From NCBI GenBank assembly GCA_041499865.1, contig JBGQLA010000002.1:1-43421 (forward strand): 43,421 bases of DNA, read 5' to 3'. Positions 1 through 43,421 of the stretch are shown here, piece after piece. The translations under genes and the position numbers were made by a program. Within the stretch, counting starts at the first letter, position 1. Each line of letters opens with the position of its first letter. The notes below the pieces were generated by a model that made no database searches, had not been told where the DNA came from, and saw nothing but the letters and a program-made list of their open reading frames with translations. Source of the stretch: Deltaproteobacteria bacterium (GTDB taxonomy: Bacteria; Myxococcota; Myxococcia; Myxococcales; 40CM-4-68-19).

Positions 1-1020
1 CTGGAGGTGATCGCCGTCTCCGGGAAAGAGGTGAAGTGCCGGGTGAACGTCGGGGGCGTCGTCTCCGACCACAAGGGGATCAACCTGCCCGGCACGCCGG
101 TCTCCATCCCGGTCCTCACCCCGAAGGACATCGAGGACCTCAAGTTCGGCCTGGCGCACGAGGTGGACTACGTCGCTCTCAGCTTCGTGCGCAACGCCGA
201 CGACATCCGGCTGCTCAAGCGCTACGCGCCCACCACCCCGGTGATCGCCAAGCTGGAGAAGCCGCAAGCGGTGGACCGCATCGACGAGATCGCCCAGCTC
301 GCGGACGCGGTGATGATCGCCCGCGGCGACCTGGGCGTGGAGATGCCGCTCGAGCGGGTGCCGCTGATCCAGAAGACCGCCATCGAGCGGACCAACTACT
401 ACGGAAAGATCGCCATCGTCGCCACCCAGATGCTGGAGAGCATGATCGTCTCGCCGCAGCCCACCCGCGCCGAGGTCAGCGACGTGGCGAACGCGGTGCT
501 GGACGGCACCGACTCGGTGATGCTCTCGGCGGAGACCGCCACCGGCGCGTACCCGGTGGAAGCGGTGAAGACCATGGCCTCCATCGTCGAGGAGGTGGAG
601 CGGAGCGCGCGCTACCAGGCCCTGCCCGACCCGACGCTGAGCCGCGGCGAGAGCACCTTCGCCACCGCGGTGGCCCGGGCCTGCGCGGCGGCCGCGCAGC
701 AGCTGGGGATCGGGACCATCTGCGTCTACACCCGCACCGGTGAGACGGCCCGGCAGATCGCCAGCTACCGGCCGCAGGCGCGGATCGTCGCGTTCACCGC
801 CAGCGACGTGGCGTACCAGCGGATGTCGCTCTACTGGGGCGTCACCGCCCGCCGGGTGCGCAAGCCGTTCGAGACCACCGACGAGATGATCGGCAACATC
901 GCCCAGACCCTGGTAGGCGCGGGGGAGGCGATGCGGGGTGAGGCGATCGTCATCGCCAGCGCCGTGCCCCCGAATCGGCCGACGTTCGGCGCCTCGATGA
1001 TGCAGATTCACCGCCTCTGA
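1..1020 (+). CDS. pyk: Pyruvate kinase, C-terminal part (5' end lies outside the window; frame is open from nt 1)
   Basis: Motifs MIARGDLGVEMP, ATQMLESM and SAETATGAYP, followed by a C-terminal regulatory domain. Third-position GC is high in this frame. Confidence 0.9.
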   Translation: MEVIAVSGKEVKCRVNVGGVVSDHKGINLPGTPVSIPVLTPKDIEDLKFGLAHEVDYVALSFVRNADDIRLLKRYAPTTPVIAKLEKPQAVDRIDEIAQLADAVMIARGDLGVEMPLERVPLIQKTAIERTNYYGKIAIVATQMLESMIVSPQPTRAEVSDVANAVLDGTDSVMLSAETATGAYPVEAVKTMASIVEEVERSARYQALPDPTLSRGESTFATAVARACAAAAQQLGIGTICVYTRTGETARQIASYRPQARIVAFTASDVAYQRMSLYWGVTARRVRKPFETTDEMIGNIAQTLVGAGEAMRGEAIVIASAVPPNRPTFGASMMQIHRL

Positions 1021-2840
1021 AGCGCCTGCAGCTCTTCCTCCGCGAAGCCGGACTGGTCGCACTCCGCCGCTTTGGCGTTCTCCAGCTGCTTGCGGGCCAG
1101 GGCCGGGTCCTCGGGCGCGTGCAGCCGGCCGAGGTAATACCAGGCCTCGCACCGCTCGTCGGAATCGGTGGCCGCGGCCATCGCCTCCGCGTCTTTTCCC
1201 TCGCCGAGATAGACGCGGACCAGCGGCGCGGGCCAGTCGCCCTCCTCCATGCTCTTCGCGAACGCCCGCAGCTCGTCGCGCGCCTGCTGCTGGTGGCCGC
1301 GCCACCGCTGGAGGAGGAACAGCTCCAGGCGCGCCACCGGATCGCGCGAGCGGCGCAGGAGCGCTTCCGCCCGATCGGCGCGGCTGCTCTGCACGAGCGC
1401 GCGGGCGCCGGCGATCAGGCCGAGCTTGCCGGCGCGGGGGATCGAGGCGCGGACCTGCTTCTGGATCTCGCGCGCCATCTCCTCCCCCGCGCCCGGAATC
1501 CGTGGGTGCGCCCCGGGTTCCGGCGGCACCGGCGGAATGGGGATGGCCGGAATCTCCGGAAGGCGCGGTTCCCGCCGATGGGCCTCGGTGCGCGCCGAGC
1601 GCAGCACCCGCAGCCCGGAAGCGAGCGCGGCGCCGACGGCCAGCGTGGCCAGCGCCACCATCAACGAGGTTGACCGCCGCCAGCTCTTCGGGCGGGGCGG
1701 CAGCGTGACAGGCGCAGAGGGCTCCAGCGCCGAAAGCGCCCGGACCAGCTCGCTTCCGCTCTGGAAGCGCCGCGCCGGATCCTTTTCCAGGCTTCGGAGC
1801 ACGACCGAGGCGAGCGGGAACGGCACCGAGGACGGAAGCCGGGCCGGCTGGAGCGTCAGGGCCGCGTGGCCCGCCTCGATCAACGAGGCGCCGGGAAAGG
1901 CCCGCTTCCCGGTGAGCATCTCGTAGATCACCGCCCCCGCGCTGAACACGTCGCTGGGCGGCCCCGCCTTCTCGCCTCGCGCCTGCTCCGGGGAGAGATA
2001 TCCGGGACTGCCGAAGACGGCGCCGGTCATGGTCAGCCCGGGGCCCTGCTCGTCGGTGGTCAGCCGCGCCAGGCCGAAGTCGAGGATCTTCAGCCGGCCG
2101 TCGTCGGTGAGGAAGAGGTTCTCGGGCTTCAGATCGCGGTGCACGATCCCCCGCGCGTGCGCGGCTGCGAGGCCTTGCGCGAGCTGGAGAAAGAGGCCCT
2201 GCACCTGGGCCGGCGGCAGCGGCGGCCCGTCGATCACGGTGCGCAGGGTGTGCCCGGCGAGCAGCTCGGTGACCAGGAAGGGGACGCCCGCGTGCTCGCC
2301 GAGATCGTAGACCGCGAGCACGTTGGGGTGCTCCAGCGAACCGGCGGTCCGCGCCTCCTGCTCGAATCTCATCACGCGCACGGGATCGTGGGCGGCGGTG
2401 ACCACCTTCACGGCGACGCGGCGGCCGAGCTTCTCGTCGCGCGCGGCCAGCACCCGCCCCATGGCGCCCTTTCCCAGCTCCCGTTCCACGCGGTAGCGGC
2501 CCGCCAGCATCGCGCCCGGCTCGAGCTCTTCCGGCACCGGCAGCGGCTGGGCGGTGGGAGCCGAGGGCGGCCGCGGCGTGGCCGGCGTGGGAGCGCGCCC
2601 TCCGGGCGCCTGCGTGCGCACGAACCCCCGCCGCGTGAGATCGTAGAACCAGGAGACCGCGAACGTCGCGGCGAAGCCGAGGACCGCCACCCAGATCAGC
2701 GCCCGCACCGTCCACCCGGGCAGATCCAGGTTGTGGACCACGATGTCGGCGAGCTGCAGGACGCCGGCGGCGGCCACCGCGTAGGCGGCGAGCGCGCCGA
2801 GGACGCCGCGCCGCCGCAGCTCGCCGAGCAGCGATTTCAC
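1008..2840 (-). CDS. Membrane-anchored Hanks-type Ser/Thr protein kinase with a C-terminal helical/TPR-like region
   Basis: Kinase motifs [20 protein letters not shown] and [10 protein letters not shown]-terminal hydrophobic module ([26 protein letters not shown]...) and a later TM segment ([18 protein letters not shown]). GTG start overlaps the upstream stop (GTGA). Confidence 0.85.
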
Positions 2841-3142
2841 TTCCCCTGGTGCGCGATGACCTTGTCCTTGATCTTCGCGTACGTGGCCTTGGGAACGATC
2901 TTCTTCTCCACCAGCTCGTCCTTGGCCTTGTAGGGGCGCCCCTCGATGATCTTCTTCGAGTACGCATCGCCCACGCCGGGCAGCGCCTTCAGCTCGTCCT
3001 CGCTGGCGGTGTTGAGATCGACTTTTTCCGCCTTCTTCGCGGAAGCCTTCTTGTCCGCCGGCTGCGCTTTGGCGAAGGAGAGCGAAGGAGCGGCGAACAG
3101 CAGCGCCACGGCGAGGGCGATGGCGCGGAGCAGCCTGGTCAT
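2837..3142 (-). CDS. ComEA-like secreted helix-hairpin-helix DNA-binding protein
   Basis: Signal peptide [24 protein letters not shown], then [17 protein letters not shown], which is typical of the ComEA HhH module. About 100 aa. Confidence 0.7.
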
Positions 3143-3223
3143 GTGGGCCTCCAGAAGTGGGACTTCGGCGCCCTGCTTAGCACGCGCGCGGCGCGGATCG
3201 CGCGAACCCCGCCCGCCCGGCGT

Positions 3224-4417
3224 TCACTCGAGCGTGGAAGCGCAGCGCGCCACGCGCTCCATCGCCTTGCGGATGTCCGCTTCGGAGATGGCGAACGACA
3301 GCCGCAGATACCCTTCGCGCCCGAACGCGCTCCCCGGCACGGTGGCGACGCCGAACTCCTCGAGGAGGACCTCGGCGAGCCGCAGGGTGGTGGCGAGCGG
3401 CTCACCCCGGTACTTCTTCGCCAGCAGCCGGGAGAAATCGGCGAACACGTAGTAGGCGCCGTCGGGATCGTGCGCCTCGACGCCGGGCACCTTTTCCAGC
3501 AGCTGCACCATGAGATGCCGCCGCTTCTCGAACTGGACGCGCATCGCCTCCAGCGGCTCCTGCGGGCCGCGGAGGGCGGCGATCGCGGCGTGCTGGGAGA
3601 GCGAGCTCGGGTTGGAGGTGCTGGCGTCCTGCACCTTGTTCATGCCGGCGATGATCTCCGCGGGCCCGCAGGCCCAGCCGAGGCGCAGCCCGGTCATCGC
3701 GTACGCCTTCGAGCAGCCGTTGATCAGGACCGTCCTGTCCTTCAGCTGCGGCGCGACCTGGAGGATGTTCGCCACCTTCACGCCGCCGTAGACCAGCTTG
3801 TCGTAGATGTCGTCGGAGAGGATGGTCACGCGCGGGTACTTCTCCAGCACGCCGGCGATGCCGCGGATGACGTCGGCGCTCCACACCGCTCCCGTGGGAT
3901 TGCTCGGGCTGGAGAAGATGAACACCCGCGTACGCGGGCTGAGCGCGCGCTCGAGCTCCTCCGGCCGCGGCGCCCAGCCATCCTCCTGGCGCAGCATCAG
4001 ATCGATCGGCTTGCCGCCCGCGAGGCGCACCATCTCCGGATAGCTGACCCAGTACGGGTTCGGAACCACGGCCTCGTCGCCCTCGTCGAGCAGGGCCATG
4101 CAGGCGTTGTAGAGAGCCTGCTTGGCGCCGGAGGTGGCGACGATCTGCGTCGCCGGCCAGCGGACCCCGACCTCGCGGAACATCCAGTCCGAGATCGCCT
4201 CGCGCAATTCGAGGATGCCGTTCGGCGCGGTGTACTTGGTGTAGCCCTTTCGGAGCGCGTCGATGATCGCCTGCTCCACGTGCGGGAACACGGGGAAGTC
4301 GGGTTCGCCGACGGAGAGCGAGACGATGTCGCGCCCCTCGCGCCGGAGCTGGATGGCACGCGACGTCATCGCCATGGTGGCGGACGGCTTCACCGCTTGC
4401 AGACGCCGGCTGGTCAC
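3224..4417 (-). CDS. Class I/II pyridoxal-phosphate aminotransferase (aspartate aminotransferase-like)
   Basis: GEPDF, SPSNPTG and [14 protein letters not shown] (PLP-lysine region). 397 aa. GTG start overlaps the coaD stop (GTGA). Confidence 0.85.
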
Positions 4418-4896
4418 TTGAACCTCTTCTTCAGTGCTTTGAGGACGTTGGGGGGAACGAGGCCGCTGACGTCGCCTCCCAGCCGCGCCACGTCCCGGAC
4501 GAAACGGCTGGAGATGTAGAAGTATTTCTCGCCCGTCATCATGAAGAGCGTCTCGAGCTCCGGGCTCAGCTTGCGGTTCATGTTCGCCATCTGGAACTCG
4601 TACTCGAAGTCGCTCACCGCCCGCAGGCCGCGCAGCACGGTGTTCACCCCTTCGTCCGCGGCGAACTTCACCAGAAGCCCGGAGAAGGTCTTCACCTCCA
4701 CCTGCTTGTCGCCGTCCACCAGGCCGCGCAAGAGCTCGACGCGCTCCTCCACCGTGAAGAGCGAGTCCTTGGCCGGATTCATCAGCACCGCGACGATCAG
4801 CCCGTCGAACATCTTCAGGCCGCGCTGGATGATGCTCAGGTGGCCGTTGGTCGGCGGGTCGAAGGAGCCCGGATACAGGGCGATCCGCGAGGGCAT
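4414..4896 (-). CDS. coaD: Phosphopantetheine adenylyltransferase
   Basis: N-terminal [15 protein letters not shown] nucleotidyltransferase motif. The internal ATG at 4896 gives a typical ~160 aa length; the ORF-track start at 4956 adds an unconserved 20 aa. Confidence 0.9.
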
Positions 4897-4996
4897 CGAG
4901 CCGCCATCCTGCGGGAGAGCGCGCGCGAAATCAATTGTGTTCTGCAGATGACGCAAGAGTGCGCCCCGCCGGGCGAGTGATCAGCTTGCCCCCAAC

Positions 4997-6151
4997 ATGC
5001 GCCATGCAACCTGGGGAACCGCAGCGATCTTGATGTTCAGTTGTGCGCAAGGCGTGCCGGCCGGAGACGGCATCGTGGACGTCGCCGCGGGCGCGCCGGC
5101 GCTTCCACCGACCGCCCCGGACGCCGGGCCGGCGCCTTGGCCGTGCGATCGTTCGGTGGACGGCGCCGTCGCGGTCACCGACACCGGCGCCTGTCCCGGG
5201 GTGATGCCCCGAGGAGCGGCCTGCGCCGCCGAAATCACCATCTGTTCCGGGCTCCACTCGGGACCGGACGGCGCCGGCGGAAACGCGGCGAGCGGCGCCA
5301 CCAGCGACGGTCGCGGATCGGTGGTCCTCTCCTGCCACCGTGCGGACGTCGGGCCGCCGCGGCTCAATTTCCTCTTCGTGCCCATGCCGTCGGGATTCGT
5401 CTCCAAGGCGGGCCTCGGGGTCGACGTGCGCCCCTTGCGCGACGGGTTCATCGTCTCCCAGGGCTCCTACCTGTTGCCGCCGCCCGGATACGACTTCCTC
5501 GCCCACGACGGCGACCTGCGCGCGGCGCAGAAGGGAGGCGCCCTGTATGCCGGTCCGGACGGCGCGATCCTCGTCCACGCCGAAGGCGGACAGTTGATCG
5601 CGCAGTCCTTCGACGCCCTGGGAACGCTCCGGAAGACCCTGCCCTTCGCCACGTTCGCCGGCGCCGCGGACAGCCTGACGTTCGACGGCGCGATGACGGC
5701 GGCGAGCGCGACGCTGGTGATCTGGCAGGCGTACGGCGAATCGGCCGCGAACGCTCGCTGGCTGGCGGCGGACGGCACGCCGTCGGGCGCGGCTTTCTCC
5801 GTCCCGGGGTGGACGGATCGGGCGCCGCAGGCGGCGGCGCTCGCCGGCGGAGCCGTCGCCATCGCCGCCCAGCCGGAGAGCGGAACCTCCGCCCGCCGGT
5901 GGCGCGGCGTGATCGGGCCGGGCGGTACGGTGGAGCAAGCGGCGCCGGCGTGGCTGTCGTCGCGCGGTGACTTCTTCCTCTTGCCCGCGGACAGGGGGAT
6001 GGCGTTCGGGAACGAGATCCTCGCCGCCGACGGAACCGCGTGCGGCACGGTCGATCTGGGAGCGCCCCTGGTCGGCATCGGCGTGGACGGGTCGGCGTTC
6101 AGCGCGCGCGGCGAGAAGACCTTCCGCATCCACCCGCAGCTATTTCGCTGA
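4997..6151 (+). CDS. Hypothetical secreted protein or lipoprotein
   Basis: High third-position GC in this frame. N-terminal hydrophobic stretch ending ...ILMFSCAQG (weak lipobox). The overlapping opposite-strand ORFs are Arg-rich artefacts. Confidence 0.6.
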   Translation: MRHATWGTAAILMFSCAQGVPAGDGIVDVAAGAPALPPTAPDAGPAPWPCDRSVDGAVAVTDTGACPGVMPRGAACAAEITICSGLHSGPDGAGGNAASGATSDGRGSVVLSCHRADVGPPRLNFLFVPMPSGFVSKAGLGVDVRPLRDGFIVSQGSYLLPPPGYDFLAHDGDLRAAQKGGALYAGPDGAILVHAEGGQLIAQSFDALGTLRKTLPFATFAGAADSLTFDGAMTAASATLVIWQAYGESAANARWLAADGTPSGAAFSVPGWTDRAPQAAALAGGAVAIAAQPESGTSARRWRGVIGPGGTVEQAAPAWLSSRGDFFLLPADRGMAFGNEILAADGTACGTVDLGAPLVGIGVDGSAFSARGEKTFRIHPQLFR

Positions 6152-6685
6152 GAGGATCAGCACCCGGGTATCGCCGTAGCGCCGCTCGTCCACCGAGTCG
6201 AGCGGCGGCGGCGGAAGCGGTGCGGGCTCGCGGCGATCCATCTCCAGCACCACCCGCGCTCCTTGGGCGAGGAGATCGCCCGCCGCCAGCGCGTCCAGGA
6301 TCGACTGCGCGGCGCGCAGCGCATAGGGCGGGTCGGAGAACACCAGATCGAACCGCTCGCCGCGAAGGCGCTGCAGGGCTTCCGGCAGCCGCGCCCGGAG
6401 GACGCGGGAGCGATCCTCGTAGCCGAGAGCGGCAAGGTTGCCGGAGATCACCGCGCACGCGCGCGGATCGCACTCCACCAGCACCGCCCGCGCCGCGCCC
6501 CGCGAGAGCGCCTCCAGCGCAAGCGCGCCGGTGCCGGCGTAGAGGTCGAGCACGCGCAGGCCGTCCATCCGCTGCCCGAGCGCGTCGAACAGGCTCTGGC
6601 GCACGCGGTCGGCGGTCGGACGCGTCCCTTGGCCGGGGACGGCGCGCAGCGGGCGGCCGCGCGCCTCGCCGCCGACGATCCTCAA
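6140..6685 (-). CDS. rsmD: 16S rRNA (guanine966-N2)-methyltransferase RsmD
   Basis: MRIVGGEARGR...TRPTADRVRQSLF, LDLYAGTGALALEALSRGA and FSDPPY. TTG start overlaps the upstream stop (TTGA). Confidence 0.85.
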   Translation of the reverse strand: MRIVGGEARGRPLRAVPGQGTRPTADRVRQSLFDALGQRMDGLRVLDLYAGTGALALEALSRGAARAVLVECDPRACAVISGNLAALGYEDRSRVLRARLPEALQRLRGERFDLVFSDPPYALRAAQSILDALAAGDLLAQGARVVLEMDRREPAPLPPPPLDSVDERRYGDTRVLILSAK

Positions 6686-7662
6686 TTCTCTCCTTCGTGC
6701 ATGGCCGCGACCGCGGCGATCAGCTTGCGGGAGGTCCCCCGGACCGCCGCCTTGCGGAACAGATCGAGCGCCTCGTAGCAGCAGAGCGCTTCCAGCCGGT
6801 CCTGGACGGCCTCGGGCAGATCGCGCAGCAGCCTCTGATGATGCGCGGCCGACTGCTCGAGGGTGGCGCCCTTCTCGTCCGCCCAGGACTGCAAGGCGTC
6901 CCAGGTCTCGGCGGGCGCCGCCCGGCGCAGGGCACGGAGGAAGGGGCCGGAAGCGGTGAGCTGGCGCAGTCCGCCGCGCGCGAGCCTGGTCGCCATCGAC
7001 TCGGTCGCCGAGGAGAGCGCCATCCCTCCCAGCTCCGCGGAGAGACCTTCGGCTTCCTCTTCCAGCCCGGTGATCCGGACGGCGCTGGGCGGCGCTCCCC
7101 GCGACCTCAGCTGGCGCGCCAATTCGGCCGCGGCCTTCGCTCCGCCCAAGGGAACGATCTCCAGCCCGAGCTCCATCTGGCAGACCGCGCTGGCGGTGAG
7201 CGCCGCGTTTCGCGCGTCCTGCTGGGTGTCGGCGGCGGCGAGCGAGACGCCGGTGAACCCGGCGTCGATCTCCGCCTGGACGCGCTGCGGATCGGGCAGC
7301 GCGCTGCCGGCGCGCGGCGGATCCTTGAGCAGCGCGACGGGTCCGGGGAAGCGCAGGGCAAAGGCGGCGCGGAACGCCGCTTCGGCGAACGCCACGTCGT
7401 CCCTCGACTCTTCCGGCCCCTTCTCGTCCGCTCCCGAAGGTCGCATCAAGAGCAGCGGCGCCTCGGCATCGCGCGCGGCGCGGGTAAACCCGGCGAGCGC
7501 CGCGGGCGCCGGAGCGGCCAGCGCAACCAGGGGGAGATTTTCCCGCCCCGCCGCCGCCAGGATCTCGCGCATGCTGAGCACCAGCAGCTCGCGGCCCGCG
7601 AGGCGCCCCACGGCTTTCGCGGGACGACGCGACCAGGCAACTTCGAGGGAGCTGGAGCTCAA
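6682..7662 (-). CDS. Hypothetical protein with distant class II (ketose-bisphosphate) aldolase-like features
   Basis: N-terminal LVLSMREILAAAGRENLPLVALAAP resembles the class II aldolase N-terminus. GFTGVSLAAAD and MELGLEIVPLGG resemble later aldolase motifs. The start codon is uncertain (TTG at 7662). Confidence 0.5.
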   Translation of the reverse strand: MSSSSLEVAWSRRPAKAVGRLAGRELLVLSMREILAAAGRENLPLVALAAPAPAALAGFTRAARDAEAPLLLMRPSGADEKGPEESRDDVAFAEAAFRAAFALRFPGPVALLKDPPRAGSALPDPQRVQAEIDAGFTGVSLAAADTQQDARNAALTASAVCQMELGLEIVPLGGAKAAAELARQLRSRGAPPSAVRITGLEEEAEGLSAELGGMALSSATESMATRLARGGLRQLTASGPFLRALRRAAPAETWDALQSWADEKGATLEQSAAHHQRLLRDLPEAVQDRLEALCCYEALDLFRKAAVRGTSRKLIAAVAAMHEGEN

Positions 7663-7722
7663 TTCATCACCCCAGCGCGACCGTCGCGTTCGAGCGCAGC
7701 CGCGCTGGCCCTTCGGCGGCGG

Positions 7723-8649
7723 CTAATGAACCACCTCTTCGTGCTGGAACTGATCGCTCTCGAACTGGATGGTGGTGTGCTCGATGGCGAAGCGCTCGCG
7801 CAGCAGCGCCCGGGCGTCGGTGAGGATCTCGTCGTGGCTGCGGCATCCGGGGGAATCGCAGGTGACCACGATGTGGCAGGAGAGCGCGACCAGGCCGCTG
7901 GTGATGGTCCAGACGTGCAGGTCGTGCACCGCGGAGACGCCGGGGACCTGCGCGAGCGCGGTGGAGACCTCGCCGACGGGAATGTGGCGCGGAGCGCCCT
8001 CCAGCAGCACGTCGACGGCTTCGCGGCAGAGGCGGATCGCGCTCCAGACGATGGTGGCGGCGATGAGGAAGCTGATGATCGGGTCCGCCTCGAGCCGGCC
8101 CGTCCAGGCGATCAGCGCCGCCGAGACGAGGACGCCGACGGAGTTGAGCAGGTCGCCGGCGAGGTGGAGGAAGGTGGAGCGCAGGTTCATGCTCCCGTGC
8201 GCGCCGGTGTGCGTGACCCACATGCCCAGCGCGTTGAGCGCGATGCCCAGCGAGGCGAGCAGGACCACCGTCTGCACGTGGACGGGCTCCGGGTTCCGCA
8301 GGCGATGGTAGCCCTCGATGGCGATGCCGGCGGCGATGGCGAAGAGGAACGCGCCGTTGACGAGGGCGGCGAGGATCTCCAGGCGGTAGTAGCCGTACGT
8401 GCGCTTCGCGTCGGCCGGCCGGGCGCCGATGCGCAAGGCGAAGAGGGAGAGCGCGATCGCCCCCGCATCGGCCAGCATGTGGCCGGCGTCCGAGAGCAAT
8501 GCCAGGCTGTTCGCGAGCCAGCCGCCGATTCCCTCCGCCAGCATGGCCACGAGCGCGATCAGCAGGGCGATGATCAGCCGCCGCTGCTCGCCCGTCCGCA
8601 CGGGACCTGCGGGATGCGCGCGCTCCTGCCCGTGATGGTGATCGTGCAT
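7723..8649 (-). CDS. Cation diffusion facilitator (CzcD/ZitB-like) divalent metal efflux transporter
   Basis: His-rich N-terminus MHDHHHGQE, six TM segments, HMLADA and HLAGD motifs, and a C-terminal cytoplasmic domain (VHDLHVW). ATG at 8649 preferred over the ORF-track start at 8775. Confidence 0.85.
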   Translation of the reverse strand: MHDHHHGQERAHPAGPVRTGEQRRLIIALLIALVAMLAEGIGGWLANSLALLSDAGHMLADAGAIALSLFALRIGARPADAKRTYGYYRLEILAALVNGAFLFAIAAGIAIEGYHRLRNPEPVHVQTVVLLASLGIALNALGMWVTHTGAHGSMNLRSTFLHLAGDLLNSVGVLVSAALIAWTGRLEADPIISFLIAATIVWSAIRLCREAVDVLLEGAPRHIPVGEVSTALAQVPGVSAVHDLHVWTITSGLVALSCHIVVTCDSPGCRSHDEILTDARALLRERFAIEHTTIQFESDQFQHEEVVH

Positions 8650-8713
8650 CCGCGCCGATAGTAATGCCGCGCCCGCCGCGCTTCCAGCGCGAACCTGCGT
8701 TACCATTCCTGCC

Positions 8714-9625
8714 ATGCAGACGGAGCCGCAGGACGCCGAGTCCGGATTCGCCGAGGCGCCCGACGGGACCCGCATCTACTGGACGGCGGTGGGCAGCGGC
8801 GCGCCCGCCCTGGTGTGCTGCGACGGCATCGGGTGCGACGGCTTCGCCTGGAAGTACGTGGTCCGCGACTTCGCCGCCCGGCACCGGATCGTGCGCTGGC
8901 ACCTCCGCGGCCACGGCCGGAGCGGGAACCCGGAAGATCCCGCCCGGGTGGGTTTCGACGACATCTCCTCCGACCTGCAGGCGGTGCTGCGGGCGACGGG
9001 GACACCGCAGGCCGTGCTGCTCGGCCACTCCATGGGAGTGCAGGTGGCGCTCGAGCACCACCGGCGGCGGCCCGAAGAGGTCCTCGGGCTGGTGCTGATC
9101 TGCGGGTCGCACGGTCTGCCGCTGGACACGTTCCACGACAGCAAGGCGATGAAGATCATCCTCCCCTCGATGATCACCGCGGCGGCGAAGTACCCGCAGG
9201 CGATGGGGCTGATCTGGCGGCTCCTCGCCGGGGGAGAATTGGCCTACCAGTTCGCGACCCATCTGGAGGTCAACGGCAAGCTGGTGCGGCGCGACGACTT
9301 CGTCCCCTATTTCCGCCATCTCTCCGGGATGGATCCCAGCCTGTTCCTCGGCATGCTCAAGCATGCCAGCGAGCACACCGCCTTCGATCACCTCCCGGAC
9401 GTCGACGTGCCGACGCTGATCGTGGCCGGCACCGACGACACCTTCACGCCGTACTGGCTGAGCGAGGAGATGCACGCGCGCATCCCCGGATCGGAGCTGC
9501 TCACCGTCCCCGGCGGAACGCACGTCGCGCCCATCGAGCACCCGGAGCTGATCACCCTGCGCCTGGAGAAGTTCCTCGCGCGCGTCCCGGCGCGGCGCGC
9601 CGGAGCGGCGCTGCGCACCGCCTGA
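8714..9625 (+). CDS. Alpha/beta-fold hydrolase
   Basis: GHSMG nucleophile elbow, a late Asp (GTDD) and a late His (GGTHVAP). No signal peptide. Its stop is immediately followed by the next gene's ATG. Confidence 0.8.
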   Translation: MQTEPQDAESGFAEAPDGTRIYWTAVGSGAPALVCCDGIGCDGFAWKYVVRDFAARHRIVRWHLRGHGRSGNPEDPARVGFDDISSDLQAVLRATGTPQAVLLGHSMGVQVALEHHRRRPEEVLGLVLICGSHGLPLDTFHDSKAMKIILPSMITAAAKYPQAMGLIWRLLAGGELAYQFATHLEVNGKLVRRDDFVPYFRHLSGMDPSLFLGMLKHASEHTAFDHLPDVDVPTLIVAGTDDTFTPYWLSEEMHARIPGSELLTVPGGTHVAPIEHPELITLRLEKFLARVPARRAGAALRTA

Positions 9626-12511
9626 ATGCGCCCCTTCCTCCTCCTGCTCCTCGCCGCCTCCCCGGCGCTGGCGCTGGATCCGCGCTTCGCCTGGGAGACG
9701 CTGGAGACGCCGCACTTCCAGGTCCACTACCACCAAGGAACGTACGGGTTCGCGCAGAAGGTGGCGCGGGCCGCGGAGCTCTCGCACGAGCGGTTGACGC
9801 CGCTGCTCGACCACATTCCCTCGGACCGGACGCAGATCGTGGTGCAGGACGACACGGACTTCGCCAACGGGAACGCCAGCCCCGTGCTCTACAACCTGAT
9901 CCACGCGTATGCGGCGCCGCCGGACTCGCGCAGCACGCTCGCGGACTTCGACGAGAACGTCTACGAGCTGATCTCGCACGAGTACACGCACATCCTCCAC
10001 CTGGACACGGTGCTCGGGCTGCCCGCGGTGGTGAACGACGTCTTCGGCAAGCTGTGGATCACCAACGGCGGGCAGCCGATCTGGTTCATCGAAGGGATCG
10101 CCACCTTCGCCGAGAGCGAGGTCAGCGCGGCGGGGCGGCTGCGCGCGTCGGAAGAGGAGATGCTGGTCCGGGCCGAGGCGCTCGCCGGCACAATGCCGCG
10201 GATCGACACGCTCTCCAGCCTGCCGCTTGCGTGGCCGCGCGGCTTCGGCCAGTACACGGTGGGATCGCGGTTCCTCTCCTTCATCGCCAAACGCTACGGG
10301 CTGGGCGCGCTGCGCGACCTCTCGCACGACTTCGCCGGCCGCGCGATCCCGCTCGCCCTCAACCTGAGCGCGGAGCGGGTGCTGGGCGCAAGCTATCTCC
10401 AGCTCTACGGCGAGTACCAGGCGGCGGAGCGGAGCCGGGCGGAGCAAGTGCAGGCGCGCGTGCGCGCCTCCGGAGAGACGGAGATCGAGCCTCTCACCCG
10501 CCTGGGAGAATGGGTCCGCACACCGCGCTGGAGCCCCGACGGCCAGACGCTCTACTACACGAACGCGGGGCCCGATCGCCTGCCCGAGATCCGCGCGGTG
10601 CTGCCGGGGCCCTGCTGCGGCCCGCCGGCGCCGATGGCGAATGCGACGCGCCCCGGCGATCGCCACGTCGCGAACCTCTGGTCGGACGGCTCCGGCGACG
10701 CCACTCTCGCCGTCGCCCCCGACGGACGCGTGCTCTATGCGCGCGCGGAGGTGTACCAGGAGTTCGAGATCCTCCAGGATATCTATTCAGTAGATCCAGC
10801 CACGAACGAGGAGTCCCGCATCACCCGCGGCCTGCGCGCGCGCAGCCCCGACGCCGGCCGCGACGGCGCCATCGCCTTCGTCTGGCGGCGCCCTGGAGGC
10901 AGGACCGCGATCGCCGAGCTACGACCGGAGGGGCCGCGCGTGCTCTTCGAGGATCCGGCGAGCGAGCCGGTGGACAGCCCGCGCCTGTCGCCGGACGGCA
11001 AGCGCGTCGCGTTCCTGCACCACCGCGAGGGCGCCTGGGACCTGCGGATCGTGGATCGGGCCTCGCTGGAGGTGAGCGACGTCACCCGCGATCGCGCGCT
11101 CGACCGCGATCCGGCCTGGACCCCCGACGGCGCATGGCTGCTGTTCAGCAGCGATCGCAGCGGCGTCTACGACGTCTACGCCTGGCGTCCCGGAGAGCTG
11201 CGGCAGGTCACCAACGTCGTGCTGGGCGCCTTCGAGCCCGAGCCCTCGCCGGACGGAACGCAGCTGGCGCTCGTCACCTACGGCGTCCGCGGATACGACG
11301 TCGGGCGCATGGCGCTCGATCCCGGCTCGTGGAAGGTGGTCACCGATCCGACCGTGGCCGAGCAGCGCCCGCCGGTGACGCCGCTCCCTCCTCTCGAGGT
11401 CTACCCGGCGCATCCGTACTCCGCGTGGGAAACGCTCCGGCCGCATTTCTGGCTGCCGTATGCGGCGGCGGACGGGTACGGGACGACCGTCGGCGCCCTC
11501 ACGGCGGGGTTCGACGCGGTGGATCGGCACGAGTACGCCGCCGCGGCGTGGTGGAGCCTTACGGGCAAGACGCCGGGGTGGGACGTCATCTACCTCAACC
11601 ATTCGCTCTATCCGGATCTGACGCTGGAGCTGACCGGCGACGTCGGCACGCCGCAGGCGGCAGGCGGGCTGGATGCGCCGGGCTTCTATTACGAACGATC
11701 GATCGGCGGCTCGGTGACGGCGTCGTTCCCGTTCTCGCGCATCGACCGCGCGCAGGCGGTCTCGCTCACGTACGAGCTCGAGGATCTCGCGGTCGACCGG
11801 AACCCCGGCGGGGTCCCCACTTCGCCGGGCCTGCTGGCGGCGGCGACGGTGACGTATTCCTGGTCGGACGCGCGGCGCTTCGTCCGCAGCATCTCCGCCG
11901 AGCGGGGACAGCGCTTCGCGATCTCGCTCCGGGTCTCCGACCCCGCGCTGGGCAGCCACTTCTCCTTCTGGCAGGCGACGGCCTCCGCCGCGAAATACTT
12001 CGCGCTCCCCTGGAGCACGCGCGGCGTCCCCTGGCACCACGCCCTGGCGCTGCGCGGCTCCTTCGGCGTCGCGCGCGGCGATCTCTCCAACCGCCACGAC
12101 TTCTTCCTCGGCGGATTCCAGCAGGACGATCTGGTGCGCAGCGTGCTCACCCCGGGGAGCGGGCCGCTGCGGATCCTTCGCGGGTTCGCGCGCGACGCGT
12201 TCCACGGCACCGAGTACCTGCTCGGCACCGCGGAGTACCGGTTCCCGATCTGGAACGTGGAGACCGGCGCCTGGACGCTGCCCGTGTACCTCCGCCGCTT
12301 GCACGGCGCCGTGTACACCGATGTGGGCGATGCGTTCTCTCCCGGCCGGGCCGATTTCGGCCTCCACGCAGGGGCCGGAGCGGAGCTGCGGGCGGAAGTG
12401 GTGCTGGGCTGGATCCTGCCCACCGATCTGCGCCTGGGATGCGCGAGAGGGCTGGAGCGCGGCCCTCTCGCCATCCTCGATTGCTACGTGGCGCTCGGCG
12501 GCGTCTTCTAG
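9626..12511 (+). CDS. Secreted multidomain protein: gluzincin-like HExxH domain, TolB-like beta-propeller repeats and a C-terminal beta-barrel-like domain
   Basis: Signal peptide MRPFLLLLLAASPALA. SHEYTHILH followed by WFIEGIATFAE. Repeated xSPDG motifs (RWSPDGQTLYY, LSPDGKRVAF, AWTPDGAWLLFSSDRSG, PSPDGTQLA). Glycine/aromatic-rich C-terminal region ending in F. Confidence 0.8.
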   Translation: MRPFLLLLLAASPALALDPRFAWETLETPHFQVHYHQGTYGFAQKVARAAELSHERLTPLLDHIPSDRTQIVVQDDTDFANGNASPVLYNLIHAYAAPPDSRSTLADFDENVYELISHEYTHILHLDTVLGLPAVVNDVFGKLWITNGGQPIWFIEGIATFAESEVSAAGRLRASEEEMLVRAEALAGTMPRIDTLSSLPLAWPRGFGQYTVGSRFLSFIAKRYGLGALRDLSHDFAGRAIPLALNLSAERVLGASYLQLYGEYQAAERSRAEQVQARVRASGETEIEPLTRLGEWVRTPRWSPDGQTLYYTNAGPDRLPEIRAVLPGPCCGPPAPMANATRPGDRHVANLWSDGSGDATLAVAPDGRVLYARAEVYQEFEILQDIYSVDPATNEESRITRGLRARSPDAGRDGAIAFVWRRPGGRTAIAELRPEGPRVLFEDPASEPVDSPRLSPDGKRVAFLHHREGAWDLRIVDRASLEVSDVTRDRALDRDPAWTPDGAWLLFSSDRSGVYDVYAWRPGELRQVTNVVLGAFEPEPSPDGTQLALVTYGVRGYDVGRMALDPGSWKVVTDPTVAEQRPPVTPLPPLEVYPAHPYSAWETLRPHFWLPYAAADGYGTTVGALTAGFDAVDRHEYAAAAWWSLTGKTPGWDVIYLNHSLYPDLTLELTGDVGTPQAAGGLDAPGFYYERSIGGSVTASFPFSRIDRAQAVSLTYELEDLAVDRNPGGVPTSPGLLAAATVTYSWSDARRFVRSISAERGQRFAISLRVSDPALGSHFSFWQATASAAKYFALPWSTRGVPWHHALALRGSFGVARGDLSNRHDFFLGGFQQDDLVRSVLTPGSGPLRILRGFARDAFHGTEYLLGTAEYRFPIWNVETGAWTLPVYLRRLHGAVYTDVGDAFSPGRADFGLHAGAGAELRAEVVLGWILPTDLRLGCARGLERGPLAILDCYVALGGVF

Positions 12512-12557
12512 AACGCACTCATCGGTTGAGCCCAGGCGATGATCGCATTCAAACGTA

Positions 12558-12588
12558 GCCGCACAGCGGCCTGCGGCCGCAGCGGCTA
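12558..12588. repeat. 31 nt GC-rich hairpin motif, copy 1 (GCCGCACAGCGGCCTGCGGCCGCAGCGGCTA)
   Basis: Matches 25094-25124 at 29 of 31 positions. Contains the GCGGCC-NNN-GGCCGC hairpin. Confidence 0.7.
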
Positions 12589-12843
12589 GCGGTCCGTTCC
12601 GTCGGGGGCGGAGAGGGGCCGCCGGCGGATGTCTCGCCTTCCTCGTCGACCTCCACCTCTTCCCGGCGGACGGAGGCGCTCACCGGCCGCTGCTCCCGGT
12701 GGGCCTCATGAGCTCCTCACAGGTGTGGGAAAGCGTAGACATCGGGCGCCGGATTGGGCGGCATGTGCGCGCAGCGTGCTGTGCGGCGAGCGCCGGCAGG
12801 CCGCTGGCGCGAGGCGGCACGCGGCGTGTACTCTCGGCTGCCG

Positions 12844-15711
12844 ATGCGAGGAAGGCTCGAGCGCGCGCTGGAAGCCGGGCTGCGCATCCGTCCCGGAGAG
12901 CAGCGTCGCGTCGCCCTGATGGCGTTGTATGCCGCGAACGCCATCGGCGCCGTGGTGGTGGGCCGCTCGGTGCGCGACGCCCTCTACCTCTCGAACCGCC
13001 CGGCCCGTGGCCTGGCGGGCATGTACATCTGGAGCTCGCTCGCCATCGTGCTCATCTCCTGGTTGTACGCTCGCGTCGCCGACCGGGTGCCGCGCGGCTT
13101 GCTCAACGCGCTCAGCGCGCTCGGCTGCGCCGCGCTCGGGGCGGCGCTCTGGGCGACGCTCACGCTGACGGACGCGGTGTGGGTCTACGCCGCGCTGTAC
13201 ATCTTCGTCGAGGCGATGGGCTCGCTGGTGGTGATCCAGTTCTGGACGCTGGCCAGCGACGTCTTCCATGCCCGGGAGGCGAAGCGCCTGTTCGGCCTGA
13301 TCGGCGGCGGCGGCACGCTGGCCAACGTGATCTTCGGCCTGCTCGTCGGCCAGTACGCGCCGGTGGTCGGCGCGCAGAACCTCCTCTTGCTGATGGTCGC
13401 CCAGCTCGCTCTCTGCGCCCTGCTCGCCCGGGCCGGATCGCGCCTCGCCTCCGCACCTTCGGAGCGGCTTCGCTCCCGGCCGGTGCGCAAGGCGCGCGTG
13501 CTCTCGCGCGCCGGGCTTTCCTTTCTCTCCAACAAGCACCTGACCATCGTGGCGCTGATCGGCGCGGTCAGCGCCGCCGCGGTGACCATCGTCGATTTCC
13601 AGTTCAAGCTCTCCGCCGCCTCCGTCCTCGACCAGAACGCGCTCGCCGGATACTTCGGCCGCTTCTACGGCATCTGCGGCGGCGTGGCGCTGGCGGTGCA
13701 GATCTGGGTCACCGGGCGGGTGCTGGAGCGCCACGGGATCCTCGCCTCGCTGCTGCCGCTCCCGGTGGGCCTGGCCCTGGGCTCCGGCGCTTCGGCGGCC
13801 ATCGCCACCCCGGGTCTGTTCGTCAGCTCGCTGGCCAAGGGCTCGGACACGATCTTCCGCTACACCATCAACGACGCGTCCATGCAGCTCCTCTACGTGC
13901 CCGTCCCGGCGCAAGTGCGGGGGCGGGCAAAGGCGTTCATCGACGGCGTCCTCAAGCCCAGCTCGGTGGCGCTGGCGGGCGTGGTGCTGTTCTTCTACAA
14001 GCATGCGGGCGGGAGCGGCCGGCCCCTCACCGCGGCGGTGCTGCTGCTGGTGGGCGCCTGGGTGTTCTTGCTGGTGCGCGCGCGCGGCGAGTACGTGCGC
14101 AGCCTGGTGGAGTCGCTGGAGCGGCGGCACCTCGATCTCTCCGGCGCGCAGTTCGCCGGCGTCAACGACGCCACCCTCCGCGCCCTGCGCACCGCGCTCG
14201 GCGGCGACCCGGCGACCGTGCTGCACGCGCTCACGCTGGTGCAGCAGCTGGCGCAGGCGGCGGACTTCACGCCCGAGCTGCGCGGGCTGCTCCGGCACCG
14301 CGACGCCCGCGTGCGGGCGGCCGCCATCGAGCAGCTGGGAGCGCTGCGGCGGAGCGAGACGGCGGACGAGATCCGCATGCTGCTGCGAGATCCGGTCCCC
14401 GAAGTGCGGGCGGCGGCGCTGGGCGGCCTCTGCGCCGTCGAGCAGGAAGCGGCGGTGCCCACCGTGCTTCCCTTCCTCGAAGCGCGCACCGCGCCGGAGT
14501 CGGTGGTTCGCGCCGCCGCGGCGGTCGCCCTAATCCGCCACGCCGGAATCGACGGGGTGCTGGCCGCGGCGGAGCCGCTCAAGCAGCTCCTCGCCGCGGA
14601 GGATCCGCGCGACCGGGCCGCCGCAGCGGATGCGTTGGGCAACATCGGGGTGAGCGGGTTCTTCCGCCCGCTGCTCGCCTTCCTCCGGGACGAGGACCTC
14701 GGGGTGCGGAGGCGGGCGATCGCCGCCGCGGGAAAGCTGCGCGCGCCCGAGCTGATTCCCGCCCTGGTCGAGCAGTTCCAGCGCCGCGAGACGGCGCTGG
14801 AAGCGGCCAGCGCGCTCGCTGCCTTCGGTCCCGGCATCGAGCTGCCGCTCCAGGGAATCCTCCTGGACGAGGCCTCGCACGTCGACTGCCGGCGCGGCGT
14901 GGCGCTGGTGCTGCAGCGCCTCGGCACCCGCGAAGCCGCCGAGGCGCTGGTCGGCGCGCTCACCTCCCGCGATGCGTCGGTGCGCAAGTCCGCGGCGCGG
15001 GCGCTCTCGCGCCTGGCGCGGCGGCAGCGGGGTCTGCGCGTCGAGGCGGCACGGGTGGAGCGCGCGGTCCACGCGGAGCTGGCGGCGGCGCGCACCGCGC
15101 TGGGCATCTTCAAGAAGCTGGCGCTCGGCGTCCAGGGGGTCGCGCCGCGCACCCCGGCCGAGCTGCTGGCCATGGCCCTGCTCGAAGAGCGCGATGCCCG
15201 GGTGCTGCAGGCGCTGGTGCTGCTGGAGGTCCTCCTTCCCCAGGTCCGCCTCGACGTGGTGGCGGAGAACCTGCGCTCGGAGTCGCCGCCGGCGCGCGCC
15301 AACGCCATCGAGGTGCTGGACAACGCCCTTCCCGATCCCTGGAGGCGGCTGGTGATGGCCGCGCTCGACGAGACCAAGCGGCGCGGCGATCAGGTCCTGC
15401 CCGATCCGCGGCCCGCCGCCGAGCTGGCCGGCGCGCTGATCGGCGGCGAGTGCGCGCTGTGGCCGGGCGCGTGCGCGGCGCGCTGGGTGCTGGACGGCCC
15501 GGTGCCGCTCGCGCCGCTGCTGCCGCGCCTGCAGGCAGCCCTGCACGCGCCGTCGGCCCCGCTGCGCGAGGCGGCGGCCCATGCGGTCGCGCGCGCGGCG
15601 CCGGCGGAAGCGCCGCGCCTGCTCGCGCAGCTCACCGGCGATCCGGCAGCCTCGGTCAGCCGGGCCGCACGCGTGCTGCTGGGCCGCGCCGCTCCCCGGG
15701 CCTCGGCATGA
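12844..15711 (+). CDS. Fusion protein: N-terminal multi-pass transporter (TLC/ATP-ADP-translocase-like MFS) and C-terminal HEAT-repeat domain
   Basis: About 430 aa of TM helices (LMALYAANAIGAVVVGRSVRDALYL..., FWTLASDVF). These are followed by repeated HEAT-like units (RVRAAAIEQLG, EVRAAALGGL, VVRAAAAVAL, RDRAAAADALG, GVRRRAIAAAG, SVRKSAARAL). ATG at 12844 preferred over 12754. Confidence 0.75.
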   Translation: MRGRLERALEAGLRIRPGEQRRVALMALYAANAIGAVVVGRSVRDALYLSNRPARGLAGMYIWSSLAIVLISWLYARVADRVPRGLLNALSALGCAALGAALWATLTLTDAVWVYAALYIFVEAMGSLVVIQFWTLASDVFHAREAKRLFGLIGGGGTLANVIFGLLVGQYAPVVGAQNLLLLMVAQLALCALLARAGSRLASAPSERLRSRPVRKARVLSRAGLSFLSNKHLTIVALIGAVSAAAVTIVDFQFKLSAASVLDQNALAGYFGRFYGICGGVALAVQIWVTGRVLERHGILASLLPLPVGLALGSGASAAIATPGLFVSSLAKGSDTIFRYTINDASMQLLYVPVPAQVRGRAKAFIDGVLKPSSVALAGVVLFFYKHAGGSGRPLTAAVLLLVGAWVFLLVRARGEYVRSLVESLERRHLDLSGAQFAGVNDATLRALRTALGGDPATVLHALTLVQQLAQAADFTPELRGLLRHRDARVRAAAIEQLGALRRSETADEIRMLLRDPVPEVRAAALGGLCAVEQEAAVPTVLPFLEARTAPESVVRAAAAVALIRHAGIDGVLAAAEPLKQLLAAEDPRDRAAAADALGNIGVSGFFRPLLAFLRDEDLGVRRRAIAAAGKLRAPELIPALVEQFQRRETALEAASALAAFGPGIELPLQGILLDEASHVDCRRGVALVLQRLGTREAAEALVGALTSRDASVRKSAARALSRLARRQRGLRVEAARVERAVHAELAAARTALGIFKKLALGVQGVAPRTPAELLAMALLEERDARVLQALVLLEVLLPQVRLDVVAENLRSESPPARANAIEVLDNALPDPWRRLVMAALDETKRRGDQVLPDPRPAAELAGALIGGECALWPGACAARWVLDGPVPLAPLLPRLQAALHAPSAPLREAAAHAVARAAPAEAPRLLAQLTGDPAASVSRAARVLLGRAAPRASA

Positions 15712-16127
15712 TCTCCACGGTAGAGAAAGTGCTCTTCCTCAAGTCCATCGATCTCTTCCGCGCGCTGCCTTCCGAAGAACTGGCGCAGATCGCGGAGATC
15801 GCGGAGGAGCAGCCGCTCGCGGCCGGCGACCAGGTGTTCGCCCAGGGGGATCCCGGCGACTCGCTGTACCTGATCGTCGAGGGCAAGGTGAAGGTCCACC
15901 AGGGCAGCAAGGAGCTGGTGCGCCTGGGCGAGCGCGACGTCTTCGGCGAGATGGCCGTGCTCGACTCCGAGCCCCGCTCCGCCAGCGTCACCGCCGTGGA
16001 AAACGCCGTCCTCCTCAAGATCGGCCGCGACGACTTCCGCGACATCCTCGGCGAGCGCCCCGAGATCGCCATGGGCGTGATGAAGGTCCTCACCCACCGC
16101 TTGCGCGAGACGAGCCGCAAGTCCTAA
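15708..16127 (+). CDS. Stand-alone cyclic-nucleotide-binding domain protein
   Basis: LFLKSIDLFRALP..., GDSLYLIVEG and FGEMAVLD..PRSASV (cNMP phosphate-binding cassette). ATGA overlap with the upstream gene. Confidence 0.85.
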   Translation: MISTVEKVLFLKSIDLFRALPSEELAQIAEIAEEQPLAAGDQVFAQGDPGDSLYLIVEGKVKVHQGSKELVRLGERDVFGEMAVLDSEPRSASVTAVENAVLLKIGRDDFRDILGERPEIAMGVMKVLTHRLRETSRKS

Positions 16128-16129
16128 CA

Positions 16130-16154
16130 CCGCCCCGATCGGAGCTCGGGGCGG
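16130..16154 (+). terminator. GC-rich hairpin just after the cNMP-binding gene stop, between convergent genes
   Basis: CCGCCCCGA-TCGGAGC-TCGGGGCGG, a 9 bp stem. No U-tract follows, so function is uncertain. Confidence 0.35.
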
Positions 16155-16267
16155 AAGATACAGAGTCGAGACGCTGGTCCCGGGTTCGCAACCCCTTGGG
16201 CTTCCGACGTAGCGAGCCCGGGCACTGACCGAGTTTCGTATTGTGTCCCCGAAACCCGGGCCGGGAT

Positions 16268-16825
16268 TCAGCGGAGGGCGGACTCGATCTCGGTGCGGAA
16301 GAGGGCGGCCGGCTCGGTGCGGTAGCCCTGCTTGAGCGAAACCACTTTGTCGTAGCGATCGATGATGACAGCGGCGGGGAACTGCGGATTCGGGCCCAGG
16401 TAGCGGCGCGCGATCGCGCCGTCCGAATCCTCGACCACCGGATAGCTGACCCGGTGCGCGTGCAGCAGACGCGCTGGATCGGTGGCGAGGGACACGACCA
16501 TCAGGCCGCGCTGTTTATACTGAGTGTACAAAGCCTCGAGCGCGACCAGTTCCTTGCGGGAAGACTTGGAAGAGCTGGAGAAAAGGCTGACGAGCACAGC
16601 CTTCACCGGTGAGCGCCCGGCGGCGCGCCGGCCCACCAGCTGCGCGAGATCGAAGCGGTTCAAGCCCGCCGTGTCCGGGTTCTGCACCGGGCCGGAGAAG
16701 AACGGCGCGGCATCCCCGGGCGACAGTGCCGCGGGCCCTCCTTCGGCGGGCTTCTTCTCGGGAGGGCCGAGAAAACGCGGCGGCCCAGCGAGGAAGAATG
16801 CCGCGGCGGCGAAGGCGAAGGTCAT
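16268..16825 (-). CDS. Secreted thioredoxin-fold (TlpA/redoxin-like) protein lacking the CxxC active site
   Basis: Signal-like N-terminus MTFAFAAAAFFLAG. VLVSLFSSSSKSSRKELVALEALYTQYKQRGLMVVSLATD aligns with the VLVNFWASWCxPCRxE..L region of TlpA/ResA-type proteins. ATGA overlap with the hisS stop. Confidence 0.7.
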   Translation of the reverse strand: MTFAFAAAAFFLAGPPRFLGPPEKKPAEGGPAALSPGDAAPFFSGPVQNPDTAGLNRFDLAQLVGRRAAGRSPVKAVLVSLFSSSSKSSRKELVALEALYTQYKQRGLMVVSLATDPARLLHAHRVSYPVVEDSDGAIARRYLGPNPQFPAAVIIDRYDKVVSLKQGYRTEPAALFRTEIESALR

Positions 16826-18123
16826 CCCTGGCCTCCAGCGAGCTTCTTCACCTCCTCCACGAACGAGGAGAGCGCCACCTCGTGCTGCGCGCCGGTCTTC
16901 AGCTCCTTCAGCCGCGCGCGCCCGCCCTTCAGCTCCGCGTCGCCGAGCACCAGCGCGAACCGGGCGCCGAGCGCGTCGGCGCGCTTGAGCTGGTTGCCGG
17001 GATTCGCCTTGCGGAAGCTGACCTCCGCCGAAAGCCCCGCGGCCCGGAGCTGCTGCGCCAGCTCGTCCGCTCGCGCCGCCTCGGCGTCGCCGAGCGGAGC
17101 GATGAACACCACGGGATGCGTCGCGCGCTCTTTTCCCTGCTGCGCGAGCAGCAGCGCCATCCGCTCCACGCCGGCGGCGAAGCCGATGCCCGGGACGTCG
17201 GGTCCTCCCAGCTCCTTCACCAGCCCGTCGTAGCGGCCGCCGCCCGCGACGGTGCTCTGCGCCCCGAGCCCCGAGGTAGCGATCGCCTCGTACGTGGTGC
17301 GCGTGTAGTAGTCGAGCCCGCGCACCAGCTTGGGGTCGATCACGAACGGCACCCCGAAGCGCCGGAGCATCTCCTGCACGCCGGAGAAGTGCGTCCGGCA
17401 CGGTTCGCAGAGAAACTCCTCCATCTGCGGGGCGGCCGCGGCGACCTCCTGGCACTTCGGGTTCTTGCAGTCGAGCACCCGGATCGGATTCGTCTCCACC
17501 CGCTTCTTGCAGTCGTCGCAGAGGTCGGCGGCGCGCGAGCGCAGGTACGCCTGCAGCGCCTCGCGGTAGCGCGGCCGGCATGCGGCGTCGCCGAGCGTGT
17601 TCAGGTGCATCGCGAACGGGATCCCCAGCCCCCGCAACCAGCGGTCGAGGAGCTCGACCTGCTCCGCGTCGATGCGCGGCCCGGGGCTGCCCAACGCTTC
17701 GATCCCGATCTGCGTGAACTGCCGGTACCGGCCACGCTGCTGCCGCTCGCGGCGGAACATCGGGCCCAGGTACCACCACTTGGTCTCCGGCTCCTGCTGG
17801 TTGACGTTGTGCTCGACGTACGCGCGCACCAGCGAGGCGGTGTTCTCGGGGCGCATCGTCACCGACTCGCCGTGGTCGTCGAAGGTGTACATCTCCTTGC
17901 CGACGATGTCGGTGACCTCGCCGATGCCGCGCACGAACAGCTCGGTGCGCTCGAGGATGGGCGTGCGGGCCTCCCGGTACCCGTAGAGCGGGAACAGCTC
18001 GCGGGCGGCCTGCTCCACCAGGTGGTAGTGGCCGATGCGCACCCACGGGTCGTCGTCCTTCACGTAGGTGTCGATGGGCAGGACGTCGCGCGTGCCCTTC
18101 ACGCCGCGGATCTTCTGGCTCAT
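16822..18123 (-). CDS. hisS: Histidine--tRNA ligase
   Basis: MSQKIRGVKGTRD, class II motif 2 (FRRERQQRGRYRQF) and motif 3 (GGGRYD), and a C-terminal anticodon-binding domain. The ORF-track upstream extension (to 19725) overlaps psd and is an artefact. Confidence 0.92.
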   Translation of the reverse strand: MSQKIRGVKGTRDVLPIDTYVKDDDPWVRIGHYHLVEQAARELFPLYGYREARTPILERTELFVRGIGEVTDIVGKEMYTFDDHGESVTMRPENTASLVRAYVEHNVNQQEPETKWWYLGPMFRRERQQRGRYRQFTQIGIEALGSPGPRIDAEQVELLDRWLRGLGIPFAMHLNTLGDAACRPRYREALQAYLRSRAADLCDDCKKRVETNPIRVLDCKNPKCQEVAAAAPQMEEFLCEPCRTHFSGVQEMLRRFGVPFVIDPKLVRGLDYYTRTTYEAIATSGLGAQSTVAGGGRYDGLVKELGGPDVPGIGFAAGVERMALLLAQQGKERATHPVVFIAPLGDAEAARADELAQQLRAAGLSAEVSFRKANPGNQLKRADALGARFALVLGDAELKGGRARLKELKTGAQHEVALSSFVEEVKKLAGGQG

Positions 18124-18968
18124 GTCGATTCCAGCGCCTCGCCGAGCTTGATGGGCATCCCGGGCGCGAGCCGCTCCGCGAGCTTCACCCCGGGCGCGAA
18201 CAGCACCACCACCGTAGAGCCCATCTCGAACACCGCCAGCTCGCCGCCCTTCTCCACCCGCATCGGCTCTTCGTAGATCTTGCGTTCCGTCTGGCGGGTG
18301 CGGCGCACGTTCGTCACCACGTCGTCGTAGAGCGCCCGGATGCGGCCCACGTTCGTCGCCCCTACCGCCACCACGCCGCAGGCGCCGCGGGGCGTTTTCA
18401 GGAACGTGGTCAGCCGCTCGTTGACGCAGAACAGCTTGTCGACGTTGCGCACCCCGACCGGGTTCACCGGCCAGAGCTGGCCGGGCATGTTGACGTAGCC
18501 GGCGATCCGGCCCCCGAGCGGGGCGTGGATGCGGTGGTAGTTGTGGGGCGCGAGGTAGATGGTGCAGAAGGCGCCGCCGGCGAACTGCCGCGCGTCCTGC
18601 TCCGCCTCCGGCCCGCCGATCAGCTCCGCCAAGGTGTAGTGCTTGCCCTTCGCCTGGTACAGGCGGGACTCGACGATGTCGCCCAGCTCGCCCACCGTGC
18701 CGTCGACGGGGCTCACCGGGAGCAGCTCGCCCGGCGCGATGGGACGCAGGCCCGGCTTGAGCCTGCGGGTGAAGAACTCGGTGAAGGTGGGATACTCGTC
18801 GAGCGGCCGCTCCGCCTCCGCGACGTCCACCCCGTACTTCCGGGCGAAGGCGCGGATCACGGCCCGCACCACCGGCCTCGGCGCGCTGGCGCGGCACGCG
18901 GCGCCCACGGCGCGGGAGAGCGTGTTCTTGGGCAACAGGCGCAGGAGCGTGTACGACAGCTCGGGCAT
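18120..18968 (-). CDS. psd: Phosphatidylserine decarboxylase proenzyme
   Basis: FEMGSTVVVLF self-cleavage (GST) motif and YHRIHAP. ATGA overlap with the hisS start. Confidence 0.9.
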   Translation of the reverse strand: MPELSYTLLRLLPKNTLSRAVGAACRASAPRPVVRAVIRAFARKYGVDVAEAERPLDEYPTFTEFFTRRLKPGLRPIAPGELLPVSPVDGTVGELGDIVESRLYQAKGKHYTLAELIGGPEAEQDARQFAGGAFCTIYLAPHNYHRIHAPLGGRIAGYVNMPGQLWPVNPVGVRNVDKLFCVNERLTTFLKTPRGACGVVAVGATNVGRIRALYDDVVTNVRRTRQTERKIYEEPMRVEKGGELAVFEMGSTVVVLFAPGVKLAERLAPGMPIKLGEALEST

Positions 18969-19004
18969 CGGGCTGCGTGGTGTAGCAGGCCGTCCCGCCG
19001 AACG

Positions 19005-19814
19005 CTATCGCGGCTGTTCCTGCGCGGGAGGCGTGGCGCCCGGCTGCGGCTGCCCGGGAACGGTGATGTAGTACTGCGGCTCGCCGGCGTCCGCCGGCTG
19101 CGCGGGGCGGGCCGCGGAAGCTGCCGGCCTGGCGGCCGGCGGCGGCCCTGCGTCGACCGCGGGCGGCGGGGGCGGCCGGGGATCCGCCGTGCGCCGATAG
19201 ATCTTCCCGTTCACCACCAGCACCACCTGCCCCACCATTCCCGGCAGCTTCGAACGGCAGGTCTCCGAAGGCGCGACGCGATACACCGTCCCGCCGACAC
19301 CCGTGCCTTGCTCGGTGAACGGCTCGTTGTCCACCAGGCACCCGCCGGATTGCTTGTTCAGCTCCGCGACCGACGCTCCGGTCCCGAAGGGATCCTGCGT
19401 CTGCCCGGCGTCGGGCTCTTCCGGCGGCGCGAACCTCGACGGATCGATGTTCACCATCGGCGCGGCGCTCTGCGCGGCCGCCGCGGCCATCTTCTCCCGC
19501 TCGGCGCGCTCCTTCGCCAGCTCCTCGCGCCCGCGCTGGATCGTCCCCAAGAGCATCTGCGCCGCCTGCGCGTCGACGGAGCGGGGATTCACCTTGCGCA
19601 GCAGCGCGACCACCTCGTCCATCCGCGGATCGCCGTACGCGTCGTCGAGCTCCGTCGCGTAGAGCTGCTGGTAGTTGGCCGCGGCCTGCTGGTAGTTCTC
19701 GTCCGGTCCGCTGGTCCTGCGGCACCCGGCGAAGGCGAGCGTGAGCAGGCAGAGCGCGGCGCAGCGGGACAAGGCCGTTCCTCCTCGGGAAAGCGACGTC
19801 GCCGACGGTAGCAT
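19005..19814 (-). CDS. Hypothetical lipoprotein with Pro/Ala-rich C-terminus
   Basis: ATG at 19814 gives MLPSATSLSRGGTALSRCAALCLLTLAFAGC (lipobox LAFAGC). High third-position GC. Confidence 0.65.
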   Translation of the reverse strand: MLPSATSLSRGGTALSRCAALCLLTLAFAGCRRTSGPDENYQQAAANYQQLYATELDDAYGDPRMDEVVALLRKVNPRSVDAQAAQMLLGTIQRGREELAKERAEREKMAAAAAQSAAPMVNIDPSRFAPPEEPDAGQTQDPFGTGASVAELNKQSGGCLVDNEPFTEQGTGVGGTVYRVAPSETCRSKLPGMVGQVVLVVNGKIYRRTADPRPPPPPAVDAGPPPAARPAASAARPAQPADAGEPQYYITVPGQPQPGATPPAQEQPR

Positions 19815-19848
19815 GGAATCGCGGCCTGGCAGCTTTCCTGCCGCGGCG

Positions 19849-20856
19849 TCAGAAGTGGGTCTGGACGCCGACGGAGTCGGTGTGCAGGTCCCACCAGAGC
19901 AGGCCGCCACCTGTCGCCGCCAGCACCGCCGCGGCGATGTAGAAGCCGCGCGCCAGGTTGGTGTCGCGCTCGACGTCCGCAAAGCTCTGCAGGTCGGGCT
20001 TGTGCAGCTGGTTGGCGGCGGCGAGGGTATTCAGGTCCCCCGCCGTCGAGTAGGCGCGCGCGTGGAAGGCGGCGCCGATCACCGCGCTCGCCACCGCCGC
20101 GCCGATGGCGCCGACCGCCGCCGGGCGGACCCATGCCGGCTTGCGCGGGGCGGTCGCGGCCAGGGTGGGCAAGGCCGCCGCCGGGACCGCCACCACCGCG
20201 CCGCCGAGATCCACGCGCGCATCGGTGGTGCGGCCGAACCGGACCTCGACGAACGTGCTGGTCTCGCGCGACTTGTCCTTGACCCGCACCACGTGCTGCC
20301 CGGGGGCGAGCCCCTCCAGAGGCTGCGGGAGCGGCAGCGTGCCGGCGGGCTTGCCGTCCACGAACAGCAGCGCGCCGGAGGCGCCGGGGACCTCCACCCG
20401 GAGCGCGCCGACGAACCGCGCGGGCGCGAGGAGCTGGACCGCGGTCTCGCGCAGCATCTCGATCAGGTTGTCCTGCGAGCCGCTGACGGGATGGGTGGCG
20501 CGGCGGAGCTCCTGCCCGGTCTTCGCGTCCAGCAGCTTCAGATCGACCATGAACGAATCGCCGAGCTGGCTGGTGGTGCCGATGATCACCTGCCGGGCCC
20601 CGGCGTGCAGGGCGGCGGCGGCGGCGCACGGGACCTTCGCCTCGCAGTCCGGCTCGCGCTTGAGCGCCTCCGCGACGTCGGCTTCCTTCGCCAGCCGCGC
20701 TTCCTGGAGCTGCCCCAGCTCGTTGCGCAGCGTCACCTCGAGGGCGTGGACGACGTCGGCCGGCGCGCCCAGCGGGCGCAAGGGCATCAGCGCGACCACC
20801 GGCGCTTGCGCCGGCGCCGCGGTGGCGAGCATGGCAATGCCCAGCGCTGCCCACAT
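19849..20856 (-). CDS. Secreted PEGA-domain protein with C-terminal TM anchor
   Basis: ATG at 20856 is preceded by GGAGGG. Signal peptide MWAALGIAMLATAAPAQA. PEGA-like VPGASGALLFVDGKPAGTLPL...GQHVVRV. C-terminal hydrophobic segment. Confidence 0.65.
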   Translation of the reverse strand: MWAALGIAMLATAAPAQAPVVALMPLRPLGAPADVVHALEVTLRNELGQLQEARLAKEADVAEALKREPDCEAKVPCAAAAALHAGARQVIIGTTSQLGDSFMVDLKLLDAKTGQELRRATHPVSGSQDNLIEMLRETAVQLLAPARFVGALRVEVPGASGALLFVDGKPAGTLPLPQPLEGLAPGQHVVRVKDKSRETSTFVEVRFGRTTDARVDLGGAVVAVPAAALPTLAATAPRKPAWVRPAAVGAIGAAVASAVIGAAFHARAYSTAGDLNTLAAANQLHKPDLQSFADVERDTNLARGFYIAAAVLAATGGGLLWWDLHTDSVGVQTHF

Positions 20857-20938
20857 CGAGGTCCACCCTCCCAGGGTCCAAGGCCAGCGAGCAAACAATA
20901 TTACAGCAGGTTCGCTTCTGGCTTACACTGGGGGCGCG

Positions 20939-21727
20939 ATGTGCCGCCTCTTCGGCTCCCGCTCGCTCGACCCCGGCGCCGTGACCCACGAGCTGTTTCA
21001 TGGGGCGAACGCCCTCCGGGTGCAAAGCCGCGAGCATCCCGATGGTTGGGGCGTCGGCTGGTACGAGAAGGACGTGCCGCGTGTGGTCCGAAGTCTCACT
21101 CCTGCGCATGGGGACGCAGATTTCGAGAAGCTGTCGCACTTCGTGACCGCACAGACGGTGCTCGCCCACGTCCGCAAGGCGAGCGTCGGGCGCGTGTCGT
21201 CGGAGAACACACATCCCTTTCAGCGCGGCCCCTGGCTGTTCGCCCACAACGGCACGCTGCCGGAGTGGGAGCGCACCCGGGGACCGCTGGAAGCGTTGAT
21301 CGATCGCTCGATGCGCGCGGAGCTGCGCGGCGAGACCGACAGCGAGCGCTGCTTCCTGCTCTTCCTCTCCCGCCTGCGGCGGCATTGCGGGCTGGAGAGG
21401 GCCGACGTCGGCTCGGCGGCGGCGGCGCTGGCGGAGACGGTGGCCCTGGTCCAGGAGGTCGCCGAGCACGGCGAGCAGAAGGCGAGCACCACGTTCCTCG
21501 CCACCGACGGACGGCTGCTCCTCGCCTGCCGCCGGGGACGGACCCTGTTCATCTCCTCCCCGCCGCCGGACGCAAACGGCCGCTGCGAGTACGTGGCCGT
21601 CGCCAGCGAGGATCCCGGCGACCCTCCTCCGGGCGGCCGCCGCGCCTGGCGGCTGCTGCAGGAGGAGGCGCTGGTCGCGGTCGACCCGCAGCTCCGCCTG
21701 ACCGTGTCTTCCCTGCTCCCGCAGTGA
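20939..21727 (+). CDS. Class II (Ntn-type) glutamine amidotransferase, YafJ-like
   Basis: N-terminal MCRLFG with nucleophile Cys2, then HPDGWGVGWY and NTHPF. 262 aa. Confidence 0.8.
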   Translation: MCRLFGSRSLDPGAVTHELFHGANALRVQSREHPDGWGVGWYEKDVPRVVRSLTPAHGDADFEKLSHFVTAQTVLAHVRKASVGRVSSENTHPFQRGPWLFAHNGTLPEWERTRGPLEALIDRSMRAELRGETDSERCFLLFLSRLRRHCGLERADVGSAAAALAETVALVQEVAEHGEQKASTTFLATDGRLLLACRRGRTLFISSPPPDANGRCEYVAVASEDPGDPPPGGRRAWRLLQEEALVAVDPQLRLTVSSLLPQ

Positions 21728-21738
21728 GCGGGACGGAC

Positions 21739-22209
21739 TCAGTCCTCCCGGTCGTGGTGCTTGCGCTCGTGCTCCTTCCAGTCCTTCCTCGTTTCCTTCT
21801 CCTCATGCCGGCGTTCCTTCTCCTCCTCGCGGGCCTCCCGGCGGCGCGCCTTCTCCTGCTCCTTCCTCTCCTTCCACTCGGCGTGGCGGAAGCGGCGGTA
21901 CTGCCCGGGAGGGATTCGATAGAGGCCGCGAGGGACGTGGCGCGGCTCGACATAGACCCAGGCGCGGCGGTGATCGCGCGCCCGATACCAGAGGTTTCCC
22001 CGCCGTGCCCAGTACCAGCCGTCGACGAAGAAGACCTCCTCGTCGAGATCCTCGACCACCTGCACGCCCGGCTCGACGACCACCAAACGCGGCAGGACCG
22101 GGGGCAAGGCGATGGTGATGCTGGTCTGGAAGACGCCGTCGGCGCGCGAGGGTGCGGCGGCGGTGAGGACGAGCAGCGCGAGGGCTGCGGATCGGAATGC
22201 GATGTTCAT
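21739..22209 (-). CDS. Small secreted protein with an extremely charged Lys/Glu/Arg/His C-terminal tail
   Basis: ATG at 22209 is preceded by GGAGG. Signal peptide MNIAFRSAALALLVLTAAAPSRA. W/Y/R-rich core (DGWYWARRGNLWYRARDHRRAWVY). Tail KERKEQEKARRREAREEEKERRHEEKETRKDWKEHERKHHDRED. Confidence 0.6.
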   Translation of the reverse strand: MNIAFRSAALALLVLTAAAPSRADGVFQTSITIALPPVLPRLVVVEPGVQVVEDLDEEVFFVDGWYWARRGNLWYRARDHRRAWVYVEPRHVPRGLYRIPPGQYRRFRHAEWKERKEQEKARRREAREEEKERRHEEKETRKDWKEHERKHHDRED

Positions 22210-22286
22210 GGCCTCCGAGACTCGCCCGATGGGGTAGCGCACACAACTTCGTGGTCCTGCCACTCCGGCGCTGCAGGTAGGACATT

Positions 22287-22751
22287 TCACCGCGATCGGG
22301 ACGGGCGCGCCGCCGCGAGCAGGGCGGCGCCGCGAGGGCCCGTCGCCTGCAGCCGCGCTTTCCTCGCCTGCGCGCCGGCATGCGCGAGCGCGATCTCCAG
22401 CCGGTCGGCCGGCAGCGCATCTCCGGCGCGGTCGGCCCACTCGCAGAGCGTGGCCGCGGGCTCCGCGAGCAGATCGTCGAGCCCCAGCGCAAACAACTCC
22501 GCGGGGCCGGAGATCCGGTAGAGGTCGATGTGCTGCAGCGGGACCGGCCCCCGGTAGAGGTTGACCAAGGCGAACGTCGGCGAGCTGGCGCGCTCCGCGT
22601 TGGCGCCCTCCGCGATCGCTTTCGCCAGGAGCGTCTTCCCCGCTCCCAGCTCGCCGGTGAGGGCGACGAAATCGCCGGGGCGGAGGGCGGCGCCCAGCCG
22701 GCGCCCGAGCGCGCGCGTGGCGGCCGGGCTCTTCAACACGATCTCGCGCAT
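22287..22751 (-). CDS. tsaE: tRNA threonylcarbamoyladenosine (t6A) biosynthesis ATPase TsaE
   Basis: GELGAGKT P-loop, SPTFALVN and HIDLYR motifs typical of TsaE/YjeE. Confidence 0.85.
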   Translation of the reverse strand: MREIVLKSPAATRALGRRLGAALRPGDFVALTGELGAGKTLLAKAIAEGANAERASSPTFALVNLYRGPVPLQHIDLYRISGPAELFALGLDDLLAEPAATLCEWADRAGDALPADRLEIALAHAGAQARKARLQATGPRGAALLAAARPSRSR

Positions 22752-22765
22752 GCCGCGCGCGCTCG

Positions 22766-24301
22766 TCACCGGCCCCAGCGCCGGAAGAGGCGCGGGAGCC
22801 CGGTGCGCACGATGTCGGTGGCGATCAGCGGGGTCTCGCCGATCTCCGCGGCCGCCAGATCGCCCGCCATCGCGTGCAGGAAGACGGCCAGCCGCGCCCG
22901 ATCGGCGGTGCCCCCGGGCGCGGAGCGGCGGGCGAGGACCGCCGCCGCGATGCCGGTGAGGACATCGCCGGACCCGGCGGTCGCCATGCCCGGATTGCCT
23001 TGCGCGCAGATCGCGCTGCGGCCTTCCGGCTCCGCCACCACCGTGTGCGCGCCCTTCAGCACCACGCAGGCGCCGAACCGCTGCGCGCCGCGCACCGCCG
23101 CCTCGATGCGGTCGGAGAGGATGCGCTCGGTCTCCTCGCCGGTGAGGCGCGCGAACTCGCCCGGGTGCGGGGTCAAGAGCGGCGGGGTCGGGGCCTTGCG
23201 CAGCCAGCCGGCGATCTGTTCGCGGTGTTCGGCGAGCGCGTTCAGCGCATCCGCGTCGAGCACCGATACCTCGGCGGCCGCGACCAGTTCGGCGATCAGC
23301 GGGCCGGTATCGGGTCCGCGCGCGAGTCCCGGGCCTGCCGCCAGCGCCGTCTTTCCCTTGAGCGCCTCGCGCAGCGCCGGAAGATCGCCGAGGCCGAGGG
23401 CGCCCTGGCCGGGAAGAGGAACGAACATCGCTTCCGGGAGCCCCTGCAGCGCCGCCGCGACTTCGGGGCGGGCGGCGAGCGTCACCAGCCCGGCGCCTGC
23501 GCGCAGCGCCGCCTCGCACACCATCGCCGCCGCGCCGCTCTTCTCCGCGGAGCCCGCCACCGCCAGCACGTGCCCGAAGTCGTTCTTGTGCGCGTTGCGC
23601 GAGCGCGGCGGGACCTGCGCCAACGCCCACTCCTCGTCGATCAGCTCGCAGGCGGGGCCTGGAAGCTTCTCTTCCAGGGCGCGGGGGATCCCGATGGGCG
23701 CGACGGCGATGCGCCCGGCGCAGCCCGCGCCCGGGTGCAGGTAGAGGCCGCGCTTCGGCGCGTGCAGCGTCACCGTCAGGTCGGCCGCGAGGTGGACCGG
23801 GTAGACGTTGCCGGTGTCGGAGTCGACGCCGCTGGGCACGTCCACCGCGATCACCTGGGCACCCCGCTCCCGCGCCGCGTTGATCGCCCGGATCGCCTCC
23901 GCCTCCGGCCCCTCCGGCGCGCGGGAGAGGCCGCTGCCGAAGACCGCGTCGATCAGCACCACCCCCTGCCCGCCGCGCAGCGTCTTCTTCGCCTCTTCTC
24001 CGCCGGCCGCGATCCAGGCTTTCGCCGCCAGCGCCGCATCGCCCTTCAGGATCGAGGGCGGCCGGGTGAACCAGACGTACACTTCGCGCACCGACTCGCG
24101 CAGCAGCCGGGCCGCCACCGCGCCGTCCCCGCCGTTGTTTCCCGGGCCGCAGAACACCACCACCTTGCGCGGGCGCAGCTCCAGCGCCGCGCGCGCCACC
24201 GCCGCGCCGGCGCTCTCCATCAGCACCCGGGTGGGCAGCTCCGCCACGGAGGCCGCGAGCCGATCCAGCTCGCGCTGCTCGGCCGCGGTGAAGAGCCTCA
24301 T
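22766..24301 (-). CDS. nnr: Bifunctional NAD(P)H-hydrate repair enzyme (epimerase/ADP-dependent dehydratase)
   Basis: N-terminal YjeF_N motif CGPGNNGGDG. C-terminal carbohydrate-kinase-like domain with GSGDVLTG. 511 aa. Confidence 0.9.
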   Translation of the reverse strand: MRLFTAAEQRELDRLAASVAELPTRVLMESAGAAVARAALELRPRKVVVFCGPGNNGGDGAVAARLLRESVREVYVWFTRPPSILKGDAALAAKAWIAAGGEEAKKTLRGGQGVVLIDAVFGSGLSRAPEGPEAEAIRAINAARERGAQVIAVDVPSGVDSDTGNVYPVHLAADLTVTLHAPKRGLYLHPGAGCAGRIAVAPIGIPRALEEKLPGPACELIDEEWALAQVPPRSRNAHKNDFGHVLAVAGSAEKSGAAAMVCEAALRAGAGLVTLAARPEVAAALQGLPEAMFVPLPGQGALGLGDLPALREALKGKTALAAGPGLARGPDTGPLIAELVAAAEVSVLDADALNALAEHREQIAGWLRKAPTPPLLTPHPGEFARLTGEETERILSDRIEAAVRGAQRFGACVVLKGAHTVVAEPEGRSAICAQGNPGMATAGSGDVLTGIAAAVLARRSAPGGTADRARLAVFLHAMAGDLAAAEIGETPLIATDIVRTGLPRLFRRWGR

Positions 24302-25008
24302 CCGATCAGGTCCTTCATGTCGCGCACGGCGCGCTCCATCCCGGTGAGGAGGGCCCGGCAGATGATGGCGTAGCCGATGTTCAGCTCGGTGATCTCGGCG
24401 ATCTCCGCCACCGGTTTCACGTTCCAGTAGTCGAGCCCGTGGCCCGCCGCCACGCGGAGCCCCAGCTTGGCGGCGGCTTTCGCCGCCTCGATGATCCGGG
24501 AGAGCTCGCGGGAGCGGTCGCGCTCGCCGCGCGCGTCGCAGTAGCGGCCGGTGTGCAGCTCGACGGCCTGGGCGTCGGCGCGGTGGCTGGCTTTGATCTG
24601 CTCGAGGTCCGGATCGACGAAGAGCGAGACCTCCACGCCGGCGTCGCGCAGCGATCGGACGACGCGGCGGATCTCCTCGCGGCCTCCGACCACGTCGAGC
24701 CCGCCCTCGGTGGTCAGCTCCTCGCGGCGCTCGGGCACCAGCGTGCCGGTGTCGGGGCGGTGGAGCAGCGCGAGCGTCACCATCGGCTGGAGCGCGGCCA
24801 TCTCCAGGTTCAGCTTGCCGTTCACCGTCTTGCGCAGCAGCTCCAGATCGCGATCGTTCACGTGCCGCCGGTCCTCGCGCACGTGCAGGGTGATCTGATC
24901 CGCCCCGCCCAGCTCCGCCAGCGCCGCGGCGGTCACCGGGTCGGGATACCGGCCCTTCCGCGCCTGCCGCAGGGTGGCGACGTGGTCGATGTTGACGCCG
25001 AGCCGCAT
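24298..25008 (-). CDS. pdxJ: Pyridoxine 5'-phosphate synthase
   Basis: MRLGVNIDHVATLRQAR, HVREDRRH and ELHTGRY. GGAGG precedes the ATG. ATGA overlap with the nnr start. Confidence 0.92.
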   Translation of the reverse strand: MRLGVNIDHVATLRQARKGRYPDPVTAAALAELGGADQITLHVREDRRHVNDRDLELLRKTVNGKLNLEMAALQPMVTLALLHRPDTGTLVPERREELTTEGGLDVVGGREEIRRVVRSLRDAGVEVSLFVDPDLEQIKASHRADAQAVELHTGRYCDARGERDRSRELSRIIEAAKAAAKLGLRVAAGHGLDYWNVKPVAEIAEITELNIGYAIICRALLTGMERAVRDMKDLIG

Positions 25009-25093
25009 CGGGGATTCCTCCGCCGGGGCAGTCTATTGCATTCCCGCTGCGAAGGCTGTTTCCGCCTCCGCGGAAACAGCCAGCAAGTGCATG

Positions 25094-25124
25094 GCCGCAA
25101 AGCGGCCTTCGGCCGCAGCGGCTA
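25094..25124. repeat. 31 nt GC-rich hairpin motif, copy 2 (GCCGCAAAGCGGCCTTCGGCCGCAGCGGCTA)
   Basis: Matches 12558-12588 at 29 of 31 positions. Its terminal CTA is the glmM stop codon (TAG on the minus strand). Confidence 0.7.
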
Positions 25125-26510
25125 CGCGCCGATTGCCTTCTTCAGCTCGGAGACGATGCTCGCGGCGTACCCGTCGATGATCTTCTGGTCCGGCCCCTCC
25201 ACCAGAACGCGGACCTTCGGCTCAGTCCCGCTGTACCGCACCAGCACGCGGCCGCTCTCGCCGAGCTTCTTCTCCACCTCGCGGATGGCGCGCATCACCC
25301 CGGGAATCGACCCGAGCTCCGGCTTGCTCTTCACCGGGAGCCCGAGCTGCGCCTGGGGGAACACCTCCATGCACCGCGCCAGCTCGGAGAGGGGCTTGCC
25401 GCTCTCCATCATCACCGCCAGCACCGCCAGCGCGGCGACCGTGCCGTCGCCCGTGGTGGCGTTGTCGAGGAAGATCAGGTGGCCGCTCTGCTCACCCCCG
25501 AAGCTGTACCCGCCGCGCCGCATCTCCTCCAGCACGTAGCGGTCGCCGACCCGCGCGCGCACGACCTTGCCGCCCGCCTTGGCGATGCACTGGTCGAGCC
25601 CCATGTTGCTCATCACGGTGGCGACCAGCGTCTTCTTCGGCAGCGCCCTGCGCCGGATCAGGTCCAGGCCGCAGATCGCCAGCACCGCGTCCCCGTCGAT
25701 CACGTTGCCGTGCTCGTCGCAGACGATCAGCCGGTCCGCGTCGCCGTCCAGGGCGATCCCCAGATTCGCGCCGGTCTTCTTCACCGCCTTGCACATCGTC
25801 TCCGGGTGCAGGGCGCCGAAGCCGCGGTTGATGTTCTTGCCGTCGGGCTGGTTGCCGATCACGATCACCTTCGCGCCCAGCTCCTCGAGGACCGCGGGGG
25901 CCACCCGGTACGCGGCGCCGTGCCCGCAGTCCACCACCAGGGTCAGGCCTTCCAGCGTCAGGTGCCGCGGGAACGTGCTCTTGGCGTAGACGATGTAGCG
26001 CCCGGCGGCGTCGTCGATGCGGTACGCCTTGCCGATGCTGGTTGCGGTGGGCCGCAGGTGGTTGAGCTTGTCGTTCGCGATCAGATCCTCGATCTCGGAC
26101 TCCACCTCGTCGGGCAGCTTGAAGCCGTCCGCGCTGAAGAACTTGATCCCGTTGTCCTGGTAGGGATTGTGCGAGGCGCTGATCACGGCGCCGGCGTCGG
26201 CGCGCATGGAGAGGGTGAGGTTGGAGATGGCGGGGGTGGGCAGCGGCCCGCAGAGCAGGACGTCCACCCCCATGCTGCAGAGCCCGGAAGCGAGCGCCGT
26301 CTCCAGCATGTACCCGGAGATCCGGGTGTCCTTGCCGATCACCACCCGGTGCCGGTGGCTGCCCCGCTTGATCAGGTATGCCACTGCCCGGCCGAGCTGG
26401 AGCATCAACTCGCCCGTCATTGGATAGACGTTGGCGACGCCGCGGATGCCGTCGGTTCCGAACAGCCTGCGAGCTGGCTCTACCGGTTTCTCTGCCAAGC
26501 GGATCGCCAT
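25122..26510 (-). CDS. glmM: Phosphoglucosamine mutase
   Basis: [23 protein letters not shown] (phosphoserine loop), DGDADR and GEQSGH. Confidence 0.92.
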
Positions 26511-26581
26511 GTTGAAGGCTCCTGGGGTGGGACGCAAATGTTGATGCTTTGTCGCCGGGGCGGCAAGCGGCCTGCCGACTG

Positions 26582-27709
26582 TCAGGCACCCGACGCACGG
26601 ACCGCGTCGGCGACCGCCAGCGCCTCGCGGGTGGCCGCCACGTCGTGCACCCGGACGATCGCCGCGCCGTTCGACGCGGCCAGAACCGCGGCGGCCACGC
26701 TGCCAAGGAGGCGATCGGGCGCCTGCTTGCCGGTGGCAGTACCGAGGAAGGCTTTCCGTGAGGCTCCGGCCAGCAGGGGACGGCCGAGCTGGGCGAGCTC
26801 GCGCAGCCTCCGTAACAAGGTGAGGTTGTGCTCGCCGGTCTTGGCGAACCCCAGCCCCGGATCGACGGCGATCCTCTCCTCCGCGATTCCGGCGGCGCGG
26901 GCGCGCTGCAGGGCCTCGATCAGCTCCTCGTGCACCTCGCCCATCAGGTCGGAGTACACCGCCCGCGACTGCATGTCCGCCGGGGTGCCGCGCATGTGCA
27001 TCAGGCACAGCGCAGCGCCCGCCGCGGCCCGCCCCAGGCCGGGATCGTGCGCCAGTCCGGAGACGTCGTTGACGATCTCCGCGCCGGCATCGAGGGCGGC
27101 GGCCGCGACGGCAGCCTTGCGCGTGTCGATGCTGAGCGGGAGGCGGGTGCGCCTCGCCAGCTCGCGGATCACCGGCTCGGTCCGCCGCCGCTCGTCGGCC
27201 GCTTCGACGGGCGCCGCGCCGGGCCGCGTCGACTCTCCCCCGATGTCCAGGATGTCCGCGCCTTCTTCGGCGAGCTGGAGCGCGCGGGCGAGCGGATCGT
27301 ACGCGCCGCCGTCCGAGAACGAATCAGGGGTGGCGTTGACGATGCCCATCACCAGCGTGCGCTTCTCCGGCAGGCGCGAGTGCGGCAGCTTCCAGGCGCT
27401 GCCCGGCGCAGGCGCTTCCACCGCCGCCGCGCGGCGCATCAGCTCACGCGCCGCCACGCGGAGCGGCTCGCGCTCCAGCGCGTCGGCCAGGCTCCGCGCA
27501 GCCAGCCAGATCTGCCCGATGCTCCCGAGCCCCAGCGCGCCGCGGCTGCCCTCCAGGACCAGGAGACCCGACTGCCGAAGCCCCTCGACCAGCGCGCCGG
27601 AGGCGAGCAGCGCGCCCCAGCCGCGCAGGTTCGCGTCGGGCGCCGCGCGGCCGATCGCCGCGCAGGCCTGCAGCGAATCGGATTCCTTCTGGAGCTCGAT
27701 CAGCCGCAC
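26582..27709 (-). CDS. folP: Dihydropteroate synthase with ~115 aa N-terminal extension
   Basis: [25 protein letters not shown] and a pterin-binding barrel to the C-terminus. GTG start at 27709; the extension has no recognisable motif. Confidence 0.85.
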
Positions 27710-27719
27710 GGCGCGGATT

Positions 27720-28484
27720 CTACCGCACTGCCACCACCATCAGAATCGTGGTGAGCGCGCCCGCCGCCATCAGCGTCCAGCCGGCGCGGGTCATGGACTT
27801 CATCGCCGGCGGCCGCAGCGCGATCCAGATCGACGCGGCGAACAGCGGCGCGGCGACGAGGACCATCCGGGGCGGCAACTCGCCGGCCGCGGCGAGCGCG
27901 GCGGCGAAGCCGATCGCCAGCAGCGGTCCCGCGAGCCGGACTCCGGCGGACGGCGCGCGCGTCTTGTGCTCGACGATCACCGCGCGCACCGGAAAGACGG
28001 CGGCGGCGAAGCCGGACAGCCATGCGCCCCAGATGGAGACCGCCTCGACCCAGCGCAGCCCGTCCGCCGCGGCCACCGGCAACGCCGCGGAGGTCATCGC
28101 GGCTGCGGCGATCAGCTCGCCGGGAAGCGTCTTCTCGACCCCGAGCGCCACCGCCCCGGTGAGCAGCGCCGCCAGCACCGCCGCGATGGCAGCGCCGAGG
28201 CGGGCCGGACCCGGCGAGAGCCACAGCGCCGTGACGCCGAGCGCGCCGCCGGCCAGCAGGAGACCGAGAAACATGCGCAGCGCCCGCCCACCGTCCTCCT
28301 GCCGGACGCGCTGGCCGCGACGCCCGAAGGCGACCAGCGCCGGCTCGTGCGCGAGGAACAAGCTCACCGCGGAGGCGGCGAACAGCAGTCCGGCCGGCCG
28401 GGGCCACGCCGCGCAGAGCGCGGTGAGCAGGGGAAATCCGAGCTGGCCATACGCGCCGTGTTCGCGTGGCGCGAGCGATCGCAC
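27720..28484 (-). CDS. YwiC-like integral membrane protein
   Basis: N-terminal PREHGAYGQLGFPLL motif and about 8 hydrophobic helices. GTG start. Confidence 0.55.
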   Translation of the reverse strand: MRSLAPREHGAYGQLGFPLLTALCAAWPRPAGLLFAASAVSLFLAHEPALVAFGRRGQRVRQEDGGRALRMFLGLLLAGGALGVTALWLSPGPARLGAAIAAVLAALLTGAVALGVEKTLPGELIAAAAMTSAALPVAAADGLRWVEAVSIWGAWLSGFAAAVFPVRAVIVEHKTRAPSAGVRLAGPLLAIGFAAALAAAGELPPRMVLVAAPLFAASIWIALRPPAMKSMTRAGWTLMAAGALTTILMVVAVR

Positions 28485-28507
28485 GCCGCGCAGTGTAAAC
28501 TGCGTGG

Positions 28508-28861
28508 ATGAACGACGCCGCCTTCATCGCCGCGCTCGAGTCGGGCGCCCTGCCCGGCGAGCAGATGAACCATGCCGCGCATCTGCGCCTGGCGCTGATC
28601 TTCCGCGGCGAGCCCGAGAGGGCGCGCGACGTGCTCCGCAAGTACGTCCAGCGCGTCGGCGCGCACGTCAAATACAACGAGACGCTCACCTGGTTCTGGC
28701 TCCGCGCCGTCAACGCGCACGAGGGCGATCTGGCCGCGCTGCTGCGGACGCCGCTGGCCGACAGCAACCTGCCGATGCGCCACTGGTCGCCCGGGCTGCT
28801 CTGGTCGGATGCGGCACGGGCGCAGTGGGTCGAACCCGACCTGGAGCCTCTGAGCTTCTAG
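28508..28861 (+). CDS. Hypothetical 117 aa protein
   Basis: Clean ATG ORF with very high third-position GC and a non-repetitive composition. No recognisable motif. Confidence 0.55.
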   Translation: MNDAAFIAALESGALPGEQMNHAAHLRLALIFRGEPERARDVLRKYVQRVGAHVKYNETLTWFWLRAVNAHEGDLAALLRTPLADSNLPMRHWSPGLLWSDAARAQWVEPDLEPLSF

Positions 28862-28887
28862 GTCGCTTCGATCCGGATCCGAATCGG

Positions 28888-30818
<1,931 letters not shown>

Positions 30819-30822
<4 letters not shown>

Positions 30823-32138
30823 CTTGGCTCCTCGTCTGGCCTGGGATCCATCGTAGCAGAACAGGATTCGGGCCGCCGCCTGGACGGTAACGGTCCGTCC
30901 GGAGGCTTCATTTCCGGCCCGAGCCGGAAGGAGACGGGGCCGCCGCGGCAGGCGGCTCCGGCGCGGATCCCTTCCACCCAGAACACCTGCCCGCGCGCGT
31001 CGGCCAGCAGCCCGAGCCGGGTGCGCTCCTCGCGGGGGATGTGCGCGTCGATCCAGAGGTCGGCGACTTTCTTCGTCCGCCCCCCTCCAGGACGGAATCG
31101 ATCGCCAGGCCGATGCCCGCGCAGCGTCCAGGGGAACGGCGCTTCCGTCACGTCGACGCGCACTCCTTCGCCGGCGGTTTCGGCCACCTCGAGCACCCGC
31201 GAGCTCCAGAGGTAACGGCCGGGTGCCGGCACCGCCACCTCGCCGGCCGACCGCGCTGCCGGGCTGGGCCGCTCGAACTTCACCACCGCGCGGCCTCCGG
31301 GAACATCGAGGGAACCCTCGCCCCGTTCGAGCAAGCGCAGGATCGCTTCCAGGTGCTGCCGCTCCGGCTGGAGCCCTTCGCTTCTCGCATCGAGGAGCAA
31401 GGCGCGGCGCTGGAGCGCCGGGTGGAGATGTGCGCCCGCCTTCGCGAGCGCGTTCAGGAGCTCGTCCTCGCCGGCGAAGATGGTGGCGGCGCCGGCAAGG
31501 GCCTCCTCCAGACGCGGGTTCAGCTCCAGCAATCGAGGCCAGAGCGCGCGCAACTTCGCCCGGGCGCGGGCCGGATCCCTGTTGTGGGGGTCGTCGACGA
31601 AGTCGAGGTGGTGCCTGTCGCAATACGCCTCAGTGGCGGCACGCGGAACGTCGAGAAGCGGGCGGACCAGGTCGACGCCCGGCGAGAGCGCGCGTCGCTT
31701 TCGGACGCCGGCGAGCGCCCCCGGGCCGGCGCCACGGAAGAGCCTCAGCAGGACGGTCTCCGCCTGATCGCGGCGGGTATGCGCGGTGGCGACCAAGGGA
31801 GCGCCCGCCGCGGTGGCGAGCCTGGCCAAGGCCGTGTAGCGCGCGTCCCGGGCCGCCGCTTCCAAGCCGGGGCCGCGGACCTTCAGGCCCTCGATCCGCT
31901 CGAGATGGAACCCGACGCCCAGTGTGCGCGCGAGCTCGCGGACGTGTTCCGCCTCGCTCGTCGACTCGGGACGGAGGCCGTGGTCGACGTGTCCGGCCGC
32001 GCAACGGATCCCGGTCCGGACGGCGGCGGCGAGCAGGGCCACGGAATCCGCCCCGCCGGAGCAGCCGATCAGGACCGTGCGCCCGCACGGCAGCCCGGTA
32101 GCGACGGAAGGTTCGACGCTGTCCGCCGGATTTCCCAC
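30819..32138 (-). CDS. tilS: tRNA(Ile)-lysidine synthase
   Basis: PP-loop [12 protein letters not shown], then HVDHGLR. GTGA overlap with the ftsH start. Start codon (GTG at 32138) is uncertain. Confidence 0.85.
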
Positions 32139-32199
32139 CGCGCCTCAGTGTAGCGCCGCGCGGCGCCATTTCTCGCTACGGGCTTGCGCTTAGACTGTT

Positions 32200-32389
32200 G
32201 AGAACCCAATTTTGCCCGGCAGCAAAGGGGGCATCGGATCAGCGGCGGGAACATCCAGCGCGGACGGCGGGTTCTGGACGATGGCGCGGCGCTCTGCGTC
32301 GGAACAGGATTGAAGTGAGCCTGGGGGTCCCCCCCTCCCCCTCCAGGCTCATGGGCTGGCCCAGCCACAAGCTGCGGCCAGCCTTTTTT
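32200..32389 (+). ncRNA. Candidate small RNA: hairpin with C-rich loop followed by an intrinsic terminator (5' end unknown)
   Basis: Hairpin GAGCCTGG-[GGGTCCCCCCCTCCCCCT]-CCAGGCTC (32317-32350) lies directly upstream of the terminator at 32354-32389. No plausible plus-strand CDS lies upstream; tilS is divergent. Confidence 0.3.
32354..32389 (+). terminator. Rho-independent terminator
   Basis: GGCTGGCCCAGC-CACAA-GCTG(C)GGCCAGCC followed by TTTTTT. Such clean U-tract terminators are rare in this GC-rich window. Confidence 0.65.
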
Positions 32390-32499
32390 CTCCTGCCGCG
32401 GCGGAGCCGCGGCAGGGGGAGCCACACAAAAAAGAACCCGTAATTCGGGAGCAGTCGTCCGAAGTAACCACTCCGAACCGCCGCAGGCGGTTCGGGGGG
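32390..32499 (+). repeat. Left inverted-repeat arm
   Basis: Contains hairpins CTGCCGCGG-CGGAG-CCGCGGCAG (32393-32415) and CCGAACCGCC-GCA-GGCGGTTCGG (32473-32495). The inner 33 nt (32467-32499) are almost perfectly complementary to 32860-32892. Confidence 0.8.
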
Positions 32500-32556
32500 A
32501 GAAGTTACCGCAAAACGCCGTAATTCAGGAGGCCGTCAGCCGTAGTCCAGGAGCCG

Positions 32557-32706
32557 TCAGTAGAAGACGCAATTCAGGAACGTAGTCCTGCGCCGCATCA
32601 AAATCGCCTTGCAGCACCGGAAGTACGCCGCCGCCCCGAACTCGCGCACGATGGTCGCCCCGTGGCGGAGCACATCTCTGGTCGTGATGACGCCACAGAT
32701 CGACAT
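32557..32706 (-). CDS. Candidate 49 aa Cys-containing basic micro-protein inside the IR element
   Basis: ATG at 32706 is preceded by GGGAGAG four nt upstream. Third-position GC is high across these 49 codons but drops in the upstream part of the same ORF. Peptide: MSICGVITTRDVLRHGATIVREFGAAAYFRCCKAILMRRRTTFLNCVFY. Confidence 0.25.
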   Translation of the reverse strand: MSICGVITTRDVLRHGATIVREFGAAAYFRCCKAILMRRRTTFLNCVFY

Positions 32707-32859
32707 CGCACTCTCCCGAAAACGAACTCCTGTACCGTCGCCTTGCGACCTTTGTGCCAGCCACCAACCGCCTGCTTCCTTGCTGGTCGCGCTTACGGCG
32801 GGCGCGTTTACGCGAGCTTTTGCTGCTGCTCGCAATCCGGGGTTCCGGGGGCTGCTGCT

Positions 32860-32961
32860 CCCCCGAACCGCCTTGCGGCGGTTCGGAGTGGTGACTTCTC
32901 CCGAATCATGGGTTCGTTCTTGTTTGGCTCCCCCCTGCGCCGCCGTCCGGCGGGGCAGGAG
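32860..32961 (-). repeat. Right inverted-repeat arm
   Basis: The reverse complement aligns with 32390-32499 apart from an 11 nt indel and scattered mismatches. It contains CCGAACCGCC-TTGC-GGCGGTTCGG (32863-32886) and an imperfect outer hairpin. Confidence 0.8.
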
Positions 32962-32966
32962 TTAAC

Positions 32967-32995
32967 TTGACCGCCCTGTCGTCCAAGTCTAGACA
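32967..32995 (+). promoter_or_regulatory. Sigma70-like promoter candidate for the RHH gene pair, with a GTCTAGAC palindrome over the -10
   Basis: TTGACC (32967-32972), a 17 nt spacer, then TAGACA (32990-32995), about 60 nt upstream of the ATG at 33055. The 8 bp palindrome GTCTAGAC is at 32987-32994. Confidence 0.3.
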
Positions 32996-33054
32996 GAGTG
33001 GACGGTTGTGCGCGGGCCCGCGAGCGGCGGGACGCCCCTCCGCTGGAGGACTTG

Positions 33055-33258
33055 ATGGCAGGTACGGACAAGAGGAAGCAGAGCCTCTACTTTCCCGAGG
33101 ACATGCTCCGGGAGATCCAGGAGGAGGCGAACCGGCAGGACCGCTCGCTCTCGTGGATCGTGCAGCAGGCTTGGAAGATCGCCCGCAACGAGATCATGCG
33201 CTTCCCCTCGGTGAACGACGTGATTGGCGGCGACCGGCCGACCCAGGAGCATGAGTAG
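33055..33258 (+). CDS. Ribbon-helix-helix (CopG/Arc/MetJ-like) small DNA-binding protein, paralog 1
   Basis: GGAGGA precedes the ATG. KQSLYFPEDMLREIQEEANRQDRSLSWIVQQAWKIA fits a beta-strand/helix/loop/helix RHH pattern. High third-position GC. 67 aa. Confidence 0.8.
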   Translation: MAGTDKRKQSLYFPEDMLREIQEEANRQDRSLSWIVQQAWKIARNEIMRFPSVNDVIGGDRPTQEHE

Positions 33259-33459
33259 ATGTCGGCCAATGACGCCCGCAAACAGAGCCTGTATTTCCCC
33301 GAGGACATGCTGTCGGAGATCCAGTCCCAGGCGCAGCGGCTCGACCGCTCCCTGTCCTGGGTCGTGCAGCAGGCGTGGAAGATCGCGAAGACTGAACTGC
33401 GGAAGGTCCCGTCGCCGAACGACATGCTCGACGACGATCCCGCCGCCCAGCGCGGATAG
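33259..33459 (+). CDS. Ribbon-helix-helix small DNA-binding protein, paralog 2
   Basis: ATG immediately follows the paralog 1 stop. KQSLYFPEDMLSEIQSQAQRLDRSLSWVVQQAWKIA is clearly homologous to paralog 1. 66 aa. Confidence 0.8.
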   Translation: MSANDARKQSLYFPEDMLSEIQSQAQRLDRSLSWVVQQAWKIAKTELRKVPSPNDMLDDDPAAQRG

Positions 33460-33480
33460 GACACAGATCGCAGCACCGAA

Positions 33481-33529
33481 GGGCCCGAGGCTCGGGGCGC
33501 AGGCGCGCGCTCCGGGCCCTTTTCTTTTT
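33481..33529 (+). terminator. Rho-independent terminator downstream of the RHH pair
   Basis: GGGCCCG...CGGGCCC GC-rich stem followed by TTTTCTTTTT. Confidence 0.6.
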
Positions 33530-33579
33530 CAGGACGCGCGCGGGCTCGCCGCGGAGCCACGACTTCCACCGCTCCGAAA

Positions 33580-33649
33580 CTAGCCCGGCGCGGGGTCGCG
33601 CCGGCTGTCCCGCAGCGCCGCAGGGATCTGCGCGCTGCCGTGGGACTAG
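33580..33649. repeat. Single copy of the CTAG-bounded ~66 nt GC-rich repeat
   Basis: CTAGCCCGGCGCGGGGTCGCGCCGGCTGTCCCGCAGCGCCGCAGGGATCTGCGCGCTGCCGTGGGACTAG closely matches the units at 42851 and 42918. The terminal CTAG contains the stop codon of the minus-strand lipoprotein gene. Confidence 0.85.
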
Positions 33650-36600
33650 GGCGAGACGTTCACCGCCACCTGCTGCGTCTGCAACAGGGATTTCGTCGCC
33701 GCCGGAGTGACGAGCAGCGCCGCGGGATCGAGCAGCGCGGGCTGCAGCTCGTTCGGCACGCGCCAGACCTGCTTCGCGAGCGAAGTGACGAAGACCGCGT
33801 AGCGCCCCGCGACCAACGCGACAGGCGCCGGCGGTAGGCCCGGGTCGAGCAGGTTTACCTTCGCCGACGCGTTGCTCGCCAGGACGTTCACAGGTGTCGT
33901 AACGACGTAGGGGAGCCCCGCGGTGCACGTGCCCGCCGGGAACTGGCTGGTGTCGAGCGCCGCCGCAATCACCGTCGCCTTGCCCTGGCCGTCGATCTCG
34001 GGCGTGAGGCCAGCGGCGTCCGCCACCTTGATCAGCTCGACGGAGAGCGTGCTGGCGATGGGCTTGCCCGAACCGTCGCACCCGAGCACGAACGCTCCGG
34101 CGGAATCCGGATGCAGCGGCGCGACTCCTGCCCCAAGGATTGCGGCAGGCTTGATGCGGATCGACGCGCTCGGTGCGCCGCCGAATGCGACGGCAACGTC
34201 CGCCGTGAGGGCGTTGCCGCCGCCGTCGACGAGTTGGAAGCTCGGGCGCTGCGGAAGCGCAGTCGCGGCCGTCAGGCTGGCCGCGGCCGCGCCGGTGCCG
34301 ACGTGCACGGTTGCGGGTGCCGCGACGAGGTTGCCGGAGCCGGGAGCGAGGGCGAGAAATGCCGGAGATGGCGCGAAATCGCCGCGCGAGTCCGCCAGCG
34401 CCATCACCAGGTAGTCGCCGGTGGGGAGGTTCGGGAGCAGATAGCTCACCGCTCCGCCCGCGAACTCCGCGCCGAGATGGAAATCCGCCGAGAGCGGAGA
34501 GCCGAAAGGCGGCAACGCATTCGCGGCGTAAGCGAAGACATATGCCGCCGCCGGCGGCGTGCCGGCGACCGCAAGCGACCCGGAGATCGCGCCGTCGGAC
34601 GCCGGATGCGCCCGCGGCCCGACCTGGAACGCGCCGCTCTGCGACTGCGTCTGCACGGTGCCGGGAGCGCAGCTGGACGCGCCGGCGGGGCAGACGCTGC
34701 CCGGGTCCAGCGCCGCCGAGCCGGCCTCGTTCGGGATCTGCCATGCCTGCCCGGCCTGCGAGAGCAGGACGATCGCGTAGGCGCCGGGCTGCAGCGCGAT
34801 CCGCTGCGGCGGCGCGCCGGGCGTCGAAGCATCGAAGAGCGCCGGACGCACCACGATGGTCAGCTTGTCCGTCACCACCGGCGCGGCGTTCCCCCCGGGC
34901 TGCGGCTGCAGCGCGGGGAGGAACGGCGTCGGGTCCACCGCGGCCGGAATCACCTGCGTGCGCGTGGTGCGCAGGTCGGGCGACACGTACTGCGTCAGCC
35001 CGGCGGGGTCCCCGGGATCGAGCCGGACGAGGAAGACGCGCGGCCAGACGTCGGGCAGCCCGTCATGATCCGCGTCGACAGCCGCGGCGCCGGCATCGCG
35101 CACCAGCTGCACGGCGAAATGCGGCGCGCTCGCGCGCCCGGCCGGAAATGCCAGCGCCTTCGCGCGCACGCTGAAGCGCACGGGCGTCACCTGGTCGACC
35201 GGCATCTGCGCCGGCGTGGCCGGATCGATCTCGAACGCGGGCGGATCCGCCGGCGCCCGCGTCGCCAGCGTCAGGTCGGCGGTGACGTTTCCGCTCACCG
35301 CGATCGAGGCCGGGCGGCCCTGGCCGTCGGCCGCGGCGCCGAGCAGGTCGCCCGCGGTCGCGGTCCGGAGGAGATTGAGGGGCGAGAAGTTGCCGTCCAC
35401 GTCATCGAGCGCCTGCACCCGGTAGTTGCCCTGGGGGAGCCCGTCGATGCGGTAGGCGGCCGTGAACCCCTGCGCATCGGGCACGGCGGCGCTGGCGGGG
35501 AGGATCTGCACGCGCACGGGCAGGGCCGCGCCGAGCGGAGGCGGAGGGTTGAACGGATCGTCCCGGTACGCCTGGACGATGATGTTGCCGCTCTTCACCG
35601 ACGGATCCGCGCGCCAGGCGACCGTGCCGCTCACGCTGTTCGCCGGCAGCGCACCCTGCGGCGCGATGGTCACGCTCTGCGCCTGCGAGGCCGCGAAGTA
35701 CGGCGTGCCTTCGTTGGCCGCATCCCCCAGATCGTTCGGCAGCGTCCACACCTGCCCGCTGCGCTCGACCACCACCACCTGGTACTTGCCCGCGGGGATC
35801 TTCGCCAGCGGCTTGAGATCCGCCGCGGCCACCGCGAACGGTTCGACCAGGACGTCGAGGACATCGCGGGCGATCGGCGGCGCGCCGGCGCCCAGGTTCA
35901 CCAGCGCGGGAAGCACCGCGGTGGCGATGGCGCGGCAGGGGACGATGGCGGCGGACTGCGCGTTGACGGGCGCCGGGTTCCCCTGCCCGTCGACGCCGGA
36001 GCGCTGGCGGAGAAAGACGCGGGGAAACACGTCGTCCAGCCCGTCCGCGAGGCTGCTGCGCCGGTTGCCCTGCGCGTCGCGATCCAGCTCGAGCGCGAAG
36101 TGGGCGTTGGCGAAGCTCGCGCTCCGCGCCGACAGGCGCGCCGTCCGCAGCTGCAGCCGGACCGGCTGGTCGATGTTCTGGTCGATCGTCTGCGACCCGC
36201 CCGAAAGCTCGAACGAAGGCGGGTCGTAGACCAGCGTCTGCGTGAGCGCGACGTTGATCCCGCTCACCACCTGCCCGGCCCCGACGGAGATCGCGAGGAA
36301 GCGCGGTTGGCCGCCGGGCCCGAGGTCGCCGTGCCCTCCCACCGGGTCTCCGGCGCGCGGCTGCTGGGCGTAGTCGAAGAGCGGGGCGAACTCGTGCGCG
36401 GCCGTGGCATCGATGAACGCCCGGATCTGGTAGCTGCGCCCGGACGGCACCTGGGTGAACGTGAACCCGGCGGAGAACGGCCCGATGCCCGCAGCCGGCG
36501 GGTTCCCGAAGAGCGTCGCCTGCGGGATGTGCGCGATCGCAGTCGCAGAGGTTCCGTTGCCGTCGGGCGGCGGCAGCGCCGCGGTGTCGAACAGGAAGAG

Positions 36601-36774
36601 GATGGCGTCGCCGCGCGCCGCTCCGCTGTAGACCAGGCTTCCCTGGATCACTCCCGGCGGCGGACAGAGACCGCCGTCGCAGGAGAACTGGTCCAGCCCG
36701 GGCGCGAGGCCCGGCGTCTCGCAAGCGACGGTGCAGGTGGCGAGCGTGATGAGGATGCCGACGATGCGGTTCAT
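33646..36774 (-). CDS. Large (1042 aa) lipoprotein made of three repeated ~330-350 aa modules
   Basis: Lipobox LATCTVAC. Each module starts with a carboxypeptidase-regulatory-like segment. Each ends in a conserved motif (PAGKYQVVVVERSGQVWTLPNDLG / QPGAYAIVLLSQAGQAWQIPNEAG / VAGRYAVFVTSLAKQVWRVPNELQ). The start overlaps the upstream stop (TGATG). Confidence 0.8.
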   Translation of the reverse strand: MNRIVGILITLATCTVACETPGLAPGLDQFSCDGGLCPPPGVIQGSLVYSGAARGDAILFLFDTAALPPPDGNGTSATAIAHIPQATLFGNPPAAGIGPFSAGFTFTQVPSGRSYQIRAFIDATAAHEFAPLFDYAQQPRAGDPVGGHGDLGPGGQPRFLAISVGAGQVVSGINVALTQTLVYDPPSFELSGGSQTIDQNIDQPVRLQLRTARLSARSASFANAHFALELDRDAQGNRRSSLADGLDDVFPRVFLRQRSGVDGQGNPAPVNAQSAAIVPCRAIATAVLPALVNLGAGAPPIARDVLDVLVEPFAVAAADLKPLAKIPAGKYQVVVVERSGQVWTLPNDLGDAANEGTPYFAASQAQSVTIAPQGALPANSVSGTVAWRADPSVKSGNIIVQAYRDDPFNPPPPLGAALPVRVQILPASAAVPDAQGFTAAYRIDGLPQGNYRVQALDDVDGNFSPLNLLRTATAGDLLGAAADGQGRPASIAVSGNVTADLTLATRAPADPPAFEIDPATPAQMPVDQVTPVRFSVRAKALAFPAGRASAPHFAVQLVRDAGAAAVDADHDGLPDVWPRVFLVRLDPGDPAGLTQYVSPDLRTTRTQVIPAAVDPTPFLPALQPQPGGNAAPVVTDKLTIVVRPALFDASTPGAPPQRIALQPGAYAIVLLSQAGQAWQIPNEAGSAALDPGSVCPAGASSCAPGTVQTQSQSGAFQVGPRAHPASDGAISGSLAVAGTPPAAAYVFAYAANALPPFGSPLSADFHLGAEFAGGAVSYLLPNLPTGDYLVMALADSRGDFAPSPAFLALAPGSGNLVAAPATVHVGTGAAAASLTAATALPQRPSFQLVDGGGNALTADVAVAFGGAPSASIRIKPAAILGAGVAPLHPDSAGAFVLGCDGSGKPIASTLSVELIKVADAAGLTPEIDGQGKATVIAAALDTSQFPAGTCTAGLPYVVTTPVNVLASNASAKVNLLDPGLPPAPVALVAGRYAVFVTSLAKQVWRVPNELQPALLDPAALLVTPAATKSLLQTQQVAVNVSP

Positions 36775-39458
36775 CAGAACGACCCCGAGGCGGTGAAGAG
36801 GACGCGCCGGCCGATCTGGTTGCCGAACGGGTGCTCGCGGTGCCCGTCGCCGAGCAGGTTGTAGAAGGCGATGCCGGTCTCCAGCTTGTCCTTCACCCAG
36901 CGGTATCCGACGCGCCCGTTCACCAGGGTGTAGGCAGGCACTTCATACGGCGTGAACACCACGCCTCCTGCGCTGGCGATGTCGAACGACTTCTCGAACC
37001 AGGTGACCGCCGACACGAAGTGCACGTCGAGGCCGAGATCGAAGTTCGCCCGCGTCCGCCAGGTCGCATTGAGGTTGATCTTGTGCTGCGCGGTGTTGGC
37101 CAGGGTGGCGGAAGCCTGCGTCGGTGCGCTGGCATCGTCGGTGCAGCCTCCCGAGGCGGTCACGCGGCAGGCGAACATCTTCTCGTACGAGTAGTTGAGG
37201 CCGAGGTCCACGCCGTCCGCCGGCGACCATCTTCCGCCCAGCTCCGCTCCGACGCCGAAGTAGCTGCCCGCTTCGTTCTCGAACCCGGTGTACCCGGCCA
37301 CGTACTGGTGCGTGGCCAAATCGACCGCCTGGGACGGGTCGGCGGGCGGCCGCAGCGCGCCGTCGGTGATCAGGTTCTGCACCCGCTCCGCGTACACCAC
37401 CACGTCGGGCTGGAAGCTTCCCATCCGGCCGCGGTAGCCGATCTCCGCCTGCAGCATCTGCTCCGGCCGCAGCGACTGGCTTCCCTGGAACCGGACGCCG
37501 AGCGCCGGCTGGCTGGGGATCGGCGCGAACAGGTCGATGTACGACTCGAGGAAGGTGGGGGCGCGGAAGGCGGAACCGAGGGTGAAGCGCACCACCTGCT
37601 CGGGTTTCACCTCGTAGAGCAGCGTGCCGCGCGGAGACTGCACCAGGCCGCCGGAGGTCACGCCCTGCGAGTACAGCAGCGGATGGCGGTCCACGCGGTA
37701 GGAGAGGACCAGCGAGAGCTTGCGGGAGATCTCCCACTCCTCCTGGAGGAAGGCGTTGAAGTGGTGCTCCTGCCAGGGGCTGCCGTCGGGGCGGGTGGCG
37801 AGGTAACCCCACTGCACGCTCTTGAACCGGTAGCCGGCGCCGATGCTCAGATGGTGCGCGCCGGCGGCCTTGTAGTCGAAGCCCGTCTGCGCGGAGAGGT
37901 CGAACACGTCGCTGCGCACGCTGCTCCTCAGGGAGATCACTCCGTCCGGCCAGTACTCCGGGCCGGTGGTCATCCGCAGCGCGTTCCAGAACGCCTTCAC
38001 CTTGGTGGGGCCGCTGTCCATCTCCAGACGAGCGAATCCGGACTGGCCGGTGGCGCCGAAGGTGCGCAGCGCTCCGAGCGGCACCACCTCCGTGGCGAAA
38101 TTGTCGAATCCTCCGCCCGCCAGGACCTGCGCCTTTCCCAGATCGTAGGTCGCGGAAAGGTCTGCGCGCTGCACCTCGCGGCTGCGGTTCGGCTGCGGGA
38201 ACTGCGCCGGCAGGTCCACGCGGTCGCTGGCGAAGTCGCGCGTCCACTTGTCGGCCCGGTCGTAGGCGAAGGTGGTGCGGTAGGTGAGCTTCCCGGTCTT
38301 GCCGCCGGTGCTGATGCCTCCCTGGACGGTGTCGTGGTTGCCGCCCTGGACGAACGCCCGCGCTCCCGAGATCTCCTCGCCGGAGCGGGTGATGATGTTC
38401 ACCACGCCCGCGAACGCGTTTGCGCCGTACAGCGCGGAACCCGGCCCGCGGATCACCTCGATGCGCGCGATGTCCGGCACCGCCACGTCGACCAGCGGCC
38501 AGAAGGTGCCGCCGAGGAAGTCCTGGTACACCGAGCGCCCGTCGACCAGCACCAGCACCTTGTTCGAGACCCGGCGGTTGAATCCGCGGATGGAGATGTT
38601 GGTGTCGCTCGGGTTCATCTCCGCGACGTCGATCCCCGGCACCCGCCGGAGGATCTCCGGGATGGTGGTCGCGCCGCTCATCCGGATCTCGTCCTCCCCG
38701 ATCACGGTGAGGGAGGCCGGCGTCTTCGCCTCCGAGCTGGAGCGGGCGGAGGCGGTGACCACCTGCTCCTCGAAGATGTCCTCGGTGCTCGCCTCGTGCG
38801 CTCCCGACAGCTCGGCGGCGATCTCGCGCGCCGTGGCGCGGGTGCGCGCGGAGATGGTCTCCGCCTCGAACATCTCCTCCTCGGCGCGGGCCGGCGCGGC
38901 CGCGGGCTTCTTCGCCACCGCCGGCTTCGCCGCCGGCGGCAAGGCAGCTGGAGCAGGTGCTGGCTGCTGCGCCTGGTGCTGCGCGATCAGCGCCTGGAGC
39001 TGGGCGATCAGCTTGTCGACGTCGACCGGCTGCTGCGGCGGCGTCGCTTTGGCCTCGACCGCTGGCGGCGCTGGCGCAGGGCCCGGCGGCGGCGCGCCGA
39101 TCGCCGCCTGCAGGCGCTGCATGACGCTGAGCACCTGGTCCTTGTCCACCGGGTCGGTGGCGACGTACTGGCGGAAGTAGCTGAGCGCCTCCTGGATGTT
39201 CCCGAGGTCCACGTACGCCTTGGCGATGTCGTAGAGCACGTCGGGATGGGGCTTGATGGCGTACGCCTGCTTCAGCTCCGCGATGCCCTGCTCCATCCGT
39301 CCCGCGGCGATCAGCGACATGCCTTCGCGGAAGTGCCGCTTGGCGTCCGCGCGCGCGTCGGCCATCGCCGCGGGCCCGATCAGGGCCGCGAGCAGGAACG
39401 CCGCGCAGATCCTTCCCCGCGCGCCTGCAAGGCGGCGCGCGCCTCTCCAGATGGTCAT
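36774..39458 (-). CDS. TonB-dependent outer-membrane receptor with N-terminal TPR, Pro/Ala linker and coiled-coil extension
   Basis: Signal peptide ...AAFLLAALIGPAAMA. TPR-like KRHFREGMSLIAAGRMEQGIAELKQAY...YDIAKAYVDLGNIQEALSYFRQYV. Plug region VVTASARS...SLTVIGEDEIRMSGATTIPEILRRVPGIDV and NISIRGF. Long beta-barrel ending ...FTASGSF. Confidence 0.88.
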   Translation of the reverse strand: MTIWRGARRLAGARGRICAAFLLAALIGPAAMADARADAKRHFREGMSLIAAGRMEQGIAELKQAYAIKPHPDVLYDIAKAYVDLGNIQEALSYFRQYVATDPVDKDQVLSVMQRLQAAIGAPPPGPAPAPPAVEAKATPPQQPVDVDKLIAQLQALIAQHQAQQPAPAPAALPPAAKPAVAKKPAAAPARAEEEMFEAETISARTRATAREIAAELSGAHEASTEDIFEEQVVTASARSSSEAKTPASLTVIGEDEIRMSGATTIPEILRRVPGIDVAEMNPSDTNISIRGFNRRVSNKVLVLVDGRSVYQDFLGGTFWPLVDVAVPDIARIEVIRGPGSALYGANAFAGVVNIITRSGEEISGARAFVQGGNHDTVQGGISTGGKTGKLTYRTTFAYDRADKWTRDFASDRVDLPAQFPQPNRSREVQRADLSATYDLGKAQVLAGGGFDNFATEVVPLGALRTFGATGQSGFARLEMDSGPTKVKAFWNALRMTTGPEYWPDGVISLRSSVRSDVFDLSAQTGFDYKAAGAHHLSIGAGYRFKSVQWGYLATRPDGSPWQEHHFNAFLQEEWEISRKLSLVLSYRVDRHPLLYSQGVTSGGLVQSPRGTLLYEVKPEQVVRFTLGSAFRAPTFLESYIDLFAPIPSQPALGVRFQGSQSLRPEQMLQAEIGYRGRMGSFQPDVVVYAERVQNLITDGALRPPADPSQAVDLATHQYVAGYTGFENEAGSYFGVGAELGGRWSPADGVDLGLNYSYEKMFACRVTASGGCTDDASAPTQASATLANTAQHKINLNATWRTRANFDLGLDVHFVSAVTWFEKSFDIASAGGVVFTPYEVPAYTLVNGRVGYRWVKDKLETGIAFYNLLGDGHREHPFGNQIGRRVLFTASGSF

Positions 39459-39475
39459 TGGGCTACTCACGGTTG

Positions 39476-41143
39476 TCAGTACGGGTCTTCCTTGTAGCCG
39501 ACGGATCTCTTGCCGGGCCGCGACTCGTACGGGGCCGCCTTCGCGTCCTTCATCACGATGTTCAGCGACATGCGCTCGCCGCCGACCTTCCGCTTGATCC
39601 AGGCCGCCCGGTACCCGTGATGGCGGAGCGCGAGCTGGAGTGGCGCGCCGGAAGGCACGCGCAGATCGAACGGCGTGGTCCCGAGGAAGCGGTCCGCGGC
39701 GTCGCGCACCTCGGCGCCGGCGGGCGTGCTGGTCAGCGTCACCAGCGTGGTGCCCGCCGTCGCGGCCTGGTACGCGGTCCGTGCCGGCTCGGGCGCAGGC
39801 GCCGGCTCGGGCTGCGCCGGGGTCGCGGCGACGACGGGAATGGGTGCCGGCGGGGGCGGATTCTGCGGCGCGGGCGCGACCGCCAGACGCGCCGGCGCGC
39901 GGAGCACGATCGCGGCGGCGGCGATCCCCGCGAGGAGGATGAGGCCGGAGGGGAGCAGGATGCGCAGCGCCGAGGTGGGCCTGGTTGGGAGCGCCGCTTC
40001 GGTGGGCGGCGGCGAAGTCGCCGGCCGCGCAACCGGGTACTCGTCGACCAGCGCGTCGGCCGGCGGCGGCGGCGGCCGGGGGATGCCGGTGACGCCGTAC
40101 GCGGGGGTCGGCCGCGCCACGGTGAGCGGCTGGCTCGGCGTGCGCAGGGCGGGCTGCGGCGTGGGCGGCGTCTGGCCGGCGAGCGCCGCGTTCTGCTGCA
40201 TCGGCGGGAGCGAGCTGGGCGTGGGAATTCCCGTGAGCCGCGCGCGCGCCGCCTTCAGCTGCACCAGCAGCTCGTCCATCGACTGGAACCGGTCCTCGCG
40301 CGCCTTCGACATGCACCGGAGCACGATCGCCTCGAGGTCTGGCGCGATCTGCAGATCCGGCCGCAGCTCGCTGGGCGGAACCGGCGCGTCGTGCAGGTGC
40401 TTGAGGATGATGTCGACCGGCGCCCCGGCGGTGAACGGCACCCGCGCGGTGAGCATGTGGTAGAGGAGCACGCCCAGCGAGTAGATGTCGCAGCGCTGGT
40501 CCGGGCCCTGGTTGCGCGCCTGCTCCGGCGCGATGTAGTGCGGCGAGCCCATGAAGGTGCCGGCGTTGGTGATGTCGCCCTCGGCGTTGTCGCCGTGGAA
40601 GAACTTCACCAGGCCGAAGTCCAGCACCTTCACGAAGTCGTGGTCGTCGTGCTGGACCAGCAGCATCACGTTCGCGGGCTTAAGGTCGCGGTGGATGATG
40701 CCCAGGGCGTGCGCCTCGCGCAGCGAGCGGCAGATCTGCTGGGCGATGTGGATCACGCGCTCCTGGGCGAGGGGGCCCTCCGCCTGCATCACCTGCGAGA
40801 GCGTGCGCCCGGCGAGGTACTCCATGGCGATGTAGAGAACGCCGTCGTCGGTGCGGCCGTAATCGTACAGCGTGATCGTGTTCGGGTGCGTCAGCCGGGC
40901 GGTGACGCTCGCCTCGAGGAAGAAGCGCTTGTAGAAGTTCGGGTCCCGATCGTGCCCGGCGCCGAGGACCTTGAGGCCGACCACCCGATCCAGGGGCGCC
41001 TGCATCGCCTTGTAGACGCGGCCCATTCCGCCGTGCCCGATGACCTCGACGATCCGGTAGCGATCGTTGAGGACGCGGCCGAGCAACGGATCCGCGTCTC
41101 CTCCCGTGGCCGGGAGGTCAGGGGCAGGCTGCGCACCAGGCAT
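39476..41143 (-). CDS. Membrane Hanks-type Ser/Thr protein kinase with extracytoplasmic PEGA domain
   Basis: GHGGMGRVYKA, HRDLKPANVML, DFGLV and GSPHYIAPE. TM segment ILLPSGLILLAGIAAAAIVL. C-terminal PEGA-like TSTPAGAEV...LGTTPF...HHGY. ATG at 41143 preferred over the TTG at 41236. Confidence 0.85.
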   Translation of the reverse strand: MPGAQPAPDLPATGGDADPLLGRVLNDRYRIVEVIGHGGMGRVYKAMQAPLDRVVGLKVLGAGHDRDPNFYKRFFLEASVTARLTHPNTITLYDYGRTDDGVLYIAMEYLAGRTLSQVMQAEGPLAQERVIHIAQQICRSLREAHALGIIHRDLKPANVMLLVQHDDHDFVKVLDFGLVKFFHGDNAEGDITNAGTFMGSPHYIAPEQARNQGPDQRCDIYSLGVLLYHMLTARVPFTAGAPVDIILKHLHDAPVPPSELRPDLQIAPDLEAIVLRCMSKAREDRFQSMDELLVQLKAARARLTGIPTPSSLPPMQQNAALAGQTPPTPQPALRTPSQPLTVARPTPAYGVTGIPRPPPPPADALVDEYPVARPATSPPPTEAALPTRPTSALRILLPSGLILLAGIAAAAIVLRAPARLAVAPAPQNPPPPAPIPVVAATPAQPEPAPAPEPARTAYQAATAGTTLVTLTSTPAGAEVRDAADRFLGTTPFDLRVPSGAPLQLALRHHGYRAAWIKRKVGGERMSLNIVMKDAKAAPYESRPGKRSVGYKEDPY

Positions 41144-41168
41144 CGAAATGGCACTCCAGTCGGCAACA

Positions 41169-41194
41169 GGCGCGGAACCCCCCGGTTCCGCGCC
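41169..41194. promoter_or_regulatory. Perfect 11 bp GC hairpin/palindrome in the divergent intergenic region
   Basis: GGCGCGGAACC-CCCC-GGTTCCGCGCC, 26 nt upstream of the kinase operon start and about 65 nt upstream of the carboxyltransferase gene. Confidence 0.35.
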
Positions 41195-41260
41195 CTTGCA
41201 AAAAGCTACTGCGTTGTTCCAGCCTGGGTCAAACAATCAAGGATCTGATACGGAAGCGCC

Positions 41261-42796
41261 ATGTCGATGCGGAAGAAAGTGGAAGAGTTGGAGCAGCGTC
41301 GCGCGCAGGCGAAGAAGATGGGCGGAGAGGCCCGGCTCGCCCGGCAGAGGGAGCGCGGGAAGTTGGACGCGCGCGCCCGCCTGGACTTGCTCCTCGATCC
41401 CACTACCTTCAATGAGATTGGGCTTTTGGCCACGCACCTGGGCAAGCCGGACTCTCAAACGCCCGCCGACGGCGTCGTCTGCGGCACGGGACTGATCGAC
41501 GGTCGTCCGGTGTGTGTGGCTTCCTACGACTTCACCGTACACGGCGGCAGCATCGGGCCGGTCGGCGAGCGCAAGGTGACGCGGCTGCGGGAGCTGGCGC
41601 TCCGCGAGCGCATTCCGATGATCTGGCTGGTGGATTCCGCCGGCGCCCGGCTCTCGGCGGACCCGGAGGAGGCGGCCTGGATCAGCTCGTTCGCGGACAC
41701 CGGATATCTGTTCCGCGAGCAGGTGGTGATGAGCGGCGTGGTGCCACAGGTGGCGGCCATGGTCGGCCCAGGCGCCGCCGGAACGGCCTACATCCCGGGC
41801 CTGGCGGACTTCGTGCCGATGGTGCGCGGGACCTCGTCGATCGCCATCGGCGGGCCATATCTGGTGAAGAGCATCGTCGGCGAGGACGTGACCGAGGAGG
41901 CGCTCGGGGGATCGAAGGTCCACACCGAGGTGAGCGGCGTCGCCGACCTGGAGGTGGCGAGCGACGCGGAGTGCCTGGCCGCGGTGCGCGAGTACCTCTC
42001 CTACTTCCCCTCCCGCTGCGGAGAGAAGCCGCCGCGGCAGCCGTCCTCGGACCCGAAGGACCGGCGCGAGGAGAAGCTGCTGGACATCGTCCCCGAGAAC
42101 CCGCGGCAGGCTTACGACGTGCACAAGGTGATCGCCGCGGTGGTCGACGGCGGCAGGCTCTTCGAGATCAAGCCGCGCTGGGCGCGCAACATCGTCACCG
42201 GGCTGGCGCGCATCGACGGGTGGTCGGTCGGGGTGGTGGCGAACAACCCGATGCAGGCGGGCGGCGTGCTGGACGTGAACGCGGCCGACAAGGCGGCGCG
42301 CTTCGTCAATCTCTGCGACGCCTTCGGGATCCCGCTGGTGTTCCTGCAGGACGTGCCGGGCTTCATGGTCGGGTCGAAGGTCGAGCAGCAGGGGATCATC
42401 CGGCACGGCGCGAAGATGCTCTACGCCATCGCCTCGGCGACGGTGCCCAAGCTCACGGTGGTGCTGCGCAAGGCGTACGGCGCCGGGTACTACGTGATGA
42501 ACGGGCGGGCGTACGAGCCGGATCTGCTGGTGGCGTGGCCGGGCGCGGAGATCAGCGTGATGGGCGCGGAAGGCATGGTGGCGATCGCCGCCAACAAGCA
42601 GACCGACGAGGTGAAGAAGCAGCTCGCGGAGGCGATCCGGCCGCACATCGACATCCAGAAGACCGCCGCGCTGGGCTACGTGGACGACGTGATCGATCCC
42701 CGCGAGACGCGCCCGCTGCTCGCGCATTATCTCAAGATCTGCGAAGGGAAGAAGGTCGAGCGCCCCTGGCGCAAGCGGGAGATCTCGCCCGTCTAG
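41261..42796 (+). CDS. Acyl-CoA carboxylase carboxyltransferase (beta) subunit, propionyl-/methylmalonyl-CoA family
   Basis: 511 aa. GKLDARARLDLLLD, a two-lobed crotonase-like carboxyltransferase with GGSIGPVGERK, and AYGAGYYVM. Confidence 0.9.
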   Translation: MSMRKKVEELEQRRAQAKKMGGEARLARQRERGKLDARARLDLLLDPTTFNEIGLLATHLGKPDSQTPADGVVCGTGLIDGRPVCVASYDFTVHGGSIGPVGERKVTRLRELALRERIPMIWLVDSAGARLSADPEEAAWISSFADTGYLFREQVVMSGVVPQVAAMVGPGAAGTAYIPGLADFVPMVRGTSSIAIGGPYLVKSIVGEDVTEEALGGSKVHTEVSGVADLEVASDAECLAAVREYLSYFPSRCGEKPPRQPSSDPKDRREEKLLDIVPENPRQAYDVHKVIAAVVDGGRLFEIKPRWARNIVTGLARIDGWSVGVVANNPMQAGGVLDVNAADKAARFVNLCDAFGIPLVFLQDVPGFMVGSKVEQQGIIRHGAKMLYAIASATVPKLTVVLRKAYGAGYYVMNGRAYEPDLLVAWPGAEISVMGAEGMVAIAANKQTDEVKKQLAEAIRPHIDIQKTAALGYVDDVIDPRETRPLLAHYLKICEGKKVERPWRKREISPV

Positions 42797-42983
42797 CCCG
42801 GTCGCGCCGGCTGTCCCGCCGCCGCGGGAGTCCGCGCGCTGCCGTGGGGACTAGCTCGGCGCGGGGTCGCGCCGGCTGTCCCGCAGCGCCGCGGGAGTCC
42901 GCGCGCTGCCGTGGGGACTAGCTCGGCGCGGGGTCGCGCCGGCTGTCCCGCAGCGCCGCGGGAGTCCGCGCGCTGCCGTGGGA
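42793..42983. repeat. Three tandem copies of the CTAG-bounded GC-rich repeat (58, 67 and 66 nt)
   Basis: Units start at 42793, 42851 and 42918; units 2 and 3 are essentially identical. The first CTAG contains the TAG stop of the carboxyltransferase gene. No unique spacers separate the units. Confidence 0.9.
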
Positions 42984-43002
42984 CTGAGATGGTTGGAGTT
43001 GT

Positions 43003-43421
43003 CTAGGCCGTCGGCTGCTCCCGGCGCGCGGCCGGGAGGCGGAGGATCTCGCGCGCCTGCGCCGGTGTCGCCACCTCGCGGCCCACGGCCCGGGCCAACT
43101 CGGCCACCTTGGCGACCAGCTCGAAGCTGCCCTTCGCCAGCACGCCCTTGCCCAGGTAGATGTTGTCCTCGATGCCGCAGCGCGCGTGTCCGCCCATGCG
43201 CAGCGAGAGGGCGGCCATCGGCAGCTGGTGCTTGCCCAAGCCTGCTACATTGAATGTACAACCGCGCGGCAGCTTGGCGGCGAGGAACCTGAGATTTTCC
43301 TCGCTGGCCTGGATCCCGCCGCGCACGCCGAGGACGAAGTCGAAGTGCGCGGGCAGGTCGATCACGCCCTCCTGCGCCAGCCGCAGGCAAGCTTCGACGT
43401 GGCCCACGTCGTAGCACTCCA
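43003..43421 (-). CDS. 3-keto-5-aminohexanoate cleavage enzyme family (BKACE/DUF849) protein, C-terminal part (5' end outside the window)
   Basis: ECYDVGH..., GGHARCGIEDNIYL and a C-terminal ELVAKVAELARAVGREVATPAQAREIL pattern typical of BKACE TIM-barrel enzymes. Confidence 0.8.
   Translation of the reverse strand, partial: ECYDVGHVEACLRLAQEGVIDLPAHFDFVLGVRGGIQASEENLRFLAAKLPRGCTFNVAGLGKHQLPMAALSLRMGGHARCGIEDNIYLGKGVLAKGSFELVAKVAELARAVGREVATPAQAREILRLPAARREQPTA

What the first reader, a model, noticed from the sequence alone, without database searches (positions are those of the whole stretch)
33646..41143. Translationally coupled operon: PEGA-ectodomain Hanks kinase, TPR-extended TonB-dependent receptor and giant repeat lipoprotein
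Three minus-strand genes are packed with an 18 nt gap and a 1 nt overlap (TGATG). The kinase has a cytoplasmic catalytic domain, one TM helix and a periplasmic PEGA domain. The TonB-dependent receptor has a periplasm-facing N-terminal TPR/coiled-coil extension in the position where classical TonB-dependent transducers carry the signalling domain that contacts an anti-sigma factor. The third product is a 1042 aa lipoprotein that could be a surface or periplasmic partner. This suggests, as inference only, an outer-membrane sensing or uptake module wired to Ser/Thr phosphorylation instead of an ECF sigma/anti-sigma pair.
Basis: inference. Interest (0 to 1): 0.68.

Follow-up and report, generated by a model that had tools for sequence, protein, structure and literature searches.

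The report
Outer-membrane receptor coupled to a kinase
Three tightly packed genes (an inner-membrane Ser/Thr kinase, a TonB-dependent outer-membrane receptor with a TPR extension, and a beta-sandwich lipoprotein) form a cassette conserved in dozens of uncultured myxobacterial genomes. It looks like an undescribed way of wiring an outer-membrane receptor to protein phosphorylation.

Summary
Three minus-strand genes, kinase 39476-41143, TPR-extended TonB-dependent receptor (TBDR) 36774-39458 and lipoprotein 33646-36774, are separated by 17 nt (not 18) and a 1-nt TGATG overlap.

- 67 of 73 informative lipoprotein-anchored loci have the TBDR directly upstream.
- All 56 TBDRs with a complete N-terminus carry the TPR extension.
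- 39 of 46 loci with enough upstream sequence have the kinase in the same order and strand.
- Flanking genes are not conserved.

The interpretation needs one correction. The PEGA domain is absent from about half the family. What is conserved is the extreme C-terminus of the kinase's periplasmic tail: GYK[DE][DN]PY here, GYMxLP[DE]DF in the PEGA-less clade. This is a typical ligand for a TPR groove.

Two related genomes with the same flanks have lost the plug, barrel and lipoprotein. They keep the kinase with its tail and a stand-alone secreted TPR protein (TPR core dN/dS 0.27).

The 1042-aa lipoprotein is a triplicated ~340-aa two-domain module; homologues have one to four copies.

No interaction, ligand or kinase substrate is shown. 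I found no published description. I class it as a new variant of TonB-dependent cell-surface signalling.

The parts
39476..41143 (-). Receptor-type Hanks Ser/Thr kinase, 555 aa; first gene of the unit
   Evidence: Pkinase E = 3e-47. Catalytic motifs intact. Orthologue present upstream of the TPR-TBDR in 39 of 46 informative loci.
40283..41059 (-). Cytoplasmic kinase catalytic domain (aa 29-287)
   Evidence: Pfam PF00069. GHGGMG aa 36-41, HRDLKPAN aa 151-158, DFG aa 175-177, APE aa 205-207.
39902..39961 (-). Single transmembrane helix of the kinase (aa 395-414)
   Evidence: Hydrophobic stretch ILLPSGLILLAGIAAAAIVL. An equivalent helix is present in all orthologues examined.
39548..39748 (-). 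Periplasmic PEGA-like domain (aa 466-532)
   Evidence: Window protein is sub-threshold: 15 bits against 20.8. Orthologues score 24-33 bits. The domain is absent from the class-B kinases.
39479..39508 (-). Conserved extreme C-terminal tail motif RSVGYKEDPY-COOH; proposed ligand of the TPR domain
   Evidence: Mean pairwise identity is 0.80 in the last 7 residues, against 0.16 in the preceding 30. The pattern occurs at a C-terminus only in these kinase ORFs: 23 class A plus 21 class B among 4,067 ORFs.
39459..39475 (-). 17-nt spacer between the kinase stop and the TBDR ATG (5 nt if the GTG at 39470 is the start)
   Evidence: In orthologous loci the spacing ranges from a 4-nt overlap to a few tens of nt.
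36774..39458 (-). TonB-dependent receptor with N-terminal TPR extension, 894 aa
   Evidence: Plug E = 8e-25, barrel E = 2e-29, TPR_19 E = 9e-9. Closest solved relatives by plug sequence are CirA, BtuB, FecA and heme receptors.
39360..39458 (-). Signal peptide of the TBDR (aa 1-33, ending AMA|DA)
   Evidence: Read from the sequence. The A-x-A|D boundary is conserved in orthologues.
39096..39359 (-). TPR core (aa 34-121): two TPR repeats plus a capping helix, with signature DAKRHF...KPHP..LYDIAKAY
   Evidence: AF2 pLDDT above 90 over five helices. Superposes on consensus TPR 1na3, rmsd 1.8 A over 82 columns. Residues are invariant across both clades.
38979..39020 (-). Conserved amphipathic helix in the flexible linker (VDKLIAQLQALIAQ, aa 147-160)
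   Evidence: Conserved in clade A and, as (E)LARLQAIAAELEAL, in clade B. Predicted as an isolated helix. Role unknown.
38745..38882 (-). Two tandem TonB-box-like motifs: EEEMFEAETISA (aa 193-204) and EDIFEEQVVTASA (aa 226-238). The second is the canonical TonB box just before the plug
   Evidence: Resembles the BtuB, FepA and FhuA boxes (xTxVVTA), recalled from established knowledge.
38403..38729 (-). Plug domain (aa 244-352)
   Evidence: PF07715.
36855..38270 (-). Beta-barrel domain (aa 397-868); the protein ends in the aromatic residue F894
   Evidence: PF00593.
33646..36774 (-). Lipoprotein of 1042 aa made of three ~340-aa modules. Its ATG overlaps the TBDR stop (TGATG)
   Evidence: There are 88 homologues, all unannotated. 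AF2 pLDDT 88.5 and pTM 0.83; all-beta.
36721..36732 (-). Lipobox TVAC with acylated Cys18
   Evidence: Cys18 is invariant in alignment A1 and at least 90% conserved in A2.
35659..36720 (-). Lipoprotein module 1 (aa 19-372), ending GKYQVVVVERSGQVWTLPN
   Evidence: Module alignment; invariant G/Y/GQ.W..PN columns.
34657..35658 (-). Lipoprotein module 2 (aa 373-706), with a DADHDGLPD calcium-loop-like motif
33649..34656 (-). Lipoprotein module 3 (aa 707-1042)
41144..41260 (.). 117-bp divergent intergenic region shared with the carboxyltransferase gene; presumed promoter region of the unit
   Evidence: No sigma-70 consensus match was found, which is uninformative for this phylum.

Best explanation
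The three genes form one conserved operon-like cassette that builds a module spanning the cell envelope.

Shown from sequence:
- The outer-membrane TonB-dependent receptor carries a small TPR domain (two repeats plus a cap) on a ~100-residue flexible tether. The domain lies N-terminal to the TonB box, so it is in the periplasm.
- The inner-membrane Hanks kinase projects a periplasmic tail. It has a Pro/Ala-rich spacer, plus a PEGA domain in this clade, and ends in a short conserved peptide, ...GYKEDPY-COOH.
- The lipoprotein is an all-beta protein of three ~340-aa modules, translationally coupled to the receptor gene.

Inferred:
- The TPR groove binds that C-terminal peptide, linking receptor and kinase physically. 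This would mirror the way the STN domain of FecA-type transducers contacts the anti-sigma factor.
- Ligand binding at the receptor/lipoprotein, together with TonB-driven unfolding around the TonB box, changes this docking. That alters kinase clustering or activity and so the phosphorylation of cytoplasmic targets.
- The lipoprotein is the stoichiometric partner of the receptor, by analogy with TBDT-lipoprotein pairs such as SusC/SusD or TbpA/TbpB.
For: 1. Synteny. From 78 lipoprotein-anchored loci, 67 of 73 informative loci have the TBDR directly upstream on the same strand. All 56 TBDRs with a complete N-terminus have the TPR-type extension. 39 of 46 loci with at least 1.7 kb upstream have the kinase in the same order. 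This holds even where lipoprotein identity is only 25-30%. TBDR-anchored look-ups gave 3 of 4 with a kinase and 4 of 4 with a lipoprotein-module gene.
2. Only these three genes are conserved; the flanks are not.
3. Spacing stays tight. By my start-picking heuristic the TBDR stop and lipoprotein start lie within -46 to +41 nt in 56 of 67 loci, mostly within -13 to +14. The kinase stop abuts or overlaps the TBDR start.
4. The kinase tail motif is conserved at the extreme C-terminus in two classes (23 A, 21 B), while the preceding linker is not (identity 0.80 against 0.16). The pattern is found nowhere else among 4,067 ORFs of the loci.
5. The PEGA domain is missing in class B, so the tail peptide is the only shared periplasmic element.
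6. The TPR core is a canonical peptide-binding-type TPR fold. Its Foldseek matches include TPR-Hsp90 C-terminal-peptide complexes 3kd7, 4cgu and 1qz2.
7. Natural deletion variants L079/L080 and L081 share the window's flanks. They retain the kinase with PEGA and the ..GYK[DE]DPY tail, plus a secreted stand-alone TPR protein ending at the TonB box. They lack the plug, barrel and lipoprotein. TPR core dN/dS is 0.27 between the two variants. This argues that the tail's partner is not the lipoprotein or the barrel.
8. The most divergent TPR cores go with aberrant tails: L074 ..GFLDWD, L075 ..GYGPSPRSP, and L084 with PRP in place of PHP and tail ..SGYREW.
Against: - No interaction was computed or measured.
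- TPR/tail co-variation is fully confounded with phylogeny, because tail class equals clade.
- Five loci have the TPR-TBDR and lipoprotein without an adjacent kinase: L033, L038, L053, L069 and L077. L083 also has none within the ~1.1 kb of contig upstream of its TBDR.
- In L041 the kinase lies 2.9 kb away.
- In L072 the tail-bearing protein has no recognisable kinase domain.
- TPR domains can bind many things other than C-terminal peptides.
- The deletion variants could be recent, and part of the measured purifying selection predates the deletion.
- All instances are metagenome-assembled genomes. There are no expression data, and no ligand or kinase substrate is identifiable.
Confidence: 0.55

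Rival explanations
1. The cassette is a functional unit, but the kinase does not touch the receptor's TPR. The kinase tail or PEGA domain senses something else in the periplasm, such as peptidoglycan, another envelope protein, or a ligand imported by the receptor. The kinase then regulates cytoplasmic targets, possibly including expression of the uptake genes. The TPR binds a different partner, such as TonB, the lipoprotein or peptidoglycan.
For: - Conserved synteny demands only a shared function, not contact.
- PEGA domains and TPRs are generic interaction modules.
- Some loci lack an adjacent kinase.
Against: - Class-B kinases have no folded ectodomain at all, only a low-complexity spacer and a 9-residue terminal motif. 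Such a tail cannot bind a small ligand by itself and needs a protein partner.
- The only periplasmic protein module that co-occurs with the tail in every variant, including the barrel-less and lipoprotein-less ones, is the TPR.
Confidence: 0.25
2. The receptor is not an importer or sensor but an exporter or surface-display device for the lipoprotein. Precedents are the M. xanthus TBDT Oar, which is required for PopC secretion, and Slam-type lipoprotein translocation. The kinase monitors or controls this envelope process.
For: - Precedent for TBDT-dependent protein secretion in Myxococcus (PMC6434023).
- The lipoprotein gene is translationally coupled to the TBDR gene in nearly all loci.
- The lipoprotein is a rigid multi-domain beta-sandwich array, like surface proteins and pilins.
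Against: - Oar-type TBDTs carry a CarboxypepD_reg N-terminal extension, not a TPR.
- Nothing in the sequences indicates surface exposure.
- The variants that kept the kinase and TPR after losing the barrel and lipoprotein show that the signalling pair does not need them.
Confidence: 0.12
3. The adjacency is incidental. The kinase is an unrelated neighbour of an ordinary nutrient receptor and lipoprotein pair.
For: - Myxobacterial genomes encode very many Hanks kinases and TBDRs. The window itself has a second kinase at 1008-3176.
Against: - Same order, strand and tight spacing in 39 of 46 informative loci with unrelated flanks.
- The tail motif is specific to these kinases.
- The kinase-TPR pair is retained after deletion of the rest.
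Confidence: 0.03

Closest known systems
TonB-dependent transducers of cell-surface signalling (FecA-FecR-FecI, FpvA-FpvR, PupB-PupR)
   Same: - Outer-membrane TBDT with an extra periplasmic domain N-terminal to the TonB box.
- Gene adjacency with a single-pass inner-membrane regulator whose periplasmic C-terminal part would reach the extension.
- Presumed ligand- and TonB-dependent signalling across the envelope.
   Different: - The extension is a TPR, not an STN domain (PF07660 not detected).
- The partner is a Hanks Ser/Thr kinase, not an anti-sigma factor.
- There is no ECF sigma gene in the cassette.
- A cognate lipoprotein is part of the unit.
- A survey of 34,893 TBDTs tallied five N-terminal architectures (none, CarboxypepD_reg, STN and AMIN combinations) and no TPR class (PMC6434023).
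TBDT plus cognate lipoprotein pairs (SusC/SusD, TbpA/TbpB, HmuR/HmuY)
   Same: - The lipoprotein gene lies immediately next to, and is translationally coupled with, the TBDT gene.
- The pair is conserved over large evolutionary distances.
   Different: - The lipoprotein fold is a string of beta-sandwich domains with no specific structural relative (Foldseek TM-scores 0.26 or less). It is not SusD-like (alpha-helical) or TbpB-like.
- Module copy number varies from one to four.
- Ligand and cellular location are unknown.
TPR domains that clamp C-terminal peptides (Hop, FKBP52 or Tah1 with Hsp70/90 -EEVD; PEX5 with PTS1)
   Same: - A small TPR array, and a conserved acidic/aromatic motif at the very C-terminus of the partner.
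- The modelled TPR core superposes on such modules: 3kd7, 4cgu and 1qz2 are among the matches.
   Different: - Those systems are eukaryotic and cytosolic; here both parts are periplasmic.
- Binding is inferred only.
- The motif (GYKDDPY or GYMxLPDDF) is unrelated to EEVD or SKL.
PahS-PahP-PahK/PahR of Cycloclasticus (PMC10570129)
   Same: An outer-membrane receptor wired to an inner-membrane kinase rather than to an ECF sigma/anti-sigma pair.
   Different: - There the link is a soluble substrate-binding protein that shuttles the ligand to a histidine kinase.
- Here the link would be a direct tether between a TBDT extension and a Ser/Thr kinase tail.
Receptor-type Hanks kinases such as PknB/Stk1 (PASTA ectodomains)
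   Same: Cytoplasmic Hanks kinase domain, one TM helix and an extracytoplasmic C-terminal part. The best NCBIfam match is to the kinase domain of the PknB_PASTA family: 326 bits, below its 450-bit cut-off.
   Different: - No PASTA domains.
- The ectodomain is a single PEGA domain or nothing at all, followed by a terminal docking-type motif.
TonB itself (architecture only)
   Same: An inner-membrane anchor, a Pro-rich periplasm-spanning spacer and a C-terminal element that engages the N-terminal region of a TBDT. Class-B kinases have 100-200 residues of Pro/Ala/Glu-rich spacer.
   Different: - No TonB C-terminal domain.
- No ExbB/ExbD genes were identified in the cassette or its annotated neighbours.
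- The cytoplasmic part is a kinase.

Membership tests
TonB-dependent receptor/transporter | Plug domain (PF07715) | tested here: met
   E = 7.9e-25, 87.9 bits against a cut-off of 23.9; aa 244-352.
TonB-dependent receptor/transporter | 22-strand barrel domain (PF00593) with a C-terminal aromatic residue | tested here: met
   E = 2.2e-29, 104 bits against a cut-off of 27; aa 397-868. The protein ends ...TASGSF.
TonB-dependent receptor/transporter | TonB box just N-terminal to the plug | tested here: met
   EEQVVTAS at aa ~230-237, conserved as (E/R)(Q/V)VVTAS in all orthologues. Binding to TonB cannot be tested here.
TonB-dependent transducer (FecA-type cell-surface signalling) | STN signalling domain (PF07660) N-terminal to the TonB box | tested here: not met
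   Pfam scan at E <= 0.01 gives only TPR families, Plug and barrel. The position is occupied by a TPR domain.
TonB-dependent transducer (FecA-type cell-surface signalling) | Adjacent ECF sigma factor and anti-sigma factor genes | tested here: not met
   - The annotated neighbours are a carboxyltransferase, BKACE, tilS, ftsH and folP.
- No other gene is conserved next to the cassette across loci.
Hanks-type (eukaryotic-like) Ser/Thr protein kinase | Pkinase domain with Gly-rich loop, catalytic HRDLKxxN, DFG and APE motifs | tested here: met
   PF00069, 161.5 bits. All four motifs present. Enzymatic activity not testable here.
PknB/Stk1 PASTA kinase (NF033483) | Score above the family cut-off, and PASTA ectodomains | tested here: not met
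   325.8 bits against a cut-off of 450. Only the kinase domain aligns (profile positions 2-271 of 563), and there is no PASTA hit.
PEGA domain (PF08308) | Score above the Pfam gathering threshold | tested here: inconclusive
   - Window ectodomain: 15.0 bits against 20.8, covering profile positions 3-66 of 71.
- Five of seven orthologous ectodomains pass, at 24-33 bits.
Bacterial lipoprotein | Signal peptide with lipobox and conserved Cys | tested here: met
   ITLATCTVAC|ETPG. Cys18 is invariant in A1 and at least 90% conserved in A2. Acylation and final location are not testable here.
DUF2141 (PF09912) / CarboxypepD_reg-like | Score above the Pfam threshold | tested here: not met
   - Window protein: 17.4 bits against 24.4, for a 33-residue stretch.
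- Some homologues carry precomputed PF09912 or PF13620 hits. The first domain of each module is therefore probably of that beta-sandwich type.
TOL_0244 family TonB-dependent receptor (NF053590) | Score above the NCBIfam cut-off | tested here: not met
   218.7 bits against a cut-off of 645.
TPR-peptide clamp | Binding of the partner's C-terminal peptide in the concave groove | not testable with these tools
   Only the fold and the conserved partner motif could be shown.

The most novel reading that the evidence does not exclude
This would be a previously unrecognised class of trans-envelope signalling. A TonB-dependent outer-membrane receptor would talk directly to a eukaryotic-like Ser/Thr kinase. 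Its tethered periplasmic TPR domain would clamp the kinase's conserved C-terminal peptide. TonB-driven mechanical unfolding at the receptor would then be converted into cytoplasmic protein phosphorylation, without any sigma/anti-sigma pair or two-component system.
Probability: 0.4. Interest if true: 0.85.

Novelty: new variant of a known kind. Interest (0 to 1): 0.72.

Why it matters
Known cell-surface signalling by TonB-dependent receptors ends in an ECF sigma/anti-sigma pair. How the many receptor-type Hanks kinases of myxobacteria receive signals is largely unknown, because most have no recognisable sensor domain.

This cassette offers a concrete, testable answer for one family. The 'sensor' would be an outer-membrane receptor, and the kinase needs only a spacer and a docking peptide. 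The predictions are simple:
- a ~90-residue TPR domain binds a 7-10-residue peptide;
- two peptide classes provide specificity controls;
- natural barrel-less variants already exist.

If it holds, the repertoire of bacterial trans-envelope signalling is broader than thought, and orphan kinases could be paired with partners through terminal motifs.

Tried and rejected
- Lipoprotein function. Pfam and NCBIfam give nothing above threshold. Foldseek with the confident full-length model gives only generic strings of Ig/MG-type beta-sandwich domains (alpha-2-macroglobulins, pilins), with TM-scores of 0.26 or less. No function could be assigned.
- TBDR substrate. PDB and NCBIfam matches are generic (CirA, BtuB, FecA, heme receptors) and rest mainly on the plug. 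No substrate could be inferred.
- Word-indexed protein search with the N-terminal extension. It returned mostly short fragments of close relatives and no cultured organism.
- Exhaustive representative search with the extension. It mixes true family members with generic multi-TPR proteins, so it gives only a rough family size: dozens of 50%-identity clusters of 817-956 aa with a single N-terminal match.
- TPR/tail co-variation. Class-specific TPR positions exist (for example K26 to L, Y29 to Q, K32 to Y), but tail class equals clade. I rejected this as evidence, apart from the anecdotal aberrant pairs.
- Promoter and terminator scans. Uninformative: 0 promoter-like sites, and 3 terminator-like sites against 3.1 expected.
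- Literature. Six searches ran and found no description of a TBDR-Hanks-kinase cassette. A search for the myxobacterial TPR 'Mkap' kinase-associated proteins that I recalled led nowhere, so they are not used.
- Non-myxobacterial labels on some MAG records (Enterobacterales, Rickettsiales, Alphaproteobacteria). I did not take these as evidence of wide distribution, because all loci have 58-75% GC.
- A chimeric TPR-linker-tail structure prediction. I considered it but did not run it.

Full report
**1. The observation**

The window has ~71% GC, so long spurious ORFs abound. Third-position GC singles out the real genes.

On the minus strand, three genes follow one another: 39476..41143, 36774..39458 and 33646..36774.
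- The kinase stop (TGA at 39476-39478) and the receptor ATG (39458) are 17 nt apart, not 18. An in-frame GTG at 39470 would make the gap 5 nt.
- The receptor stop and the lipoprotein ATG overlap by one base (TGATG).

The unit is bounded on both sides.
- Upstream of the kinase lies a divergent plus-strand carboxyltransferase, 41261..42796.
- Downstream of the lipoprotein lie convergent small plus-strand ORFs with a strong hairpin at 33489-33518, then tilS, ftsH and folP.
- The unit is therefore exactly three genes, with no terminator-like site between them.

**2. The three products**

*Kinase (555 aa)*
- Pkinase domain, aa 29-287, E = 3e-47, with all catalytic motifs.
- A Pro-rich juxtamembrane region, then one TM helix (aa 395-414).
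- A Pro/Ala-rich periplasmic spacer.
- A PEGA-like domain (aa 466-532). It is sub-threshold in the window protein (15 bits against 20.8), but five of seven orthologues tested are above threshold.
- The C-terminus is ...RSVGYKEDPY.

*Receptor (894 aa)*
- Signal peptide, aa 1-33.
- A TPR core, aa 34-121. AF2 models it as five helices with pLDDT above 90. It superposes on consensus TPR 1na3 at 1.8 A.
- A ~100-residue flexible region containing a conserved amphipathic helix (aa 147-160) and two TonB-box-like motifs. The second, EEQVVTAS, is the canonical TonB box.
- Plug and barrel.
- No STN domain is detected.
- By sequence, the core is a generic TBDR related to CirA, BtuB, FecA and heme receptors.

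*Lipoprotein (1042 aa)*
- Lipobox with a conserved Cys18.
- Three divergent ~340-aa modules. Each has two beta-sandwich domains and ends in G.Y.V......GQ.W..PN. The second and third modules carry a D.D..G calcium-loop-like motif.
- The AF2 model is confident: pLDDT 88.5, pTM 0.83.
- Foldseek finds only generic Ig/MG-domain arrays.

**3.

I built a profile of the lipoprotein family from 88 homologues, all unannotated and from metagenomes. With it I fetched 78 loci from species-representative genomes. tblastn with the window's kinase domain, kinase C-terminus, TPR, TBDR core and lipoprotein gave these counts:
- 67 loci have the TBDR directly upstream on the same strand.
- 5 loci are uninformative because the contig ends there.
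- 6 informative loci lack the TBDR.
- All 56 TBDRs with a complete N-terminus have the TPR-type extension: 54 by tblastn, plus L075 and L078 by inspection.
- Of 46 loci with at least 1.7 kb upstream of the TBDR, 39 have the kinase. Two more (L013, L072) have a decayed or truncated version that still carries the tail. Five have none.

The pattern holds where lipoprotein identity is only 25-30% and TBDR identity 32-38%.

All-against-all ORF comparisons show that only these three genes are conserved. Flanks are shared only by close relatives.

Spacing stays tight. By my start-picking heuristic, the TBDR stop and lipoprotein start lie within -46 to +41 nt in 56 of 67 loci, mostly within -13 to +14. 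The kinase stop abuts or overlaps the TBDR start.

Anchoring on the TBDR instead of the lipoprotein gave a kinase in 3 of 4 look-ups and a lipoprotein-module gene in 4 of 4.

All instances are MAGs, labelled mostly Myxococcales, Myxococcota or Deltaproteobacteria. Some carry other labels, but every locus has 58-75% GC, so I do not trust those labels. No cultured species appeared.

**4. What is conserved in the kinase's periplasmic part**

Orthologous kinases fall into two classes.
- Class A (23 loci, including the window): TM helix, spacer, PEGA domain, and a C-terminus [GD][YF]K[DE][DNT]PY.
- Class B (22 loci): TM helix, then 100-200 residues of Pro/Ala/Glu-rich low-complexity spacer, no PEGA domain, and a C-terminus GY[ML]x[LIVM]P[DE][DE]F.

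The last seven residues are 0.80 identical (class A) and 0.73 (class B) on average. The preceding 30 residues are 0.16 and 0.26 identical.

Among 4,067 ORFs in six frames of all loci (1.09 million residues), the two terminal patterns occur at a C-terminus only in these kinase ORFs: 23 class A and 21 class B by pattern.

The shared periplasmic element is a short motif at the very C-terminus. This is the classical kind of ligand for a TPR groove. The Foldseek matches of the TPR model include TPR-Hsp90 C-terminal-peptide complexes.

The TPR core is itself strongly conserved across both classes (..A.R.F..G....A...PHP....[ND]I...Y.....A..Y.....P).

Class-specific TPR residues exist, but tail class equals clade, so I do not count this as co-variation. 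It is only anecdotal that the most aberrant TPR cores go with aberrant tails: L074, L075 and L084.

**5. A natural experiment**

Two look-ups of short 'TPR proteins' led to three contigs, representing two variants: L079 and its counterpart L080, and L081.
- They are collinear with the window on both sides: carboxyltransferase and kinase upstream; the two small ORFs, tilS and ftsH downstream.
- The ~5 kb encoding the plug, barrel and lipoprotein is absent.
- What remains is the kinase, with PEGA domain and ..R[RK]S[VI]GYK[DE]DPY tail. It is followed at once by a secreted stand-alone TPR protein of 226 or 192 aa that ends at the TonB box.
- Between the two variants, the TPR core is 75% identical with dN/dS 0.27. 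The kinase catalytic domain gives 0.34 for the same pair.

This shows that the TPR extension is an autonomous module that stays with the kinase. It also argues that the tail's partner is not the lipoprotein or the barrel.

Caveat: part of the measured selection predates the deletion, and these variants come from a single family-level lineage.

**6. Mechanism proposed**

*Shown*
- The gene order, its conservation and the tight spacing.
- The topology implied by the signal peptide, the TM helix and the position of the TonB box. It places the TPR and the kinase tail in the same compartment, each on a long flexible tether.
- The conserved terminal motif.
- The canonical TPR fold.

*Inferred*
- The TPR clamps the kinase's C-terminal peptide.
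- Ligand binding at the receptor/lipoprotein, and TonB-dependent unfolding next to the tether, alter this contact.
- Kinase activity changes as a result.

The direction of signalling, the ligand, the substrates and the location of the lipoprotein are unknown.

I put 0.55 on the core claim, a functional trans-envelope module with kinase-tail/TPR contact. The rivals are:
- a functional unit without direct contact (0.25);
- a lipoprotein export or display device monitored by the kinase, by analogy with Oar/PopC (PMC6434023) (0.12);
- incidental adjacency (0.03).

**7. Comparison with known systems**

It works like FecA-type cell-surface signalling: a TBDT with a periplasmic extension upstream of the TonB box, plus a single-pass inner-membrane partner. 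It fails both family-defining features tested, the STN domain and the ECF sigma/anti-sigma genes, so it is not a member.

A published tally of 34,893 TBDTs found five N-terminal architectures built from CarboxypepD_reg, STN and AMIN domains or none, with no TPR class (PMC6434023).

The Cycloclasticus PahS-PahP-PahK system (PMC10570129) is another outer-membrane receptor wired to a kinase. It works through a soluble binding protein and a histidine kinase.

The TBDR/lipoprotein pairing resembles SusC/SusD or TbpA/TbpB in gene organisation only.

Six literature searches found no description of this cassette. That is absence of evidence within the searchable library only.

**8. Verdict**

- The cassette is real and widely conserved, and the TPR is in the transducer position.
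- The conserved contact candidate is the kinase's terminal peptide, not the PEGA domain.
- The 'giant' lipoprotein is a copy-number variant of a small module: 1, 2, 3 or 4 copies.

I rate it a new variant of a known kind, with interest 0.72.

Noticed in passing
L079:5417-7681 (also L080) and L081:1888-4169; equivalent to window 33646-38740 being absent: Related genomes with the same flanking genes have lost the plug, barrel and lipoprotein. They keep the kinase with its tail and a stand-alone secreted TPR protein (226 or 192 aa) that ends at the TonB box.
   Followed up: yes
window 38745-38882: There are two tandem TonB-box-like motifs, EEMFEAETISA and EDIFEEQVVTASA, in clade-A receptors. Clade B has only one (AYERVVVTAS). 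Whether the first has any function is unknown.
   Followed up: partly
L017, L019, L025, L033 (N-terminal extension of the TBDR): A sub-clade has the TPR core duplicated in tandem, with two copies of the ..RPH..(L/R)FN(I/M/L)(A/G)RAY unit. This gives extensions of 330-410 aa.
   Followed up: partly
window 33646-36774 and homologues P0052-P0085, L025-L078: Lipoprotein module copy number varies between lineages: about 350-430 aa (1 module), ~705 aa (2), ~975-1050 aa (3) and ~1300-1445 aa (4).
   Followed up: partly
L072:5486-6760: The protein upstream of the TBDR has a TM helix, a Pro-rich spacer and the class-B tail (PEGYLPIPDDF), but only a vestige of the kinase N-lobe and no Pfam kinase hit. 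An extra 256-aa ORF lies between it and the TBDR.
   Followed up: partly
L013:6172-13068: The cassette looks decayed or the assembly is noisy. The ORF carrying the PEGA domain and tail begins with a glutamine-amidotransferase fragment instead of a kinase domain. The TBDR and lipoprotein matches are split.
   Followed up: partly
L020, L027, L028, L076 (lipoprotein match at 10001 onward): Lipoprotein-family paralogues occur with 10 kb of upstream sequence and no TBDR or kinase homologue. The module therefore also exists outside the cassette.
   Followed up: no
window 32971-33583 (+) with hairpin 33489-33518: Two small overlapping plus-strand ORFs without Pfam hits are conserved in L079 and L081 (79-94% identity). 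They are convergent with the lipoprotein gene, and a 12-bp GC-rich hairpin followed by a T-run sits near their 3' end.
   Followed up: partly
window 1008-3176 (-): A second Hanks-type kinase ORF (up to 722 aa; Pkinase at aa 228-471 of the stop-to-stop frame), unrelated to the cassette.
   Followed up: no
window 9626-12511 (+): A 961-aa ORF combines PD40 (WD40-like beta-propeller) repeats with an Omp85-superfamily domain. This looks like an unusual architecture for an Omp85 protein.
   Followed up: no
window 12739-15711 (+): A 990-aa ORF has an MFS/TLC-type transporter region at the N-terminus and HEAT/Armadillo repeats at the C-terminus.
   Followed up: no
L039, L041, L042, L054, L055, L057, L060, L071, L072, L027: MAG records labelled Enterobacterales, Enterobacteriaceae or Rickettsiales carry the cassette on contigs with 64-73% GC. 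The taxonomic labels are probably wrong.
   Followed up: partly
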